Positions 1-64,000 of a DNA stretch of 64,000 nucleotides are shown in pieces. Positions within the stretch are counted from its first letter, which is position 1, and each line of letters opens with the position of its first letter. Below the pieces are notes generated by a model. It was not told where the DNA came from, made no database searches, and saw only the letters and a program-made list of their open reading frames with translations. Origin of the DNA: Vicinamibacterales bacterium (GTDB lineage: Bacteria > Acidobacteriota > Vicinamibacteria > Vicinamibacterales > JAMQPK01); the NCBI GenBank assembly GCA_963738315.1, contig CAVTVT010000003.1, positions 1,466,595 to 1,530,594 of the forward strand. Reading direction: 5' to 3'. The translations under genes and the position numbers were made by a program.

Positions 1-495
1 CCTTCGCCGCGCGACGCCTTTGTCGCGCAGCCTCGCCTCGACGACCTCGGGCACCAGGCCGCTCACGCGCCCGCCGAGCGAGAACACTTCCTTGATGAGC
101 CGCGAGCTGATGTACGTGTACTGCTCGGCCGGCATCATGAAGACCGTCTCCACGTGCGGGCTCAGGCGCCGGTTCATCAGCGCCATCTGGAACTCGCTCT
201 CGAAATCCGAGAGCGCCCGCAGCCCCCGGACGATGACGTTCGCCTGGCGCCGCTCGACGTAGTCGACGAGCAGCCCGTCGAAGGTGTCGATTTCGACACT
301 CGGATGGCCGCTGAACACCTCGCGCGCGATCGCCACGCGCTCCTCCATGGTGAACAGCGGCGACTTCGCCGCGTTCACGAGGATCGCCACGATGATCTTC
401 TCGAACAGATGCGTGCCGCGCTCGATGATGTCCACGTGCCCGTTCGTCAGCGGATCGAACGAGCCGGGGTAGACCGCGAGTCGGTGTTTACCCAT
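1..495 (-). CDS. coaD: phosphopantetheine adenylyltransferase (3' end lies beyond the left window edge)
   Basis: Absent from the ORF track because there is no stop in the window. Reverse translation from ATG at 495 gives MGKHRLAVYPGSFDPLTNGHVDIIERG...YISSRLIKEV, the PPAT nucleotidyltransferase signature. The start overlaps the rsmD stop. Confidence 0.9.
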   Translation of the reverse strand, partial: MGKHRLAVYPGSFDPLTNGHVDIIERGTHLFEKIIVAILVNAAKSPLFTMEERVAIAREVFSGHPSVEIDTFDGLLVDYVERRQANVIVRGLRALSDFESEFQMALMNRRLSPHVETVFMMPAEQYTYISSRLIKEVFSLGGRVSGLVPEVVEARLRDKGVARRR

Positions 496-1072
496 GCGTG
501 ATTCCGTAGAACGCGAGCGCGCTGTCGCCCGAGGCGACCTCGCGACGCCGCACGAGAGGACCCGCGGAGGCCGGCGGCTCGCGCCGCCGCGCGTGTTCGA
601 GCACGAGCAGCCCGTCGGACGCCACGAGCGCCCCCGCGCCGGCGACGACGGCCGCGAGATCCGGCTCGTCGTAGGGAGGATCGAGCACCACCAGATCGTA
701 CGGTCCGTCGGCCGCGGATCCCGCGGCGCCGCCCCGTCGGCCGTGCTCCACGCCTTCGTCGGGACAACGCCCGAAGCGCATCCGGATGATAGCATAGCGG
801 TCCGAGACGCCGCAGCGCTCCAGGTTCTCGCGAATCAGCGTGAGCGCGCGGGGATCGCTGTCGGCGAAGGTGACGTGCGCCGCGCCGCGGCTCAGCGCTT
901 CGATGCCGATCGCGCCGGTGCCCGCGTAGCCATCGAGGAGCCGCGCGCCGGCGACCCGCGGCGCGAGGATGTTGAAGAGCGTCTCGCGGAGTTTGTCGGA
1001 CGTCGGCCGGAGCCCGTCCCACGTCGGCGCCGCGAGCCGGCGCCCCTTGAACGCGCCCGCGATCACCCGCAT
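488..1072 (-). CDS. rsmD: 16S rRNA (guanine966-N2)-methyltransferase RsmD
   Basis: ORF 488..1072(-) has the SAM-binding motif LLDGYAGTGAIGIEALSRGA and the VVLDPPY motif. rsmD-coaD is a classic gene pair. Confidence 0.85.
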   Translation of the reverse strand: MRVIAGAFKGRRLAAPTWDGLRPTSDKLRETLFNILAPRVAGARLLDGYAGTGAIGIEALSRGAAHVTFADSDPRALTLIRENLERCGVSDRYAIIRMRFGRCPDEGVEHGRRGGAAGSAADGPYDLVVLDPPYDEPDLAAVVAGAGALVASDGLLVLEHARRREPPASAGPLVRRREVASGDSALAFYGITHG

Positions 1073-3199
1073 CTATCCGATGTCCATCAGCCCGAACCGG
1101 GCGGGCCAGACCTGCGTCAAGGAAACGAGGAGCGCCGCCGTGTCGCGGCTGTCGAGGTGCCGCACCGCCTCCTCCCGGGCCCGCTCCATCAGATCATGGT
1201 CGCGCAGCAGGTCGCCGGTGCGCAGCGTCGGCAGCCCCGATTGTCTCGTGCCGAAGAAGTCGCCGGGCCCCCGCAGACGCAGATCCGCTTCCGCGATCTC
1301 GAAGCCGTCGGCGGTGCCGGTCAGCGCCTGCAACCGCGCCTGTCCAAGCTCGGAAATCGGGTACTGGTACAGCAGCACGCAATGCGATTCGTATCCGCCA
1401 CGTCCGACGCGGCCCCGCAGCTGGTGAAGCTGCGAGAGCCCGAACCGCTCGGCATGCTCGATCACCATGACCGTGGCGTTCGGCACGTCGATCCCGACCT
1501 CGATGACCGACGTCGAGACGAGCAGCTGGATCTCTCCCGCCGCGAAGGCGCGCATCACGCGCTCCTTCCCTTCCGGCTTCATCCGCCCGTGCAGCAGCGC
1601 GACGCGGTGCTCGGGAAAGACGTCCTGCGACAGGTGATCGGCCATGGCCGTGGCGGCCTTCAGATCGACCTTCTCGGACTCCTCGACGAGCGGGTAGACG
1701 ACATACGCCTGGCGTCCCGCGTCCAGCTGCCGGCGCATCAGCTCGTACACCTCCGGCGCGCCTCGATTCGGGCTTCATCGCGGTGGCGACCGGCCGGCGG
1801 CCGGGCGGCATGCCGCGGATCACCGACACGTCGAGGTCGCCGTAGACGGTCAGCGCCAGCGTGCGCGGGATCGGCGTCGCCGTCATCACGAGCACGTCGG
1901 GCGACAGTCCCTTGGCTCGCAGCGTCGCGCGCTGCATGACGCCGAAGCGGTGCTGCTCGTCGATGATCGCCAGGCCCAGGGCGTGAAACCGGACCGCGCC
2001 CTGCACGAGCGCGTGCGTGCCGACCAGCAGGTGCGTATCGCCCGAGGCCAGCCGCGCCAGCAGATCGCGCCGCCGCGCGCCGGTCGTCGACGCGGTCAGA
2101 AGCTCGACGCGGAAACGGGAGCGCTCGAGCAGCGTCCGCAGGCTCAGGAAATGCTGCTCGGCGAGGATCTCCGTCGGCGCCATGAAGGCCACCTGCAGCC
2201 CGTTCTCCATCGCCACGAGCGCGGCCAGCAGCGCCACGATGGTCTTGCCGGCACCCACGTCTCCCTGCAGCAGGCGGTTCATGGGATGCGGCCGCTGCAT
2301 GTCGTCCACGATGTCTTTGAGGGCCGTGCGCTGGCCCGAGGTCAACCGGAACGGCAGGATGGCGCGGGCCGACTCCCGGATGCGGTCGTCGACCGTGATG
2401 GCGGCGGGCTTCGCCTCGCGCGCGGCCGCGCGCCGGCGCGCCAGCATGCCCGGCTGGAACATGAAGAACTCCTCGAAGATGAGCCGTACCTGGGGCGGCG
2501 TCCGGAAGTGGTTCAGCTGCTCGAGCGGGCTCCCGGGCTGAGGAAAGTGCGCGTGCCGCAGCGCCGCTCCGCGGCCGGGCAGCTGCAGGCGCGAGAGGAC
2601 GTCCTGCGGGGAGCGGATCGGCGCAGGTCCGCCGGCAGATGCTCCAGCACGTCGTACACCAGCCGGCGCTGCATCTTCGGCGTCATGGCGCCCGCTTTCT
2701 CGTAGACCGGCACGATCCGCCCGGTGTGCACCGTCGTTCCCTCGCCGCCCTCCTCCTCGTCCCCTTCGATGATCTCGTAGTCGGGGTTCGAGCAGCTGGA
2801 GCCCCGACCGTGCCTCGACCGGACCAAAGAGCACGACCTGCAGCGGTGGCCGCAGCACGTCCTGGAGGAACGCCTGGTTCATCCAGACGCGCCCGAATCG
2901 AACCCGAACGGTCGCCCACAATCGCTTCGAAAATCTTGAATCCGGCGCGCCGGGTGGTGCGAAGCCTCGCGCCCTGGATGCGCCCGGCGATGGCCACCTG
3001 CTGTCCCGCCTTCAGCGTGGAGATCGGATTGCAGGTGCCCGCGGTCCTCGTATCGGATGGGAAAGCGGTACAGCAGATCCTCGATGGTGGCCAGACCGAC
3101 CCGCTGCAGATCGGCAGCGCGACGGGGCCCGACCCCCTTGAGGTATTGCAGCGGGGTCTGGAGGAAGTCAGTCACCGGTGAAAGGGCGGGCGCCGTCAC
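1073..3199 (-). pseudogene. recG: ATP-dependent DNA helicase RecG, reading frame broken about 5 times as sequenced
   Basis: RecG sequence is spread over several minus-strand frames. The N-terminus PLQYLKGVGPRRAADL..RFPIRYEDR is in the tail of ORF 2879..4582. The wedge VAIAGRIQGARL is in 2683..2997. WMNQAFLQDVL and the helicase core GDVGAGKT..DEQHRFG..TATPIPRTL are in 1194..2921. IVPVYEKAG is in 2513..2827, and the C-terminus is in 1073..1750. Frame junctions lie near 3030, 2885, 2785 (G4 run 2783-2786), 2615 and 1757. The start is GTG at 3199 or 3175. Confidence 0.85.
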
Positions 3200-3225
3200 C
3201 GGTCCGGGACCGGTCTGCTGCCGGT

Positions 3226-3841
3226 CTACTGAATGACGATCGCCTGCCCACGGTCGAGCTGGATTTCGCGAATACCGGCCGGCAGTTCGAACGGCTGATC
3301 GATCGAGACGCCCCGGGGGGCCGCCGGTGTGCGCGAGTAGTGCGTCACGATGTCCTGCAGCATCCAGACCGGCACCGGCTACACCGGAGATCGCCGCCGA
3401 CTCCAGCTCGAAGGTCGCGACGCCGTTCTTGGCCTTCAGCAGGCCGCTGGCCGTCACCGGCAGCGCGCCGCCGAGATAGCTGTACGGGTCGAGCATGCCT
3501 CCGCTCGTCTGCCGTGCCTTGGCCACCTCGCCGATATCGACGGTGGCGCGCCCCGCGAGGCGGCCGTCCCCCAGGATCGTCACCTCCGGATCTTTCACGC
3601 CCCTGGGCAGATGATCCGCGAGCTCGTACCTGAGATACGCATTGAGCTCGGTCTCGCTGAAGGCGGTCCGGATGGGAGCATGCGCGCGGCGATCGGTCTG
3701 CTGCCGCTCGACCTTCTCGATCTTGGCGAGCAGCCGGGCGGCGTCGCGCTTCGACACCGGCCCCGGAGCCGCCGACGGCGCGGCGAGGCCGGCGCAGAAC
3801 GCAAACGCCGACACGACGATGGCCCCAACGGGTGCTTTCAT
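3226..3841 (-). pseudogene. secreted hypothetical protein, one frameshift as sequenced
   Basis: ATG at 3841 (within the frame of ORF 2879..4582) opens a signal peptide, MKAPVGAIVVSAFAFCAGLAAPSAA. After ..FELESAAISGV the plausible continuation VPVWMLQDIVTHYSRTPAAPRGVSIDQPFELPAGIREIQLDRGQAIVIQ-stop is in another frame, with the shift near 3385. The stop is at 3228-3226. Confidence 0.5.
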
Positions 3842-3909
3842 GGCGGTTCCCTGAAAAAACAGGCGCAGGACCAGTGTAGCAGAGGGTCCGGGCGGGCCGC
3901 CCGTTCGCG

Positions 3910-4419
3910 TCAGGGGCGGGCCAGAGGGCGGTTGGCGCGATTGGCCTGCCGCGCGCGCATCAGGAGCTGCAGCTTCCGGAGCTCCATCTCCTGCTCGAAC
4001 ACGCGGAACCTGCCCTGTTGGCGCACGTCGAGCACGTCGTCGATCCCGTCGTACGCCCGCTGCAAATCCGCCGCGCTGCGGGTCTGCAGCTCGCGCAGCG
4101 CACGGATGCGATCGCGGATCTCCGTGTCGGACGCCTGCCCCCGGCCGCCGGTGAGCCGGCGGAGCTCCTGAATCAGGCGTCCGCGTTCCACCTCGTCGCG
4201 GCGGCGGGTCTCCTGCAGGGCGCGCAGCTTGGGCAGGAACTGGTTGTACTGCGACTCGCTGAGACCCAGGAACTCCTGCGCCTGGATGATCGCATAGCCG
4301 TCGAGGAGCTTCTGCACCTCGCCCGCACCGAACGGCGGCGGTTCCTCCGCGCGCTGCGCGAAGGCGCTGCCGGCGGCGAGCAGCAGGACGGCGAGTGCCC
4401 CGAACGTGCGCAACCTCAT
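3910..4419 (-). CDS. periplasmic helical protein, Spy/CpxP-like (tentative)
   Basis: ORF 3910..4419(-) has the signal peptide MRLRTFGALAVLLLAAGSAFA and a helical, Q/R/E-rich body. It overlaps the upstream anti-sigma gene by 4 nt, placing it in the ECF operon. Confidence 0.55.
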   Translation of the reverse strand: MRLRTFGALAVLLLAAGSAFAQRAEEPPPFGAGEVQKLLDGYAIIQAQEFLGLSESQYNQFLPKLRALQETRRRDEVERGRLIQELRRLTGGRGQASDTEIRDRIRALRELQTRSAADLQRAYDGIDDVLDVRQQGRFRVFEQEMELRKLQLLMRARQANRANRPLARP

Positions 4420-4913
4420 AGCGGCCTCGCGTCCTTCCCTCTCGCGAGCTCCTCCCGCAGCATCTCCACCACGGCGCGGCGCTCGTCGTCGGAGAGCTGC
4501 GCCGCCGCGCGATACGCGCTGCCGGGCGAGAGCCCGAGATCCGCGGCCTCGCTCCAGTCCAGCTGAGAAGCGACCGCAGCAATCACGGCCAGCGACGCGT
4601 CATCGTCGATCCCGCCGGGGGATGCCGCCGTCGGCTCCGGGGCCGGGGAAATTGCCGCGGCCGCGGGCGGCGGCGCCGCGACGCGTGAGCTGCGCACTCC
4701 CACGGCGAGGCCCAACAGCACCATCGCCAGGGCCGCGCCTCCAGCTGCAATCCCCCAGAGGCTCAGCCAGCGTGGGTGAGCACGGCGCGGCGGCGCGGCC
4801 GCAACCGCCTCGCTCACCCGCCTCGAAAGGTGATCCCAGAAGAGCGGGGAGGGCTCCGGGACGTCGGAGTCGAGCAGGCGTTCGATGATTTCCCGGTCGG
4901 AGCGTTCCGTCAT
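4416..4913 (-). CDS. putative membrane anti-sigma factor
   Basis: ORF 4416..4913(-) overlaps the ECF sigma stop by 4 nt and has a single TM segment, WLSLWGIAAGGAALAMVLLGLAV. Both position and architecture are typical of an ECF anti-sigma factor. Confidence 0.55.
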   Translation of the reverse strand: MTERSDREIIERLLDSDVPEPSPLFWDHLSRRVSEAVAAAPPRRAHPRWLSLWGIAAGGAALAMVLLGLAVGVRSSRVAAPPPAAAAISPAPEPTAASPGGIDDDASLAVIAAVASQLDWSEAADLGLSPGSAYRAAAQLSDDERRAVVEMLREELARGKDARPL

Positions 4914-5542
4914 GACAGTCGTCTCTTCAGATTCCCGAGCGCGTGAAAGAAATTGGCCTTCACCGCACCGACCGTGCTCCCCAGCACCTTCGCGATCTCC
5001 TCGTGCGACAGCTCGTGGTACACGCGAAGAATCACGGTCGCGCGCTGCTTCTTCGGAAGCCGGGCGATCGCGGCCCGGACTTCGGCGGCCCGCTCGGCTC
5101 TCTCGAGCTCCCGGGCGGGATCCTTGGCATCACCGTCCACGTGCGGCCGCGCATCGAGCGGTTCGACGGCCGGCGTCCTGGCCGTCACCTTGTTGAGGCA
5201 GAGGTTCACGCCGATGCGATAGAGCCATGTGGCGAGGGCCGCGCGCCCGTTGAACCGGTGCAGCCCCTTGTACGCGCGAACGAACACCTCCTGCGTGAGG
5301 TCGCTGGCGTCCTCGTGGTTCCCCGCGAAACGATAGCAGAGCCGGTAGACGCTGCGCCGGTGCCGCACCACGAGCACGTCGAACGCCTCCCGGCGCCCTT
5401 CCAGGCAGGCGGCCACCAGCCGGGCTTCGTCCCAGTCCTGCAGCTCCGCGGCGTCGAGCTCGGGGCGCGAATCAGGCTGCACGACGCTCAACGTCCATGC
5501 TCGACTGCCGTTTCGGCCGGCTACTTGGATCTCTGTGGCCAT
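4910..5542 (-). CDS. ECF-type RNA polymerase sigma-70 family factor
   Basis: ORF 4910..5686(-) has region 2 DLTQEVFVRAYKGLHRFNGRAALATWLYRIGVN and region 4 HEEIAKVLGSTVGAVKANFFHA. The start is placed at MATEIQ (5542) so that the gene sits downstream of its ECF-type promoter. Confidence 0.85.
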   Translation of the reverse strand: MATEIQVAGRNGSRAWTLSVVQPDSRPELDAAELQDWDEARLVAACLEGRREAFDVLVVRHRRSVYRLCYRFAGNHEDASDLTQEVFVRAYKGLHRFNGRAALATWLYRIGVNLCLNKVTARTPAVEPLDARPHVDGDAKDPARELERAERAAEVRAAIARLPKKQRATVILRVYHELSHEEIAKVLGSTVGAVKANFFHALGNLKRRLS

Positions 5543-5576
5543 TGCGGGCGCGGTGACACCATTCTCGCTCGAAGGA

Positions 5577-5605
5577 TTAGACCGCGGGCGACCGGGGAAG
5601 GTTAC
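5577..5605 (-). promoter_or_regulatory. ECF-type promoter candidate (GTAACCTTC-N-GTCTAA)
   Basis: The minus strand reads GTAACCTTCCCCGGTCGCCCGCGGTCTAAT about 30 nt upstream of the sigma gene start. The same AACCTTC / GGTCYAAT pair recurs upstream of the second ECF gene at 32444-32471. Confidence 0.45.
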
Positions 5606-5617
5606 ACGAGGAACGCA

Positions 5618-5646
5618 TTGACCTTCGCCTTTCTTTTGCATATAGT
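5618..5646 (+). promoter_or_regulatory. sigma-70-type promoter of lexA
   Basis: TTGACC (5618-5623), a 17-nt spacer, then TATAGT (5641-5646). It is followed by AAGGAGG (5655-5661) and GTG at 5670. Confidence 0.55.
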
Positions 5647-5669
5647 GGCGCCCCAAGGAGGGTTGCGAC

Positions 5670-6275
5670 GTGCTGCCGCTCACCAAACGCCAGCGGGAAA
5701 TACTGGATTACCTGCAGGATTTCATCCAGCAACACGGCTACGCCCCGAGCCTCGAGGAAATCGGCCGGCGCTTCGGTCTGTCGTCGCTCGCGACCGTGCA
5801 CAAGCACCTGACGAATCTCCAGGAAAAGGGGTTCATCAAGCGCGCCTGGAACCGGAGCCGATCGGTCGAAATGGTGCCGGCCACCACCGGCGGCCGCGCG
5901 CTCGACCTGCCGCTGCTCGGCTACGTCGCCGCGGGCGCGCCGATCGAGGCGATCGCCGGCTCGGAGACCATCGCAGTGCCGGAGGATCTGGTCGGGCGCC
6001 GCGATACCTACGTGCTGCGCGTGCGCGGCAACTCGATGATCGACGAGCAGATCTGCGACGGCGATCTCGTGATCGTCGAAGACCGCAAGACGGCGCAGAA
6101 CGGCGAAATGGTCGTGGCCCTGCTCGGCGGCGCCGACGTCACGTTGAAGAAGCTGTACCGCGAGAATGGCCGCATCCGGCTGCAGCCGGCCAACCCGACG
6201 ATGGAACCGATCTTCGCCGACCCGGAGCAGGTACAGGTGCAGGGCGTCGTCGTGGGGGTGATGCGGAAGTATTAA
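5670..6275 (+). CDS. lexA: LexA repressor
   Basis: ORF 5670..6275(+) has an N-terminal wHTH (LTKRQREILDYLQDFIQQHGYAPSLEEIG), the cleavage region VAAGAP, and the S24 peptidase Ser (VRGNSM) and Lys (TLKKL). Confidence 0.93.
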   Translation: MLPLTKRQREILDYLQDFIQQHGYAPSLEEIGRRFGLSSLATVHKHLTNLQEKGFIKRAWNRSRSVEMVPATTGGRALDLPLLGYVAAGAPIEAIAGSETIAVPEDLVGRRDTYVLRVRGNSMIDEQICDGDLVIVEDRKTAQNGEMVVALLGGADVTLKKLYRENGRIRLQPANPTMEPIFADPEQVQVQGVVVGVMRKY

Positions 6276-6284
6276 GATCCCCCC

Positions 6285-6596
6285 ATGAGCGAACCCAAGC
6301 AGATCAACTTCACGATCGTCCCCGACGATTCGGCCGACAGCCCGCGCGCCTACGCCAACTTCTGCGCGGTGAACCACACGCCCTTCGATTTCACCATCAC
6401 CTTTTGCGACATGCCGCCGCTCTCGGAGAAGGACATCCGCGCGGCGGAGTCCGAACATGTCGTTCGGGCGCCGATCAAGGCTCGCGTCGTCCTGTCGCCG
6501 CAGGTGATCCCGAACCTGATCGCCGCACTGCAGGAGCAGCTCCGGATCTTCAGCGATGCCGCGCGCAGCGCCGCGCCCACCGCGCCCGTCCACTGA
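6285..6596 (+). CDS. DUF3467-family protein
   Basis: ORF 6285..6596(+) contains YANFCAVNHTPFDFTITFC, which as far as I recall is characteristic of DUF3467 small proteins. Confidence 0.6.
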   Translation: MSEPKQINFTIVPDDSADSPRAYANFCAVNHTPFDFTITFCDMPPLSEKDIRAAESEHVVRAPIKARVVLSPQVIPNLIAALQEQLRIFSDAARSAAPTAPVH

Positions 6597-6621
6597 GCGC
6601 CGCCGCGGCTGCCGAGTGCCG

Positions 6622-7347
6622 ATGAAGACCGCCGCCGAATGCCGCGCGATTCTGCGGACGCTGCAGCGGCAGCATCCGAACGCCAACACCGAGCTGGTGT
6701 TCGAGAACCCGTATCAGCTGCTCGTCGCCACCATCCTCTCTGCCCAAGCCACCGACGCCGGGGTGAACCGCGTGACTCCTGCGCTCTTCCAGCGGTATCC
6801 CGACGCGCACGCTCTGTCGCGTGCGACCGCGGCTGAGCTGGAGCCGCAGATTCGTTCGACCGGGTTCTTCCGCTCCAAGGCGCGCGCTCTGCTCGGGATG
6901 GCGGCGGCGCTGGTCACAGAGCACGGTGGTGAGGTGCCGGCCCGGATGGAGGCGCTGGTTCAACTGCCCGGGGTCGGGCGCAAGACCGCCAACGTCGTGC
7001 TCGGTCATGCCCTCGGGGTGCCCGGTTTTCCGGTCGATCGCCACGTGCTTCGCGTCGCCAACCGGATCGGGATCGCGCAGTCGGCCGATCCTGAGCGGGT
7101 CGAGGCGCAGCTCACGAGCGCGCTCCCCCGCCGCGACTGGATCCTCGACTCCGACACGCTGATTCTCCATGGGCGGCGGATCTGCAAGCCGAAGCCGCTC
7201 TGCAGCTCCTGCGCCGTCCGCCGCGACTGCGATTACTACCGCTCGGGAGCCGCGGTGCCCGCAGGGAGGCGCACGGCGAGGGGCGCCGGCTCGAGACCGG
7301 CGCGGCCCGGCCGCGCGCCGCGCCCGAAGAGCGCCTCTCGCCGGTGA
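6622..7347 (+). CDS. nth: endonuclease III
   Basis: Within ORF 6556..7347(+), starting at MKTAAE. It has the HhH motif LPGVGRKTANVVL and the 4Fe-4S cluster CKPKPLCSSCAVRRDC. Confidence 0.9.
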   Translation: MKTAAECRAILRTLQRQHPNANTELVFENPYQLLVATILSAQATDAGVNRVTPALFQRYPDAHALSRATAAELEPQIRSTGFFRSKARALLGMAAALVTEHGGEVPARMEALVQLPGVGRKTANVVLGHALGVPGFPVDRHVLRVANRIGIAQSADPERVEAQLTSALPRRDWILDSDTLILHGRRICKPKPLCSSCAVRRDCDYYRSGAAVPAGRRTARGAGSRPARPGRAPRPKSASRR

Positions 7348-8168
7348 AGCCCGGCCCCATCCGCAGACGCTTCGGACAGCATTTCCTCGAACCTGCCTGG
7401 GCCGACAAGGTCGTGGCCGCGATGGCTCCCGGTCCCGGCGATTTCTTTCTCGAAATCGGGCCCGGCACCGGCGCGCTCACGCTGAGACTGGCGGCTCGAG
7501 TGGCTCGGGTGACGGCGGTCGAGATCGATCGCGACCTCGTCGCGGCGCTCACGGCGCGCGCCCCCGGGAATGTGACGGTCATTCCGGGCGACTTTCTGGA
7601 AATCGACGCCGCGCCGCTCCTCACCTTGCGCGTCGGTCCGGAGGCTGGGACGCGCCGGGTGAGAGTCGCCGGGAATCTTCCCTACAACGCCTCGTCACCC
7701 ATTCTGTTTCGGTTGCTGGATCTCGCACGGCACAATCCCATTGCCGACGCCACCCTGATGCTGCAGCGAGAGGTGGCCGATCGGCTCGCCGCGGCGCCGG
7801 GGACCTCGGACTACGGCGTGCTCAGCGTGCTCGTGCAATGGAGAACGGGCGTGGAACGGCTGCTGACGCTGCCGCCCGGAGCGTTTCGGCCGGCCCCCAA
7901 GGTCAGATCGGCCCTGGTCCGGCTCACCTTCCGCCCGCCTCCCCTCGCGGTCGCCGACGAAGCGCTGCTCGAGCGGCTCGTCCGCCGCATCTTCACCCAG
8001 CGGCGGAAGATGCTCGTCAATGCGCTGGGCCCGTTTGCCCGCGAGCGGTCGGTCTCCCCCGAGGGGGTGCTGGCGGATGCCGGCATCGACCCGCGACGAC
8101 GTCCGGAGACGCTGCAGCTCGTTGAAATCGCGAGACTTGCCGATGCCTTCAGCGCCTCGTCGGCGTGA
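7344..8168 (+). CDS. rsmA: 16S rRNA (adenine1518/1519-N6)-dimethyltransferase
   Basis: ORF 7344..8168(+) has GQHFL, FLEIGPGTGALT and NLPYN motifs. Its GTG start overlaps the nth stop. Confidence 0.9.
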   Translation: MKPGPIRRRFGQHFLEPAWADKVVAAMAPGPGDFFLEIGPGTGALTLRLAARVARVTAVEIDRDLVAALTARAPGNVTVIPGDFLEIDAAPLLTLRVGPEAGTRRVRVAGNLPYNASSPILFRLLDLARHNPIADATLMLQREVADRLAAAPGTSDYGVLSVLVQWRTGVERLLTLPPGAFRPAPKVRSALVRLTFRPPPLAVADEALLERLVRRIFTQRRKMLVNALGPFARERSVSPEGVLADAGIDPRRRPETLQLVEIARLADAFSASSA

Positions 8169-8317
8169 GCTGTGCTATTCTGCTGCCCTCTCCAGCAGGC
8201 AGCACCCAGCAGCCTGAAAGCGCGCCGCGCGCTCACCGCGCCGTCGCGACACTCCAGCCGAGCGCCACGCTCCCTCTCGAGCGCTCGCGGAGGTGTCTTC
8301 CGAGCGCTAGGAGCTTC

Positions 8318-9984
8318 ATGAGCACACTGGACGTCGTCCCGCTGGGCGGCCTGGGCGAATTCGGCATGAACCTGATGGCCGTGTCGACCGATCACACGAC
8401 GCTGATCATCGACGCGGGCGTCATGTTCGCCGGCCCCGAGCTGCCGGGCGTCGATCTGCTCATCCCCGACCTGAGCTATCTGCAGCAGGCGGGCCGCCGG
8501 CCGTCGGCGCTGGTTCTGACGCACGGCCATGAAGATCACATCGGCGCCGTGCCGTACGTCTGGCCGCTCATCGACGGTCCCGTGTACGGAACTCCGCTCA
8601 CCCTCGCCCTCGTGCGGCCGAAGCTCGAGGAGCACGGGATCGATCCCGGCGACCGGCTCGTGCCTGTCACCCCCCGCGATCGTGTCCGTGTCGGCGACTG
8701 CGAGGTCGAGTTCCTCCGGGTCACCCACAGCATGCCGGACTGCGTCGCGCTCGCCGTCCACACGCCGGCCGGGACGATCGTGCACACCGGCGACTTCAAG
8801 ATCGATCAGACGCCGATGGACGGCCAGCACTTCGACGTGCACCGGTTCGCCGAGCTCGGCGCAGGCCGGCGTGCTGGCGCTGTTCGCCGACAGCACCAAC
8901 ATCGACCGCAGGGGCGTCACCGGCTCGGAGCGCGACGTGATCGAGGCATTCGAGGAGATCTTCACGAGCGCGCCGGCGAAGCTGGTCGTCACGGCGTTCG
9001 CCTCCAGCGTGTACCGGATGCAGATCCTCGTGGATCTGGCCGCCCGCTTCGGCCGGAAGGTGGCGTTCGTCGGGCGCGGCATGGTGGAGATCTCCGAGAC
9101 CGCCCAGCGGCTCGGCTACCTCTCGCTTCCCGCCGGACGCGTGATTCGCGATACCGAAGTCGCCGGGCTTGCCCCTTCCGAGGTGCTCTGCCTCACGACC
9201 GGATCGCAGGGCGAACCGTTCTCGGCGCTCTCCCGCATCGCCATCGACGATCACCGGCACGTGAAGGTGGGGCCCGCCGACACGGTGGTGTTCTCGGCTC
9301 GCGCGATTCCGGGCAACGAGAAGGCGATCGCGCAGATCCACAACCACCTCGCCCGGCGCGGAGCCGAGGTGATCTACGAAGGGCATCAAGCACGTGCACG
9401 TGTCCGGGCACGGCAGCGAGGAAGAATTGAAGCTGATGCTCTCGCTCGTGCGGCCGCGGTACTTCATCCCGATCCACGGCGAGTACCGCCAGCTGTCGCA
9501 GCATGCCCGGGTGGCGGGGCGCGTGGCGACGGGGTTCGAACCGGCGGTGGACGTGCTGCTGGCCGAGAACGGCGACGTGGTGCGCTTCGACGCCTCCGGC
9601 GCGACGGATAGCCGGCAAGGCGCCGGCCGGACGCGTGCTGATCGACGCGACGGGCTCTGGAGAGGTGGCGGACGAGGTGCTGCGCGATCGCCGCCATCTG
9701 GCCGAGGATGGCCTCCTCGTGCCTGTCGTCGCCATCAACAAGCAGACCGGCAGCCTCGAAGGCGACCCGGACGTCGTGAGCCGCGGCCTGGCGCAGGACG
9801 CCGGCAGCGTGGACTTGCTGCGCGAGAGCACCGCCTGGTGAGCGAAGTGATTCAGACGGCGAGTATCGAAGAGCGCACCGACCAGGGACTGATCAAGGAG
9901 AAGATCCGGGTCGAGCTGCGGCGGTTCTTTCGCAAGCGGGCGGGCCGCCGGCCGCTCGTGCTGCCGGTGATCATGGAGGTATGA
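8318..9984 (+). pseudogene. rnj: ribonuclease J, reading frame broken about 4 times as sequenced
   Basis: ATG at 8318 follows TAGGAG. The metallo-beta-lactamase motif LTHGHEDHIG is in ORF 8165..9430. The sequence continues as AGVLALFADSTNIDR.. in 8529..9611, KHVHVSGHGSEEELKLML in 9394..9984, GRVLIDATGSGEVADEVL in 9503..9841, and then returns to the 9394..9984 frame for the C-terminus. Junctions lie near 8866, 9383, 9608 and 9832. Confidence 0.85.
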
Positions 9985-12299
9985 GCGTGAGGGCAGGCTC
10001 GACTGTTTCGCGCCGCATGAGCGAGCTCTGCGGCGTCGTGCTCTTCGCGGGAGCGCTCATCTGGCTCGTCGCGCTCGCCACCTACGAGCCGTCGGACCCG
10101 GTCTGGTTCTTCAGTGCGGGCGCCGGCGGCGCGCCGGCGAATTTCGCGGGCCGGGTGGGCGCTTTCATGGCGGAGCTGTCGTTCCAGCTGTTCGGTACGC
10201 GTCCTATCTCATCCCGGCCGCGCTCGTGGTCATCGGCTGGCACTACTTCTGGTGCCGCGCCATCGACGCCGCCTACACGAAGATCGTGGGCGTCGTGCTG
10301 ACCTTCGCCTGCGTCAGCGCGCTCATGAGCCTGGTGGTCGGCATCATCGACGCGGGAGGCAAGCCGTTCCGAGCGGGCGGCTATCTCGGTGAGTGGCTCG
10401 GCGGCGTGCCTGACGGAGTATCTGAACCGGACCGGCTCCATCATCGTCATTCTCACGCTGCTGTTCCTCTCGTTCATCCTGTCCACGCAGTTCTCGCTCG
10501 GCCGGATCGTTCTCGTCCGCGACGGCCGTCGGGCGCAAGGGCACGTCGCGGCTCGCCTGCCTCGCTGCGCGCCTGGCTCCACGGCGCGCCGCCGCGGATC
10601 GCCAGCGGCGAGTGCTGCTCGCCAAGCAGGCAAGTCCGCAGCCGACCTGAAGACGGCGGTCGCCGCCCCGAAGCGGCCGGCCAGGCCCGTGATTGCCGCC
10701 GCCGCGGCGCCGGTGGCCGAGACGGCGCCGCCCGAACGCCCGGCGTCCGAACGCCGCCGGGCACCGGTGATGGCCAAGGCGCAAACCGGACGCGCCCATG
10801 CTGCCGCTGCCCGATCCCGAACCGCGGCCTCCGCGCCGGATCGGCGCGTTCACCGTGCCGCCGCTCTCGCTGCTGGACGCGCCGAAGACCGAGCGGAAGA
10901 TCGACGAGCGCGAGCTGATGGACGGAGCGCGGCTGCTCGAGGAGAAGTGCCACGAGTTCGCGGTGGACGGTGCCGTCGCACAGATTCACCCCGGCCCGGT
11001 GGTCACCACGTTCGAGTTCAAGCCGGACGCCGGCGTCAAGTACGGAAAGGTGACGGGCCTGGCCGACGATCTCTGCCTCGCCATGCGGGCCGAATCGGTG
11101 CTCATCGAGCGCATCCCGGGCAAGTCCACCGTCGGCATCCAGATCCCGAATCACACGCGCGAGCAGATCTCGCTTCGCGAGCTGCTCGCAGTCGGAGATG
11201 TACCAGCGCTCGACCTCCAAGCTCACGCTCGCGCTCGGCAAGACGATCCACGGCGAGCCCTACGTGACGGACCTCGCGACGATGCCGCATCTGCTGATCG
11301 CCGGGTCCACGGGCACGGGCAAGTCGGTGGCGATCAACTCGATGTTGTCGAGCATTCTCTTCCGGGCCACGCCCGAAGAGGTCCGGCTCATCATGATCGA
11401 TCCCAAGCGCGTGGAGCTCGGGATGTACGAGCACATCCCCCATTTGATGACGCCGGTCGTCGTCGACCCGAAGCAGGCGGTGAACGCGCTTCGCTGGGCG
11501 GTGAAGGAGATGGAGGAGCGGTACAAGAAGCTGGCGGCCGCGGGCGTGCGGAACATCGAGCAGTTCAACCGCAACGTCGCACACCTCGCGAAGGATGCGG
11601 CCGCCGCCGGCGAAGAGGCGGAACCGCTCCAGCCGCTCGCCTACATCGTCGTCGTGATCGACGAGCTCGCCGACCTGATGATGGTGGCGCGCAACGACGT
11701 CGAGGAGTCGATCGCGCGCCTCGCGCAGATGGCGCGCGCGGTGGGCATACACCTGCTCCTGGCCACCCAGCGCCCGTCGGTCGACGTCATCACCGGCCTG
11801 ATCAAGGCGAACCTGCCGTCGCGGATCTCCTTCCGCGTCTCCTCGAAGATCGACTCGCGGACGATTCTCGACGCCAACGGCGCCGAACAGCTCCTCGGCC
11901 GGGGGGACATGCTCTTCATGCCGCCGGCTTCGTCGCGCACGGTTCGGCTCCACGGGCCCTACATCTCCGAGCAGGAGACGGCGCGCCTGGCCAGCTTTCT
12001 GCGCAAGCAGGGCAAGCCGATCTACGACACGACGATCACCGCCGACGAGAAGAAGACCGACGCCGTGCAGATGGAGAAGGACGACCTGTACGAGGAGGCC
12101 GCCCGCATCGTGGTGTCGAGCGGACAAGCGTCGATCTCGTACCTCCAGCGGCGGCTCCGGATCGGCTTCAGCCGGGCCGCGCGGCTGGTGGACATGATGG
12201 AAATGGACGGCATCGTCTCCCCGGGGGCCGGCGGCAAGGCCCGCGAAGTGCTGGTCGGACAAGGACTACTTCGAGGAAGTGGATGCGCAGCTTCGGTGA
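9981..12299 (+). pseudogene. ftsK: DNA translocase FtsK, reading frame broken at least 5 times as sequenced
   Basis: The TM region is split over ORFs 9981..10301, 10226..10918 and 10389..11267. The alpha/beta domain FEFKPDAGVKYGKV is in 10798..12663. Walker A AGSTGTGKS, Walker B VVVIDELADLMM and the gamma wHTH SISYLQRRLRIGFSRAARLVDMME are in 11198..12580. The last codons DYFEEVDAQLR-stop (TGA 12297-12299) are in a third frame. Junctions lie near 10198, 10395, somewhere in 10500-10800 (probably several), 11197 and 12260. Confidence 0.85.
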
Positions 12300-13557
12300 G
12301 CGTGCCAGGGCGCCGCTGGCGGCGGCGCTGTTGGTCGTCCTCGGGCCGGTGCTCGCGGCACAGCGCGCGCCGGCGCCGGCCACCTACATTCGCTCGGTCC
12401 AGCGGCAGGTGCTGCCGGGATTGGTGCGCGTCACCATCGCTCTGGATCGCGAGGTCCCCTTCTATCAGACGCGCACGGACGCTCCACCCAGACTTGCGCT
12501 CGATTTGCAGGGGGCGCGGCCTATCGCGAAGCTCGCAAATGCGGTGCTGCGCTATCCGGCCGGCGTCGTCCGCGAATTGAGCGTGGGACGCGTCGACAAG
12601 CGCACCACGCTCATGCTCGATCTGCGGGGCGTGACCCGCTACAGCGTCTACACGCTGTACTAGCCGTATCGAGTCGTGGTCGACTGCGAGTGGACTCGAC
12701 AACCGGTTCCCGGGCGGCGATTCGCCGAAACGGAGCCCGGCGCAGAGCCGGCGCCGGAAGGCAGCCCCGCCGCCGAACGGGACGCCAACCGCCGCCCCCG
12801 CGTCCCCTTGCGCCGCAGATCAACGGGCGCGGCGCCTTCTCGGTGGCACGGCAGCTGGGATTGGGCGTGTCGCGCATCGTGATCGATGCGGGCCACGGCG
12901 GCCACGACCCGGGCGCGACGGCCTTCGGCGTCTCTGAGGCCGCGCTCGTGCTCGACATCGCCCTCAGGCTCGAGAAGCTGTTGCAGGAGCGGGAGGGTTT
13001 CGAGACGGTGCTCACTCGCCGCACCGACGAGTTCGTGCCGCTCGAGGAGCGGACGGCCATCGCCAATCGCGAATCGGCGCGACCTCTTCCTGTCCATTCA
13101 TGCCAATGCCAGCTCGAGGGCGTCTGCGCGCGGTGTCGAGACCTACTTCCTGAATTTCGCGCTCAACCGCGCGGCCGAAGCCGTCGCCGCCCGGGAGAAC
13201 GCCGCGTCGGGCCGCACCATGAGCAGCCTGCCGAGCATCATCAAGGCCATCACGCTCAACAGCAAGCTCGACGAATCGCGCGACTTCGCCGCGACGGTGC
13301 AGCAGTCGATGGTGCGCGGGCTGCGCGCCTACAAAGGCGCGGGCAAGGATCTCGGCGTGAAACAGGCCCCCTTCATGGTGCTCATCGGCGCCACGATGCC
13401 CAGCGTGCTCGCGGAAATTTCGTTCGTGACGAACCGGACGGATGCGCGCCTGCTCAAGAGCACGGCCTACCGGCAGAAGATCGCCGACGCCCTGCTCGCC
13501 GGCGTCGTGAAGTACCAGCAGGCGCTCAAGAAGGTCCAGACCGCCTCGCTGAAGTGA
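12283..13557 (+). pseudogene. N-acetylmuramoyl-L-alanine amidase with N-terminal AMIN domain; in-frame TAG plus at least 2 frameshifts as sequenced
   Basis: The AMIN-like N-terminus is in the tail of ORF 10798..12663 and ends ..YSVYTLY-TAG(12661)-PYRVVVD. The amidase_3 core VIDAGHGGHDPGA is in 12690..13595. DLFLSIHANAS..ETYFLN..SVLAEISFVTN is in 12886..13557, with a junction near 13076. Confidence 0.8.
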
Positions 13558-13572
13558 CGGGCGGCCGGCGGG

Positions 13573-13815
13573 TCATTTGTGAGCGGGAGGCGTGAGACCG
13601 AGCGACTGCGTCTGCGCGGCTTCGTCCTCGGACACCCGGGCCGCCCGCAGCCGCCGATAGCCGATGACCCCGGCAGCCAGGACCAGCCCGAGAAGGAGCG
13701 CCACGACGGCAATGACGCCGGTGAGCCCGACCGCGTTCAGAATGACGTCGCCGAGCCCGAGGCCCGGATTCGGCTCCACGACCTTGACGATGATGGGCGG
13801 CGTGGGAGGCTGCAC
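13573..13815 (-). CDS. small membrane protein, hypothetical
   Basis: ORF 13573..13815(-) has one hydrophobic span, LTGVIAVVALLLGLVLAAGVIGY, and lies directly downstream of pepA. Confidence 0.45.
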   Translation of the reverse strand: MQPPTPPIIVKVVEPNPGLGLGDVILNAVGLTGVIAVVALLLGLVLAAGVIGYRRLRAARVSEDEAAQTQSLGLTPPAHK

Positions 13816-13822
13816 GACTCGA

Positions 13823-15349
13823 TTATGTCACCGGCGGTGACGGCGGCCAGTCGCGCGACGTGAACGCGAGCTCGGCGAGCGTTCGTACGCCGATACCGCT
13901 CGCCCCCTTCGGCAGGTACGGGCGCGGCTCCTCCAGCCACGCCGTGCCCGCCACGTCCATGTGGGCCCACGGCAGCCCGCCCGTGAACTCCTTGAGGAAC
14001 CAGGCGGCCGTGATCGCCCCGCCGTAGCGCCCGGCGGTGTTCACCATATCAGCCACCTCGCTCTTGAGCAGCTCGCGATAATCCTCGAACAGCGGCATGG
14101 GCCAGCACCGGTCCCCGGCGCGCTCCGCGACCGCCAGGACCTGCTCCACCCAGGGGTCCGGCGTGCCGAAGAGTCCGCTCGTGAGCTTTCCGAGGGCAAC
14201 GCTGATCGCCCCGGTGAGCGTCGCGATGTCGACCAGGTGGGTTGCGCCGAGCCGCTGCGCGTACCACAGCGCGTCCCCCAGGACGAGGCGGCCCTCCGCG
14301 TCGGTGTTGAGCACCTCGACGGTTCTTCCCGATGCGCTGGTGAGCACGTCGCCCGGACGAACGGCACGGCCGCTCGGCATGTTCTCGGCGATCGGCACGA
14401 CGCCGATCACCCGGATGGGAGGCTCGAGCAGCGCAATCGCGCGCATGGCTCCGATCACAGCCGCCCCGCCGGCCATGTCGTCCTTCATCCGCTCCATGCC
14501 CTCCGCCGGCTTGATCGAGATGCCGCCGGTATCGAAGGTGATGCCCTTGCCGACGAGGCCGAGCACCGGTCCGCCGCCAGCGGCCGTCCGCGGGCGGTAC
14601 TCGATAGCGACCAGCCTCGGCGGCTGGTCGCTCCCCTGCCCCACGCCGAGCAGCAGTCCCATGCCGAGCTCCGCCAGGCGCGGCTCATCGAGCACGTCCA
14701 CCTGGAGCCCCACCTCACGAGCGATTGCGGCCGCACGATCCGCGAAGATCGACGGAGTGAGGCGGTTTGCCGGCTCGTTCGCGAGCTGCCGCGCGACGTT
14801 GCAGCATTCCCCCAGCACCCGTCCGCGGGTGAGCGCCCTGTCCAGATCGTCCGAGCCGGCGTGCACGAAGACCGTCCAGGAGGGCGCCGGAAGAGCGGGC
14901 GGATCGACCGTCTTGTAGCGGCCGGCATCGAACTCGGAGAGCACGAGCCCCTCGGCGATGGCCTGGACCACATCAGGACGGCCCAGCCTGCCATCGGCCG
15001 CGATCGCCACGGCGGCGGCTTTTCGCTGCCTCGCAGACAGCCCGGCCGCGCTCGCCGCGCGCCTCGCCCGATCGATCGTGAAGGCCGGCTCCGGCCCTAA
15101 ACCAAGAACCGCGATCCGACGACACTTGTACTTGCGGTCGGTTATCGGGGCGGCGAAAATCTCGTACAGCTTCCCGCTGAACTCCTTCGACGCCGCCGCT
15201 CGAGCCGTTTCACCGCCGGTCGCCTCCGACCACCGCTCGAGCCCGGCCAGCGTGTCCTCGAAGCTCGGAACCACGACGAGGTCCGCCTCGAGCGCACGTG
15301 GATCGCCCGAGTAGAGGCTCATCGGCCTGGACGATGCATCGGTGGGCAT
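13823..15349 (-). CDS. pepA: leucyl aminopeptidase (M17)
   Basis: ORF 13823..15349(-) is intact and carries the M17 signature NTDAEGRLVLGDAL and VGKGITFDTGG. Confidence 0.92.
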   Translation of the reverse strand: MPTDASSRPMSLYSGDPRALEADLVVVPSFEDTLAGLERWSEATGGETARAAASKEFSGKLYEIFAAPITDRKYKCRRIAVLGLGPEPAFTIDRARRAASAAGLSARQRKAAAVAIAADGRLGRPDVVQAIAEGLVLSEFDAGRYKTVDPPALPAPSWTVFVHAGSDDLDRALTRGRVLGECCNVARQLANEPANRLTPSIFADRAAAIAREVGLQVDVLDEPRLAELGMGLLLGVGQGSDQPPRLVAIEYRPRTAAGGGPVLGLVGKGITFDTGGISIKPAEGMERMKDDMAGGAAVIGAMRAIALLEPPIRVIGVVPIAENMPSGRAVRPGDVLTSASGRTVEVLNTDAEGRLVLGDALWYAQRLGATHLVDIATLTGAISVALGKLTSGLFGTPDPWVEQVLAVAERAGDRCWPMPLFEDYRELLKSEVADMVNTAGRYGGAITAAWFLKEFTGGLPWAHMDVAGTAWLEEPRPYLPKGASGIGVRTLAELAFTSRDWPPSPPVT

Positions 15350-15393
15350 CGGGCGATTATATCGGCTTGCTCGCGTGTAACGCGGAGGTTACG

Positions 15394-15846
15394 ATGGCAG
15401 TGATGATCCCGAAACTCGTCGCCACGGCGCTCTCGAGCGCGGCGCTGATCGCCGCAGTTGCCGCCGCCCCGCGTGCGCAGACGGCCGATGCGAAGCCGAA
15501 GGCCGAACCGAAGCGTCCGCAGGTGACCCTCAAGGTCCAGCCGGCCTCCGGTATGGTGCCCGTGCGCATCTCGGGCGTGGCGGAGCTCCGCGGCGGCGCC
15601 GACGACTTCGAGGACTACTACTGCCCCACGATCGAATGGAGCTGGGGTGACGGCACCATCTCCGAGTCCTCGAACGACTGCGAGCCGTACGAAGCGGGCA
15701 AGAGCCAGATCAAGCGCCGCTATTCCATCACCCATCCGTACCGGGAGAGCGGCAGCTACCGAATCTCGTTCCGCATGAAGCAGAAAGACCGGGTCGTCGG
15801 CTCGGCCAATACGGTCGTTCAGCTCCTCGGTGGAGGACCGGACTAG
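15394..15846 (+). CDS. secreted hypothetical protein
   Basis: Within ORF 15298..15846(+). GGAGGT (15384-15389) precedes ATG at 15394, followed by the signal peptide MAVMIPKLVATALSSAALIAAVAAAP. The Cys-containing beta-rich body has no recognisable catalytic motif. Confidence 0.6.
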   Translation: MAVMIPKLVATALSSAALIAAVAAAPRAQTADAKPKAEPKRPQVTLKVQPASGMVPVRISGVAELRGGADDFEDYYCPTIEWSWGDGTISESSNDCEPYEAGKSQIKRRYSITHPYRESGSYRISFRMKQKDRVVGSANTVVQLLGGGPD

Positions 15847-16283
15847 TCGTTCTCCCGCACGCCCGGACCGGGCATCACCACGCACTCGGGAAACACGGCC
15901 GCTCCATGGCGGTCGAGGTGGAACGCTCGAATGGTGTCGTCGACCGGCGACACAATGACGTAAAGAAAATTCGCGCCTGCGGCTTCTTCCAGGTCCGATT
16001 GCGAGGGGACTGGCGCGCTCGCCGGGTGCGAATGGTACGCGCCAACTACCAGGAGCCCGTCGGCCCGCGCGGACCGGATCGCCGCGAAATGATCGGCCGG
16101 ATCGACACGGTAGCGGGTCGGCCCCTGTTCGACATTCCGCGCGCGTACCGCGCGCTCGATCGCCCGATCGCGCCCGAGCAGCAGCCCGCAGCACTCGTTC
16201 GGCGCCTCGTCGCGGGCGTGCGCCAGCATGGAGGCGACCGATGCGCCCGACAGGGTGATCGTGTTCTGCGGTTGGCCAGCCAC
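15843..16283 (-). CDS. MPN/JAMM-family metalloprotease-like protein
   Basis: ORF 15843..16283(-) has an upstream Glu (EAPNECCG) and the JAMM motif HSHPASAPVPSQSD. GGAGG lies 11 nt before the GTG start, and the gene begins 37 nt after the tyrA stop. Confidence 0.8.
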   Translation of the reverse strand: MAGQPQNTITLSGASVASMLAHARDEAPNECCGLLLGRDRAIERAVRARNVEQGPTRYRVDPADHFAAIRSARADGLLVVGAYHSHPASAPVPSQSDLEEAAGANFLYVIVSPVDDTIRAFHLDRHGAAVFPECVVMPGPGVREND

Positions 16284-16320
16284 GATGCTGTGCGCCTCCA
16301 GCCCGGCCGGCTGCGCGGCC

Positions 16321-17235
16321 CTATTTTCCGGCGAGCAGGGCCTCCCGCCATCGATGCGCGCCCTCGAAGACGCGCTCGATGGCGTCGCCCGACACGAGTC
16401 CGGTCCGCACTTCCTGGAGCAGCCGGATCAGCGCGTCGAGCGCGCCGCCGATCTCGTCGGGATTGGTCGCACAGACTTCCTTCCAGATGTCGGCAGGGCT
16501 CGAGGCGAGCCGCGTCGTATCCAGCAGACCGCGGCCCGTGAGCTCGAGCCCGTCACGTCCCGCGGCCTCGCCCACGACCTGCATCAGCGCGCTCGCCGTG
16601 AGCTGCGGGAGGTGGCTGATGAAGGCCAGCAGGTGGTCGTGCTCGGCAGGCGACAGAATTCTCGGGCGGGCGCCGAGCGCCGACGCAAATGCCTGCAGCT
16701 TCTCCAGCGCGGCACCGCCGGCAGCGCTCGCCGGCGTAAACAGCCACGGACGGCCCGCGAAGAGGTCCGCCCGGGCGAAGTCGATGCCGCCGCGCGCGCC
16801 GCCCCCGAGCGGATGGCCGCCGACGAAGGTGAACCGGCGCGGCAGGTCCGCCGCTGCCGCCGCGATGGCGCGCTTGGTGCTGCCGGTATCGGTGACCACC
16901 GCCGGTCCGGCGATGTTCCCGTCGAGGGCCGCGAGGAGCTCGAGATTCTGCTGAATGGGCGCGGCGAGAATGACCAGGTCCGCCTCGGCCAGGACGACCG
17001 GGTCGTCGGCCGCGACGTCTATCGCGTGGCGCACCATGGCCCGCTCGAGCACGTCCTTCCGATCGACGCCGATGACCAGCCCCGACGGCCAGGTCTCGCG
17101 GGCGGCGAGCGCGATCGAGCCGCCGATGAGTCCCAGGCCGATGATGCCGACCCGCTCGAAGATGGGCGGCTGGCCCGCAGGCCTCTCCGGCTGGATGACA
17201 CGGAGCGCCCGCCCGTCGAAGGGGCCGTCGGCCAC
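16321..17235 (-). CDS. tyrA: prephenate dehydrogenase
   Basis: Within ORF 16321..17637(-). It has the Rossmann motif VGIIGLGLIGGSIALA, the GGHPLGG motif and HLPQLTASAL. The in-frame GTG at 17235 overlaps the upstream stop; the longer Met-start extension would be antisense-overlapped with the DAHP synthase gene. Confidence 0.85.
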   Translation of the reverse strand: MADGPFDGRALRVIQPERPAGQPPIFERVGIIGLGLIGGSIALAARETWPSGLVIGVDRKDVLERAMVRHAIDVAADDPVVLAEADLVILAAPIQQNLELLAALDGNIAGPAVVTDTGSTKRAIAAAAADLPRRFTFVGGHPLGGGARGGIDFARADLFAGRPWLFTPASAAGGAALEKLQAFASALGARPRILSPAEHDHLLAFISHLPQLTASALMQVVGEAAGRDGLELTGRGLLDTTRLASSPADIWKEVCATNPDEIGGALDALIRLLQEVRTGLVSGDAIERVFEGAHRWREALLAGK

Positions 17236-18281
17236 TAGCGGCCCCAGCCGCGCTTGGCCACCGGTTCGACGCAGATGCTGCGCCCGATGGCGGGGGCGAT
17301 GATCCGGAGCTCCGCCATCACGCGGTCGAACTGCGCCGGGTACATCGACTGCGCTCCGTCGCTCAGCGCCTTGTCGGGATTGCAGTGCACTTCGACGATG
17401 ATCCCGTCCGCCCCTGCGGCCACCGACGCGCGGGCCATCGGCGCCACTTTGTTGCGCTTGCCCGTCGCGTGGCTCGGATCCGTGATGATCGGCAGATGGC
17501 TCAGCTTCTTGATCACCGGAATGGCCGAGATGTCGAGCGTATTCCGCGTGTAGCTCTCGAACGTCCGGATGCCGCGCTCGCACAGGATGACGTCGTTGTT
17601 GCCGCCGGCCAGGATGTACTCCGCCGAGAGCAGCCACTCCTCGATGGTCGCGGCAATGCCGCGCTTCAGCAGCACCGGCTTGCGCACCCGCCCGAGCTCG
17701 CGCAGCAGGGTGAAGTTCTGCATGTTCCGCGCGCCCACCTGGTAGATGTCCGCGTAGCGCCCGACCACGTCGATCTGGCTGACGTCCATGACCTCCGACA
17801 CGAGCTTCATCTGCTCGTGATCGGCCGCCTCGCGCAGCATGCGGAGCCCCTCCTCGCCGAGTCCCTGGAAGCTGTACGGCGAGCTGCGCGGCTTGAACGC
17901 GCCGCCGCGGAAGATCTTCGCGCCGGCCTTCTTCACGGCCGCGGCCGTCGTGAACACCTGCTCCTCGTTCTCCGCCGAACAGGGCCCCGCCATCACGATC
18001 ACCTCGTCCCCCCCGATGCGGACGTCGTCGATCGTGATCACGCTCCCTTCGGGCTTGAACGTCCGGCTCGCGAGCTTGTACGGCTCGGTGATGCGCAACA
18101 CTTCGTGCACTCCGTCCATCACCTCAATCAGGGCCGGGTCCACACGGTTCGCGCCGACCACGCCAAGTACGGTGCGATTCACGCCGGTCGATCGGTGCAC
18201 GTCCATGCCCTGCTCGACCAGGCTGGCGACCACCTTCTCGATCTGCGCCTCGGTCGCCCGTTCCTCCATTACGACCACCAT
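17235..18281 (-). CDS. aroF: 3-deoxy-7-phosphoheptulonate (DAHP) synthase, type I-beta with N-terminal regulatory domain
   Basis: Within ORF 17235..18317(-), starting at MVVVMEE. A ~70-aa ferredoxin-like N-domain is followed by the KDSA/DAHPS core GPCSAENEEQ..FRGGAFKPRSSPYSFQGLG..ITDPSH. Confidence 0.88.
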   Translation of the reverse strand: MVVVMEERATEAQIEKVVASLVEQGMDVHRSTGVNRTVLGVVGANRVDPALIEVMDGVHEVLRITEPYKLASRTFKPEGSVITIDDVRIGGDEVIVMAGPCSAENEEQVFTTAAAVKKAGAKIFRGGAFKPRSSPYSFQGLGEEGLRMLREAADHEQMKLVSEVMDVSQIDVVGRYADIYQVGARNMQNFTLLRELGRVRKPVLLKRGIAATIEEWLLSAEYILAGGNNDVILCERGIRTFESYTRNTLDISAIPVIKKLSHLPIITDPSHATGKRNKVAPMARASVAAGADGIIVEVHCNPDKALSDGAQSMYPAQFDRVMAELRIIAPAIGRSICVEPVAKRGWGR

Positions 18282-18282
18282 G

Positions 18283-18606
18283 CTAGCTATCCTCCCCGTT
18301 GCCGATGACACGCGCATCCACGATGCCGCTCGGGCGCGCCGACCCGCGTTCGATGCGTCGCGCCTCGTCGATAATCCGCTCGAACACTCTGACGATGGCC
18401 TCGCCGGCGAGCGGGCTGCCGGTGAGGCGCCCGTGCGATTGCACGTGCCGCAGCACCTCCGCTTCGCGATCGGGCTGGTACACGTCCAGGCCGAGATCGT
18501 GCTTCATCCGGCCGATCTCCAGCGCGCATCTCGCCCGCTCGGTGAGCAGCTCCACGAGCCGCTCGTCAAGCTGATCGATCCGATGTCTGAGCTCGTCGAT
18601 TGTCAT
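18283..18606 (-). CDS. chorismate mutase (AroQ class)
   Basis: ORF 18283..18627(-) reads [35 protein letters not shown], typical of a CM type 2 helix bundle. Its start lies within the trpA 3' end. Confidence 0.85.
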   Translation of the reverse strand: MTIDELRHRIDQLDERLVELLTERARCALEIGRMKHDLGLDVYQPDREAEVLRHVQSHGRLTGSPLAGEAIVRVFERIIDEARRIERGSARPSGIVDARVIGNGEDS

Positions 18607-19420
18607 GGGTGCCGTCGGCCGGCTCACCCTTGAGCCAGCGGACGTAAGATTCTACCCTTTCAACGAGATCCGGGCTGGCTCCAGCCTCGGCGATCACCCC
18701 CACCAGTCCGCTGCCGACCACCGCCGCATCGGCCCAGGCGCCGATTCGGCGCACGTGCTCCGGACGCGAGATGCCGAAGCCCAGGGCCAGCGGCAGCGTC
18801 GTCTCGGCCCGGATGCGCCGCGCCAGGCGCTCGGCGCCTTCAGCCACCTCGCTCCGCACGCCCGTCACACCGAGCCGCGAGATCCCGTACAAGAACCCGC
18901 TGGCGAGGCGAACCGCCTGGCGCAGCCGCGCGTCGGTGGTCGTCGGGCTCAGGAGGAAGATCATGTCCAGGCCGCGGGCCGCGAGCGCATCCCGGAAGCC
19001 GGATGCCTCCTCGACCGGCAGATCGAGCACGAGCACACCGTCCACGCCCGCCTCCGCGGCCCGGTCGGCGAAGCGCTCGAGCCCCATCCGCAGGATCGGA
19101 TTGACGTAGCTGAACAGCACGATCGGGGCGCGCACGCCGTCTCTCACCGCGGCCACGACGTCCAGCACACGCCTGGCCGTGGCGCCTCCAGCCAGCGCCC
19201 GTTCGGTGGCGCGCTGAATCACCGGACCGTCAGCCACCGGCTCCGAGAAGGGAATGCCGAGCTCGATCACGTCCGCTCCGGCCCGATCGAGCGCCTTCAC
19301 GATCGCTCCTGTCCGCTCGAGATCGGGATCGCCGCCGGTGACGTAGGTCACCAGGCCCGGAGCGTGCCGCGCGCGAATGAGCTCGAAGGCCGGCGCAATC
19401 CTAGACGCCACGCGGCACAT
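18566..19420 (-). CDS. trpA: tryptophan synthase alpha chain
   Basis: ORF 18566..19420(-) contains [17 protein letters not shown] and GFGIS motifs. Confidence 0.93.
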
Positions 19421-20636
19421 CCTCGATTATCGAGAGCCGGCGGGCGACGCTCTCGACGTCCTTGTCGCCCCGGCCGGACAGATTCACGAGCACTACGGCG
19501 GTTGGACCGAGCTCCGGGCCCAGCCGGCAGGCGTGCGCCACGGCATGGGCCGATTCCAGCGCGGGGATGATCCCCTCCAGGCGGGCGAGATCCCCGAACG
19601 CCTTCAACGCCGCATCGTCGTCGATCCAGGTGTACTCCGCGCGTCCGAGATCGCGCAGCCAGGCGTGCTCCGGGCCGACGCCGGCGTAATCGAGGCCCGC
19701 CGATATCGAATGCGTCAGCTCGATGTTGCCGTCGGCGTCCTGCAGGATGTAGGTGCGGGTGCCCTGCAGCACGCCCGCCACGCCCCCCGCGAATCGCGCC
19801 GCGTGGCGTCCCGGCGCCAGCGCTTCGCCTCCCGCTTCCACGCCAATCAGGCGCACGTCGGCGTCCGGGATGAAGGCGTCGAAGATGCCGAGGGCGTTGC
19901 TGCCGCCGCCGACGCAGGCGACGACGGCGTCGGGCAGGCGGCCTGCGGCCTCCAGTATCTGCGCGCGCGCCTCGCGGCCGATCACCGACTGGAATTCGCG
20001 CACCATGAGCGGATAGGGGTGAGGCCCCAGCACCGAACCGAGGAGGTAGTACGTGTCGGTGACGTTGGTCACCCAGTCGCGCATCGCCTCGTTTATCGCA
20101 TCCTTGAGGGTTCTGCTGCCCGCCTCCACCCGGCGCACGTTCGCCCCGAGCAGGCGCATGCGGACCACATTGAGCGCCTGCCGCTCCATGTCCTCGGCGC
20201 CCATGTACACGTCGCAGGCGAGTCCGAGCAGCGCGGCGGCCGTGGCGGTGGCCACGCCGTGCTGACCGGCGCCGGTCTCGGCGACGATGCGCCGCTTGCC
20301 CATGCGCCGGGCGAGCAGCGCCTGGCCGAGTGCGTTGTTGATCTTGTGAGCGCCTGTATGGGCCAGGTCCTCGCGCTTCAGGAAAATTCGCGCGGCGGGA
20401 CGCGCCAGCGCCGCCTGGAGACGCACGGCTTCGTACAGCGCCGTCGGGCGGCCGACGAAGTGCTTCAACAGGCGATCGAGCTCCGCCGTGAATGTGCCGT
20501 CGGCGCGGGCCTCGAGATAGGCGGCCTCGAGCTCGTCCACCGGCCCCACCAGCGTCTCCGGGACGAAGGCGCCGCCATATTCGCCGTAATACCCGCGAGC
20601 GCCCGGGTCGCGGCGGCCGAATCGCGCGTCAGCCAT
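19401..20636 (-). CDS. trpB: tryptophan synthase beta chain
   Basis: ORF 19401..20636(-) has the PLP lysine region [13 protein letters not shown] and GGGSNALG. Confidence 0.95.
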
Positions 20637-21221
20637 GCAATGCCTCGAAGAACGATCTCATCAGGCGCTCCTCCTTGATGCCGGGCGACGACTCGACACC
20701 CGACGAGACGTCGACGCCGTAGGGGCGCACCGTCTCCACCGCGCGCGCCACGTTGTCCGGACGAAGACCCCCGGAAAGGATGCTGCGCCGCCGTCCGGCG
20801 ATGGCACGGGCGAGCTCCCAGTCCACCACTCGCCCCGTCCCGCCGCGCCGTATCGGGTCGTGCGCGTCGAGAAGGATCGTCATGGCGGCGTCGTAGTCGT
20901 CGATCGCGGCCTCGTTGCCGCCGAGGCCGAACGCCTTGATGGCCGGTCGCGCCAGCGAGCGACAGTAGGCGGGCGACTCCGCGCCGTGCAGCTGCGCGGC
21001 GCTCAGGCCTGCGACGTCCATGGCCTGCCTCACGTCGCTCTCCGGCTGGTCGACGAACACGCCGATCCTGGTCAGGCCTTCCGGCATGCGGCTGACGATC
21101 GCCGCCGCCCGTTCCGGCGGGATGTACCTCGGGCTCCCCGGCCAGAAGATGAACCCGACCGCCGATGCGCCGAGCTCGGCCGCCAGTTCGGCGTCCCGGA
21201 GCCTCGTGATCCCGCAGACCT

Positions 21222-21243
<22 letters not shown>
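20629..21243 (-). CDS. trpF: phosphoribosylanthranilate isomerase
   Basis: ORF 20629..21243(-) contains [26 protein letters not shown]. Confidence 0.9.
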
Positions 21244-22039
<796 letters not shown>

Positions 22040-22043
<4 letters not shown>

Positions 22044-23071
22044 TCCACGGCTCCCCTGGAGGCGGCGATCATCCCATCGAGCAGGCGCAACGCCCTGCCG
22101 CTGTCGATCACGCCGGCGGCGGCTTCGATGCCCTCGAGCACCGATCCCGTGCTGCCCGCGATGAACAACGAGGCGCCGGCGTTCAACAGCACGACATCGC
22201 GCCTCGGGCCCCGCTCGCCGCCCAAGACGGACCGCACCATCGCCGCATTCTCGGCGGCGTCGCCGCCGCGCAGATCGGAGAGCCTGCTCTTCGGCATCCC
22301 GAATTCCGCGGGGTGCACGTAGAACGTGGAGATCGTGCCGTCGCGCAGCTCGGACACTTTCGTGTACCCGGTCGTCGATATCTCGTCGATGCCGTCAGCC
22401 CCGTGCACGACCCAGGCGCGATCGCTGCCGAGCAGCAGCAGGGCGCGCGCCACGAGATCGGTGAGCTCCGCGCGCGGCACACCGACGAGCTGCCGGCGCG
22501 CGCCCGCCGGATTCGTCATCGGCCCCAGCAGGTTGAAGGCCGTCGGGACACCCAGCTCGCGGCGAACGGGAAGCGCGTGCTTCATGGATGGGTGGAACGT
22601 GGGCGCGAAGAAGAATGCCATCCCCACACCCGCGAGCGACGCCTCCACCCGCGCCGGCGACGCGCCCACATCGACGCCCATCGCTTCGTACACGTCCGCG
22701 CTGCCACACCGGCTCGAGACCGACCGATTGCCGTGTTTCGCGACCCGCACGCCCGCCCCGGCCACGACGACGGCCGCCGCCGAGGAGATGTTGAACGTGT
22801 GGGATCGGTCGCCGCCGGTCCCGCAGGTGTCGAACACATCGTCGAACGTCCGCGTCAGACGCACGGCGTTGGCCCTCATCGTGCGGGCCAGTCCCGCGAG
22901 CTCGGCCGGCCGCTCGCCCTTCATGGTGAGGCCGACCAGGAGCGCCGAAATCTGAGCGGGCGTCGCCCCGCCGCTCATGATGGCCTCCATGGCGCACGCC
23001 GACTCCTCGAGCGTGAGGTTCTCCCGCCGCATCAGCTTCTCGAGCACGCGCGGGAGCGCAGGCGCACTCAC
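22040..23071 (-). CDS. trpD: anthranilate phosphoribosyltransferase
   Basis: ORF 22040..23071(-) contains DTCGTGGDRSHTFNISSAAA and KHGNRSVSS. Confidence 0.93.
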
Positions 23072-23646
23072 GATGGCGATCCCAGCGCGAGGAAGTTGCG
23101 CAGGAGGTGCATGCCCTCCCGGGTCATGATCGACTCGGGATGGAACTGCACGCCGTGAATCGGCAGCTCCCGATGGCGCAGCGCCATCACCGTCCTCTCC
23201 TCTTCGGTCTCGGCGGAAATCTCGAGCGCCGGCGGAAACTGCTGCGAATCGACGACGAGCGAGTGATAGCGGGCGACCGAGAACGGGCTGGCCAGACCGG
23301 CGAACACGCCGCGGCCGTCATGACGGATGCTGGACGTCTTGCCGTGCATCGGGACGCGGGCGCGGACGACGGCGCCGCCAAAGGCCATCCCGATGGCCTG
23401 GTGTCCCAGACAGACGCCCAAGAGCGGGATGCGAGGCCCGAACGTCTTGATCACGTCGAGTGTGATGCCGGCCTGCTCCGGACGCCCCGGTCCCGGCGAG
23501 ATCACGATCCGGGCGGGCGCGAGGCCGGCAATCTCGGCGAGCGTTATCTGGTCGTTCCGGCGCACCAGCGGCGCGGCGCCCAGCTCGCCCAGGTACTGGA
23601 CGAGGTTGTACGTGAACGAATCGTAATTGTCGATGACCAGCACCAT
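23068..23646 (-). CDS. trpG: anthranilate synthase component II (glutamine amidotransferase)
   Basis: ORF 23068..23646(-) reads MVLVIDNYDSFTYNLVQYL, with the catalytic Cys in GVCLGHQ and HGVQFHPES. Confidence 0.93.
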   Translation of the reverse strand: MVLVIDNYDSFTYNLVQYLGELGAAPLVRRNDQITLAEIAGLAPARIVISPGPGRPEQAGITLDVIKTFGPRIPLLGVCLGHQAIGMAFGGAVVRARVPMHGKTSSIRHDGRGVFAGLASPFSVARYHSLVVDSQQFPPALEISAETEEERTVMALRHRELPIHGVQFHPESIMTREGMHLLRNFLALGSPS

Positions 23647-25128
23647 CTAGAGCCCCTGCTCCGCCAGCTCGAGCGCGCGTACGAGCGCCCGCGCCTTGTC
23701 CCTCGTCTCCTGATACTCCGCCGACGGATTCGAATCCGCGACGATGCCCGCGCCCGCCTGGACCATCGCGCGGCGCCCGGCGATGACGACCGTGCGGATG
23801 GTGATGCAGAAATCGAGATTGCCGGCGAAGTCCAGATAGCCGACGGCGCCGGCATAGATGCCCCGCCGATCCGGCTCGAGCTCGGCGATGATCTCCATGG
23901 CGCGCACCTTCGGGGCGCCGGAGACGGTGCCGGCCGGAAAGCACGCCACGAGCGCGTCCAGGCGGTCCCGATCCTCGGCCAGCCGGCCCTCCACCACTGA
24001 TACCAGGTGCATGACATGGGAGTACCGCTCGAGCGCCATGAAGGTCGACACCCTCACGGTGCCGAACTGCGACACGCGCCCCAGATCGTTGCGGCCGAGA
24101 TCGACCAGCATCACGTGCTCCGAGCGCTCCTTCTCGTTCCGCTTCAGCTCCTCGCCGAGCCGCAGGTCCTCATCTTCCGTGCCGCCCCTCGGCCGCGTAC
24201 CGGCGATGGGGTGCGTCTGCGCCACGCCACCCTCGACGCGCACCAGCATCTCGGGCGAGGATCCCACGATCGCCAGGGGCCCCATGCGGAGGTAGTACAT
24301 GTACGGCGACGGATTGACGTGCCGCAGCGCCCGGTACACGGTGAACGAGTCGGCCGAGATCTCCGCCTCGAAGCGCTGCGAGAGCACCACCTGATAGATG
24401 TCGCCGGCGGCGATGTATTCCTTCGCGGTCCTGACCATCTCCTCGAAACGTTCTTTGCTCAGATTCGACCGCACGTCGACCGGCGGCCCCGGATCCGGCC
24501 GGGGGTGCGAGAAGTCGCGCCGAAGCTCGCGCTCCAGGAATTCGATCTTCGTGCACGCGAATCGGTACAGATCCTCGAGGTCGTCGTCCGGAGTGATGCG
24601 CGCGTTCGCGATGATGAGAATCCGGTGCTGCACGTGGTCGAAGGCCAGCACCGTGTCGAAGATCATGAACGCGGCGTCGTCCCGCAGGGCCGGATCGCGC
24701 GGCGCCGACTCGTCCTGCAGCGGCACCGGCTCGAACCATGCCGCGGTGTCGTAGCCGAGATAGCCGACGGCGCCTCCCGTGAACCGCGGCAGCTCCGCGA
24801 CGAACGGCGAGCGGAAGTCGGCCATCATCTTCCGCAGGACGCCGATGAAGGGTTCGCCGCTCTCGGCCACGATGCCCGTGCGCTCCACGATCGTCCTGCC
24901 GTCGCGCGACCGGAGGACCACGAAGGGGTCCTTGCCGAGGAAGGAATACCGTCCGACGTGTTCTCCGCCCTCGACGCTCTCCAGGAGAAACGCATAGTCG
25001 GAGTGCTCGGCGATCCGCAGGAACGCCGACACCGGCGTCAGCAGATCGGCGACCAGCTCCTTCACGACCGGCACGAACGTGCTGCGCCCGGCAAGCTCGC
25101 TGAACGTCTCGAACGACGTGAGTTTCAT
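23647..25128 (-). CDS. trpE: anthranilate synthase component I
   Basis: Within ORF 23647..25665(-), starting at MKLTSFETF (ATG 25128, an ATGA overlap with the aroD/E stop). Contains LSQRFE..GTVSGAPKVRAMEII..GAVGYLDFAGNLDFCITIRT. Confidence 0.93.
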   Translation of the reverse strand: MKLTSFETFSELAGRSTFVPVVKELVADLLTPVSAFLRIAEHSDYAFLLESVEGGEHVGRYSFLGKDPFVVLRSRDGRTIVERTGIVAESGEPFIGVLRKMMADFRSPFVAELPRFTGGAVGYLGYDTAAWFEPVPLQDESAPRDPALRDDAAFMIFDTVLAFDHVQHRILIIANARITPDDDLEDLYRFACTKIEFLERELRRDFSHPRPDPGPPVDVRSNLSKERFEEMVRTAKEYIAAGDIYQVVLSQRFEAEISADSFTVYRALRHVNPSPYMYYLRMGPLAIVGSSPEMLVRVEGGVAQTHPIAGTRPRGGTEDEDLRLGEELKRNEKERSEHVMLVDLGRNDLGRVSQFGTVRVSTFMALERYSHVMHLVSVVEGRLAEDRDRLDALVACFPAGTVSGAPKVRAMEIIAELEPDRRGIYAGAVGYLDFAGNLDFCITIRTVVIAGRRAMVQAGAGIVADSNPSAEYQETRDKARALVRALELAEQGL

Positions 25129-26582
25129 GACATGTGCCCCTCGTCCGACATCGCGCGCAGACGGGCGAGCGCCGCCTCGCGCATGACACCCTCGGGTGGA
25201 CGGCGGCCGATCCACCAGTCGGACTGCTCCTCGGCCTGCGCCACGAGCATGTCCAGGCCGCCGATCGTCTCGAGCCCGGCGGCCGCGGCCTCCCTGAGAA
25301 ACCGGGTGATCGGCGGGTTGTAGACCAGGTCGTACACGATGCGGCCGTCGAAGGCGCCCGCCCCGAAAGGCGTCTCGTCGCAGTCGGGATAGGTGCCCGC
25401 CGGGGTGGCATTCACGAGCAGGTCCCAGCTCTTGGCCGGGATCGGCAGGTGCGTCGGCTTTCGGCCGATCGACGCGGCCACGGCGGCCGCCTGCTCCGCC
25501 CGCCTCGAGTAGATGCTGACCTCCGCCCCGGCCGATGCCAGCGCGACGGCGACCGCCCGCCCGGCCCCTCCGGCGCCGAGCAGGGCGGCGCGCGCACCGC
25601 GCAGCTGGAGCCGATCGCGCAGCGGCGCCAGAAATCCGCTCACGTCGGTGTTGCGGCCCAGCCACTTCGTCTGGCGGCGCTTGAGCGTGTTGACCGCCCC
25701 GACCTTGGTGCTCGTCTCGTCGGCCGCGTCGACGCGCTGGAAGAGATCCACCTTGTACGGAATCGTGACGCTGGCTCCCCGCATGCGCAGCGCGTTCGCG
25801 AATTCCAGGAAGTCATCGGCGCTCGCCGCCGCCAGCGGCACGTACACGGCGTCCACCCCGGCCGCACGGAACGCGGCGTTGTGCATCGCCGGAGACACCG
25901 AGTGGCCGAGCGGCAGCCCGACGACGCCGTAGATGGCGGTGCGGTCGGTCACGTCGCGAAACCGGAACTCCTCGACCATCCGCGACGCCGGTATCTGTCC
26001 AGGCGCATGCCGGTCGCCCGCGTAGGACCACGCGGACCCGAAATGCGCTGCGAGGATCCGTGTGGGCAGCCCCGCCTCCCCCATTCCAACCAGCACCGTC
26101 CGGCACGCGTCGTCTCGCACGTCGAGCAGGCCCAGATTGTCCCAGAGGGTTCGGGCCATCACGGCCACCTTGACGACTTCCGCGCCGGACGCACGCATCG
26201 CCCGCACGCGCGCCGCGAGATCGCCGGGGACCCCGTCGAAATCGTGCATCGAGAGCACGATGCGCCGGCCGCCGGTCGTCTCCACGAGCGGGGCGAACGC
26301 GGCCTTGAACTCGATGTCGACGTACTCCGCACCCTGCTGAAGCGCCGACGACAGAATGGCCAGCCGTTCGGCTTCCGACCCCTCGAAACCTCCCCCTTCC
26401 CACTTGGGCCTGCACGTCACGATCACCGGGATCCGGCGCCCCTCGAGCGCCCCCGCCGGGTCGGGGTCACGCACCGAGTCGAGGCGGAGCTCCACCAGAT
26501 CGGCGCCCGTGACAGCGTCGCGGCGCTGCCTGAGCTCGGCCATGGTGGGTGCGGCGATCGTGACGCACAAGAGCGGCGGCAT
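25125..26582 (-). CDS. bifunctional 3-dehydroquinate dehydratase (type I) / shikimate 5-dehydrogenase
   Basis: ORF 25125..26582(-). The N-terminal half LCVTIAAPT..VELRLDS..VIVTCRP..VVKVAVMA is a type I DHQase. The C-terminal half GHSVSPAMHNAAF..NTDVSGF..LLGAGGAGRAVA is AroE. Confidence 0.9.
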   Translation of the reverse strand: MPPLLCVTIAAPTMAELRQRRDAVTGADLVELRLDSVRDPDPAGALEGRRIPVIVTCRPKWEGGGFEGSEAERLAILSSALQQGAEYVDIEFKAAFAPLVETTGGRRIVLSMHDFDGVPGDLAARVRAMRASGAEVVKVAVMARTLWDNLGLLDVRDDACRTVLVGMGEAGLPTRILAAHFGSAWSYAGDRHAPGQIPASRMVEEFRFRDVTDRTAIYGVVGLPLGHSVSPAMHNAAFRAAGVDAVYVPLAAASADDFLEFANALRMRGASVTIPYKVDLFQRVDAADETSTKVGAVNTLKRRQTKWLGRNTDVSGFLAPLRDRLQLRGARAALLGAGGAGRAVAVALASAGAEVSIYSRRAEQAAAVAASIGRKPTHLPIPAKSWDLLVNATPAGTYPDCDETPFGAGAFDGRIVYDLVYNPPITRFLREAAAAGLETIGGLDMLVAQAEEQSDWWIGRRPPEGVMREAALARLRAMSDEGHMS

Positions 26583-26617
26583 AAAAAAAGCCCCTTCAAC
26601 CGTCCGGCTGAAGAGGC
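26583..26617 (-). terminator. intrinsic terminator of the aromatic-operon leader
   Basis: On the minus strand, GCCUCUUCAGCC (26617-26606) pairs with GGUUGAAGGGGC (26601-26590) around a GGAC loop. This is followed by U7 (26589-26583), which runs into the aroD/E ATG. Confidence 0.8.
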
Positions 26618-26644
26618 TGTGTCTGGCTCCCGAATGTCGTCGGA

Positions 26645-26764
26645 TCAGGCCAAGGCAGACGCCCCTTCAGTCCGGGCGTAGTACCACCAGCCAAACGCGA
26701 ACGTACGCTCAGGGGCCGCTTGGGCGGTCGGGGCGATATCCGGCGTAATGGCGGCTGACGTCAT
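26645..26764 (-). CDS. aromatic-operon leader peptide (39 aa, not in ORF track)
   Basis: Runs from ATG 26764 to TGA 26647-26645 and encodes MTSAAITPDIAPTAQAAPERTFAFGWWYYARTEGASALA. Codons 22-29 are F-A-F-G-W-W-Y-Y. It sits between a promoter and a terminator/antiterminator pair directly upstream of the aro/trp/tyr operon. Confidence 0.7.
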   Translation of the reverse strand: MTSAAITPDIAPTAQAAPERTFAFGWWYYARTEGASALA

Positions 26765-26786
26765 GTCGTGGCGCAAAGAGACACGG

Positions 26787-26816
26787 ACGATAGCAGGAAC
26801 TCTTTGATTCTGTCAA
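26787..26816 (-). promoter_or_regulatory. promoter candidate of the aromatic supraoperon leader
   Basis: On the minus strand, TTGACA (26816-26811), an 18-nt spacer ending in TGc (extended -10), then TATCGT (26792-26787). It lies about 20 nt upstream of the leader ATG. Confidence 0.5.
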
Positions 26817-26861
26817 GGATTGTGCGACCATGGGAAGCGAGTATCCGTTAACTCCAAATCC

Positions 26862-28697
26862 ATGAAGAGACTGCTGTTCACGCTGGGAGCGAGCGTCGCC
26901 CTGCTGGTCGCGTCGCTGCCGGCGGCCGCTCCCTACTATCCGGTGGACGAGATCAAGCCGGGCACCGAAGCGACGGGCCTGACGGTCTGGCAGGGCGACA
27001 AGATCGAGGAGTTCAAGGTCCACATCATCGGGGTGCTGAGAAACGTGATCGGTCCCCGCCGCGATCTCATTCTGGCGAAGCTCGAAGGGGGGCCGCTCGC
27101 CGATACCGGGGTCATCGCGGGCATGAGCGGAAGCCCGGTCTACATCGATGGCCGCCTGGCCGGCGCGGTTTCGTACTCGCTGGGGGCGTTCTCGAAGGAA
27201 CCCCTGGCCGGCATCACGCCGATCGGCGAGATGATCGACGCGGCGAGGCTCGACTCGCCGCGGCCGCCGATGGGCGAGCGCGCCCGGCTCGAAGTGCCGG
27301 TCACCCGGGAGAGCACCAGCGCCGCGCTTCGCGCCGCGCTCTCCTGGATGCGGCCGTTCGCCGAGCGGCCGGGCGATGTCAGGCTCCTGAGCCCGATGAG
27401 CGGCGTCGATGGACAGGTCGCGACGCTGCTTCGGCCAATCTCGACGCCGCTGATGTTGGGCGGTTTCGCTGCGGACGTGACCGACCTGCTGAGCGGCGCG
27501 TTCCGCGACGCCGGCTTCACGCCGATGGCCGGTCCCGCCGGGGCGGCTGACACCCCCGCGGTGTCGTCTCCGCTGAAGCCGGGCGATGCTGTCGGGGTCA
27601 ACCTGCTGAGCGGCGATTTCCAGGTGGGCGCGACAGGCACCGTCACCGAGGTGGCCGGAAACCGTGTATACGCGTTCGGACATCCCTTCTTCAATCTCGG
27701 CCCTATTCAGTTTCCGATGACGCGCGCGTACGTGCACACGCTGCTGCCGAGCCTGACCGCGTCGATGAAGATCGCGACCACGGGGGAGCTGATTGGCACG
27801 GTGTCGCAGGACCGGGCCACGACAATCGCGGGGACGCTGGGCACCGGGCCGGCGATGATCCCGGTCCGGCTGTCGCTGCAGTCGGATCGCGGCTTCAAGA
27901 AGGAGTTCGAGTTCCAGGTCGTCAAGGATCAGACCCTGACGCCCCTCTTCACCTATGCCGCGGTGCTCAGCACGCTCGGCTCCTACGAACGTGAGACGGG
28001 GGCGGCCAGCTTCACCGTCCGCGGGAAGCTGCTCGTCAAGTCGCACAGCGACGTCCAGATCGAAGATCTGTTCACCGGCGATCGCGCAGCCCTCAGCGCC
28101 TCGGCCTCGGTGATGGCCCCGCTCAGTTTTCTCGTGGGCAACGACTTCGAGCCGATCGACATTCAGGGAGTGGAGCTCGCGATCGAGTCGACCGAGCAGC
28201 CGCGGACCGCCACCATCGAGCGTGTCTGGGTCGACGCGGTCCGCGCCAAGGCGGGCCAGACCGTCCCGCTGAAAGTGCTCATGCGCACGTACCGCGGAGA
28301 CGAGGTCGTCCGGACCGTTCCGATCGAGATACCCTCGAACGCGAGCGGCCCGCTCCAGGTGATGGTGTCGGACGGCGCCCGGCTCGCGCAGTGGGAGCGC
28401 CGGGAAGTGCGCCAGCCGTCCGAGCCGCGCAGCGTACCGCAGATCATCCGGGCCCTGAACACGGCCCGCAAGAACAACCGGCTCTACGTCCGGCTGCTGG
28501 CGCCCGACGCGGGCGCCGTCGTGAGCGGCGAGCCGCTGTCGGCCCTCCCGCCGTCCGTACTGGGCGTGCTCGAAGCCGACCGCACCACCGGAGACTTCGT
28601 GCCGCTGCGCAGCGCCACGCTGGGCGAGTGGGATCTGCCGAGCGAGTACGCCGTCGTCGGATCGCGCACGCTCACGCTGTCGCTGGAAGCCAACTAG
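26862..28697 (+). CDS. SpoIVB-like S55 serine peptidase family protein, secreted
   Basis: Within ORF 26820..28697(+), starting at MKRLLFTLGASVALLVASLPAAA (signal peptide). It has the S55-type active-site context GVIAGMSGSPVYIDGRLAGAVS and a large C-terminal extension. Confidence 0.75.
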   Translation: MKRLLFTLGASVALLVASLPAAAPYYPVDEIKPGTEATGLTVWQGDKIEEFKVHIIGVLRNVIGPRRDLILAKLEGGPLADTGVIAGMSGSPVYIDGRLAGAVSYSLGAFSKEPLAGITPIGEMIDAARLDSPRPPMGERARLEVPVTRESTSAALRAALSWMRPFAERPGDVRLLSPMSGVDGQVATLLRPISTPLMLGGFAADVTDLLSGAFRDAGFTPMAGPAGAADTPAVSSPLKPGDAVGVNLLSGDFQVGATGTVTEVAGNRVYAFGHPFFNLGPIQFPMTRAYVHTLLPSLTASMKIATTGELIGTVSQDRATTIAGTLGTGPAMIPVRLSLQSDRGFKKEFEFQVVKDQTLTPLFTYAAVLSTLGSYERETGAASFTVRGKLLVKSHSDVQIEDLFTGDRAALSASASVMAPLSFLVGNDFEPIDIQGVELAIESTEQPRTATIERVWVDAVRAKAGQTVPLKVLMRTYRGDEVVRTVPIEIPSNASGPLQVMVSDGARLAQWERREVRQPSEPRSVPQIIRALNTARKNNRLYVRLLAPDAGAVVSGEPLSALPPSVLGVLEADRTTGDFVPLRSATLGEWDLPSEYAVVGSRTLTLSLEAN

Positions 28698-28715
28698 CCC
28701 GCACCCTTGACCCCG

Positions 28716-30950
28716 ATGCGTCGATGGCACATCCGGACCGCGCTGGCGGCCGCACTGGTCGCCGGTATGGCTGCCGCTCTGGCGGCCTCGCGGCCGGTCT
28801 TCTGGCAGACGGCCACCGCCGCTGAGTTTCTGCGCGGCGACGTCGAGAACCTCTCGGTCGACAGCCACGGCAGGCTGATTCTCGGCCCGGCCACCCGGCT
28901 CGTCGCCGAAACCACGTCGCCGTTTCTCTGGGCGATCCTGCCTGCCCCCGACGGCGGCTTCTACGTCGGCACCGGCAACGAAGGCAGGGTGCTCAAGATC
29001 GATCGCTCGGGAAAGGCGGCGACCTTTTTCGACAGCGCCGAACTTGAGGTGCACGCCCTGGCGCTGGCCGGAGACGGCACCCTGTATGCCGCCACGTCTC
29101 CCGACGGCCGCATCTACAAGATCGACCGATCAGGCAAGAGCGAGCCGTTCTTCGACCCGGACGACAAGTACATCTGGAGTCTCTGCCTGGACCGATCCGG
29201 AAACCTGTACGCCGGCACCGGAGAGAAGGGCGTCATCTACAAGATCACGCCTGAGGGCAAGGGCGCCCCCTTCTATCGCACCAGGACGACGCACGTGGTC
29301 GCGCTGGCGCTCCAGGCCGACGGTCAGCTGCTCGCGGGCACGGAGTCGCCCGGGCGGCTGTTCCGGATCGACTCGGCGGGCAAGGCTTTCCTTCTGCTGG
29401 ATTCCTCGTACCAGGAAGTGCATGCCGTTCGGCTCGACGCACGGGGGAACATCTACGCGGCGGCGCTGAGCGGCCGCCCCTCGATCGGGCCGGGCCCCGC
29501 CGTCTCCCCGTCCTCCGACACGCCGACCTCGAACGCCGCACCCGGCCGTGAACCTGTGCCGACCGTGACCACCGAGGTGACGGCGATCGCCATCGTGGAT
29601 TCTGGAGCCGGCGCGGCCGGTTCGTCCGAGGGCGCGGCCCGTGAAGAGCGTCGCGGCGGACGCGGTGCGGTCTACAAGATCAAGCCCGATGGCCTCTGGG
29701 ACATCCTCTGGGAGTCGGCTGACGATGCCCCCTACGACCTGGCATTCGACGCTCAGAACAACCTGGTGGTCGGCACGGGACGCGGCGGCAAGCTCTATAC
29801 GCTCAGCGGCGAGCCTGCGGCCGCCACGCTGCTCGCCGAGGCATCCGCCCAGCAGGTCACCGGCTTCGCGCGCGACGACAGCGGCCTCTACTATGCGACC
29901 TCGAACCCCGGGAAGATTTTTCAGCTCGCCGGCACGCGTGCGACCGAGGGCACCTATACGTCGATGGTGCGGGACGCACAGCAGGTGTCGAACTGGGGAA
30001 CGCTGAGCTGGCGCGCGACCACACCGTCGGGGACCAAGGTCGAGCTCTTCACACGTTCGGGAAACACCCAGACGCCCGACGACACCTGGAGCAATTGGGC
30101 GGGTCCCTACGACCATGCCGACGGTGACGAGATCACGAGTCCCAACGCCCGGTATCTGCAGTGGAAGGCGGTGCTCACGGGCCAGCAGAGCACGCCGGTG
30201 CTGACCTCGGTCACGGCCGCGTACCTGCAGCGCAACCTCCGGCCGAAGGTCACGAGCCTGACCGTGCACCCGTCGGGCCTGGTCTTTCAGAAGCCGTATC
30301 CCACCGGGGAGCCCGACATCGCCGGATACGACGAAACGCCTCCCGATCGCCGCGCGCTCGCGGCGGCGCCCGGTGGAGCATCGGGCGGCAACACGCTCGG
30401 CCGCCGCGTCTACCAGCGCGGGCTCCAGACCTTCGTCTGGCGGGCCGACGATGACAACGACGATAATCTGCGCTACACGATCTTCTACCGCCGCGAGGGG
30501 GACACGGCCTGGAAGACGTTGAAGAGCGATCTCACCGATACGATTTTCGTGTGGGACACGACATCGGTCCCCGACGGCACGTACTTCGTCAAGCTCGTCG
30601 CGTCCGACGCGCCCTCGAACACTCCCGACACCGCGCTCGAGGGCGAGCTCGAGAGCGCGGCGTTCGACATCGACAACACGCCCCCCGCCATCACCGTGGG
30701 CGCGCCGAGAACCGTTCAGGGGCGCACGGTCGTGACGTTCCAGGTTCGCGACGACTGGTCGGCGATTCAGAAGGTGGAGTACTCGCTGGACGCCCAGCGC
30801 TGGCAGGCGATCTATCCGAAAGACGGGCTGTTCGACTCGCGCACCGAGCAGTTCGAGCTCATGCTCGACAGCGCAGCCGCCAGCCGCGGTCTCATCCTCC
30901 GCGCCTACGACGCGAAGAACAACACGACGACGACGTCCATCGGACGATAG
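28716..30950 (+). CDS. secreted beta-propeller repeat protein, hypothetical
   Basis: ORF 28707..30950(+) has a signal/TM sequence RTALAAALVAGMAAALAA. It carries repeated ~40-aa units such as GRVLKIDRSGKAATFFD, GRIYKIDRSGKSEPFFD, GVIYKITPEGKGAPFYR and GRLFRIDSAGKAFLLLD, and a beta-sandwich-like C-terminus. Confidence 0.6.
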   Translation: MRRWHIRTALAAALVAGMAAALAASRPVFWQTATAAEFLRGDVENLSVDSHGRLILGPATRLVAETTSPFLWAILPAPDGGFYVGTGNEGRVLKIDRSGKAATFFDSAELEVHALALAGDGTLYAATSPDGRIYKIDRSGKSEPFFDPDDKYIWSLCLDRSGNLYAGTGEKGVIYKITPEGKGAPFYRTRTTHVVALALQADGQLLAGTESPGRLFRIDSAGKAFLLLDSSYQEVHAVRLDARGNIYAAALSGRPSIGPGPAVSPSSDTPTSNAAPGREPVPTVTTEVTAIAIVDSGAGAAGSSEGAAREERRGGRGAVYKIKPDGLWDILWESADDAPYDLAFDAQNNLVVGTGRGGKLYTLSGEPAAATLLAEASAQQVTGFARDDSGLYYATSNPGKIFQLAGTRATEGTYTSMVRDAQQVSNWGTLSWRATTPSGTKVELFTRSGNTQTPDDTWSNWAGPYDHADGDEITSPNARYLQWKAVLTGQQSTPVLTSVTAAYLQRNLRPKVTSLTVHPSGLVFQKPYPTGEPDIAGYDETPPDRRALAAAPGGASGGNTLGRRVYQRGLQTFVWRADDDNDDNLRYTIFYRREGDTAWKTLKSDLTDTIFVWDTTSVPDGTYFVKLVASDAPSNTPDTALEGELESAAFDIDNTPPAITVGAPRTVQGRTVVTFQVRDDWSAIQKVEYSLDAQRWQAIYPKDGLFDSRTEQFELMLDSAAASRGLILRAYDAKNNTTTTSIGR

Positions 30951-30957
30951 CGTCCCG

Positions 30958-31791
30958 TCAGACCTTCGCCGCCGCGACCACCGGCCGGAGCGACGCCGGA
31001 TCGATGCGGAAGCGGCTCCTTACCTCGACGCGCGCGTGCAGCGTCGGACGCACGGTCCGATGCGTGACGACCCAGACGACGTTGATCGCCACCGGCGTGC
31101 CGTCCTTGCTCGCCGGCTGGAAGCTCGCGGTCGTCGCCGCCGCGAGCAGATCCGACTCGAGCTGCCGGCCGGCCGCGCTCGGATGTCCGGCGCTGTTCTC
31201 TCCCAGGAACTCCACCTCGGACAGCGTGCCCTCGGAGGTAACGAGGGCCGCGAAGGCCGAGAGCGTCTCATCGGCGTCGCTCTGGTTGATGACGGTCGTT
31301 GGCATGATGGACTCCGCGTTGGCGCGCGGCAGCCGCAGCGGCGCCTCATCGCGCGATGGCCAGAGCCGCCCTTCCTGCTGCAGCAGCGCGGCGAGCGAAT
31401 CCGGATGCCCCTTGGTGCCCAGACTCAACTGGCACAGCCCGGCCGCCACCAGGAGCACCGCCGCCAGCGCGGCGCCGACCGTCGCAAACGCGCGGCGGCG
31501 ATCTTCGAGCAGCTCGGTGATCCACGTGGTGAAGGCCACGCGCTCTTCAGCCGCCGCGCGCACGAGGACATCCGAATGATGGCGGGCGAGCCCGGGCCCC
31601 CACATGCTCTGACAGCGGCGGCCCTCCACGGCGAGGGCGTCGCGAATCGCGATCAGATCGTCGGCTTCCACGGCGCAGCTCGGGCAGTTGTCGAGATGAT
31701 CCTGAATGGCGATCTGCTCGCCAATCGACAACTCTTCATCATGGTATGCAGATAAATCGCGGCGAACGTCCGCACAGCGCATCGTCAGCAT
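30958..31791 (-). CDS. anti-sigma factor (zf-HC2) with TonB-C-like C-terminal domain
   Basis: ORF 30958..31791(-) has the HLDNCPSCAVE zinc-finger motif, one TM segment (FATVGAALAAVLLVAAGL) and a periplasmic C-terminus ending ..FQPASKDGTPVAINVVWVV. It overlaps the sigma gene stop. Confidence 0.75.
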   Translation of the reverse strand: MLTMRCADVRRDLSAYHDEELSIGEQIAIQDHLDNCPSCAVEADDLIAIRDALAVEGRRCQSMWGPGLARHHSDVLVRAAAEERVAFTTWITELLEDRRRAFATVGAALAAVLLVAAGLCQLSLGTKGHPDSLAALLQQEGRLWPSRDEAPLRLPRANAESIMPTTVINQSDADETLSAFAALVTSEGTLSEVEFLGENSAGHPSAAGRQLESDLLAAATTASFQPASKDGTPVAINVVWVVTHRTVRPTLHARVEVRSRFRIDPASLRPVVAAAKV

Positions 31792-32399
31792 CGCAGGTCT
31801 CCCAGCTCCTGACGCAGAGCCTGGCGGGCTCTCGTCAGTCGCGATTTGACCGTGCCGACCGGCAGGCCGAGCGTGAACGCGATCTCCTCGTAGCGTAAGC
31901 CCTCGACCTCGCGCAGCACCAGGGCCGTCCGCTGGTCGAAGGGCAGGTGCTGCAGCGCCGACTTGAGCCTGAGGCCGAGCTCCTTGCGCGCGAACTCACG
32001 ATCGGGCGTGCTGGCGTCGACGCCGAGCACCAGCTCGCCGTGCTCGCGGATGTGGTCGTCGAGAGAGACCTGGTTGGATCGTGCGCGCCGCCGCCACCAG
32101 CGCTGCCGGTTCCGCACCTGATTCACCACGATGCGGAAGATCCAGGTGCGGAGCGACGACTGACCGCGGAAACGGTGCAAGGTGCGAAACACGCGCAGGA
32201 ACACCTCTTGAGAAAGATCGAGCGCCTCCTCGCGATCGCCGAGGAGATGGGTCGCGAGGCCGAGCACGAGACGGTGGTGCTCCAGCACCAGCGCGGCGTT
32301 GGCGGCCTCATCGCCTGACAGACAGCGCTCGATGAGCGCCGCTTCGGTCGGAGCGACGTCCGACCATCCGATCGCCTCAGCAGCCGGCTTGAGCGTCAT
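31785..32399 (-). CDS. ECF-type RNA polymerase sigma factor
   Basis: ORF 31785..32399(-) has region 2 DLSQEVFLRVFRTLHRFRGQSSLRTWIFRIVVN and region 4 YEEIAFTLGLPVGTVKSRLTRAR. Confidence 0.88.
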   Translation of the reverse strand: MTLKPAAEAIGWSDVAPTEAALIERCLSGDEAANAALVLEHHRLVLGLATHLLGDREEALDLSQEVFLRVFRTLHRFRGQSSLRTWIFRIVVNQVRNRQRWWRRRARSNQVSLDDHIREHGELVLGVDASTPDREFARKELGLRLKSALQHLPFDQRTALVLREVEGLRYEEIAFTLGLPVGTVKSRLTRARQALRQELGDLRC

Positions 32400-32443
32400 C
32401 CTGTTCTCCGAATATAGCAGGATAGACCAAGCTTCTGGGGAAA

Positions 32444-32471
32444 TTGGACCCCGCCCGGAGGCGAAGGTTCC
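32444..32471 (-). promoter_or_regulatory. ECF-type promoter candidate (GGAACCTTC-N-GTCCAA)
   Basis: The minus strand reads GGAACCTTCGCCTCCGGGCGGGGTCCAAT about 45 nt upstream of ATG 32399, with GGAGAA as the RBS. The motif matches the one at 5577-5605. Confidence 0.5.
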
Positions 32472-32486
32472 CCGGGGGCTGTTACC

Positions 32487-33947
32487 ATGTCAGGCGACCT
32501 GGAGGACCGCCTCAGAATGACGCGATTTGTCACGGTGCTCGTCGTCGCGCTGACGCTCGCCGCCGCGGGCCTGGCCGCCGGCAGGGCGATTTCACGGGAC
32601 CGCGCCTATCAGCGTCTGCTTCGCGATGGCGCCGCGGCCCTGGCCCGGTCCGATACCGCCTCCGCCGTCCGCATTTTCGACGAGGCGATCGCCCTCGAGC
32701 CGCAGTCCATGCCGGCCTATCTGGAGCGTGGCGAGGCGCGCCGGCGCCTCGGCCACTCGCCGGAGGCAACGCGCGCCGCACTGCGGGACTTCCGGACGGC
32801 GGCCACTCTCCAGCCCGCCGCCGCGGGCCCACACGAGGCGCTGGGCGAGGTGGACTACCAGCTGCGCCGGTACGCGGCGGCCATGGCCGAATACCAGGAG
32901 GCGCTGCGGCTCGACAACGGTTCGCCGGGAATCTTCTACAAGCTCGCGCTCGCCGCGCGCGCCGACGGACGGCCCGCAAGCGCGATCGCGGCGCTCGAGC
33001 GCGCCGTGCAGCTCAACCCGCGCGCTGCCGACGTGCACTATCTGTTGGGACTCTCTCTCGAGGATCTGGGACGCGAGGCCGAGGCGCAGGCGGCCTTCGA
33101 GCAGGCCATCGCCCTCGCCCCAGCCTCGATTCAGGCGCGCGAGGAACTGAGCGAGGTGCACAGGCTGCAAAGCCACACGCGGGAAGAGATCGAGCAGCTC
33201 GAGGCCCTGGCGGCCCTGGACCCGGGGCGCGTGGAGCGTCTCACGGCCGTGGCCCTCGCCTATTCGCGCGCCGGGAATCCCGACCTGGCGGCGACGGCAT
33301 TGAACCGGGCGCTGGAGCGCTTCCACGACAATCCGCGGGTCTATGCCGCGCTCGGCCAGGTCTGGCTGGAAGCGGCCGAGACCACAGGGGACACCGCGGC
33401 TCTTCGAAAGGCGCTCCAGGCGCTCGAGCCCGTCGCCAGCGCGCCCGAGGCGACGAGCGACGTGCTGAACCTCTATGGGCAGGCGCTCGTGCTCGCGAAG
33501 CGCGACGGGGCGGCCGTGCAGGCGTTCCGGCGTGCGGCGCGCACCTTCCCCGTCGATACATCGGCCGTGCCGCGCCTTGCTGCGGCGTCGGAGCGGCTGG
33601 GCGACCTCGAGGGAGCCAGGCGCGCGCTCGTCAGGTACCTCACGCTCGTCGACGACCATGAGCCGGCATATGCCGCGCATCTGGGCGACCTCTCCCTCGA
33701 GCTCGACGACCCCGAGGTCGCCATCGCCTGGTACATGCGGGCCGATTCCGCCGCGCATCCCGATGCCGTCCTGCTCGCGCACCTGGCCCAGGCGCAGCGG
33801 CGCGCGGGGCACGCCGACGCGGCGCGCGCCACCATCGCCCGCGCACTCCGGACCGATCCGCACGATCCGTCAGTCCGCGCCGTAGCGCTTCGGATCGAAG
33901 GCGTCGCGCAGCCCGTCGCCGAGAAAGTTGAACCCCAGCACCAGTAG
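32487..33947 (+). CDS. membrane-anchored TPR repeat protein
   Basis: ORF 32487..33947(+) has an N-terminal TM segment (FVTVLVVALTLAAAGLAA) followed by repeated TPR-like A/L/Y-rich helices (AYLERGEARRRLG, ALGEVDYQLRRYAAAMAEYQEAL, YLLGLSLEDLGREAEAQAAFEQAI). The start could also be at 32517. The 3' end overlaps the convergent permease gene. Confidence 0.7.
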   Translation: MSGDLEDRLRMTRFVTVLVVALTLAAAGLAAGRAISRDRAYQRLLRDGAAALARSDTASAVRIFDEAIALEPQSMPAYLERGEARRRLGHSPEATRAALRDFRTAATLQPAAAGPHEALGEVDYQLRRYAAAMAEYQEALRLDNGSPGIFYKLALAARADGRPASAIAALERAVQLNPRAADVHYLLGLSLEDLGREAEAQAAFEQAIALAPASIQAREELSEVHRLQSHTREEIEQLEALAALDPGRVERLTAVALAYSRAGNPDLAATALNRALERFHDNPRVYAALGQVWLEAAETTGDTAALRKALQALEPVASAPEATSDVLNLYGQALVLAKRDGAAVQAFRRAARTFPVDTSAVPRLAAASERLGDLEGARRALVRYLTLVDDHEPAYAAHLGDLSLELDDPEVAIAWYMRADSAAHPDAVLLAHLAQAQRRAGHADAARATIARALRTDPHDPSVRAVALRIEGVAQPVAEKVEPQHQ

Positions 33948-34670
33948 GGCAATCGCCGCGCCGGGAAAGATCGTGAGATGCGGCGCGTCGAGCAGGTGCA
34001 GCCGGCCGCCGCTGAGCATCGTGCCCCAGCTGGGCGCCGGCGGCTGGACGCCGAGCCCGAGAAAACTCAGCGCCGCTTCCGCGAGAATGGCGCCCGCCAT
34101 CCCGAGGGTCGCCTGCACCATGACCGCAGGCAGCGTCGTTGGAATCACGTGGCGGAGCAGGATGCGGGTGGCGCCCGCGCCGAGCGCACGTGCGGCCTGC
34201 ACGAACTCCAGCTCGCGCGCGCGCAGCACCTGGCCGCGCACCAGCCGCGCATAACCGACCCATCCGATCACCGACAACGCAAAGATCACGTTCGCCAGGC
34301 TTGGCCCGAGCACCGCGACGAGCGCGATCGCGAGGAGCATCCCCGGGAAGGCGAGCAGCACGTCCACTCCCCGGCTGATCACTTCGTCGATCCAGCCGCC
34401 GAAGTAGCCGGCCACCGAACCCAGCAGCACGCCCACGAGGGTCGAGATTCCCACGACCGTGACGCCGACCAGCAGCGAGATTCGCGCCCCCGCGAGCACG
34501 CGGGAGAGGATGTCGCGTCCGAGCTCGTCCAGGCCGAAGGGATGATGCAGGCTCGGCGCCTCGAGCCGCATCGACAGCAGCTGGCTGGCTGGATCGTACG
34601 GCGCGATCCAGGGCGCCAGGATCGCCGCAACGACGGCGATCAGCACGATCGCGGCACCGGCCTTGATCAC
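33870..34670 (-). CDS. ABC transporter permease, peptide/nickel (DppC/OppC) family
   Basis: Within ORF 33870..35114(-). The in-frame GTG at 34670 forms a GTGA overlap with the upstream stop. Contains APWIAPYDP and the EAA loop VQAARALGAGATRILLRHVIP. Confidence 0.85.
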   Translation of the reverse strand: MIKAGAAIVLIAVVAAILAPWIAPYDPASQLLSMRLEAPSLHHPFGLDELGRDILSRVLAGARISLLVGVTVVGISTLVGVLLGSVAGYFGGWIDEVISRGVDVLLAFPGMLLAIALVAVLGPSLANVIFALSVIGWVGYARLVRGQVLRARELEFVQAARALGAGATRILLRHVIPTTLPAVMVQATLGMAGAILAEAALSFLGLGVQPPAPSWGTMLSGGRLHLLDAPHLTIFPGAAIALLVLGFNFLGDGLRDAFDPKRYGAD

Positions 34671-35593
34671 GATCGACCGACCCGTATCCGGGGATCGAGG
34701 AGCCCGTAAGTGAGATCGGTAACGAGGTTCACACCGACGTAGGTGACCGCGATCAGCAGAATGCAGCCCTGAACGGTGGGATAGTCCCGGAAGTTGATCG
34801 ACTGAATCAGCAAACGCCCGATGCCCGGCCACGCGAAGATCGTCTCGGTGATGACCGCCCCGGTGAGCACGACCCCGAACTGCAGCCCGAGAATGGTCAC
34901 GATCGGAATCAGGCTGTTGCGGAACGCGTGGTGGAGCACCGCGCGCGTGTGCGAGACCCCCTTGGCCCTGGCGGCCAGCACATACGGCTCGCGCAGCTCC
35001 TCGAGCAGGCTCGCGCGGGTCATTCGGGCCAGGATCGCCGCCAGCGCGGCCCCGAGCGTCACCGACGGGAGCACGAGGTGGGCGAGCGTTCCCCGTCCGC
35101 CCACTGGCAGCCACCCGAGCTGCACCGCAAACACGATGGCGAGGAGCGGCCCCAGCCAGAAGTTCGGGATGGAGATGCCGACCAGCGACAGCGTCATGGC
35201 GCCGGCGTCGACCGCCGTCCCCTTCCGCACGGCCGCAACAATGCCGAGCGGAAACGCCACCGCCATCGCAATCCCCATCGACGCGACGGCGAGCTCCGCC
35301 GTGGCCGGCAGCCGTTCGAGAATCTGCGCGGTGACCGGCTGCCCGTTCCGCAGCGACTCCCCGAGGTCGCCGTGCACCACGCCCTCGAGGAACGCACCGT
35401 ACTGGACGATCAGCGGGCGGTTGAGTCCAAGGCGCTCCCGAAGCTGCTCGACATCCTGCGGGGAGGCGGCTTCGCCCAGCATCGCCTGCGCCGGATCGCC
35501 CGGGATGAAATGGATGAGCCCGAACACGAGAGTGGCCACGCCCAGGAGGACGGGGACGGTGAGAAGCAGCCGCCGAACCAGGTATCGCAGCAT
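34667..35593 (-). CDS. ABC transporter permease, peptide/nickel (DppB/OppB) family
   Basis: ORF 34667..35593(-) reads MLRYLVRRLLLTVPVLLGVATLVFGLIHFIPGDP and has the EAA loop AARAKGVSHTRAVLHHAFRN. Confidence 0.88.
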   Translation of the reverse strand: MLRYLVRRLLLTVPVLLGVATLVFGLIHFIPGDPAQAMLGEAASPQDVEQLRERLGLNRPLIVQYGAFLEGVVHGDLGESLRNGQPVTAQILERLPATAELAVASMGIAMAVAFPLGIVAAVRKGTAVDAGAMTLSLVGISIPNFWLGPLLAIVFAVQLGWLPVGGRGTLAHLVLPSVTLGAALAAILARMTRASLLEELREPYVLAARAKGVSHTRAVLHHAFRNSLIPIVTILGLQFGVVLTGAVITETIFAWPGIGRLLIQSINFRDYPTVQGCILLIAVTYVGVNLVTDLTYGLLDPRIRVGRS

Positions 35594-35617
35594 CTCAGCT
35601 CCGGACGTCGGAAGTCC

Positions 35618-38600
35618 TCATGTGAGGCGGAGCCGCCGCATGAGCTTCGTCAGGCCCTGACGGCTCAGCCCCAGCGCCATCGCGGCGCGCCCGCGGTGCC
35701 CCGAGGTGCGGGCCAGCGCGGCGCGCACGAACCGCTCCTCGAAGCGGCGCCTCGCCGCATCGAGAGTCTCGCCGGCCTCCGGCTGCGCCGCCTTCGCGAT
35801 GGCCGCCGGCAAGGACGCCGCAGAGACGACGCCGCGGGGACCGGCGGAGACGGCGAGCGCCGCGAGCACGTTCTGCAGCTCCCGCACGTTGCCCGGCCAA
35901 TCATAGCGCGCCAGCGTGGCGATCGCGGCGCGTCCGAGCACGGCGCGCGTGCCGATCCGGTCCGCAGCGGCGCGCCAGAAACGTACGGCCAGCAGCGGAA
36001 GGTCTTCCACCCGCTCACGCAGCGGCGGCACGGCGATGTGGATGACGTCGAGCCGGTACAGCAGATCCTGCCGGAACCTCCCCGCCTCGACCTCGAGCCG
36101 GAGCGGCCGGTTGGTGGCCACGACCAGGCGCGCGTCCACCGGCCGGACGAAGCTCTCGCCGATGCGGCGAATCTCGTTCTCCTGAATCGCGCGCAGCAGC
36201 TTGGCCTGCGCCCTGGGCGTCAGCTCCCCCACCTCGTCGAGGAACAGCGTCCCCTTGTCCGCGCTCTCGAACAGGCCGAGCCTGTCGGCCAGCGCTCCGG
36301 TGAATGCGCCCTTGACGTGCCCGAAGAGCTCCGCGTCCACCAGCTCATCCGGGAGTGCAGCACAGTTCATCGCACAGAATGGCCGATCGCGCCGGCAGCC
36401 GCCGCGGTGGATGGCGCGCGCAACCAGCTCTTTCCCGGATCCACTCTCGCCCTCGATCAGCACCGCGAATGGGGCGCTCGCGGCGCGCGCAATCTGGCGC
36501 CGCAGCTGCTCGATGGCGGTGCTCGTTCCCACGATCTCGATCGGCCCTCCGGCGGCGCGCGTCTGGTCGCCCGCCGCGCGCCGCTCGGCCAGCACCTGCA
36601 CGAGGGGCGCGCACAGGGCGGCGGCGATCCGGCACAACCCGAGCCCGTCTGAGACGAGCGCCGAGCGCTCGGCCGTCCACCGGCAGACGAGCGCGCCAAC
36701 CGCGTCGCCCAGGTGGATGACCGGCACCGCGGCTTCGACACCGGCCCCTGCGCTCTCCGCGGGGCCTGCGACGACCGGCTGCCAGGATTCGACGCAGCGT
36801 CGCGCGAGATGACAGGACACGCTTCCCGAGGCCGCCAGCAGCGGGAGTCCTTCGTCGGCGGCGAACAGCCCCGCGGCCGTCCCTCCGCCGTACTTCCGAA
36901 CCGCCAGCAGGAGCTTGACCAACGCATCGCGCTCGTCGGCTGCTTCGTGGCACGCCCCGACCATCTCCGCGATCGCGTTCGCGCCCCCCGTTTCCACCCG
37001 AAATTCGGCAGCGGGCTCCCGTGCCGCGGGCCGTGTGCGTCCGGCGGCCGGCTCTGCGAGGCGCCGCGCCAGCCGTTCGGCGCGGCGCTGCAGGAGCGCC
37101 GGCATCTGCGGGCGCCGCAGCGCCTCGAGCCATCTGCGGAGCGGCTGTGGACGCTCGCCCGCGTCGAGCAGCCCCTCGAGCATGCTCAAGCGGATTCGGA
37201 CTGCCTGGAGCGGAAGATGCGCGGCGCGCGCGGCGCGTATGCCGCTGCGCGCGTGCAGCAGCAGCGCGTCGACGTCGCCGAGGCGTCCTTGAAGGGCGAC
37301 GAGCGCACTGCGGACGAGCGCTTCGATCGCCGGCTCTCCACACGACGAAAGCGCGTCACTGGCCTTCGACGAGGCGGCCGCCGCCTGATCGAGGCGTCCG
37401 GCCCGGAGGCAGAGCTTCGTCACGCGCACCCAGTAATGCGGACAGGCACCTCCCTCGATTTCTTTGAGAACGCCGAGGCCGCTCGCCTCGCGCTCCTGCC
37501 AGTACAGGTTCCTCGCGAGCGCCGTCGCCGCCTCGCGGGTGCGACGATCGTCGCCGGCCGCCCGCGCCGCCGTGTACGCCGCCCGGAGCGTGGTATCCGC
37601 CCGATCGAGCATCAACACATCCGTGAGCGCAAGGCCGGTCAGCGTGCAGGCCGTCAGCGCCGGCCCGGCCGCGCCCGCCCGCTCGCAGCGGCGACGCGCG
37701 CGCTCGAAACAGGCGAGCGCCTCGGCGGACCGCCCGCGCGCGAGCAGCAGCCGGCCCAGGGCGACGTCGGCGTCACTCGCGCGCAGCCCTTCGCCCCGCC
37801 GATCGAAGCCGGCGGACGCCGCGCGCATCTCGCGCTCGGCAGCGGCGTGCCGACCCCGCTCGGCCAGACGCATGCCCTCCGCGAAGGACGACCCGGCGCG
37901 GCTGTCGGGGGCCGAGATCGCGGCGCGAGGCGTTCGTCCCGGTACGGTCACCGGCCCGTATTCGCCCCGCGGCTCCGCGGCATGGGATACCCACTCCCGC
38001 CGCGGCATCAGGCCCGCCACACCTTCGAGCGCCACGACGGCCGAGATGCTCCGCGGCCAGGCGGACGCGGCCCGGGACAAGGCGAGGCCGATCTTCCGGC
38101 TGCCCGCCCGGGCCGCATCGATGATCACGAGCGACCGGCCGGACAACGCCGAGCCCCACTGCCGGCAGTCGTCCGCTGCCCCTTCGCCCTCTGCTCCATC
38201 TTGGCGAAACGGCTCCTTCGTAAGCACCTCCGCGCCAATCGGCATGAAACCGCGGATCCGGACCTCGCGCGCAATCCGTTCCGTCCATTCACGAGCAGGC
38301 CGCCCCGCGACGCGCATCGGCCAGAGACGGCACCAGACTTCGTCTTCGCTCTCCAGCCATTCGAGCAGTTGCTGCGGCACGGGAAGCCGCTGCTCCGCAA
38401 TCCGCCAGCACGGTCGGGACGGATGCGCTCCGAGCGCGCGGAACGCCTCGAAGCGTTGTCCGCGGCCGATCAGACCGAAGTCGATCAGACCGGTTCTGCC
38501 ACCGAGCGCCGCTGCGCAACGCGCGCTCCACGACTGCTGCGCCATGCGCACGCCCGCCGCACCGATCCGCAGCACGACCGGCGCGCCGGTCGCGAGATCG

Positions 38601-38665
38601 ACGACTCTGCCCGACGCGCAGAGGAAACGATCGGCAAGGACGGAAGAGCGCGTGCGTGCCGGCAA
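35618..38665 (-). CDS. large sigma-54-dependent transcriptional activator (unknown N-domain + TPR-like + GAF-like + AAA+ + Fis-type HTH)
   Basis: This is the C-terminal ~1015 codons of ORF 35618..39931(-). The AAA+ module carries [22 protein letters not shown] and [10 protein letters not shown], followed by the [23 protein letters not shown]. The part of the ORF upstream of 38665 is antisense to aroC and is rejected. The start is tentatively the in-frame TTG at 38665 (..[15 protein letters not shown]..). Confidence 0.8.
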
Positions 38666-38752
38666 TGCAAGTTCGCCGCCCCCGCCGACGCGGCGCAGAT
38701 GCGCGCCCGCGGCGCCGGAGGCCGCAGAAAGTTCGTATAGAATTGCCGGACA

Positions 38753-39964
38753 ATGCTGCGTTTTCTCACCGCCGGCGAGTCTCACGGCAAGGGGCTGGTG
38801 GTGATTCTCGAAGGCATGCCGGCCGGACTCCGCCTGGACCTCGAGGCGATCACCGAGCAGCTGCGGCGGCGCCAGGGCGGATACGGCCGCGGCCGGCGGA
38901 TGAGCATCGAAACGGACTCCGCCGAGGTGCTCTCGGGCGTGCGCGGCGCGGAGACGATCGGCTCTCCCATCGCGCTCCTGATTCGCAATCGCGATTGGGA
39001 CAACTGGAAGCAGACGATGCACGCCGAGCAGGCGCCGCCGCCGGATGCTTCGGGTCCCGCCCGCCCGATCGTCACGCGGCCCCGGCCGGGACATGCCGAT
39101 CTGGCCGGCCTCATCAAGTACGACCGCGCCGACATCCGCGACGTGCTCGAGCGCGCCAGCGCACGCGAGACCGCCGCGCGCGTGGCGGCCGGTGCGATCG
39201 CCCGGCAGCTGCTGGGCCGCTTCGGCGTCCAGATCGTCAGCCACGTGTTCGCCGTGAACGGCATCGGACTCGACGGCCCGCTGCAGGTGTCGTTCGAAGA
39301 GGCGCAGGCCATCGGCCCGGCCTCGGCCCTCCACTGCGCCGACGCGGCCGCGGAGCTGCGCATGATCGCCGAAATCGATCGCTGCCGCGAGGCCGGCGAC
39401 ACGGCAGGCGGGGCGTTCGAGGTGATCGTGCGGGGACTGCCGGTCGGGCTCGGCAGCTACGTGCAATGGGATCGCAAGCTCGACGGACGCCTCGCCCAGG
39501 CGATGATGTCGATTCCCGCCATCAAGGCGGTCGGCATCGGGATCGGACCGAAAGCGGCCTCCGTTCCCGGCTCCAGGATGCACGATGAGATCCTGCCGGC
39601 GCCGGATCGCACCGCCCCCCCCATCGGGCTCTCGCGTCCCACCAACAACGCCGGCGGCCTCGAGGGCGGAGTGACCAATGGCGAGGACCTGCGCGTCTCG
39701 GGGTACATGAAGCCGATTGCGACGCTCATGAAACCGCTGCGATCGGTCGACCTCGTCGACATGACCGAGTCGCCCGCCACGATCGAACGCAGCGATGTCT
39801 GCGCCATCAGCGCCGCTGCGGTCGTGGGCGAAGCGGTGGTCAGCCTTGCGCTCGCCGACGCGTTCCTGGAGAAGTTCAGCGGGGATTCGATCGGCGAGAT
39901 CGAGCGGAATCATGCCGCCTCCGCCGGGCACCTGCAGGAGCGCTTCCGCGCACGACGCTCGTGA
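38753..39964 (+). CDS. aroC: chorismate synthase
   Basis: ORF 38753..39964(+) contains MLRFLTAGESHGKGLVVILEGMPAG..RRQGGYGRGRRM..RPGHADL. Confidence 0.95.
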   Translation: MLRFLTAGESHGKGLVVILEGMPAGLRLDLEAITEQLRRRQGGYGRGRRMSIETDSAEVLSGVRGAETIGSPIALLIRNRDWDNWKQTMHAEQAPPPDASGPARPIVTRPRPGHADLAGLIKYDRADIRDVLERASARETAARVAAGAIARQLLGRFGVQIVSHVFAVNGIGLDGPLQVSFEEAQAIGPASALHCADAAAELRMIAEIDRCREAGDTAGGAFEVIVRGLPVGLGSYVQWDRKLDGRLAQAMMSIPAIKAVGIGIGPKAASVPGSRMHDEILPAPDRTAPPIGLSRPTNNAGGLEGGVTNGEDLRVSGYMKPIATLMKPLRSVDLVDMTESPATIERSDVCAISAAAVVGEAVVSLALADAFLEKFSGDSIGEIERNHAASAGHLQERFRARRS

Positions 39965-40470
39965 TCCGCCCCATCCTGAAGTTCGGCGACGAGACCCTCC
40001 ACGCGCCGGCCGCCGAGGTGAGCGAGATCGACGCGGGCGTCCGGAAGGCGATCGACGACATGATCGAGACGATGTACGCCGCGCCGGGAATCGGCCTGGC
40101 GGCGCCGCAGATCGGCATCCCGCTCCGCATCTTCGTCGTGGATCTCTCGCTCGGACACAATCCGGGCGAGCTGATGGTGTTCGTGAACCCCACGTTCGTC
40201 GAGCGCGAAGGGATCCAGCTCGAGGAAGAGGGCTGCCTCAGCGTTCCCGGCTTCAACGCCACGGTCGTGCGGCCGCTGCGGGCGGTGGTGAAGGGCCTCG
40301 ATCGCGGCGGCGTGGAGCGGACGGTCGAGGGCACCGAGCTGCTGGCGCGCGCGTTCCAGCACGAGATGGATCATCTCGACGGCATGCTGTTCCTCGACCG
40401 GGTGCGCGGCATCAAGCGCGACATGATCGTGAAGAAGATCCGGAAGCTCGCGCGCGCCGGCAAATGGTAG
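39961..40470 (+). CDS. def: peptide deformylase
   Basis: ORF 39961..40470(+) has the GIGLAAPQIG, EGCLSVPG and HEMDHLDG motifs. Confidence 0.95.
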   Translation: MIRPILKFGDETLHAPAAEVSEIDAGVRKAIDDMIETMYAAPGIGLAAPQIGIPLRIFVVDLSLGHNPGELMVFVNPTFVEREGIQLEEEGCLSVPGFNATVVRPLRAVVKGLDRGGVERTVEGTELLARAFQHEMDHLDGMLFLDRVRGIKRDMIVKKIRKLARAGKW

Positions 40471-41447
40471 CGGCCCCCGGATCGCTGCGCATCGTCTTCT
40501 TCGGCACCCCGGACTTCGCCGTCCCCGCGCTGCGGGCGCTGCTCGCATCCCGCCATACCGTGATCGGCGTGGTGACGCAGCCCGACAAGCCCCAGGGACG
40601 CGGGCACCGGCCGCAGCCGCCGCCGGTGAAGGCGCTCGCCGTGGCGCACGGAATCCCGGTGCAGCAGCCGGAGCGCCTGCGCGAGGAGCCGTTTCTGGCC
40701 TGGCTGCGCGCGCTGGGGGCGGAGCTCGGCGTGGTGGCAGCGTACGGAAAGATTCTCACCGAGGCCGTGCTCGACGCCCCACCGCGGGGCCTCGTCAACG
40801 TGCACGCGTCGCTGCTCCCCCGGTACCGCGGCGCCGCGCCCATTCATCGCGCGATCCTGGCTGGAGAGACGGAAACGGGCGTCACGATCATGCGGATCGT
40901 GAAAGCGCTCGACGCCGGGCCCATGTTGCGGCAGGTGGCGCACTCCATCGGCGAAAACGAGACGAGCGTCGAGGTGGAGCGAGCGCTGGCGGCTCTCGGC
41001 GCCGCCGCGCTGGTCGAGACCGTCGATCGACTGTCGCGCGGTGACGTTGTCGAGGCCCCTCAGGACGAGGCGGCCGCGACCTACGCCTCGAAGCTGCAGA
41101 AATCCGACGGGCTCCTCGACTGGACGGCTCCCGCCGCGGCCATCCACAACCGCATCCGCGGGCTGCACCCGTGGCCGCACGCCTATTCGGACCTCCGCGG
41201 CCAGCGCTGTCTGCTGCTGGAGTCGCGGCTCGAAGCGCCGCGGTCCGAGACCGGCGGCGACGCGCGGCCCGGCGCGATTGTCGAGGCCCAGGGCGACACG
41301 CTGCGGGTCCGGACCGGGGTGGGGACGATACGGCTTCTACGGCTGCAGCTCGAAGGCAGGCGCGCGATGACCGCGCGCGAGTTTCTGGCCGGCCGGCCGC
41401 TCGCGCCGGGAGTCGACCGGTTCGGGCCCTCCCCCGCCGGCCGATGA
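40464..41447 (+). CDS. fmt: methionyl-tRNA formyltransferase
   Basis: Within ORF 39795..41447(+), starting at MVAAPGSLRIVFFGTPDFAVP. Contains HASLLPRYRGAAPIHRAI. The start overlaps the def stop. Confidence 0.93.
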   Translation: MVAAPGSLRIVFFGTPDFAVPALRALLASRHTVIGVVTQPDKPQGRGHRPQPPPVKALAVAHGIPVQQPERLREEPFLAWLRALGAELGVVAAYGKILTEAVLDAPPRGLVNVHASLLPRYRGAAPIHRAILAGETETGVTIMRIVKALDAGPMLRQVAHSIGENETSVEVERALAALGAAALVETVDRLSRGDVVEAPQDEAAATYASKLQKSDGLLDWTAPAAAIHNRIRGLHPWPHAYSDLRGQRCLLLESRLEAPRSETGGDARPGAIVEAQGDTLRVRTGVGTIRLLRLQLEGRRAMTAREFLAGRPLAPGVDRFGPSPAGR

Positions 41448-42803
41448 TCGCGCCGGCTCGAGCGGCAGCCGTCGAGGCGCTCGCCGCCATCGCCTCGGGA
41501 CAACGCGATCTTCCGGCGGCGCTCGCCGCCGTTCGGCCCGCGCTCCACGACGAACGGGACCGGGCGCTTGCCACCGATCTCGTCACCGGCACGCTTCGCT
41601 GGCAGAACGCAGCTCGACTTCCTCTTGGAGCACTACACGCGCCGGGCGCTCGGCCGAATCGACGAAGCGGTGCTGCAGATTCTCAGAGTCGGCGTGTACC
41701 AGCTGTTGCATCTGGATCGCGTGCCCGCGGCCGCGGCGGTCAACGACGCCGTGGCGCTGACCCGGCGCGTCCATAAATCGAGCGCCGCGGGGTTCGTCAA
41801 CGCGGTTCTGCGCCAGATCGCACGCAACCGCCATCGGCTGCCGCTTCCTCCTCCCGGCCAGCCGGTTCAATATCTCGCCCATACCCTCTCGCATCCGCAA
41901 TGGCTCGCGGCTCGATGGCTCGCCCGCTACGGCTTCGAGGACGCCGCGTCGTGGGAGCGCTTCAACAACACGGCCGCTCCGCTGACGCTGCGGGCGAACC
42001 GGCTGAAGATCGATCCTCCAGCCCTGGCCCTCGCGCTTGCCGGCCACGGTGTGGCGACGGAGCCATGCCGGTTCGCGGCCGACGGACTGCTGGTGGTCTC
42101 CGGCAACCCGCTGCGGACGCCCCTGGAGGGACAGGGCCTGTTCTTCGTCCAGGACGAAGCGTCCCAGCTGGTGGCGCTGCTGGGCTCGCCGCGTGCCGGC
42201 GAGCTCGTCCTCGATGCCTGTGCCTCTCCCGGCGGCAAAACGACGGCGATGGCGGCGATGACCGGGGATCGCGCGCGGATCGTCGCGGCCGACGTCCGCC
42301 CCGCCCGTATGCGGCTGCTCTCGCAGACGATCGCGGCGAGCGGCGCGCGCGGCGTCCGCCTGGTCCAGGCGGACCTCGCGCGCGGGCTGCCCTTCGGCGC
42401 CGACTTCGACTTCGTGCTGGTCGATGCCCCCTGTTCGGGACTCGGCACGATCCGCCGCGATCCGGACATCAAATGGCGCCGCACGGAGGCAGATGTGCCG
42501 CGGCTGGCCGACGCGCAGGTGGCCATGCTCGCGAATGCGGCAGCGGCCGTGCGTCCGGGCGGCAGGCTGTTGTACGCGACCTGCTCGAGCGAGCCCGAGG
42601 AGAACGAAGAGGTGGTAGACCGGTTTCTCGATGGCGCGCCGTCGTTCGCGCTCGCGGACCTCCGGAGCGCGGCCGCCCCGGCGTTGCACCCGGCGGGCGC
42701 CGCGCTCTTCGATGCTCGCGGCATGTTCCGCACCTCGCCCGCGGCGCACCGGCTGGAAGCGTTCTTCGGGGCGCTGCTGCAGCGGAGCGCGCCGAAACGA
42801 TAG
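41444..42803 (+). pseudogene. rsmB: 16S rRNA (cytosine967-C5)-methyltransferase RsmB, one frameshift as sequenced
   Basis: The N-terminal NusB-like part MIAPARAAAVEAL..GTLRWQ is in ORF 41171..41776. The rest (LDFLLEHY.., DACASPGGKT, DAPCSGLG, YATCS) is in 41568..42803. The junction lies near 41605-41615. Confidence 0.88.
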
Positions 42804-42820
42804 GGTACAATACGCTGTTC

Positions 42821-43543
42821 ATGCGATTCAGGACGGGCGTCCAGAGCACCGGGCGTTTCATCATCGTGGGCGCGCTGCTGGTCGCCACGTATCTGCTGTT
42901 CGCCGTGACCTCGATGCGAGTCGCCTTGAAGCTTCGCGAAGTCCAGGTCCCCGATCTGCGCAACCGCACCGTGTCGGAAGCGACCGCATCGCTGGCCGAT
43001 GACGGGCTCGTGCTCGCGGTGGACGACCGGCCGCGCCTGGATCAGAAGATTCCAGCCGGCCGGATCTCCGCCCAGGAACCGGCCCCGGGAGCGACGACCC
43101 GGCGCGAGCGGAGCATCCATGTCTGGTTGAGCCAGGGCGCGCGCATCACCACCATTCCTCCGCTCGCCGGCGAGACCGATAGAAGCGCCGAGATGAAGCT
43201 CGGTGAAGACGGGCTCGCCGTCGCGTCGGTGTCGGAAGTGCGATCGGCCGACTACCCGACGGGCATCGTCATCGCACAGGATCCGCCGCAAGGGGCGCAC
43301 GGTACAGCCGTGGCGCTGCTCGTCAATCGCGGGCAGCAGGCGAACGGGTACGTGATGCCCGATTTGATCGGCGTGTCCGGCGGCCGGGCGCTGGATCTGC
43401 TGCGCGCGCGCGGATTCCGGGTGTCGGTGGTCGGCGAGATCGAATACCCCGGCGTGCCCTCGGGCGTGATCCTGCGGCAATCGCCCTCGGGGGGCTTCCA
43501 GATTCAGCCCGGGGAGCCGATTTCGCTCGAGGTGAGCCGTTGA
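42821..43543 (+). CDS. membrane-anchored PASTA-domain protein (three PASTA repeats, no kinase or transpeptidase domain)
   Basis: Within ORF 41900..43543(+), starting at MRFRTGVQSTGRFIIVGALLVATYLLFAV (TM segment). It has three ~65-aa repeats beginning VPDLRNRTVSEA, IPPLAGETDRSA and MPDLIGVSGGRA. Confidence 0.8.
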   Translation: MRFRTGVQSTGRFIIVGALLVATYLLFAVTSMRVALKLREVQVPDLRNRTVSEATASLADDGLVLAVDDRPRLDQKIPAGRISAQEPAPGATTRRERSIHVWLSQGARITTIPPLAGETDRSAEMKLGEDGLAVASVSEVRSADYPTGIVIAQDPPQGAHGTAVALLVNRGQQANGYVMPDLIGVSGGRALDLLRARGFRVSVVGEIEYPGVPSGVILRQSPSGGFQIQPGEPISLEVSR

Positions 43544-44220
43544 TGGCCCGCGAGCGCGCTCCCCGCATCCAGATCGCGGCCTCGGTGCTCTCGGCCGATT
43601 TCACGGCGCTCGCGGACGCCGTCCAGGCCGCCGAGCGGGGCGGCGCGGACCTCATTCACGTGGACGTGATGGACGGGCATTTCGTCCCCAACATCACCCT
43701 CGGTCCTCCGGTCGTCAGAGCGATCAAGCGGGTCGCCTCGGTTCCACTCGACGTACACCTCATGATTACCGACCCCGACAGGTACGCGGAAGCCTTCGTC
43801 GAAGCCGGCGCGTCGATGCTCTCGGTGCACGTCGAGGTGCTTCCGCATCTGCACCGCACGATCTCGATGATCAAGAGTCTCGGCGTGAAGGCGGGCGTCG
43901 CGCTCAATCCGTCGATGCCGGTGATCGCGATCGAAGAGATTGCCGCAGACGTCGACTTCGTCCTGGTGATGTCGGTCGACCCGGGCTTCGGCGGCCAGTC
44001 GTTCATTCCCCGGAGCGTCCACAAGGTGGCGGCCGTTCGCGACCTTTTGGATCGCGCCGGCAACCCGGCGCCCATCGAGATCGACGGCGGCATCGACCGA
44101 GGGAACATCGCCGCGGTCGTCGAGGCAGGAGCCGAGATCATGGTGGCCGGCACGGCCATCTTCGGCATGGAGGACCCCGCCGAGGCCACCCGGGTCCTGA
44201 GGCGCGCCGCGACCGCGTGA
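43543..44220 (+). CDS. rpe: ribulose-phosphate 3-epimerase
   Basis: ORF 43540..44220(+) contains HVDVMDGHFVPNITLGP and VMSVDPGFGGQ. ATG is at 43543, with TTG at 43540 as an alternative start. Confidence 0.94.
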   Translation: MARERAPRIQIAASVLSADFTALADAVQAAERGGADLIHVDVMDGHFVPNITLGPPVVRAIKRVASVPLDVHLMITDPDRYAEAFVEAGASMLSVHVEVLPHLHRTISMIKSLGVKAGVALNPSMPVIAIEEIAADVDFVLVMSVDPGFGGQSFIPRSVHKVAAVRDLLDRAGNPAPIEIDGGIDRGNIAAVVEAGAEIMVAGTAIFGMEDPAEATRVLRRAATA

Positions 44221-44615
44221 ACGCTCCTCATCTCATCCGAGTCAGAGTCCGATACGCCGAAACCGACCAGATGGGCGTCGTCTATCACGCGAACTACTTC
44301 GTCTGGTTCGAAATCGGCCGGTGCGAGCTGCTGCGCGGCATCGGATCGAGCTACCGCGAGCTCGAGGGCACCGGCATCAGGCTCCCGGTCATCGAAGCGC
44401 ACTGTGAGTACCGCGCGCCAGCCCGCTACGATGACGAGCTCGAGATCGCCACCACCGGGGCACTGCTGTCCCCGGCGCGCGTGGAGTTCCGGTACGAAGT
44501 ACGGCAGGTGGAGGGCGCAACGCTCAGCGCCGCCGGCCGGACCGTCCACGCGGCAATCGACCGGTCAGGGCGGCCGTGCCGCCTGCCCGAAGTCGTCCAG
44601 GAGCTGCTTCGATGA
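44217..44615 (+). CDS. acyl-CoA thioesterase, 4HBT/YbgC family
   Basis: ORF 44217..44615(+) has the hotdog-fold signature VRYAETDQMGVVYHANYFVWFE. Confidence 0.85.
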   Translation: MNAPHLIRVRVRYAETDQMGVVYHANYFVWFEIGRCELLRGIGSSYRELEGTGIRLPVIEAHCEYRAPARYDDELEIATTGALLSPARVEFRYEVRQVEGATLSAAGRTVHAAIDRSGRPCRLPEVVQELLR

Positions 44616-45548
44616 AGGCTGTCGTCACCGGATGCGCCGGGTTCATCGGATCCACCTTGTCGGAGGCCCTGCTGGATCGGGGCGCCGAGGTCGTCGGCAT
44701 CGACGCCTTCGTCGACTACTATCCGCGCGCGCTCAAGGAGGCCAATCTCGCCGGCCTGATCAGCCGGCCCGGGGTTTCGCTTCATCGAAGCAGCCTTGGA
44801 GGACACCGACCTGGGCGTCCTCCTCACCGGCGCCACTCACGTGTTCCACCTGGCGGCCCAGGCCGGCGTGCGGAAGAGCTGGGGCCGCGACTTCGACGTC
44901 TATACGAGAAACAACGTGGAAGCCACTCAGCGGCTGCTCGAGGCGCTCGTCGGCACCTCTGTCGAACGGCTCGTCTATGCCTCGAGCTCGTCGGTCTACG
45001 GGGACGCCGTGCCGCTGCCCATGCGTGAGGACGCTCACCTGCAGCCTTTGTCGCCCTACGGCGTCTCCAAGCTCGCGGCCGAGCACCTGGCCCATCTCTA
45101 CTGGGCGAACTACGGGGTGCCTGCCGTCTCGCTGCGCTACTTCACCGTGTACGGACCCCGTCAGCGGCCCGACATGGGCTTCCACCGGTTCCTGCGCGCG
45201 GTGGACGAGGGACGTCCGATCACGGTCTATGGCGACGGGGAGCAGACCCGCGACTTCACGTACGTGGCCGACGCCGTCGAGGCCACGATCGCCGCCGGGC
45301 TCAAAGGCGCGCCCGGCGGCATATACAATATTGGGGGCGGCTCCCGGGTCACGTTGAAACGCGTGTTCGACCTCATCGCCCGCGTCACCGGCCGTCCCGT
45401 CACGCTCCGCCGGGAAGGCGAGCAGAAAGGGGACATGCGCCACACCTACGCGGACACGTCACGCGCCCGCCGCGATCTCGGATTCGCTCCGCTCGTGGGG
45501 CTCGAAGAGGGCCTCGCCGCCGAATATCGCTGGCTGCAGAATTCATGA
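44612..45548 (+). pseudogene. NAD-dependent sugar epimerase/dehydratase (SDR), one frameshift as sequenced
   Basis: MKAVVTGCAGFIGS (ORF 44576..45028) continues in ORF 44796..45548 with HLAAQAG.., SSSSVYG and PYGVSKLAAE (YxxxK). The junction is at the C3G4T3 run around 44768-44776. Confidence 0.85.
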
Positions 45549-46354
45549 CCAGGGTTTTCCATCTCAAGCTCGCCGCACTCGCCTGTCTGCTGTCGCTCGG
45601 CCTCGCGGCATGCGCCTCGAGCGGCCTCCCCGGCGCCACCGATACGTCGGCGAACGCCGACAAACTGCTGCTGGATCGCGGCAATCAGGCGCTGAAAGAC
45701 CAGCGGTGGATTACGGCGCGCCAGTACTTCACGAAGCTGCTCGACAGCTATCCGCAGAGCTCGTATCGCGCCGACGCGAAGCTCGGGGTCGGCGACTCCT
45801 ACATGGGCGAGGGCAGCTCGGCGTCCTACGTCTTCGCCCTGAACGAATTTCGCGAGTTCCTCGCCTTCTACCCCACCAGCCCGCGCGCCGACTACGCCCA
45901 GTACCAGCTCGGCATGGTGCATCTGAAGCAGATGCTCGCGCCCGAGCGCGATCAGACGGAGACCAAGGAGGCCATCAAGGAATTCCAGACCTTCGTGGAT
46001 CGCTACCCGAACAGCCCCATGCTGCCCGAGGCCCGCGCGCGCCTCCGGGAGGTCAAGGACCGCCTCGGGGACGCCGAACTGCACGTGGCCGTGTTCTACG
46101 ACCGCATCCGCTGGTATTCCGGCGTCGAACCCCGCCTGAAGGATCTCATTCAGAACGACCCCGGCTATACCCGCAAAGACGCCGCCTACTTCTATCTGGC
46201 GGACGCGCTCGAAAAGTCCGATAAGAAGGCGGAAGCCCTGCCCTATTACCAGAGGCTCGTCGACGAGTTCGAACAGAGCGAGTTTCTGGAACGGGCCAAG
46301 CAGCGGATTGCCGAGCTGCAGAAAGACGCTCCAGTCGCCGCCGCTGACCAGTAG
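45545..46354 (+). CDS. bamD: outer membrane protein assembly factor BamD-like lipoprotein
   Basis: ORF 45545..46354(+) has the lipobox LSLGLAAC and TPR-like repeats with the YfiO-type pattern (YPQSSYRADAKLGVGDSY, YPTSPRADYAQYQLGM, YPNSPMLPEARARL). Confidence 0.8.
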   Translation: MTRVFHLKLAALACLLSLGLAACASSGLPGATDTSANADKLLLDRGNQALKDQRWITARQYFTKLLDSYPQSSYRADAKLGVGDSYMGEGSSASYVFALNEFREFLAFYPTSPRADYAQYQLGMVHLKQMLAPERDQTETKEAIKEFQTFVDRYPNSPMLPEARARLREVKDRLGDAELHVAVFYDRIRWYSGVEPRLKDLIQNDPGYTRKDAAYFYLADALEKSDKKAEALPYYQRLVDEFEQSEFLERAKQRIAELQKDAPVAAADQ

Positions 46355-46387
46355 GCCGGGCTCCACCAAACCAAAAAGAGGACGACG

Positions 46388-47262
46388 ATGCGACGTACGC
46401 GCACCAGATGGCTGGTACTCTGTCTCGTGCTGGCGCTGCCCGGAGCCCTTTCCGGCGAGCGCGCCCAGGAAGCGGCCGGGCCCGCGGCGCCCGCCGAACC
46501 GGCGCAGGCCGCCGACGCTCCGCCCGCCGAACCGGCTCGGGTCGCGCCGCCGGACTGGATGTTCAACGATCTGGCCTGCGCTCCGAGCCTGACGACCGAG
46601 CCTTCTCCGTCGCTGCGGGTGATCGGCTCGCAGGACACCGTCATCAAGCACATGATGAGCCCGGGAGACACGCTCGTCATCAACGGGGGCTCGAGCGCGG
46701 GACTGCAGCCGGGCCAGCGCTACTTCGTGCGCCGGACAATCAGCGCGTTCGGGGCCAGGCCGGCGGGCCCGTTCCACCCGCGCAGCGTCCATACCGCCGG
46801 CTGGATTCAGATTCTCGGGGTGGACGCCTCCATTGCGACGGCGAGCATTCTGCACGCGTGCGACGGCATCATGCTCGACGACTATCTCCAGCCGTTCGAG
46901 CCGCCCACGATCGCCTCGGCCCCGGTGCCCGGCGACACGCCCCGTTACGCCAACATGGGCCACATCACGGTCGCCGACGAGGCCGTCCAGAACGTGGCGA
47001 TGGGTCAGCTCATCGGCATCGATCGCGGGTCGAGCCGCGGGGTGGTGGTCGGTCAGCGGTATCTCGTCTACCGCGACAAGCGCGGCCTCATGAACGAGAG
47101 CCCCGAGTACTCCCCGCGTACGCGGAGGGGGCGACCCATCTCCCGCTGGTCGAGGTGGGCGAGGTCATTGTCGTGGCGGTGCGGCCGGAGGACGCGACGG
47201 TGCGGGTGCTGCTGGCCAAGGACGCGATCGTCACCGGCGATCTCATCGCCGAGATCCGGTGA
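46388..47262 (+). pseudogene. secreted hypothetical protein, one frameshift as sequenced
   Basis: The signal peptide MRRTRTRWLVLCLVLALPGALSG is in ORF 46388..47947. After ..LMNESPEYS the coding-looking continuation PAYAEGATHLPLVEVGEVIVVAVRPEDATVRVLLAKDAIVTGDLIAEIR-stop is in ORF 46408..47262. The junction is at the C4 run around 47112. Confidence 0.5.
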
Positions 47263-47281
47263 GCGCGCGCGGCGGCCGGTG

Positions 47282-47935
47282 TCAGCTCGCCTTTGGCTGC
47301 TCTACGCGCGGTTCGACTTCGCGCAGCGATCGGGCGCGGGCGGGCAGCTGGCTGAAGCGCCGGTAGTAGTCCCAGGCCGAGACGAGCGCCGTCGCGAGGA
47401 CGGCCCACAGCGCAAGCCAGCCGACCACCGCGAGCGCGTGGAACCGCGCCTCCTGTCCGAGAATCAGCGCCAGAATCGCGACCACCTGCGCAATCATCTT
47501 CACCTTGCCGAGCCAGGACGCCGGAATGACGACCTGGCCGGCATAAGCGAAGCTGCGCAGCCCGGTGACCGCGAATTCGCGTCCGATGATGATGGCCACC
47601 ATCCAGGCGGGCGCGAGCCCCATCTGCACCAGCGAAATGAATGCGGCCGATGTCAACAGCTTGTCGGCGATGGGATCGATCATCTGCCCGAGCACGGTGA
47701 CCTGCTGGCGGCGCCGGGCCAGATAGCCGTCGAGCCAGTCGGTGAGCGAGGCCAGCGCGAAGATTGCCGCGCCGATGAGCTCCTTGGGGAAGCCGAAGAT
47801 CACGCGCCCTTCGAACTTCGTCAGCAGCACCACGACGAGCAGCGGCACGAGAAAAATGCGCGTCGCCGTCAGGGCGTTGGGCAGATTCAGTTGCTGACGC
47901 ACGGGCTCGAGGCCATTGTAATGCAGTATCATCAC
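47282..47935 (-). CDS. pgsA: CDP-diacylglycerol--glycerol-3-phosphate 3-phosphatidyltransferase
   Basis: ORF 47282..47935(-) has the CDP-alcohol phosphatidyltransferase motif DWLDGYLARRRQQVTVLGQMIDPIADK. The start may instead be GTG at 47902 (just before LNLPNALT). Confidence 0.88.
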   Translation of the reverse strand: MMILHYNGLEPVRQQLNLPNALTATRIFLVPLLVVVLLTKFEGRVIFGFPKELIGAAIFALASLTDWLDGYLARRRQQVTVLGQMIDPIADKLLTSAAFISLVQMGLAPAWMVAIIIGREFAVTGLRSFAYAGQVVIPASWLGKVKMIAQVVAILALILGQEARFHALAVVGWLALWAVLATALVSAWDYYRRFSQLPARARSLREVEPRVEQPKAS

Positions 47936-47943
47936 CGGCTGAT

Positions 47944-48999
47944 ATGAAGGCGCTTCTCCTCGTCGGAGGCATGGGCACGCGGCTGCGTCCGCTGACGGTC
48001 CATTCGCCCAAATCCATCGTGCCGATCTTCGACACGCCGTTTCTGCAGTATCAGCTCGACCTGATCAAGCGGGTCCCCGAGATCGACGAGGTCATCCTCA
48101 GCCTGAACTACCAGCCCGACCGCATCAGGGAGGTCTTCGGCGACGGCATGCGCGCCGGCATCCGGCTTCGCTACGTCGTCGAGCCGACGCCGCTGGGCAC
48201 GGCCGGGGGGGTGCGATTCGCGAGCGAAGGCGTCACCGACACGCTCGTCGTCTTCAACGGCGACGTGCTCACGCAAATCGATCTGGCCGCGATCGTCGCG
48301 CTCCACCGCTCGCGCCAGGCCAAGGCCACGATCGTGCTGACCCCGGTGGAGAACCCGACGGCGTACGGCCTGGTCGAGACCGATGCCGACGGGAACGTAC
48401 GCCGCTTCGTTGAAAAGCCCAAGCCCGAGGAGATCACCTGCGACACGATCAACGCCGGCATCTACGTGCTGGAGCCGGCGACCTTCGATCGCATACCGCG
48501 GAACGTGCCCTGGTCGATCGAGCGGAGCTTCTTCCCATCGTTCGTCGAGCGCGGCGAGACGTTCGTGGCGGCCATCTACCGCGACTACTGGATCGATATC
48601 GGCACCCCGGAGAAGTACCTCCAGGTCCACCGCGACATCATGGACGGCCGCTACGCCGCACCCCCGTTCGGCGGGCGCACGGGAGCCGCCTGGATCTCTC
48701 CAGAGGCGCACGTGGCGGCCGACGTCCGTCTCGATGGGCCGGTATTCGTCGATGCGGGGTCCCAGGTGGCATCGGGGGCGCGCCTCGGGCCGTACGCCGT
48801 GGTCGGCAGGAACTGCGTCATCGGCGAGGGCACGAGCGTTCGGGGATCGATTCTCTGGCCCGGGACGCGGATCGATCGCGAGGCCGCCGTGACCGACGCC
48901 ATCTTCGGACGCAGCTGCCATGTCGGCGCGCACGCCGCCATCGCGCGCGCCATGTTCGGCGACCGCACCAGCATCCCCGAGTACAGCCGCAATCTCTGA
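47944..48999 (+). CDS. sugar-1-phosphate nucleotidyltransferase (mannose-1-phosphate guanylyltransferase-like) with C-terminal left-handed beta-helix
   Basis: ORF 47944..48999(+) contains LLVGGMGTRLRPLT and YWIDIGTPEKY, followed by hexapeptide-repeat-like sequence at the C-terminus. Confidence 0.85.
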   Translation: MKALLLVGGMGTRLRPLTVHSPKSIVPIFDTPFLQYQLDLIKRVPEIDEVILSLNYQPDRIREVFGDGMRAGIRLRYVVEPTPLGTAGGVRFASEGVTDTLVVFNGDVLTQIDLAAIVALHRSRQAKATIVLTPVENPTAYGLVETDADGNVRRFVEKPKPEEITCDTINAGIYVLEPATFDRIPRNVPWSIERSFFPSFVERGETFVAAIYRDYWIDIGTPEKYLQVHRDIMDGRYAAPPFGGRTGAAWISPEAHVAADVRLDGPVFVDAGSQVASGARLGPYAVVGRNCVIGEGTSVRGSILWPGTRIDREAAVTDAIFGRSCHVGAHAAIARAMFGDRTSIPEYSRNL

Positions 49000-49020
49000 C
49001 TTCGTGAGCCGACGACATCC

Positions 49021-50370
49021 ATGAATCCAGACATCTTCAAGGCGTACGACGTACGTGGCATCTATCCGGCCGAGCTCGACGAGGCCGCCTTCAGACACAT
49101 CGGACGGGCGTTCGTCGCGTACCTGAATGCGACGCGGATCGGCGTGGGCCGCGACATGCGGGTGTCATCTCCGAGCCTGGCGGCGGCCTTCATCGAGGGT
49201 GCCCGGGAACAGGGCGCGGACGTCGTCGATTTCGGGATGATCGCGACCGACATGATCTACTACGGCGTCGGCACCGAAGGGCTCGACGGCGGCGCGCAGA
49301 TCACGGCGTCGCACAATCCGAAGCAGTACAACGGATGCAAGATGGTCGGCAAGGGCAACGTGCCGCTCAGCGGCGACAGCGGCATCTCGGACATCCGCGA
49401 GATGATCGGCGCGAACCGGATTCCTTCGCCGCCGCGCGGCCCTGGCGCGATCGAGGCCAAGTCGATTCTCGCCGGCTACGTCGCACACGTCCTGCGGTTC
49501 ATCGACCCGTCGATCGTGAAGCCGTTCAACGTTGTGCTCGACGCGGGCTGCGGCATGGGCGGCCTCGTGGCGCCCGAACTCTTCAAGCGGCTCCCATGCA
49601 GGACGACCGCGCTGTGCTTCGGGATCGACGGCACCTTTCCGACCCACGAGGCCAATCCGCTGATCGAGGAAAACCGGCGCGACATCGTGGCGCGTGTGGT
49701 GCGCGAGAAGGCCGATATCGGCATCGCGTGGGACGGCGACGCCGACCGCTGCTTCTTCATCGACGGCGACGGCGAGTTCGTGTCGGGCGACTTCGTCACG
49801 GCGCTGCTCGCCGAGGCGTTCCTGCTCAAAGAGCCTGGCGCCACCGTCATCTACGATCTACGCGCGAGCCACGCCATCCAGGACGTCGCCGCGCGCTACG
49901 GCGGCACGGCGCTCATGAACCGGGTCGGCCATGCCTTCTTCAAGGCGCGCATGCGCGAGACCAACGGCGTCTTCGGCGGCGAGGTCACCGGGCACTACTA
50001 CTTCCGGGACAATTTCTACTGCGACAACGGCTTCATTCCCGCGATGCTCATGCTCGAGCTGATGTCCAAGAAGGGGCAGTCGCTCAAGGAGCTGCTCGCG
50101 CCGCTACGGCAGAAATATTTCATCTCCGGCGAGATCAACACGAAGCTCGCGAGCATGGATGCCGTCGCGCCGAAGCTCGACCTTCTCGCGGCGCGGTACG
50201 CTGCCGGGAAGCAGTACCGGCTCGACGGCCTGTCTGTCGAGTACGCCGACTGGCACTTCAACGTGAGGCCGTCGAACACCGAGCCGCTGCTGCGCCTGAA
50301 TCTCGAAGCGACATCGCAGCGCCTGATGGAAGAAAAGCGGGACGAGGTGCTGGAGCTGATACGCCGCTGA
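49021..50370 (+). CDS. phosphomannomutase/phosphoglucomutase
   Basis: ORF 49021..50370(+) has the phosphoserine loop ITASHNPKQYNG, the Mg loop WDGDADRCFF and GGEVTGHYYF. Confidence 0.92.
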   Translation: MNPDIFKAYDVRGIYPAELDEAAFRHIGRAFVAYLNATRIGVGRDMRVSSPSLAAAFIEGAREQGADVVDFGMIATDMIYYGVGTEGLDGGAQITASHNPKQYNGCKMVGKGNVPLSGDSGISDIREMIGANRIPSPPRGPGAIEAKSILAGYVAHVLRFIDPSIVKPFNVVLDAGCGMGGLVAPELFKRLPCRTTALCFGIDGTFPTHEANPLIEENRRDIVARVVREKADIGIAWDGDADRCFFIDGDGEFVSGDFVTALLAEAFLLKEPGATVIYDLRASHAIQDVAARYGGTALMNRVGHAFFKARMRETNGVFGGEVTGHYYFRDNFYCDNGFIPAMLMLELMSKKGQSLKELLAPLRQKYFISGEINTKLASMDAVAPKLDLLAARYAAGKQYRLDGLSVEYADWHFNVRPSNTEPLLRLNLEATSQRLMEEKRDEVLELIRR

Positions 50371-50645
50371 CTGCGGAGCGCACGTGCGGGCGCCGGCCGG
50401 CTTTGTCACGGGGTCGGCAACATCGGATGACGTCGTCGCGGAGGTTCGAGCGCTCAGAGCCGACCTGGGGAAATCGACAGCGGCGAGCATCAAGACACAG
50501 TTGCTCGTTGCGCGCCTGCAAGTCGAAGAACAACGGATGAACATCCTCAACAGCAGATCGTCGACGCACCGAGCCAGCTCGCAGGCGTTGCCAGGGCCTC
50601 GCGCACCTGGCGTTGGAGATGACTCGGCTCAGCGATGCGTCCCCG

Positions 50646-51431
50646 CTACTTCAGCGACGCCAGCTTCTTGAGATCGATTGCACCGGCGGCCGAATGCAGC
50701 ACGCCAGCATCCCTGAGGTTGCGGCCTTCGAGCTGCACGATGAAGCGGTTGTTCACGAGCACCGTCAGCTCACCCGACTTGTCTTCACCGTTCCACTTCT
50801 CGAGCGCCGGATTGCCGTCGATCTTCGTCGCCTTCTCGTACCCGCTGTCGGTCTCCTTCTCGTAACCCGAATTCAACATCATGGCGGCCGGCGCAAGGAT
50901 GAGCTGATTGAACGCCGAGTCGCTGATCTGTGCGTCGAGCTCGGCATCGCCGTTTGTGTAGGTGACCTTCGCCTCCGAGTAGGTGACCGGGCTCGTCATC
51001 CGCTCGCCGGTCGGGCGTCCCTTCTTCCAGCCGGAGATGTCGCCGAGCGCCGCCTCGAGCTCCCGGAAGCTGACCGGCTCGACCACCTTTCGCTGGCCGT
51101 TGGAGCCGGCGGCCATCTGCTGAAAGCCTCTGGCCAGCCCTTCGAGTCCCCTGCCGAAATTCTCCGCAGCGGTCTGCATCTCCTGACTACCCGGAGACTG
51201 CGCTGCTCCGGCGCCCGCGGACGTGGCGCTGCCGCCCTGCTGCATGCCACCGCCCTCCGTCGCGCCGCTCCCGGGCGCCGGACTCGTCGTCGGCGACGAT
51301 CCGCCCGGATTGGCGGCGGCGTTCTGGGACTGACCTGGTTCGGCGGCCTGACCGGGCGCCTTGCCGCAGCCGCCGGCGACCGCCGCACATGCGGCCGCGA
51401 CGGCAAAGACAGTAACGATGTGAGTACGCAT
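50646..51431 (-). CDS. lipoprotein, hypothetical
   Basis: Within ORF 50646..51776(-). A strong RBS GAAGGAGG precedes ATG at 51431. The lipobox is AVAGGC, followed by a low-complexity G/S/P/A linker and then a globular C-terminal domain. Confidence 0.65.
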   Translation of the reverse strand: MRTHIVTVFAVAAACAAVAGGCGKAPGQAAEPGQSQNAAANPGGSSPTTSPAPGSGATEGGGMQQGGSATSAGAGAAQSPGSQEMQTAAENFGRGLEGLARGFQQMAAGSNGQRKVVEPVSFRELEAALGDISGWKKGRPTGERMTSPVTYSEAKVTYTNGDAELDAQISDSAFNQLILAPAAMMLNSGYEKETDSGYEKATKIDGNPALEKWNGEDKSGELTVLVNNRFIVQLEGRNLRDAGVLHSAAGAIDLKKLASLK

Positions 51432-51739
51432 GGACCGACCTCCTTCTATGGCGACCGACAGGAACGTTCGACTCTCCGATGGAGACCAGGGGTACGCGAC
51501 GCGGATTGTAACCGAGGGCACGGTTGTCGTCGCGCGGATCTCTTCGAGGGGCGGTGCTCGCACCGATCGCGGCGCGCGGAATGCTACATACGCCACCCAG
51601 AGCCGTGGCGAGAACAACGAAGACTGTTCCATTTCCCGGGCAGAGCGCGAGGGGCCAGAACACGATGCAACGGATCGGCTAGAATAGGCACTTTCGGGTA
51701 AGCCGGACGCTGAAGCGACGCGCGCCAAATGGGCCTCGA

Positions 51740-51813
51740 GCGGGGTTAGCATAGTGGTAATGCTCTGGCTTCCCAAGCCAGCTAGGCGGGTCCGATTCCC
51801 GTACCCCGCTCCA
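51740..51813 (+). tRNA. tRNA-Gly (anticodon CCC)
   Basis: The cloverleaf was folded by hand: acceptor GCGGGGT/ACCCCGC, D arm GCAT-AGTGGTA-ATGC, anticodon arm CTGGC-TTCCCAA-GCCAG, T arm GCGGG-TCCGATT-CCCGT, and an encoded CCA. Confidence 0.93.
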
Positions 51814-51861
51814 ACGTCCCCGCACGTCAGCGGCGAGGCCCGCCCCTCAACGTCCCACTGA

Positions 51862-52230
51862 CTACTGAAGCGACTGGTTGATTTCTTCCACCAGGGTGTC
51901 CGGTGGGCACGGCTTCATCAGCAGGCGCACGCCGAGCTGCGAGGCCATGTCGGTCAGCTCGGGCCGCTCGCGCCCCGTGATGACGACGACCGGGATCCGG
52001 CTGGTGCGGAGATCCGAGCGGAGACGGCGAATGACCTCCCAGCCGTCGAGGGTCGGCAGGCCGAGATCCGTGAGAATGACATGTGGAGCCGATTCACAGG
52101 CGCGCGTGAAACCCTCCATGCCCGTGCGTGCCGTCACCACCGAGAAACCGCTGAACGTCAGGACTTCCGTATAGAGGTCCCGGGTGTCGCGATCATCCTC
52201 AATGACGAGAACGGTCCGGCTGAGAGACAT
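51862..52230 (-). CDS. single-domain response regulator (CheY-like receiver)
   Basis: ORF 51862..52230(-) has VLVIEDD, the phospho-acceptor context [13 protein letters not shown], and conserved T (VVVIT) and K (LMKP). Confidence 0.88.
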
Positions 52231-52936
52231 CTCCGATCAATATTTCTTGGCTCGTATGGCCTGTCAAGGGCCGGGTTACCCGCCGGCTTCCCGTACCGAT
52301 TTTTACACCCGCACTGGTCCCAATCCGGCTCGCTCCCGCCTCCACGAAGGCCCGAAACGCCTGGTAGTCGCGGATCCCTCCCGCGGCCTTGACGCCCAAC
52401 CGCGATCCGACCACCTGCCTCATCAGCACCACGTCGGCCACCGTGGCGCCCCCGGGTCCGAAACCCGTGGAGGTCTTGACGTAATCGGCGCCGGCGGCCT
52501 TCGCGAGCACGCACGCCGCAACCTTCTCCTCCTGCGTCAGCAGCGCCGCCTCGATGATCATCTTCGCGAGCGCGCCGGACCGGCGGCAGATACCCACCAC
52601 CGCCGCCATGTCGCTCTCGACGCGCCCGCGCTCGCCCGACTTGAGCGCGCCGATGTCGATCACCATGTCCACTTCCGAGGCGCCGTCGTCGATCACACGG
52701 CTGCACTCGCAGACCTTCACGTCAGTGGTCGTGGCGCCCAGGGGAAAACCCACCACGGAGCAGACCCCGACGCCGCTCCCGCGCAGCGCCCCAGCCGTAT
52801 CGGCCACCCACACCGGATTGACGCACACGGTGGCAAATCCGAACTCCCGCGCCTCGCCGCAGAGCCTCTCGATCTCCGAGCGCGACGCGTCTGGCTTCAG
52901 CAGCGTGTGGTCGATGAGAGCTGCGACGGACTTCAT
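52199..52936 (-). CDS. deoC: deoxyribose-phosphate aldolase (C-terminal tail suspect)
   Basis: ORF 52199..52936(-) contains [15 protein letters not shown] and the Schiff-base Lys context DYVKTSTGF. After ..SAGVKI the tail is atypical and overlaps the receiver gene. A 1-nt shift near 52296 would give IVREAGG-stop at 52278-52276. Confidence 0.85.
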
Positions 52937-52964
52937 GCGTTCATGCTACCCTTCGGGCGCAATC

Positions 52965-53481
52965 GTGAGGGTACTCTTCTCCGCCGAGCAGATACACGCG
53001 CGCGTCCGCGCCCTCGCCGCCCAGATCGACGCAGATTATCCGCGGGATCGCCCGCTCCACCTCGTGGCGGTACCTGAAGGGCGCCTTCGTGTTCCTCTCC
53101 GATCTCGTGCGCGCCCTTCCCAGGCCGGTCACGCTGGACTTCATCGCCGTCTCCAGCTACGGCGCCGCCACCCGGAGCTCAGGCCAGGTGAGGCTGCTCA
53201 AGGACCTCGACATCCCTCTTCAGGGACGCGACGTGATCATCGTCGAAGACATCGTCGATACGGGCGTGACGCTGGCATATCTGCTCGAGATTCTCCGCGC
53301 CCGCAGTCCGCACAGCCTCCGCACTGCGTGCCTGCTCAGCAAACCGGGCCGGCGGCAGGTCGACGTCCTCGTGCAGTACGTGGGCTTCGAGATCGACGAC
53401 TGCTTCGTCGTCGGCTACGGACTGGACCATGCCGGCCTTCACCGGCAGCTTCCCTATATCGCCATTCACGAGGACGCGTGA
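52965..53481 (+). pseudogene. hpt: hypoxanthine phosphoribosyltransferase, one frameshift as sequenced
   Basis: VRVLFSAEQIHARVRALAAQIDADY..HLVAV is in ORF 52554..53522. It continues LKGAFVFLSDLVRAL..VIIVEDIVDTGVTL (PRPP motif) in ORF 53089..53481. The junction lies near 53070-53075. The start is GTG at 52965, with ATG at 52935 as an alternative. Confidence 0.85.
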
Positions 53482-53487
53482 GCGGGT

Positions 53488-54890
53488 CTAGGGCGTGCCC
53501 GCCCGCCCCACCGCCTCCCTGACCGCCTGCGAGAGCTGTCGCGCCCGCGCGATCACCGCGGCCTCGTCGAGGGTGGCGAGGCGCCGGTCTCGCATCAGCA
53601 CGCGCCCGTTCACGATGACGTCGCGGACGTCGTCTCCGTGGCTGACGTAGACGAGATGCGAGACGGGATCGTACATCGGCGTCTGCCGCGGCCCCTTCAT
53701 TGAGACCGCGATCAGGTCGGCGCGCTTTCCGGCCTCGAGCGACCCGATCTCGCCCTCCAGCCCGAGCGCCCGCGCGCCTCCGATTGTCGCCATTTCGAGC
53801 ACCGTGGGGGCCGCGAGCACGCCCGGATCGCCCTGTGGACCTTCTGGAGCAGCGCCGCCGTCCGCATGGCCTCGAACATGTCGAGGTCGTTGTTGCTCGC
53901 GGCGCCGTCGGTGCCGAGTCCGACGGCCAGTCCTGCCGCCAGCATCGCCGGAACCGGCGCGATGCCGCTCGCCAGCTTCATGTTGCTCTCGGGATTGTGC
54001 GACACGGCCACTCGACGCCTCGAGAGAATGGCGATATCAGCGGGCGATAACCAGACGCCGTGGGCCGCCAGCGTGCGAGGCGCGAAGAAACCAATCGAGT
54101 CGAGATAGCCGGCGGGAGTCATGCCGTCGTGCATCGAGCGGGACTGCGCCACCTCGGCGGCGGTTTCGGCAAGATGGATGATCAGCGGGACTTCGTACTT
54201 CCGGGCGAGCGCCGCCGCCGCACGGAGCGTCTCTTCGTCGTTGGTGTACGGCGCATGCGGCGCGACGGCGGGGACGATCAGGTCGTCGTGCTGATATTCG
54301 CGGATGAAGGCCTCGGCCCGGACCAGGCCTTCCGCCGGGGTCCTGGCGTCCGCGACAGGAAACCGGATGACCGTCTGCCCGAGGACGCCCCTCAGGCCCG
54401 CCTGCCGGGTCGCGCGCGCAATCTCCTCCTCGAAGTAGTACATGTCGGCGTACATGCTCGTGCCCGAGCGAATCATCTCGGCGGCGGCCAGCAGGGTGCC
54501 CGCGCGCACCATCTCTCTCGAGACGCTTCTGGCCTCGGCCGGAAAGATGTACCGCTCGAGCCACTCCCGCAGCGGCAGGTCGTCGGCGAGGCCGCGGTAC
54601 AGGACCATCGGCGCGTGCGTGTGCGTGTTGATGAGGCCCGGGATGACGACCGTGCCGCGGGCATCGATGGTGGCTGCCGCCCGGACGCGCGCGGTCACGT
54701 CGGAGGCGGGGCCCACGGCTGCGATGTCGCGGCCTTCAATCGCGACCGCGCCCGGGTCGTAGATGTGCCGGGATCCGTCGACGGTGACCACGACGCCGCC
54801 GGTGACCAGCAGCGAGACCCGGCGGCGAGGGCTTTGCGCGTGCGCGATCGCGACAGCGCCAATCGCCAGGAGGACGGCGATGCGTCTCAT
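53488..54890 (-). pseudogene. amidohydrolase (MtaD/chlorohydrolase-like deaminase family), one frameshift as sequenced
   Basis: ORF 53712..54890(-) has a signal-like N-terminus, the metal motif GLINTHTHAPM, IHLAET and GTDGAASNN. After ..ALLQK the sequence continues GDPGVLAAPTVLEMATIGGARALG..KRADLI in ORF 53488..53820. The junction lies near 53840. Confidence 0.82.
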
Positions 54891-54961
54891 CGGCGCCGCA
54901 TTATCCCTCGATTCTGATTCGTCCGCCGCCGCTCCGCTTCCCCGATGCTATAGTCTCGCCC

Positions 54962-55585
54962 GTGGCGGTTCATCTCATCACGCATCCGCTCGTTCAGGAC
55001 GCGCTGCTCAGGCTTCGCGACGTCAGCACGGACACCGAAGAGTTCCGCCGCCTGTCGGTGCGCATCAGCGTGCTGCTCGTCGCAGAGGCTCTTCGCGACC
55101 TTCCCACGGAGCCCGCGACGGCGCACACCCCGCTCGAGATCGCGCACGGCGTCCGGGTCTCGCGCGAGGTCGTCGTGATTCCGGTGCTCCGCGCAGGCCT
55201 CGGCATGCTCGAGGCGGTGCTGACGCTGCTGCCATCGGCGCGCGTCGGCCACATCGGCCTGCAGCGCGACGAGTCCACGGCCCAGGCATCGAGGTACTAC
55301 GCGAAGATTCCAGGGAAACTGAAGGACGCGTGCGCCGTGCTCGTCGATCCGATGCTGGCCACCGGCGGCAGCGCCGTGGCGGCGTTGGATTTGATGAAGC
55401 AGGCCGGTGCCACCGACATCCGCATGGTCTGCATCGTCGCCGCCCCCGAGGGCATCGCGCTCGTCGAGCAGGCGCATCCCGACGTAGACATCTACACACC
55501 GGTCGTCGATCGCGGCCTGAACTCGCAGAAGTACATCCTGCCGGGACTCGGGGACTTCGGCGACCGGTTGTACGGCACCTGGTGA
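54962..55585 (+). CDS. upp: uracil phosphoribosyltransferase
   Basis: ORF 54962..55585(+) has the PRPP loop VLVDPMLATGGSA and ends YILPGLGDFGDRLYGT. Confidence 0.93.
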   Translation: MAVHLITHPLVQDALLRLRDVSTDTEEFRRLSVRISVLLVAEALRDLPTEPATAHTPLEIAHGVRVSREVVVIPVLRAGLGMLEAVLTLLPSARVGHIGLQRDESTAQASRYYAKIPGKLKDACAVLVDPMLATGGSAVAALDLMKQAGATDIRMVCIVAAPEGIALVEQAHPDVDIYTPVVDRGLNSQKYILPGLGDFGDRLYGTW

Positions 55586-55699
55586 CGAGGCGCGCCGAAG
55601 GCTCGCGCACGCCGGCGCCTCCAGGCCGGGCACCAGACGGCAACGGCCGGCTCGGGCCGGCCGCTTCCTCTGCAAGTAAACTGCTCGGTGCTGGTTAGC

Positions 55700-55774
55700 T
55701 GGTGGGCGCTAGTGGATTCGAACCACTGACCCCCGCCGTGTGAAGGCGATGCTCTACCGCTGAGCCAAGCGCCC
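55700..55774 (-). tRNA. tRNA-Val (anticodon CAC)
   Basis: The reverse complement folds as acceptor GGGCGCT/AGCGCCC, D arm GCTC-AGCGGTA-GAGC, anticodon arm TCGCC-TTCACAC-GGCGG, T arm AGTGG-TTCGAAT-CCACT, and an encoded ACCA end. Confidence 0.93.
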
Positions 55775-55842
55775 GACCGTCCGGCCGAGACCGGAGAGTT
55801 GGTAGTGGGCCGGCCCGTGCCGTGCCCCGATGAGTGAGTCTA

Positions 55843-56382
55843 CTATTTTTTCGCCTCAGCCAGAAGCGCGCCGAGAATCTTCGCGTACACCTCGTCCGAC
55901 GCCGCGAACGCCTTGGTGTATTCGGCCTCGGACAGCTTCTGCGCGTCCCAGTCGCCGTCGAACACGTAGCGCTTCGTGCCTTCGGTCCAGGAATCGAACC
56001 CTTCGGACTTCTTGGCCGTCAGTCCCGGCGCGCCCATATCGAGCACGAAAATCTTCGAGTCGGGCGCCGCTGTTCCGTTGAGCTCGGTGTACACGTCACG
56101 ATACTCCTTCTTCGCGAGCCGGGCGTCCATCAGCTGCGGAACGGAGTACTTGCCCGACACGACGAGCAGCTGAGCGCCGGGGAAGTACAGAGCCGCGTCG
56201 TATCGCTCGGGGTCGGCAAGATCCTTCACGGCAATCGCGTCGAGCTTCTTCGAGTCCAGGACATCCGCCAGCTCCTTGCCGACGATTGCCGACTTGGAGG
56301 TCTGGGCTGCCGCCGGGGAGGCGGCCGTGAGTGCGGCAAGAACGGCGGCCGCAAGGCCGAGAAAGACGGCGGGCCTGTTCAT
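55843..56382 (-). CDS. secreted hypothetical protein
   Basis: ORF 55843..56382(-) has the RBS GGAGGAG and the signal peptide MNRPAVFLGLAAAVLAALTAASPAAA. It has no recognisable motif and lies downstream of the mla genes. Confidence 0.6.
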   Translation of the reverse strand: MNRPAVFLGLAAAVLAALTAASPAAAQTSKSAIVGKELADVLDSKKLDAIAVKDLADPERYDAALYFPGAQLLVVSGKYSVPQLMDARLAKKEYRDVYTELNGTAAPDSKIFVLDMGAPGLTAKKSEGFDSWTEGTKRYVFDGDWDAQKLSEAEYTKAFAASDEVYAKILGALLAEAKK

Positions 56383-56430
56383 GAAGCTCCTCCGGTATGA
56401 ATCGGCTCGTTACACCTGGTGACGACACGG

Positions 56431-56459
56431 TTTGTAGCATTCCGCGACGCCAGAGTCAA
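56431..56459 (-). promoter_or_regulatory. sigma-70-type promoter candidate for 55843..56382
   Basis: On the minus strand, TTGACT (56459-56454), a 17-nt spacer, then TACAAA (56436-56431). It lies in the gap between the corrected mlaD stop (56483) and the next start. Confidence 0.4.
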
Positions 56460-56482
56460 TTTCGGCAGGCGGGCGCACGGCT

Positions 56483-57524
56483 TCAGAAGATGCTGGCCTT
56501 CACGCTCAGGAACTTCCTCGGGATCCTTCCTGATGTCCGCCAGCAGGCCCTGCAGCTCCGACATCGTGCGATTCATGTTGTCGTAGAGCTGCTGATCGCG
56601 CATCAGCTTCCCCATGGTGCCCTGCCCCTCGTTGAGGCTGCGCGTGAGCTGCTCGAGCTGGGTCGTCACCGCCGTGAGCCGATCGTACAGGGCCGTGTCA
56701 TTCATGAGCTTGCCCGCCGTCCCCTGTCCCTGGTTCAGCTTGGCCGACAGGCTCTCGAAGTTGGCGGTTGCCGCCGAGAGCGACTTCGCGAATGCCGGGT
56801 CGTTCATGAGCTGGCCGATGCTGCCCTGCCCCTGATTGATCTTGTTCGTGATCGCCGTCAGGTTTTCCATGGATGCCTGGAGCTGCCGCGCGGTCTCGGG
56901 ATTGGTGAGGAGCTGGCCGAGCGTGCCGCGCCCGCGCTGGAGCCCGTCGGTGACCTCGCGCGCCGAAGCGGTGAACCGCTGCAGCTCGGTGTAGAGCTGC
57001 TCATCGGTGAGCAGCTTGCCCACGGTGCCGCGGCCGGCGCGCAGATCGTGAAGGATGGCGTTCAGGTCGGCGATGCCGGCGCTCGCCTGCGCCGTGACGT
57101 CGGACAGGGCCGCCGCCGCGCCGCCGGTGGGGACATAGCCCCAATCCGGAATCGGCTCGCCGGTGGTGGTCGCGGTGATGTCCACCGCGCCTTCGCCGAG
57201 CAGCGACATGGAGCCGATCGTGGCGACCGACGTGCTCCGTACGTGCGGCTGCATGTCGCGGCGCAGCTCCAGCGTCATCTCGATCTGGGATCCGGCGAAC
57301 TGCAGGTCGGCGACGGTGCCGACCCGCACGCCAGCCACGCGCACGATCGATCCCTTGTTCACGCCGCCGGCGTTCGCAAACCGCGCTTTGACGTTGTAGC
57401 GCTGCCACCAGAAGCCTCCCTCGCCGCTCAGCGTCACGATCAGCGTCGCGGCGATGAAGATCGCCACGACCGCCATGATGCCGATCTTCAGCTCCGACCA
57501 TCTCAACGAACGCGTTCGAGGCAT
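56483..57524 (-). CDS. mlaD: MCE/MlaD-family protein with five 34-aa C-terminal repeats (frameshift in the last ~12 codons as sequenced)
   Basis: ORF 56379..57524(-) has an N-terminal TM segment and the MCE domain (ARFANAGGVNKGSIVRVAGVRVGTV). After ..DIRKDP the family-typical ending RKFLSVKASIF-stop (TGA 56485-56483) is in another frame, with the junction near 56520. Confidence 0.82.
56535..57044 (-). repeat. five tandem 34-codon repeats inside mlaD
   Basis: The units are LRAGRGTVGKLLTDEQLYTELQRFTASAREVTDG, LQRGRGTLGQLLTNPETARQLQASMENLTAITNK, INQGQGSIGQLMNDPAFAKSLSAATANFESLSAK, LNQGQGTAGKLMNDTALYDRLTAVTTQLEQLTRS and LNEGQGTMGKLMRDQQLYDNMNRTMSELQGLLAD (aa 161-330). Confidence 0.85.
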
Positions 57525-57533
57525 CTGAATTCC

Positions 57534-58386
57534 TTATGACAGAAACGCCTGAATGTACAGGATCCTTGGACGCCCGCAGCTCCTCGGCGGTCCCTTCGAA
57601 CAGCACCAGGCCGTCTTTCAGCATCAGGAACCCGGCTTCCTCCAGCTTGGCCGGGCCAGACGGTCTGAAGCCGACGCCGCCGTTCTCGGCCACCGCCTGG
57701 TGGGTGGCGACGAAGAAGGCGTCGCGCAGCTGGTGCGTCACCAGAATCGACGTCACGTCCTCGAGATCCCGGAGCTTCACGATTTCCTCGTCGATCGTGT
57801 CCGAGGTGATCGGGTCGAGGCCGGTCGTCGGCTCGTCGTAGAGGAGAATGCGCGGCTTGACCGCCATGGCGCGCGCGATGGCCACGCGGCGCCGCTGCCC
57901 GCCGGACAGCTCCGACGGCTTCCGGTCGATGAACTGCGCCAGCCGCACGAAACCCAGCACCTCCTCCACCCGGCGCCGCACATCCTCCAGCGGCAGGTCG
58001 GTCTCCTCGTACAACTTGTAGCCGACGTTCTCCGCCACCGTCAGCGAGTCGAACAACGCGCCCTCCTGGAAGACCATTCCCACGTCGGCCCGGACCTTCA
58101 TCATCTCGTTCTCGCTGAACTGATCGACCCGCTGCCCGTTCACCCAGATCTCTCCGCCATCCGGCTTCAGGAGCCCCAGAATGAGCTTGAGCGAGATCGA
58201 CTTGCCCGCTCCGCTCGCGCCCAGGATGATCTTCGTATGCCCCCGCCGCAGCGTGAAGCTGACGTCGCGGAGCACCACGGCCTCGTCGAAGGCCAGCGAC
58301 ACGTTCCTGAACGCGATCACCGGCTGGTCGGCGCCGGATGGCGGCTCCACGGGAGCCGGACGGGCGCGGTCGAGGATGGCGCTCAT
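57534..58386 (-). CDS. mlaF: ABC transporter ATP-binding protein MlaF-like (frameshift in the last ~8 codons as sequenced)
   Basis: ORF 57001..58386(-) has Walker A GASGAGKS, the signature LSGGQRRRVAIARA and Walker B ILLYDEPT. After ..ELRASKDP the family-typical ending YIQAFLS-stop (TAA 57536-57534) needs removal of one base near 57558. Confidence 0.88.
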
Positions 58387-59186
58387 GGGTACATCAGCGA
58401 GATGAGCAGCCGCGTCAGGAAGAAGTCGACCGCGAGGACTCCAACCGAGGCGGCCACCACCGCGTTCGTGGTGGCGCGGCCGACGCCCTGCGTCCCGCCG
58501 CGCGTCCGCAGCCCGACGTGGCAGCCGACGCTCACGATCACGAACCCGAGAAAGAAGGGCTTGATCAGCCCCATCCAGGCATCCTCCATGTACAGCCCGT
58601 CGGTGATCGACTTCCAGTACTGGCTCGCGGCCACCTGCAGCTGGAACACGGCGATGATGCCGCCGCCGACGATGCCGACGAAGTCGGAGATGACGGTGAG
58701 GACCGGCGCCATCAGCACGCCGGCGAGCACGCGCGGCACCACCAGCTTGCGCACCGGGTCGGTGCCGAGGGCCCGCAGCGCGTTGATCTGGTCGGTGACC
58801 ACCATCGACCCCAGCTCGGCGGCGATGCCGGATCCGACGCGTCCGGCCAGCATGAGCGCCGTCAGCACGGGGCCCAGCTCCTTCACCATCGATGCGCTCA
58901 CCAGCCGCCCCACCACCGGCCGCGCGCCGAACTGATCGAGCGTGAGGCCGCTCTGCAGCGCCAGGACCGCGCCGGTGAATACGCCGGTGAGCAGCACGAC
59001 CGTGAGCGACCCGACGCCGATCGACTCGAGCTGCTCCACCAGATCGTGCACGTAGAACGGACGGCTGAACGAGTCGCGGACGACCGCCCAGCTGAGCCTG
59101 ACGTATTCCTGAACTTCGGTGAGCGCGGATTTGAGCCAGTCCTGCAGCAGACTCAGCACGTCAGCTCCGGGTTCGCACGCCGGCAA
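58383..59186 (-). CDS. mlaE: ABC transporter permease MlaE-like
   Basis: ORF 58383..59186(-) is polytopic and contains [42 protein letters not shown]. The start is TTG at 59186 or GTG at 59159. It overlaps the uvrB 3' end. Confidence 0.88.
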
Positions 59187-61180
59187 GCCCGAGCTCCCGG
59201 CCTTTCAACAGCTTGATCTGATCGCGCAGCGACGCCGCCCGCTCGAAGTCGAGATTGGCGGCCGCCTGGCGCATCTGCGCCTGCAATTCTTCTATGCGCG
59301 AGTCGAGCTGATCCTGGCTCAGGAACGTCTCGCGGTCTTCGGCAACCGCCGGGACGCCGTAGTCGCGATCCCACAGATCCGTCAGCCCTTCGTCGATGGC
59401 TTTGACGATCGAGGCGGGGGTGATGCCGTGTTCCCTGTTGTAGTCCTCCTGCACCCGCCGCCGCCGCTCGGTCTCGGCGATGGCATGCCGCATCGAGTCG
59501 GTCACCGTGTCAGCATACATGATGACCTGGCCGTTCACGTTGCGCGCCGCCCTGCCGGCGGTCTGAATCAGCGACCCGGCCGACCGGAGAAACCCTTCCT
59601 TGTCGGCGTCCAGGATCGCCACGAGCGACACCTCGGGCAGATCGAGGCCCTCCCGCAGCAGGTTGATCCCGACGAGCACGTCGAACACGCCGAGACGCAG
59701 GTCGCGCAGGATCTGGATGCGCTCGAGCGTCTCGATCTCGGAGTGCAGGTACCGTACCTTCACCCCGAGCTCCTGGTAGTACCTGTGTCAGGTCCTCGGC
59801 CATGCGTTTCGTCAGCGTGGTGACGAGGACGCGTGATTTCCCGGCCGCGCGAGCCCGAATCTCGCCCAGCAGGTCGTCGATCTGCCCCTTCACCGGCCGG
59901 ACGGCGATGGGCGGATCCATCAGACCCGTCGGCCGGATGATCTGCTCCACCACGATCCCCCCCGACTGTTTCAGCTCGTAGGGGCCCGGCGTGGCCGACA
60001 CGAAGATCCGCTGGCCGGCCCGCTCCTCCCACTCGGCGAAGGTCAGCGGCCGGTTGTCGAGCGCCGACGGCAGCCGGAACCCGAACTCGACCAGCACCTC
60101 CTTACGCGAACGATCGCCATGGAACATGCCGCGGATCTGCGGCACGGTCTGGTGGCTCTCGTCCACGATCATCAGCGCGTCATCGGGAAGGTAGTCGAGC
60201 AGCGTTGGCGGCGGCTCGCCTTCCTGGCGGCCCATGAGATGGCGGGCATAGTTCTCGATCCCGTGGCAGTAGCCGATCTCCTTCATCATCTCCAGGTCGA
60301 ACATCGTCCGCTGGTGCAGCCGCTGCGCCTCGAGCACCTTTCCCATCGACTCGAGCTGTCCCCGGCGCCAGACGAGCTCCTGCTTGATGGCGTCCACGGC
60401 GCGCCTGGTCTGCTCGCGGGGAGCGACGAAATGCGACTTCGGGTACACGGCGACCTTGTCGTGCCGCCTCCCGCTCTTGCCCGTGAGCGGATCGAACGAC
60501 GTCAGCGCATCGACATCGTCGCCGAAGAGCTCGATCCGGAGCGCCTGCTCCTCGTAGGAGGGATAGACTTCCACGACGTCGCCGCGCACGCGGAAGGTGC
60601 CGCGCGTGAAGTCCACGTCGTTGCGCTCGTACTGGATCTCGACGAGCTTCTTCAGGATCTGCTCGCGCGGAATGCGCTGCCCGAGCTGCAGCGGCAGGAG
60701 CATGCCGTAGTACGCCTCTGGCGACCCGAGCCCGTAGATGCAGGACACGCTCGAGACGATGATGACGTCGCGCCGTTCGAACAGCGACCGCGTGGCCGAC
60801 AGGCGGAGCCGATCGATCTCGTCGTTGATCGTGGCCTCCTTCTCGATGTACGAGTCGGTGGCGGGCACGTAGGCTTCCGGCTGGTAGTAGTCGTAGTAGC
60901 TGACGAAGTACTCGACGGCGTTCCGGGGGAAGAAGCGCCGGAACTCCTGGTAGAGCTGTGCGGCGAGCGTCTTGTTGTGCACCATCACCAGCGTCGGCCG
61001 GTTCATCCGCGCGATGACCTGCGCCATCGTGAACGTCTTGCCCGAGCCGGTGACCCCGAGCAGCACCTGGCTCTGGTCGCGGCGGTTCAATCCCTCGACG
61101 AGCTCGGCGATGGCATTGGCCTGGTCGCCGGCGAGGTCGAAGTCACTGACGAGCGTGAAGCGATCGTGAACGGACGGCAT
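59161..61180 (-). pseudogene. uvrB: excinuclease ABC subunit B, one frameshift as sequenced
   Basis: [38 protein letters not shown] is in ORF 59510..61345, starting at ATG 61180. It continues [25 protein letters not shown] domain [24 protein letters not shown] in ORF 59161..59763. The junction lies near 59788. Confidence 0.9.
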
Positions 61181-61215
61181 GGTCGGCGCTGCCTGAACAG
61201 AACATCGTACTACAG

Positions 61216-61236
61216 GGTTCAAGGTTCGGGGTTCGG
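61216..61236. repeat. three tandem heptamers GGTTCAA GGTTCGG GGTTCGG
   Basis: Read directly from the sequence. They lie 36-56 nt upstream of the uvrB start, in the uvrB / DHH-gene divergent intergenic region. Confidence 0.8.
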
Positions 61237-61309
61237 GGACGCGACGCCGTCGCCGTTCACGGCGGTCCTGCAGGCGGTCTGGAGAGCCGATAACCAGCGC
61301 CGGCCCGGA

Positions 61310-61332
61310 GCGCCGGCCGCCGCGGCCGGCGC
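61310..61332. other. perfect 9-bp GC hairpin / palindrome GCGCCGGCC-gccgc-GGCCGGCGC
   Basis: Read directly from the sequence. It is not followed by a T-tract on either strand, so it is not called a terminator. Confidence 0.7.
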
Positions 61333-61338
61333 CAGAAA

Positions 61339-61367
61339 TAGGCATGAACGCCTAAGCGGCGTATAAT
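61339..61367 (+). promoter_or_regulatory. promoter candidate for the DHH phosphoesterase gene
   Basis: A perfect -10 TATAAT (61362-61367) with a weak -35 TAGGCA (61339-61344) at 17-nt spacing. It lies about 33 nt upstream of ATG 61400. Confidence 0.4.
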
Positions 61368-61399
61368 CGTTGGTTTACAGCGATACTCATGAGCCACAT

Positions 61400-62833
61400 A
61401 TGAGGTGTCTGGCCGTCTGCCAAGACGAACTGGTCATCAGAATGCTCGATCAGATTCTGGCGCCCAGCATCGAGGTCGAGTTTCTCGTCGAGAGCCGCGC
61501 GCTCGCGCGCAAGCTGCAAGCCGACGATCTGCCGGTCAAAGCCGGCGAGGTGCTCCGCATCGACACCTACATCAAGGCCGATATCTCGCCCCAGACGATC
61601 ATCCTCATCGAAGACACCGGCAAGCGGAACCTGCCCAAGGTCATCGACGCGATCCGCGACGCCGGGGGCGTGCTGATCTACGTGCTGGGCGTCGGGACGG
61701 CGGACCGCGGCCAGCGCAGCGAGACGGTCCGCGCGCAGTTCCCCGACGTCACGTACCTCTCGCTCTCGGAGCTCTTCGAGGCGCCGCTCCTCACCGAGTT
61801 CAGCCGATCGCTGACCCGGGCCCGCGTCCAGCAGTACCAGCGGTATCTCAGCGACGCGGATCGCGTGCTGATCCTCCTGCACAACGAACCGGACCCCGAC
61901 GCGATGGCGAGCGGCCTCGCCCTCCGGGCGCTGCTCCACCGCACGAAGGTCACGGCCGTCATCGCCGCCCTCGAGGGCGTCACGCGGCCCGAGAACCTGC
62001 GGATGGCGAACCTCCTGGATATCACGGTCGAGACGATCGCGCCCGACGCCATCGATGCCTTCGACCGGATCGCCATGGTGGATGTGCAGCCGCACTACTT
62101 CAACGGCATCCTGGATCGCGTGGATCTCGTCATCGACCACCATCCCGAGCAGCACGGGTACAACGCCGTATTCAAGGACATCCGCGAAGACTACGGATCG
62201 ACCTCCACGATCCTCACCGAGCACCTGCGCGCGGTGGACGCGGACATTTCCGAGCGCGTGGCCACGGCGATGCTCTACGCGATCAAGTCGGACACGCTGT
62301 TTTTCAACCGTCAGGCGAACCGCGTCGACATCGAGGCCTTTTCGTACCTCTACCCGCTCGCCGACGCGACGCTCATCCGACGCATGGAGGGCGCCGAGAT
62401 CACCGCCGAGCGCCTGCACTTCATCGTGAAGGCCACCGAGCTCGGCCGGATGCAGGACCAGGTCTTTGCGGCGTTCATCGGCGAGCTGCCGCGCGAAGAC
62501 GTCATTCCCTACATGGCCGACTTCTTCCTGCAGCTCGAGGATATCCGTTGGACGGCGATCAGCGGCTTCGTGAACGGATCGTTCGTGATGTCGGTGCGCA
62601 ACCTCGGCTACGCGCGCAACGCCGGCGACTTCGTCCGCCGCTACTTCGCCGACATCGGATCGGCAGGCGGCCACCGGGCCATGGCCAAGGCCGTCGTGCC
62701 GCGCGATGCGTTTCGCGATCGGTTCGGCGACCTGGACGCGCCGCAGATTACCGACAAGATCCACGAGATGATCGGCCAGTTCCTGCGCGAGTGCGCGCCG
62801 GACAAGAAGCGCGAACCGGTCGGGAGCCACTGA
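61400..62833 (+). CDS. DHH/DHHA1-family phosphoesterase (NrnA-like) with extra ~150-aa N-terminal domain
   Basis: Within ORF 61370..62833(+), starting at MRCLAVCQDE. It has the DHH motifs LLHNEPDPDAMAS and VIDHH, and a DHHA1 GGGH-like GSAGGHRAMA. The N-terminal 150 aa resemble a small Rossmann/receiver-like fold of unknown role. Confidence 0.8.
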   Translation: MRCLAVCQDELVIRMLDQILAPSIEVEFLVESRALARKLQADDLPVKAGEVLRIDTYIKADISPQTIILIEDTGKRNLPKVIDAIRDAGGVLIYVLGVGTADRGQRSETVRAQFPDVTYLSLSELFEAPLLTEFSRSLTRARVQQYQRYLSDADRVLILLHNEPDPDAMASGLALRALLHRTKVTAVIAALEGVTRPENLRMANLLDITVETIAPDAIDAFDRIAMVDVQPHYFNGILDRVDLVIDHHPEQHGYNAVFKDIREDYGSTSTILTEHLRAVDADISERVATAMLYAIKSDTLFFNRQANRVDIEAFSYLYPLADATLIRRMEGAEITAERLHFIVKATELGRMQDQVFAAFIGELPREDVIPYMADFFLQLEDIRWTAISGFVNGSFVMSVRNLGYARNAGDFVRRYFADIGSAGGHRAMAKAVVPRDAFRDRFGDLDAPQITDKIHEMIGQFLRECAPDKKREPVGSH

Positions 62834-62860
62834 GGCGCTCCCCGGCCCGCCAGGCGGCAC

Positions 62861-64000
62861 TCAGCTCGCCGGCTCGAGTTGATCGATGAACTGCCGGTAG
62901 GCGTCCTGGTAGCCGCGATCGACGAGCTCCTCCACCCGCTGAAATCTGTCGGATCGCTCGTCGTACACGCCGTCGAGGTCCAGCGGCCGGATGGGATTGT
63001 GCGTCGGCTGGACGACGAAGATCCGGGCGAACCGCCCGGCGTGCATCGCCACCGCACCACGCAGCGCCGTCGCCTCCGCCGCGGACAGGTACTCGGCCAC
63101 CCGGCCGTGCAGCCCGCCGGCCGGCCGCGAGAGGCGGTGCGGAGCCGACCGATCGTCCGAGGCCGCCACGACGATGACCTGCTCGACCCCGGCGACCGCC
63201 AGCTCGTGCAGGAGACGGCCGACCCCTGACGGAGAGTCGCAGATACGGTGCGTCTCCCCCTTCCAGTAGCTCTCGGGCGAGAACACCACCGGGTGCGGGT
63301 CGGTCACGACCGCCAGACTCAGCGCGCCGGCCAACGCATCGACGACGTGCACCCGCCCAACCCCGGCGAGATCCACGAGATCGCCAGGACGCTCGGGCCC
63401 GGACCGGGCGGCTTTGCTGCCGCGTCCGCCGGACTCCCGCTCCCGGTGGAAGAAGGCATCGCGCCGCGGCTCGGCCACGAGCGCGAACACCAAATCGCTG
63501 CGGCTCTCCAGATCGAGCGTGGTGACAATGAGCTCCCGGAACCCGGGTTGCCCCAGGTTCTCCGTCAGCAATTCGACGTACCGGCGGCTCAAGTCCAGCC
63601 GCGAGCCGGCACGGCCTCCGGTCGCGCCGAGGAAGATCTCCCAGAGCCCGCGCTGATAGTGCGCCACGGCGGGGTCGGCGCTCCACAGCGCGCCGACGAG
63701 CCGGCCCCACCACGGCCGGCGCCGGCGTCCGCCCCGCGCATCCCGCTCCGGCGTCGGCTGGCGGAAGGCCGAGGCCGCGAGCGTGAGTGCGGCTGCCGCC
63801 AGCAAGAGCGTTGTCAGCCGCGGGATCAGCGTCGGCAAGGCCTGCGGCGCGAACGCGCGCGACACGGCTGCCGCATAGGCATCGGCCATTCTGCGGCCGG
63901 CATCCGCGTCGACCATCTGCACGAGGAACGCGGCGGGATAGGCGAGCAGCCCGGTGGCTATCACCAACAGGGGAACGACGAGCGCCGCCGCGGCGGCCAG
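62861..64000 (-). CDS. hypothetical membrane-associated protein (5' end probably beyond the right window edge)
   Basis: ORF 62861..63967(-). The frame stays open to position 64000 (..LAAAAALVVPLLVIATGLL), with hydrophobic N-terminal segments. I could not support any catalytic motif. TTG at 63967 is a possible internal start. Confidence 0.5.
   Translation of the reverse strand: MAAAAALVVPLLVIATGLLAYPAAFLVQMVDADAGRRMADAYAAAVSRAFAPQALPTLIPRLTTLLLAAAALTLAASAFRQPTPERDARGGRRRRPWWGRLVGALWSADPAVAHYQRGLWEIFLGATGGRAGSRLDLSRRYVELLTENLGQPGFRELIVTTLDLESRSDLVFALVAEPRRDAFFHRERESGGRGSKAARSGPERPGDLVDLAGVGRVHVVDALAGALSLAVVTDPHPVVFSPESYWKGETHRICDSPSGVGRLLHELAVAGVEQVIVVAASDDRSAPHRLSRPAGGLHGRVAEYLSAAEATALRGAVAMHAGRFARIFVVQPTHNPIRPLDLDGVYDERSDRFQRVEELVDRGYQDAYRQFIDQLEPAS

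Follow-up and report, generated by a model that had tools for sequence, protein, structure and literature searches.

An eleven-gene aromatic amino acid cluster in a Vicinamibacterales bacterium, probably one operon behind a predicted leader-peptide attenuator

The window analysed here is a 64,000-nt stretch of DNA from a soil bacterium of the order Vicinamibacterales (Acidobacteriota; GCA_963738315.1, contig CAVTVT010000003.1, positions 1,466,595-1,530,594 of the forward strand). Twelve genes occupy 15843-26582 on its minus strand in the order aroD·E-trpE-G-D-C-F-B-A-aroQ(CM)-DAHPS-tyrA, where CM is chorismate mutase and DAHPS is DAHP synthase, and a JAMM gene follows tyrA. A divergent peptidase S55 gene flanks the cluster on one side and a convergent gene on the other. 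Open reading frames and junctions were recomputed from the sequence, and the features are listed below in the direction of transcription (negative junctions are overlaps).

26787..26816, minus strand: sigma-70-like promoter, TTGACA-N18-TATCGT, from a consensus scan
26645..26764, minus strand: leader peptide ORF of 39 codons, MTSAAITPDIAPTAQAAPERTFAFGWWYYARTEGASALA and stop, by direct reading of the sequence
26678..26701, minus strand: regulatory codon block TTC GCG TTT GGC TGG TGG TAC TAC (F A F G W W Y Y)
26661..26674, minus strand: antiterminator strand (region 2), CGGACTGAAGGGGC, within the 3' part of the leader ORF
26583..26618, minus strand: intrinsic terminator, 13-bp stem, GGAC loop and 7-T run abutting the aroDE ATG
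25125..26582, minus strand: aroD·aroE fusion, type I 3-dehydroquinate dehydratase and shikimate dehydrogenase, 485 aa in one ORF; junction to trpE -4 nt (ATGA)
23647..25128, minus strand: trpE, anthranilate synthase component I (PF00425 and PF04715; TIGR00564 above cutoff); junction to trpG 0 nt
23068..23646, minus strand: trpG, glutamine amidotransferase (PF00117, E 7e-59); junction to trpD -4 nt
22040..23071, minus strand: trpD, anthranilate phosphoribosyltransferase (PF00591 and PF02885); junction to trpC -4 nt
21222..22043, minus strand: trpC, indole-3-glycerol phosphate synthase (PF00218, E 2.4e-85); junction to trpF -22 nt
20629..21243, minus strand: trpF, PRA isomerase (PF00697); junction to trpB -8 nt
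19401..20636, minus strand: trpB, tryptophan synthase beta subunit (PF00291; TIGR00263, 597 bits); junction to trpA -20 nt
18566..19420, minus strand: trpA, tryptophan synthase alpha subunit (PF00290); 41-nt overlap with CM when CM starts at ATG 18606
18283..18606, minus strand: AroQ-class chorismate mutase, monofunctional, 107 aa (PF01817, CM_2, E 1.3e-22); 1 nt between its stop and the DAHPS ATG at 18281
17235..18281, minus strand: type Iβ DAHP synthase with an N-terminal ferredoxin-like (FXD) regulatory domain (PF18152 and PF00793); junction to tyrA -1 nt
16321..17235, minus strand: tyrA, prephenate/arogenate dehydrogenase (PF02153 and PF20463, PDH_N and PDH_C); junction to the JAMM gene +37 nt
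15843..16283, minus strand: JAMM/MPN+ metalloprotease, stand-alone Prok-JAB (PF14464)

Pfam and NCBIfam profile matches back the identities of all twelve genes, which an earlier note on this DNA had thus named correctly; CM, DAHPS and TyrA were not reassigned to other families. The first gene matches PF01487 (DHquinase_I), PF08501 (Shikimate_dh_N) and PF18317 (SDH_C), with TIGR00507 above its cutoff and TIGR01093 at 130 bits, just under the cutoff of 139.3 bits. Its full-length PDB match is the Arabidopsis DHQ-SDH enzyme (2GPT, E 3.6e-73), and the aroD and aroE domains share one frame in all relatives. DAHPS, in which both DAHP_snth_FXD and DAHP_synth_1 are recognised (NF006421, 492 bits), matches the Thermotoga maritima enzyme over its full length (1RZM/3PG9, E 7e-108, the 3PG9 entry being listed under the same sequence). 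An LLESX10S motif can be read in TrpE. In TrpA the conserved core stops at YVRWLK in the alignment; the tail of about 20 aa beyond it, where the gene runs over the CM start, is not conserved. The tyrA gene has a GTG start overlapping the DAHPS stop by 1 nt, and NCBIfam alignments of its product begin at residue 25-28.

Gaps inside the eleven-gene block from aroD·E to tyrA range from -41 to +1 nt. Two of these junctions depend on the CM and DAHPS starts, which we fixed by homology: ATG 18606 (MTIDELR) is the start called in the related locus L082, and ATG 18281 (MVVVMEERA) agrees with relatives. The recomputed gaps agree with the tight coupling described earlier. Eleven same-strand genes with gaps ≤0 are far beyond chance, and the arrangement recurs in relatives. 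The synteny comparison recovered the aroD·E-trpEGDCFBA-aroQ(CM)-DAHPS-tyrA order, with its small gaps, in all nine related loci (L001-L007, L081 and L082), and each of 99 metagenome contigs with the same terminator carries a prefix of it, three of them extending to tyrA. Overlapping and abutting stop and start codons would allow translational coupling along the operon. The order had been called unusual, which holds against model organisms only; judging from these loci, Vicinamibacteria have it as their standard arrangement. The 3' block of this order, trpCFBA-CM-DAHPS-tyrA, is common to Terriglobia and Bryobacterales, and trpBA-CM-DAHPS-tyrA also occurs in a Calditrichaceae genome.

The twelfth gene stands apart from this block. 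Its JAMM motifs can be read from the sequence (E…HSHPx7Sx2D), with PDB matches to 2KKS and 5LDA. It could be an integral member of a true twelve-gene operon with a function linked to aromatic biosynthesis: it lies on the same strand as tyrA with no minus-strand terminator-like site between them, it is also next to tyrA in L007, L081, L082 and L187, and it is found downstream in the same region in every Vicinamibacteria locus long enough to show it. Yet where it abuts tyrA (the window, L007, L081 and L082) the distance between the two ranges from 24 to 313 nt, against mostly <50 nt inside the aromatic block, and in four of the nine relatives (L001, L003, L004 and L005) the two genes are 1.5-4.7 kb apart with unrelated genes between; those in L001 and L004 were read as CoA-transferase/thiolase and those in L003 as acetoacetyl-CoA synthetase. 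JAMM is missing from the cluster as it occurs in Terriglobia and Bryobacterales, its surroundings contain no ubiquitin-like or E1-like partner gene, and we know of no role linking JAMM proteases to the aromatic pathway. We consider its integral membership improbable. Thus, of the supraoperon first drawn with twelve genes, the eleven aromatic genes stand; JAMM is a conserved syntenic neighbour, possibly co-transcribed, and probably has no function in the operon.

Promoters and terminators were also searched. The sigma-70-like promoter is situated between aroDE and the divergent peptidase S55 gene, in an intergenic region of 279 nt, with hexamers and spacing identical in L081 and L082. A scan that recognises strict sigma-70-type consensus sites only found no other promoter-like site in 15000-27500, and none inside the cluster. 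Terminator-like matches were near chance (7 found versus 3.5 ± 2.3 expected); the strongest of the cluster sits in the leader, and the other minus-strand matches are weak 5-6-bp stems. Neither search found a comparable site within the cluster. The proposal that all genes share one promoter and leader gains from these findings, and a single transcript is predicted on sequence grounds. Sub-operons independent of the leader (CM-DAHPS-tyrA or trpCFBA-CM-DAHPS-tyrA) could nonetheless be driven by internal promoters outside the strict consensus that the scan detects, as in the multi-promoter supraoperon of Bacillus subtilis (PMC1173090). DAHP synthase is required even under plentiful Trp, and the free-standing trpCFBA-CM-DAHPS-tyrA of Terriglobia and Bryobacterales, which has no Trp-rich leader, indicates that the 3' half can work alone. 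Against such promoters stand the empty consensus scan, the stop/start overlaps, which leave no intergenic room, and the conservation of order and tight spacing; we regard them as unlikely. They would in any case supplement, and not exclude, attenuation of the full-length transcript.

The leader itself has the layout of a classical attenuator. Within one stretch of eight residues, six are aromatic (P ~2e-5 given the 5.6% aromatic content of the operon), and homologues are present at all related loci, one of them called as a 44-aa gene in L081; no obvious SD sequence precedes the ORF. Two alternative RNA pairings can form and are conserved. Region 2 pairs with the 5' arm of the terminator, a pairing that folding without the 3' arm gives as the minimum-free-energy structure, and the terminator stem (13 pairs, 7 of them G-C) also forms in the full-leader fold. 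The 3' arm of the terminator holds an SD-like GAAGGGG (26591-26597), the ribosome-binding site of aroDE. In a covariation test of seven related sequences only, 95.6% of cells in the terminator are paired, with compensatory changes at two pairs, and 83% in the antiterminator, with a CG<->GC compensatory change. The metagenome set was picked by exact terminator pattern and adds no evidence of terminator covariation. The region 2 motif G[AG]AG[AG]GGC was found in 88 of 111 distinct attenuators. In relatives the last TGG is a median of 9 nt away from region 2; for the two intervals that follow, region 2 to terminator and terminator to first downstream ATG, the medians are 43 and 11 nt. No Rfam family matches the leader/attenuator. 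In agreement with the claim that a leader peptide rather than TRAP is the regulator, the leader has only two (G/U)AG triplets and lacks any repeat chain. Altogether, we put at about three in four the probability that aroD·E to tyrA is an eleven-gene aromatic amino acid operon with one promoter and a classical ribosome-mediated attenuator.

If the leader works as the E. coli trp attenuator does, scarcity of charged tRNA-Trp or tRNA-Tyr would stall the ribosome on the F-A-F-G-W-W-Y-Y codons, and tRNA-Phe may be sensed too in the sub-clade of the window. The stalled ribosome would leave region 2 free to form the antiterminator, letting RNA polymerase enter the operon; the same switch would free the GAAGGGG site. 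With plentiful aromatic amino acids the ribosome would reach the UGA stop, 13 nt past region 2, and mask region 2, and the terminator would form. Family knowledge suggests a second layer of control, at the enzymes. Tyr and Phe, known allosteric inhibitors of Thermotoga DAH7P synthase, would inhibit DAHPS through its FXD domain, and Trp would inhibit TrpE, which has the LLES motif.

A run of 2-4 Trp is present in all of 106 distinct leaders from relatives, partly by selection, and Phe adjoins it in just 27. The attenuator may sense Trp alone, as an ordinary trp leader before a larger operon, the Tyr and Phe codons being incidental or due to RNA or peptide constraints. Between the last Tyr codon and region 2 there are only 3 nt (7 nt to its continuous helix), and a ribosome halted at that codon may cover part of the antiterminator. 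Moreover, the Corynebacterium glutamicum aroR leader (F-Y-F) responds to Phe and is unaffected by Tyr availability despite its Tyr codon, so conserved codons do not prove a response (PMC11802643). On the other side, Tyr lies ≤3 residues from the Trp run in 101 of the 106 leaders (95%), across several sub-families (YWWWY, AWRWYW, AWWYW, FGWWYY and YAWRYW), against a Tyr share of ~1.8% in the operon proteins. Tyr sensing also makes functional sense where tyrA and CM are encoded beside the trp genes, and Tyr beside the Trp run matches an operon that holds both branches. A Trp-only leader is a real possibility, though we lean towards a combined Trp and Tyr response.

Beyond the cluster, aroC lies at 38753-39964 on the plus strand with a 4-nt overlap with def, followed by fmt and rsmB, and among the ~45 other window ORFs scanned there was no aroA, aroB, aroK or pheA; both points bear out the earlier note. 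Elsewhere in the window recG, ftsK and rnj show frame breaks, and because of these the sequence may carry indel errors. Redundant trp/aro/tyrA clusters do exist in Nostoc/Anabaena (PMC1173090), and a specialised supraoperon of this type would feed a secondary metabolite, not the housekeeping pathway. We judge this highly improbable here: the cluster is flanked by genes for peptidase S55, JAMM and pepA, none of them a biosynthetic tailoring gene, the window ORFs scanned hold no second copy of any operon gene, the arrangement is universal in the lineage, and a leader that reads tRNA charging would fit amino acid supply.

Supraoperons of the aro/trp kind are already known, and the cluster is a version typical of its lineage rather than a novel type of system. 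In the B. subtilis supraoperon, aroF-aroB-aroH-trpEDCFBA-hisC-tyrA-aroE, the trp set likewise sits among common-pathway aro genes, chorismate mutase and tyrA on one strand, and the trp genes are under 5'-leader transcription attenuation (PMC1173090). The window operon differs in its aro genes (aroD·E and DAHPS versus aroF/aroB/aroH and aroE, there EPSP synthase), which lie downstream of the attenuator, in containing trpG and lacking hisC, in a leader peptide instead of TRAP, and in a single predicted promoter versus several. The Desulfovibrio vulgaris supraoperon (aroA'-aroB'-aroQ·pheA-aroF-tyrA, then trpEGDCFBA, with a predicted attenuator) places aro/tyr before trp, whereas in the window trp is in the middle and CM-DAHPS-tyrA comes after; it relies on the alternative DHQ route and also carries pheA and EPSP synthase, while the window has a canonical type Iβ DAHPS with FXD, the aroD·E fusion and no pheA. 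The 'redundant' Nostoc/Anabaena supraoperon also clusters tyrA, DAHP synthase and most trp genes (PMC1173090), but it duplicates dispersed housekeeping genes and is without trpC; the window has a predicted tRNA-charging attenuator and no hint of redundancy. Closer to home, the Terriglobia/Bryobacterales cluster has the same seven 3' genes in identical order, with a DAHPS of the same type (identity 63-70%), without aroD·E and trpEGD within 10 kb upstream, with no Trp-rich leader before trpC and with unrelated flanking genes. The likeness of DAHPS to T. maritima DAH7P synthase includes the N-terminal ferredoxin-like domain, and the Tyr/Phe inhibition of that enzyme is expected of the window enzyme by analogy. 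Finally, E. coli trpL/pheL and C. glutamicum trpL/aroR share with the window leader a short ORF with tandem aromatic codons followed by terminator/antiterminator hairpins, and mixed aromatic leaders are known from aroR, whose Phe-Tyr-Phe leader precedes the DAHPS gene aroF (PMC11802643). Unlike trpL/pheL/aroR, the window leader joins Trp and Tyr codons (and Phe in its sub-clade), one leader precedes common-pathway, Trp and Tyr genes together, and the 3' arm of its terminator also serves the first gene as ribosome-binding site.

Searches against Pfam and NCBIfam bore out the identities that the earlier note had assigned to the twelve minus-strand genes, each ORF matching its expected family: the AroD·AroE protein is followed by TrpE, TrpG, TrpD, TrpC, TrpF, TrpB and TrpA, an AroQ-class (CM_2) chorismate mutase (CM), a DAHP synthase (DAHPS) with FXD and DAHP synthase domains, TyrA with PDH_N and PDH_C, and a Prok-JAB/JAMM protein. 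The trp genes, seven in all, follow one another without interruption as E-G-D-C-F-B-A and represent a whole-pathway trp operon. The junctions, once recomputed, also agreed with the first reading: they measure, in order, -4, 0, -4, -4, -22, -8 and -20 nt, then two start-dependent values, followed by -1 and +37 nt. The two start-dependent junctions hinge on the initiation codons of CM and DAHPS, which we settled against homologues at ATG 18606 (MTIDELR…) and ATG 18281 (MVVVMEERA…), respectively; with these starts, the 41-nt trpA/CM overlap and the 1-nt CM/DAHPS spacer read previously were reproduced. The overlap arises from a non-conserved TrpA tail of ~20 residues, and a similar tail is found in the related locus L082; a frameshift behind it was ruled out, as the TrpA core is intact with no sign of error (alignment A2).

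The G+C content of the window is ~69%, a composition at which spurious ORFs are common. The aromatic operon is free of frame breaks like those seen in three other genes. In recG (1073-4582, minus strand) the domains are split over overlapping frames (wedge 2879-4582, DEAD 1194-2921, Helicase_C 1073-1750); in the RNase J gene (8165-9984, plus strand) Lactamase_B lies in 8165-9430, with RMMBL and RNase_J_C in a different frame (9394-9984); in ftsK (10798-12663, plus strand) FtsK_alpha lies in 10798-12663 while the motor and gamma domains occupy another frame (11198-12580). These splits suggest assembly indel errors or pseudogenes. As the earlier note stated, aroC sits elsewhere in the window (38753-39964, plus strand), with a 4-nt overlap into def, after which come fmt and rsmB. 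It heads a cluster that continues to a PASTA-domain protein (38753-43543, plus strand) and is coupled translationally to def, an uncommon setting for chorismate synthase. None of aroA, aroB, aroK and pheA was found among the ~45 other window ORFs scanned.

The first gene joins a type I DHQase domain and an SDH domain within a single 485-aa ORF, a bifunctional AroD·E fusion, and fused homologues number in the thousands in metagenomes. A lookup for a protein identical to the window's AroD·E gave no hit. It scores 150 bits against the Chlamydia-type equivalog NF006802 (cutoff 598) and thus falls outside the Chlamydia-type subfamily. Of the solved structures, the one matching it best over its full length (residues 2-464, E 3.6e-73) is 2GPT, the DHQ dehydratase-shikimate dehydrogenase of Arabidopsis chloroplasts, a match with possible relevance to how the plant bifunctional enzyme arose. 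The DAHPS combines PF18152 (FXD, residues 13-78) with PF00793 (residues 95-335), the domain content of type Iβ, scores 492 bits against NF006421 (cutoff 335) and is a full-length homologue of the T. maritima enzyme (1RZM/3PG9). Family knowledge and this homology point to putative Tyr/Phe feedback via the FXD domain, and likewise family knowledge and the LLESX10S motif carried by TrpE point to putative Trp feedback on that enzyme. TyrA displays a PDH_N Rossmann domain and a PDH_C dimerisation domain, as in TyrA dehydrogenases.

A DAHPS-based scan of species-representative genomes placed the window in the Vicinamibacterales/Vicinamibacteria and retrieved related loci (L001-L007) whose DAHPS is 76-81% identical to that of the window. 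We then mapped the window proteins onto 80 retrieved loci and found the full order aroD·E-trpEGDCFBA-CM-DAHPS-tyrA in every Vicinamibacteria locus among them, with intergenic distances over nine loci mostly between -16 and +50 nt. All twelve genes recur in L081 and L082, two long contigs of Vicinamibacterales whose genes were called independently, and so do the flanks (a divergent peptidase S55 gene upstream, a convergent small gene and pepA downstream). The flanking gene content speaks against a secondary-metabolite reading, which was rejected. Scanning metagenomes by terminator motif gave 120 contigs, in 99 of which the detectable genes make up a prefix of the same gene order cut only at contig ends, three of them reaching tyrA. 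Conservation in both relatives and metagenomes indicates that the arrangement is lineage-typical and not peculiar to this genome; the order described earlier as unusual stands as read, but it is the usual one in Vicinamibacteria. Terriglobia, Acidobacteriaceae and Bryobacterales have trpCFBA-CM-DAHPS-tyrA only, with unrelated flanks; a Calditrichaceae contig has trpBA-CM-DAHPS-tyrA and a Bacillota contig trpDCFBA-DAHPS-DAHPS-tyrA. The seven-gene version is free-standing in Terriglobia and Bryobacterales loci (L009-L057; for example 5989-11917 in L057 and 6324-11853 in L024), trpEGD being absent within 10 kb upstream. In L007 (1410-4532, Vicinamibacterales), aroD·E runs in frame into trpE with no stop, through an Arg/Gly-rich linker of ~70 aa; the two readings are a tri-functional AroD-AroE-TrpE fusion and a sequencing error.

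The twelfth gene behaves differently. Its product (translation of 15843-16283) matches PF14464, has an intact catalytic E…HxHx7Sx2D motif (NECCG … HSHPASAPVPSQSD) and is similar to small stand-alone JAB proteins; no ubiquitin-like or E1-like partner gene was found near it. The JAMM gene directly follows tyrA in the window, L007, L081, L082 and the further relative L187, and lies 1.5-4.7 kb from tyrA in L001, L003, L004 and L005. Judged by eye from N-terminal sequences, the intervening DNA encodes CoA-transferase subunit and thiolase-like ORFs in L001 (11870-16542) and L004 (12316-14917), and an acetoacetyl-CoA synthetase-like ORF in L003 (12539-14512). These look like ketone-body/acetoacetate genes, and the tyrA-JAMM junction seems to be a hotspot for insertions. 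We treat the JAMM gene as a syntenic neighbour, possibly reached by read-through, outside the aromatic unit. Of the twelve-gene supraoperon proposed at first, the eleven aromatic genes hold, being tightly packed and conserved in order, but the JAMM gene does not, given its separation from tyrA in four relatives; judged from sequence, that interpretation was largely right for the eleven genes and too generous to the twelfth.

Upstream, the cluster is set off by a divergent intergenic region of 279 nt; downstream, a convergent gene ending at 15846 marks its limit. A consensus promoter scan of 15000-27500 returned a sole sigma-70-like site, TTGACA-N18-TATCGT at 26816-26787, whose hexamers recur unchanged in L081 and L082; the sole strong terminator in the same interval is that of the leader (26618-26583). 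Internal promoters or terminators that would split the cluster were not found above chance level inside it, in keeping with the single unit originally proposed. Other terminator-like matches in 15000-27500 have 5-6-bp stems and are about as frequent as chance would give; two hairpins (20405 and 22192) were rejected as internal terminators, being weak (5-6 bp), within coding sequence and at background rate. The eleven aromatic genes thus share strand, minimal spacing, absence of internal terminators and conserved order, and are predicted to form a single transcription unit, with gene coupling and boundaries established. In the window, the leader ATG lies 22 nt past the -10 hexamer (26764-26787) without an obvious SD. 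The distance is only 9 nt in L081 (9804-9938) and L082, where translation of the leader peptide may start at or close to the 5' end of the mRNA. The leader comprises the following elements:

Leader elements upstream of aroDE
26764-26645, minus strand: leader ORF of 39 codons, product MTSAAITPDIAPTAQAAPERTFAFGWWYYARTEGASALA
26674-26661, minus strand: antiterminator strand (region 2), CGGACTGAAGGGGC, within the final part of the leader ORF
26618-26583, minus strand: intrinsic terminator, 13-bp stem and 7-T run, abutting the aroDE ATG

The leader ORF contains FAFGWWYY, a cluster of end-product codons, and has homologous leaders in relatives. Six aromatic residues within eight leader positions would occur by chance with P ~2e-5, given the operon's own aromatic frequency, and in 9/9 genome loci the Trp run is flanked by Tyr or Phe codons. 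We extended the codon counts to a set of 106 distinct leaders, genomic and metagenomic. At least three Trp residues are present in 81 of them, and in 101 (95%) a Tyr is no more than three residues away from the Trp run; Phe is as close in 27, and occurs anywhere among the last 32 residues in 92. Trp plus Tyr is what the leader sub-families have in common (YWWWY, AWRWYW, AWWYW, YAWRYW and, in the window, FGWWYY). These codons mirror an operon with trp genes and tyrA and no pheA, which is only a correlation. The C. glutamicum aroR leader (F-Y-F) responds to Phe with no Tyr response (PMC11802643). An Rfam scan of the whole window returned two tRNAs only, with no known leader, T-box or riboswitch, so that curated RNA families leave the leader unexplained. 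No convincing Trp-rich leader was found before trpC in Terriglobia and Bryobacterales, hence the attenuator is not common to the seven-gene version. In L033 (4010-11020), an unclassified Acidobacteriota locus, a YWYW leader (MIGGFRGNYWYWRG…) directly precedes trpE-trpG-…-trpCFBA-DAHPS without aroD·E, an arrangement that points to aroD·E having entered between attenuator and trpE within the Vicinamibacteria lineage.

Folding without the terminator 3' arm pairs CGGACTGAAGGGGC with the terminator 5' arm, while the terminator forms when the 3' arm is included. We followed both pairings in seven Vicinamibacteria leaders, all related (alignment A1). The terminator has 95.6% of cells paired and two pairs changed on both sides, the antiterminator 83% and a CG<->GC swap, both above slid-partner controls; seven related sequences lend the conserved alternative pairing moderate support only. 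Region 2 starts 3 nt past the last Tyr codon and 9-12 nt past the Trp codons, and ends 13 nt before the UGA, where it would be covered by a ribosome at the leader stop and not by one stalled at the regulatory codons. The geometry is conserved: median distances are 9 nt between the last TGG and region 2, 43 nt between region 2 and the terminator, and 11 nt between the terminator and the ATG. The leader thus combines the sequence features of a ribosome-mediated attenuator: a codon-clustered ORF, a terminator before the first gene and a mutually exclusive antiterminator. Under the classical trp model, stalling at W/Y(/F) codons would leave region 2 free, favouring the antiterminator and exposing the ribosome-binding site, while translation through to the UGA would mask region 2 and allow the terminator to form. 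In most loci the terminator 3' arm (GAAGGGG/GAAGAGG/GGAGAGG) lies 8-12 nt upstream of the aroDE start and so probably doubles as ribosome-binding site, in which case the switch would act on both transcription and translation.

These observations raise the possibility of a multivalent aromatic attenuator, not represented in Rfam and conserved throughout a dominant soil lineage, that would integrate charging of the Trp and Tyr tRNAs (and of the Phe tRNA in this sub-clade) and switch transcription and translation initiation of the eleven-gene operon; we hold this reading tentatively, at a probability of about 0.4. If it is true, one attenuator governs shikimate entry, two mid-pathway steps, the chorismate branch point and the full Trp and Tyr branches. 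Vicinamibacteria are an abundant, mostly uncultured soil group, and the unit shows how they organise aromatic amino acid synthesis, with a single predicted switch over pathway entry (DAHPS), branch point (CM) and the Trp and Tyr branches. The pairing of Trp with Tyr in 95% of leaders, set against an operon content of trp and tyrA, offers a clean natural test case for multivalent attenuation. For supraoperon evolution, the trpCFBA-CM-DAHPS-tyrA core is common across Acidobacteriota, and Vicinamibacteria have aroD·E placed between attenuator and trpE. The conserved terminator motif is a marker that fetches such loci from metagenomes and would permit an RNA family to be built. Altogether, the arrangement is tidy, widely conserved in an abundant soil lineage and of moderate interest, and the multivalent reading is testable.

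The earlier note had likened the cluster to the Bacillus supraoperon while setting it apart by gene order and regulator, and this contrast is supported on both counts. The Bacillus-type order is aroF-aroB-aroH-trpEDCFBA-hisC-tyrA-aroE with trpG outside, whereas the operon in the window reads aroDE-trpEGDCFBA-CM-DAHPS-tyrA with trpG inside and lacks hisC, aroB and EPSP synthase. TRAP-type control was ruled out, the leader being without a (G/U)AG repeat array: against the ~11 repeats with 2-3-nt spacers of a TRAP site, the 218-nt leader has two triplets and a longest chain of one. Our literature search, incomplete in coverage, found no paper on trp/aro operons of Vicinamibacteria or Acidobacteria, and an earlier description is possible. 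Three kinds of supraoperon joining aro and trp genes have been described, in B. subtilis, in Desulfovibrio vulgaris and, as a cluster, in Nostoc/Anabaena; that of D. vulgaris comprises an alternative DHQ route, aroQ·pheA, aroF, tyrA and trpEGDCFBA with a predicted attenuator (PMC1173090). Leader-peptide attenuation is already known for trp, pheA and aroF (PMC11802643). Four features set the operon in the window apart from these known systems: its gene set (an aroD·E fusion, a type Iβ-FXD DAHPS and a free AroQ, with no pheA, hisC, aroB or EPSP synthase), its order (aroDE leads, the trp genes follow and CM-DAHPS-tyrA closes the unit), a mixed Trp/Tyr(/Phe) leader and a terminator that overlaps the SD.

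Follow-up and report, generated by a model that had tools for sequence, protein, structure and literature searches.

Multivalent attenuators, in which several end-product codons of a branched pathway occur in one leader ORF, are represented in E. coli by thrL (Thr, Ile) and by ilvL of ilvGMEDA (Ile, Leu, Val); both have a four-segment architecture and have been experimentally characterised. In B. subtilis the aromatic supraoperon aroFBH-trpEDCFBA-hisC-tyrA-aroE is controlled by TRAP, which acts on (G/U)AG repeats located before trpE, inside the supraoperon. In the enterobacterial trpL leader (Rfam Trp_leader, RF00513) a short ORF, with Trp codons in tandem, stands ahead of the trp genes; its stop codon is near the antiterminator 5' arm, and the ribosome position determines which of two mutually exclusive helices with one common arm, antiterminator or terminator, is formed. 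Leaders with two or three Trp codons before trpE and a terminator/antiterminator switch have also been described in actinobacteria and Sinorhizobium (PMC1262725; PMC6614838), and at the time of PMC2965389 leader-peptide systems were known solely from Proteobacteria and Actinobacteria. As summarised in PMC11802643, C. glutamicum has a mixed aromatic leader, aroR (Neshat et al. 2014), which encodes Phe-Tyr-Phe without Trp codons and acts by ribosome stalling on a DAHP-synthase operon. Only Phe limitation is reported there to be active, and Tyr availability to be without effect (PMC11802643), so the presence of a codon is no proof that the amino acid is sensed.

The locus described here lies in a window of 64,000 nucleotides (the whole stretch of DNA that was analysed) from a soil acidobacterium of the order Vicinamibacterales (Acidobacteriota). 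An original prediction had placed a leader-peptide attenuator upstream of an aromatic operon in this window; its coordinates were re-examined on the minus strand, and the locus was compared with 80 species-level relatives (AroDE identity 51-71%, G+C about 69%, nearly all MAGs). All evidence is in silico, from sequence, comparative and folding computations. The genes concerned are as follows.

16321..26582, minus strand: whole operon predicted to be controlled, aroDE to tyrA
26582-25125, minus strand: aroDE, ATG at 26582
25128-23647, minus strand: trpE, start ATG overlapping the aroDE stop
23646-23068, minus strand: trpG
23071-22040, minus strand: trpD
22043-21222, minus strand: trpC
21243-20629, minus strand: trpF
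20636-19401, minus strand: trpB
19420-18566, minus strand: trpA
18627-18283, minus strand: chorismate mutase (aroQ)
18317-17235, minus strand: DAHP synthase (aroF)
about 17238-16321, minus strand: prephenate dehydrogenase (tyrA)

Seven of the 11 genes are trp genes, the rest being aroDE, chorismate mutase, DAHP synthase and tyrA, and TGG makes up only 0.7% of the operon codons. Gene order is identical in the operon of relative L081, and aroDE is followed by trpE in 80/80 loci. The element upstream of aroDE is very probably, on comparative grounds, a leader-peptide (ribosome-mediated) transcription attenuator of this aroDE-trpEGDCFBA-aroQ-aroF-tyrA operon.

Like thrL and ilvL, the locus combines several end-product codons of a branched pathway in one leader ORF, though for another pathway and in another architecture. 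It resembles the B. subtilis supraoperon in that a single transcription unit surrounds the trp genes with genes of the common pathway and the Tyr branch and has a leader terminator/antiterminator switch; here, however, the predicted sensor is a ribosome translating a leader in front of the entire operon. With trpL it has in common the tandem-Trp ORF upstream of trp genes, the helix pair chosen by ribosome position and the placing of the stop codon, but it has no match to the Rfam model in sequence or structure, would also control common-pathway and Tyr-branch genes, and in Vicinamibacterales carries three to four Trp codons, a fixed Tyr and extra Phe/Tyr. It also has no segment 1, so that an untranslated leader is predicted to be read through, in contrast to the super-attenuation of E. 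coli trp. The actinobacterial and Sinorhizobium trpL leaders are similar in their Trp codons and switch, but are Trp-only, unrelated in sequence and control fewer genes (PMC1262725; PMC6614838). C. glutamicum is likewise a high-G+C lineage outside Proteobacteria and aroR a mixed aromatic leader, but the phylum is another one and the sequence unrelated; aroF and trp have separate leaders there (PMC11802643), whereas in the window one leader with W, Y and F stands ahead of a fused aro-trp-tyr operon.

The predicted parts of the leader are listed below in the order of transcription.

26811..26816, minus strand: -35 hexamer TTGACA, invariant in the 6 closest relatives
26787..26795, minus strand: extended -10 TGcTATCGT (TG 26795-26794, TATCGT 26792-26787)
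26645..26764, minus strand: leader ORF of 39 codons plus TGA, MTSAAITPDIAPTAQAAPERTFAFGWWYYARTEGASALA, ATG at 26764 and TGA at 26647-26645
26678..26701, minus strand: putative control codons, Phe 26701-26699, Phe 26695-26693, two Trp 26689-26684, two Tyr 26683-26678
26656..26670, minus strand: segment 2, antiterminator 5' arm, core CUGAAGGGGC at 26670-26661 and extension GUCUG at 26660-26656
26606..26625, minus strand: segment 3, arm common to both helices, single copy in the window
26589..26601, minus strand: segment 4, terminator 3' arm, GGUUGAAGGGGCU
26597-26591, minus strand: aroDE Shine-Dalgarno GAAGGGG, within segment 4 and 8 nt before the ATG
26583..26589, minus strand: U7 tract of the intrinsic terminator, adjoining the aroDE ATG at 26582

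The promoter proposed originally, TTGACA with TATCGT separated by an 18-nt spacer ending in TGc, was found as placed and was the only sigma-70-like match across 25000-28500 (0.2 expected by chance). A TTGACA-18-TAnnGT promoter was present upstream of the leader in 62/77 loci, compared to 1/77 control windows. The conserved GTGGCACA…TTGAC box was also considered as a sigma-54 site; this was rejected, since the window has TCGCAC and does not follow the GG-N10-GC rule.

The leader ORF, with Phe-Ala-Phe-Gly-Trp-Trp-Tyr-Tyr at codons 22-29, is likewise present as had been claimed, and the ORF listing of the window gives a TTG-extended form of it (26645..26776). Its start codon is putative, since no Shine-Dalgarno sequence precedes the leader ATG in the window, and the position of the start is not conserved among the relatives. 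A W-rich short ORF was found upstream of aroDE in about 76 of the 80 species-level relatives, which carry the same element. The core of this ORF reads W-W-(W)-Y-W/Y, the window having the variant F-x-F-x-W-W-Y-Y. Trp occupies positions -5, -4, -3 and -1 in 36, 56, 51 and 39 of 72 loci, respectively, and Tyr at position -2 is nearly invariant (64/72). At -2 the rare Tyr codon TAT is used in 50/64 cases (78%), compared to a TAT background of 24% in aroDE. As the RNAalifold consensus gives the Trp and Tyr codons no pairing partner, their conservation is attributed to coding; a downstream CCACC that might pair with the Trp codons (UGGUGG) was considered and discarded, being present in just 11/77 loci. 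Judged from these alignments, Trp is the conserved core signal of the leader.

Phe and Tyr codons are also enriched upstream of the Trp core in several clades. In the 13 codons preceding it Phe accounts for 10.0% and Tyr for 4.1%, compared to 2.8% and 0.6% when the other two frames are read (p-values for this enrichment ignore shared ancestry), and no in-frame enrichment of Trp was seen in these 13 codons. The view that Phe codons are limited to the clade of the window was overturned by these counts and by a second clade, whose leader encodes MPRFFSPFAFRYASYWWWY. A three-aromatic input (Trp, Tyr, Phe) to the leader is plausible from this codon usage.

The distances between the coding and the structural parts are fixed. 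Exactly 7 nt separate the last aromatic codon from segment 2, without variation in 72 loci, and the leader stop is placed between 9 nt before and 16 nt after the segment 2 end in all loci examined; in loci L053, L055, L064, L075 and L079 it is a TGA inside segment 2. A T-run of 5-9 T follows 88-135 nt past the first Trp codon in 76/77 loci, a spacing fixed at about 100 nt, and its distance to the aroDE start varies from 0 to 65 nt. Segment 2 is kept at wobble positions, also where the frame or the stop differs, and is therefore constrained as RNA and not as peptide; the same holds for the C-terminal 'EGA' of the leader peptide, which is conserved as RNA.

Segment 4 nearly repeats segment 2 (CUGAAGRGGC), and each is complementary to segment 3 (GCCUCUUCAG). 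In the window, CAGAC (26625-26621) and GCCUCUUCAG (26617-26608) of segment 3 pair with segment 2 over 10 + 5 bp, interrupted by a 3-nt bulge (ACA), and AGCCUCUUCAGCC (26618-26606) pairs with segment 4. The latter gives a terminator stem (26618-26589) of 13 bp, counting the closing A-U, with a GGAC loop and a U7 tract that ends at 26583 and meets the aroDE ATG, in agreement with the original prediction. The antiterminator region was calculated at -28.3 kcal/mol and the terminator hairpin at -21.7 kcal/mol, the family means being -25.4 and -19.5 kcal/mol, respectively.

Both helices were conserved well above controls. The terminator helix was 91.8% paired over 75 aligned sequences, with covariation, and the 10-bp core of the antiterminator was 92.9% paired, compared to 40-55% for register-shifted controls of the antiterminator core and 35-56% for those of both helices together. 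The covariation looked for in segments 2, 3 and 4 was found, and its observed level was reached by none of 500 shuffles; one compensatory change is three-way, with U>C in column 139 matched by A>G in both column 65 and column 162. In 70/77 loci the 10-bp core also appeared when the antiterminator region was folded to minimum energy. Of the 15-bp antiterminator described for the window it is this core that is shared with the relatives, and the 5-bp extension (GUCUG/CAGAC) is window-specific. Selection for a long extended antiterminator was rejected: the inter-segment sequence beats shuffles only marginally (mean z = -0.27), so only the 10-bp core is counted as conserved. A local hairpin in the free-RNA fold of the window (ACGCCC/GGGGCGU) was missing from the consensus structure, and RNAalifold returned no conserved structure other than the 2:3 and 3:4 helices.

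A 1:2 helix between GCCCCU (26716-26711) and segment 2 had also been proposed. The sequence GCCCCT is present in the window, but the match is a chance one: it was unused in any minimum-energy fold and absent from the RNAalifold consensus, and the 80 nt upstream were no more complementary to segment 2 than shuffled sequence (z = -0.32 in the window; mean z = -0.13 in 77 loci). The element thus has three segments and is not of the classical four-segment type, with read-through as its predicted default. Neither a conserved pause nor a 1:2 hairpin that might synchronise ribosome and polymerase was found in the family folds.

Folding of the full leader at equilibrium, masked or unmasked, gave the terminator in nearly every state (overall z-score -0.5). 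If the element is a switch it must therefore be a kinetic one, and because equilibrium folds say little on such a switch, nascent-transcript folds were adopted, with a masking ribosome footprint of -18 to +12 nt assumed from established knowledge. Here the window behaved as predicted. With no ribosome, or with a ribosome at the first or second Phe, the first or second Trp or the first Tyr codon, the 2:3 helix was formed completely (10/10 bp), and with the ribosome past the first Tyr codon or at the stop it was reduced to 0-5/10 bp. In the modelled geometry a stalled ribosome would free segment 2 and a ribosome at the stop would mask it. The last Tyr codon may be an ineffective sensor, because with a +12-nt footprint a ribosome positioned there already clips segment 2; alternatively, the assumed footprint may be slightly too large.

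The core of the original prediction, a translated leader choosing between the 2:3 and 3:4 helices, is backed by about 76/80 relatives, the fixed spacing, the covariation and the promoter. When charged aromatic tRNAs are plentiful, the ribosome would run to the stop close behind RNA polymerase and cover segment 2, segment 3 would then pair with segment 4, and transcription would end at the U-tract (26589-26583). If instead the ribosome were held up at the Trp codons, segment 2 would stay free, and the more stable 2:3 hairpin would form first and allow read-through to aroDE; delay at Tyr or Phe codons would probably have the same effect. Since segment 1 is missing, read-through would be the default of a leader that is not translated, and any stall upstream of segment 2 would count, which fits the occurrence of Phe and Tyr codons at various places ahead of the Trp core. 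Taken whole, this explanation (attenuator, mechanism and aromatic inputs) is rather probable. A stronger formulation we regard as evenly poised: a multivalent three-segment default-ON kinetic switch in which a stall at any Trp, Tyr or Phe codon would de-attenuate the single operon, and which would represent the first family of leader-peptide attenuators defined for Acidobacteriota.

A Trp-only attenuator analogous to trpL, with Tyr and Phe codons incidental or kept for nascent-peptide or codon-context effects, would account for the Trp codons being universal and the most numerous of the core and for trp genes forming the larger part of the operon; it is also in keeping with the reported lack of a Tyr effect on aroR (PMC11802643) and with a last Tyr codon at which the ribosome may already mask segment 2. 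It is made unlikely by the retention of Tyr at -2 with its rare codon, which an RNA pairing partner does not explain, by the enrichment in several clades of Phe and Tyr, and not Trp, in frame upstream of the core, and by the inclusion of DAHP synthase, aroDE, chorismate mutase and tyrA in the operon. On this evidence a real contribution of Tyr and Phe charging to control is slightly favoured. Translational attenuation, in which the 3:4 hairpin hides the aroDE Shine-Dalgarno, leader translation opens it and termination is minor, was suggested by the position of the sole Shine-Dalgarno of the window within segment 4, by the U-tract abutting the ATG and by the 38/76 relatives in which the T-run is no more than 12 nt from the gene start. 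In the other 38/76, however, the gene start follows the T-run by 13-65 nt, which rules out segment 4 as its Shine-Dalgarno, and yet the hairpin and T-run are conserved at a genomic G+C of about 69%; the expected direction is inverted as well, complete leader translation favouring the 3:4 hairpin. This explanation is thus improbable, and occlusion of the Shine-Dalgarno by the terminator, as had been claimed for the window, holds, from these distances, for the window and roughly half the relatives, where aroDE translation initiation would also be masked; it is not a feature of the family, as the T-run is.

Control of trp and aro supraoperons by TRAP in B. subtilis or by T-box leaders is well established, and a trans factor that sets the switch, whether a TRAP-like protein, a small ligand or a tRNA contact of the T-box type, with the ORF not acting as sensor, would be in keeping with a leader ATG that has no Shine-Dalgarno. 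No T-box or other Rfam match was obtained at E up to 10, though, the two helices are the only conserved structure, a (G/U)AG repeat array is absent, and the conserved upstream parts are codons whose frame and distance to segment 2 do not vary, together with a stop tied to segment 2, which leaves such a factor very improbable. Least probable of all is a primary role in trans for the small protein or for the terminated leader as an sRNA, with attenuation secondary. S. meliloti peTrpL/rnTrpL provides the precedent (PMC7298713, PMC6614838), and an N-terminal motif, MASTKRxPRPIVIA, is common to some subclades; the N-terminal half nevertheless varies in sequence and length (8-45 codons across the family), the C-terminal end is kept as RNA, and a role of this kind is compatible with attenuation anyway.

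The proposed ribosome-mediated attenuator was readily detected as a sequence family. An nhmmer profile built without the window matched it at 26699-26582 on the minus strand (E = 4.5e-24, 80 bits), and a profile built without the whole clade of the window matched the same positions (E = 7.6e-22), far more than would be expected by chance. A second copy was found neither in the window nor at other places in the loci, the extra nhmmer matches being the palindromic hairpin on the other strand. Screening of 25500-28000 on both strands with cmscan against Rfam 15 (E up to 10) detected no known family, including T-box, the Acido motifs and Trp_leader; the sole match was a chance one of ctRNA_p42d to the terminator hairpin (15.6 bits compared to a gathering score of 50; E = 9.9). 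A full-text literature search found no published trp, aromatic or mixed-codon attenuator from Acidobacteria, and the attenuator appears to have been unannotated in this operon context so far.

By the comparison of relatives, the leader element is conserved across the whole order Vicinamibacterales, abundant soil bacteria which are mostly uncultured and the gene regulation of which is almost unknown. Because the mechanism is textbook, the finding extends existing knowledge and does not overturn it. As an order-wide, alignable cis-regulatory family the element would suit a new Rfam family or an annotation rule, and it offers a natural test of whether a single leader can respond to three aminoacyl-tRNA pools on behalf of a fused aro-trp-tyr operon and of how an attenuator works without a 1:2 hairpin. 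It would also account for a recurrent small ORF that is either uncalled or called as a 'hypothetical protein': the exact leader ORF of the window was absent from the protein collection searched, and the copies called in relatives carry the latter label, a homologue of 44 amino acids being called as a gene in L081.

The original prediction had placed a possible leader-peptide attenuator upstream of the aromatic operon, and every feature which it listed was found on the minus strand at the position it had assigned. These features, together with three genes of the operon, are:

26816-26811 and 26792-26787, minus strand: promoter, TTGACA and TATCGT, separated by an 18-nt spacer ending in TGc
26764 to 26647-26645, minus strand: leader ORF, ATG to TGA, encoding MTSAAITPDIAPTAQAAPERTFAFGWWYYARTEGASALA
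26618-26589, minus strand: terminator hairpin, 13 bp with a GGAC loop
26589-26583, minus strand: U7 tract, abutting the aroDE ATG at 26582
26582-25125, minus strand: aroDE, fused type I dehydroquinase/shikimate dehydrogenase
25128, minus strand: ATG of trpE, overlapping the aroDE stop (ATGA, 25125-25128)
18283-18627, minus strand: type II chorismate mutase, 114-codon ORF (Pfam CM_2, E = 1.3e-22)

The conserved ORF, the helices and their covariation, the geometry and the promoter give the attenuator interpretation good support. No Shine-Dalgarno sequence was found before the leader ATG of the window and leader start positions vary among relatives; the ATG at 26764 is the putative start codon. 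A leader-peptide profile search of 5.8 billion proteins identified 32 family members, all unnamed or annotated as 'hypothetical protein'; the collection has no entry for the window's own leader ORF. One leader subclade (L081:9804-9938; proteins P0123-P0143) shares an N-terminal motif, MASTKRxP(R/K)PIVIA, ahead of SFGFGWWYYAQTEGATALA; this motif, which is absent from the window's leader, may reflect recent common ancestry or constraint on the peptide.

Downstream of aroDE the gene order is trpE, trpG, trpD, trpC, trpF, trpB, trpA, chorismate mutase, DAHP synthase (B. subtilis-type) and prephenate dehydrogenase, with overlaps of 4-22 nt between most of these genes. A GTG-started ORF of 672 codons (23647-25665) is too long for trpE, the trpE profile match starting near residue 181. 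The chorismate mutase ORF, also present in the relative L081, sits between trpA and the DAHP synthase gene and overlaps both; it brings the first step of the Phe/Tyr branch into the operon, from which pheA is absent. The approximately 970 nt that separate tyrA from a leucyl aminopeptidase gene (15350-16320) contain no recognisable gene, and the three ORFs there gave nothing significant in a Pfam/NCBIfam search. The intergenic region ahead of aroDE is bounded by a divergent plus-strand gene from 26862, whose product combines a Peptidase_S55 domain with a signal peptide. L081 (on a 1.87-Mb contig) has all eleven genes in this order as well as the divergent peptidase gene, and trpE follows aroDE in 80/80 loci.

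These 80 loci (one genome per species, 51-71% AroDE identity), like the closest AroDE homologues, come from Vicinamibacterales/Vicinamibacteria (Acidobacteriota) metagenome-assembled genomes (MAGs). The leader ORF and its aromatic codon run proved to be shared, approximately 76 of the 80 having a short Trp-rich ORF 60-190 nt upstream of aroDE (AWWYW, WWWYW, SYWWWY, or GWWYY in the window's clade). The distance from the first Trp codon to the hairpin and T-run was near-constant at about 100 nt, while that from T-run to aroDE start ranged over 0-65 nt. With the window left out of its training set, an nhmmer profile matched 26699-26582 on the minus strand (E = 4.5e-24), as did one that left out the window's whole clade (E = 7.6e-22), with one copy of the element per locus. 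The leader promoter is the sole sigma-70-like site within 25000-28500 (0.2 expected) and matches those of the six closest relatives base for base in the alignment. In 62/77 loci a TTGACA-18-TAnnGT promoter, mostly TG-extended, preceded the Trp run by 42-134 nt, compared to 1/77 control windows taken inside aroDE. The six closest relatives also keep two minus-strand boxes, GTSGCACA immediately 5' of the -35 (26821-26828) and TCAAAG inside the spacer (26802-26807); a sigma-54 reading did not fit, and they could be a repressor operator or a piece of the divergent peptidase gene's promoter.

Three conserved blocks, segments 2, 3 and 4 of the leader RNA, lie 3' of the aromatic codons; segments 2 and 4 are near-copies, each complementary to segment 3.

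Consensus of the three segments (alignment A2, 75 leader loci)
Segment 2: CUGAAGRGGC
Segment 3: GCCUCUUCAGCC
Segment 4: GGUUGAAGRGGC, then Us

In the 13-bp terminator (3:4) 91.8% of cells were paired, falling to 35-56% when the partner was slid by 1-3 columns, and in the 10-bp core of the antiterminator (2:3) the figure was 92.9%, falling to 40-55%. Neither helix's covariation score was matched by any of 500 shuffles, and in one three-way change U->C in segment 3 (column 139) accompanied A->G in both segment 2 (column 65) and segment 4 (column 162). Codon wobble positions within segment 2 are invariant, and the segment is retained in loci where the leader frame differs or the stop falls inside it (L053, L055, L064, L075, L079), so the 'EGA/EEA' peptide motif reflects RNA constraint. 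RNAalifold predicted only the terminator and found no partner for the Trp/Tyr codons, the conservation of which is thus coding. Of the 15-bp 2:3 pairing originally proposed, the 10-bp core is conserved and the remaining 5 bp (GUCUG/CAGAC) are peculiar to the window; across the family, inter-segment sequence gave little pairing gain over random (mean z = -0.27). The suggested 1:2 helix (GCCCCU, 26716-26711) was not used in any fold run here, and complementarity of segment 2 to the upstream 80 nt in 77 loci was no higher than for shuffled sequence (mean z = -0.13); the helix is rejected, and the element therefore has three segments, not four. In a natural deletion variant, L070 (2700-3000), the promoter (…CTATAGT) leads straight into segment 3 (AGCCTCTTCCGG), which a loop of ~55 nt separates from segment 4 (CCGGTTGGAGGGGC + TTTCTTCG); both the ORF and segment 2 are missing.

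In 72 loci exactly 7 nt separate the end of the last aromatic codon from segment 2. The run extends 5'-ward, which places the first Trp codon 19, 22 or 25 nt from segment 2; the leader stop falls between 9 nt inside segment 2 and 16 nt past it, most commonly 13 nt past. For the window, nascent transcripts reaching as far as the terminator loop were folded while masking the nucleotides that a ribosome would cover, taken as -18..+12 nt relative to the A site, a footprint assumed from general knowledge. The full 2:3 helix formed without a ribosome or with one at either Phe, either Trp or the first Tyr codon; a ribosome that had reached the last Tyr codon or gone further abolished it, and one at the stop codon left half of it. 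The antiterminator region was more stable than the terminator hairpin (-28.3 and -21.7 kcal/mol; family means -25.4 and -19.5 kcal/mol). Equilibrium folds of the complete leader gave the terminator in every case, so the choice must be kinetic, and would be decided as segment 3 emerges. With three segments only, read-through is the predicted outcome for an untranslated leader; termination would require a ribosome moving close behind the polymerase. A stall at any upstream point would, with no segment 1, leave segment 2 free, which fits the scattered Phe and Tyr codons.

Residues of the aromatic run (codons numbered back from segment 2, 72 loci)
Position -5: W 36/72
Position -4: W 56/72
Position -3: W 51/72, R 13/72
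Position -2: Y 64/72
Position -1: W 39/72, R 10/72, Y 7/72

We infer, with good support, that the leader senses Trp. At position -2, 50/64 Tyr codons are TAT, a codon accounting for only 24% of aroDE Tyr codons in these ~69% G+C genomes (Fisher p ~1e-17, ignoring shared ancestry). In the 13 codons upstream of the core, Phe reached 10.0% and Tyr 4.1% (a test which likewise ignores shared ancestry), compared to 2.8% and 0.6% in the other two frames of the same DNA and 2.9% and 1.7% in AroDE proteins, while Trp was not enriched there (2.2% vs 2.0%). Phe-rich leaders occur in several clades (SFGFGWWYY in the window's, MPRFFSPFAFRYASYWWWY in another). It is plausible, and from this codon content slightly favoured, that Tyr and Phe would be sensed as well; the predicted three-amino-acid specificity is a reasonable extension of the attenuator reading, if an unproven one. 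Arg codons (CGG/CGC, one mutation from TGG) often break or trail the Trp run (WRYW, WRWYW, WWRYW, WWWYR), in 8-13/72 loci per position (A2 positions -1, -3 and -4), recalling the W-W-R of E. coli trpL. The proposed occlusion of the aroDE Shine-Dalgarno by the terminator held for the window and 38/76 relatives (T-run <=12 nt from the start) and not for the remainder; it adds a layer in certain lineages and is no part of the conserved mechanism.

Leader-peptide attenuators are established for trp, phe, his and leu, and multivalent leaders for thr and ilv; the window element follows the same logic, but lacks the 1:2 hairpin of an E. coli-type attenuator. It belongs to no Rfam family, and a full-text literature search turned up no account of an acidobacterial trp or aromatic attenuator. 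The nearest organisational parallel is the TRAP-controlled aromatic supraoperon of B. subtilis. The nearest precedent for mixed aromatic control codons is the C. glutamicum aroR leader (F-Y-F) upstream of aroF, where Tyr is reportedly without effect (PMC11802643). The element adds a new, order-wide variant to a familiar kind of regulation; it merits annotation, and the mechanism itself holds no surprise.

At 7990-8030 (minus strand) nhmmer gave a weak match (E = 0.045) to the leader profile's terminator half, which probably reflects an unrelated intrinsic terminator whose stem is similar. Eight loci with a Vicinamibacterales-type aroDE locus and leader at 57-60% AroDE identity (L006, L007, L024, L029, L031, L037, L052, L079) come from MAG records titled Bifidobacterium breve, Bifidobacteriaceae, Betaproteobacteria or Acidimicrobiia, and these taxonomic labels are probably wrong.
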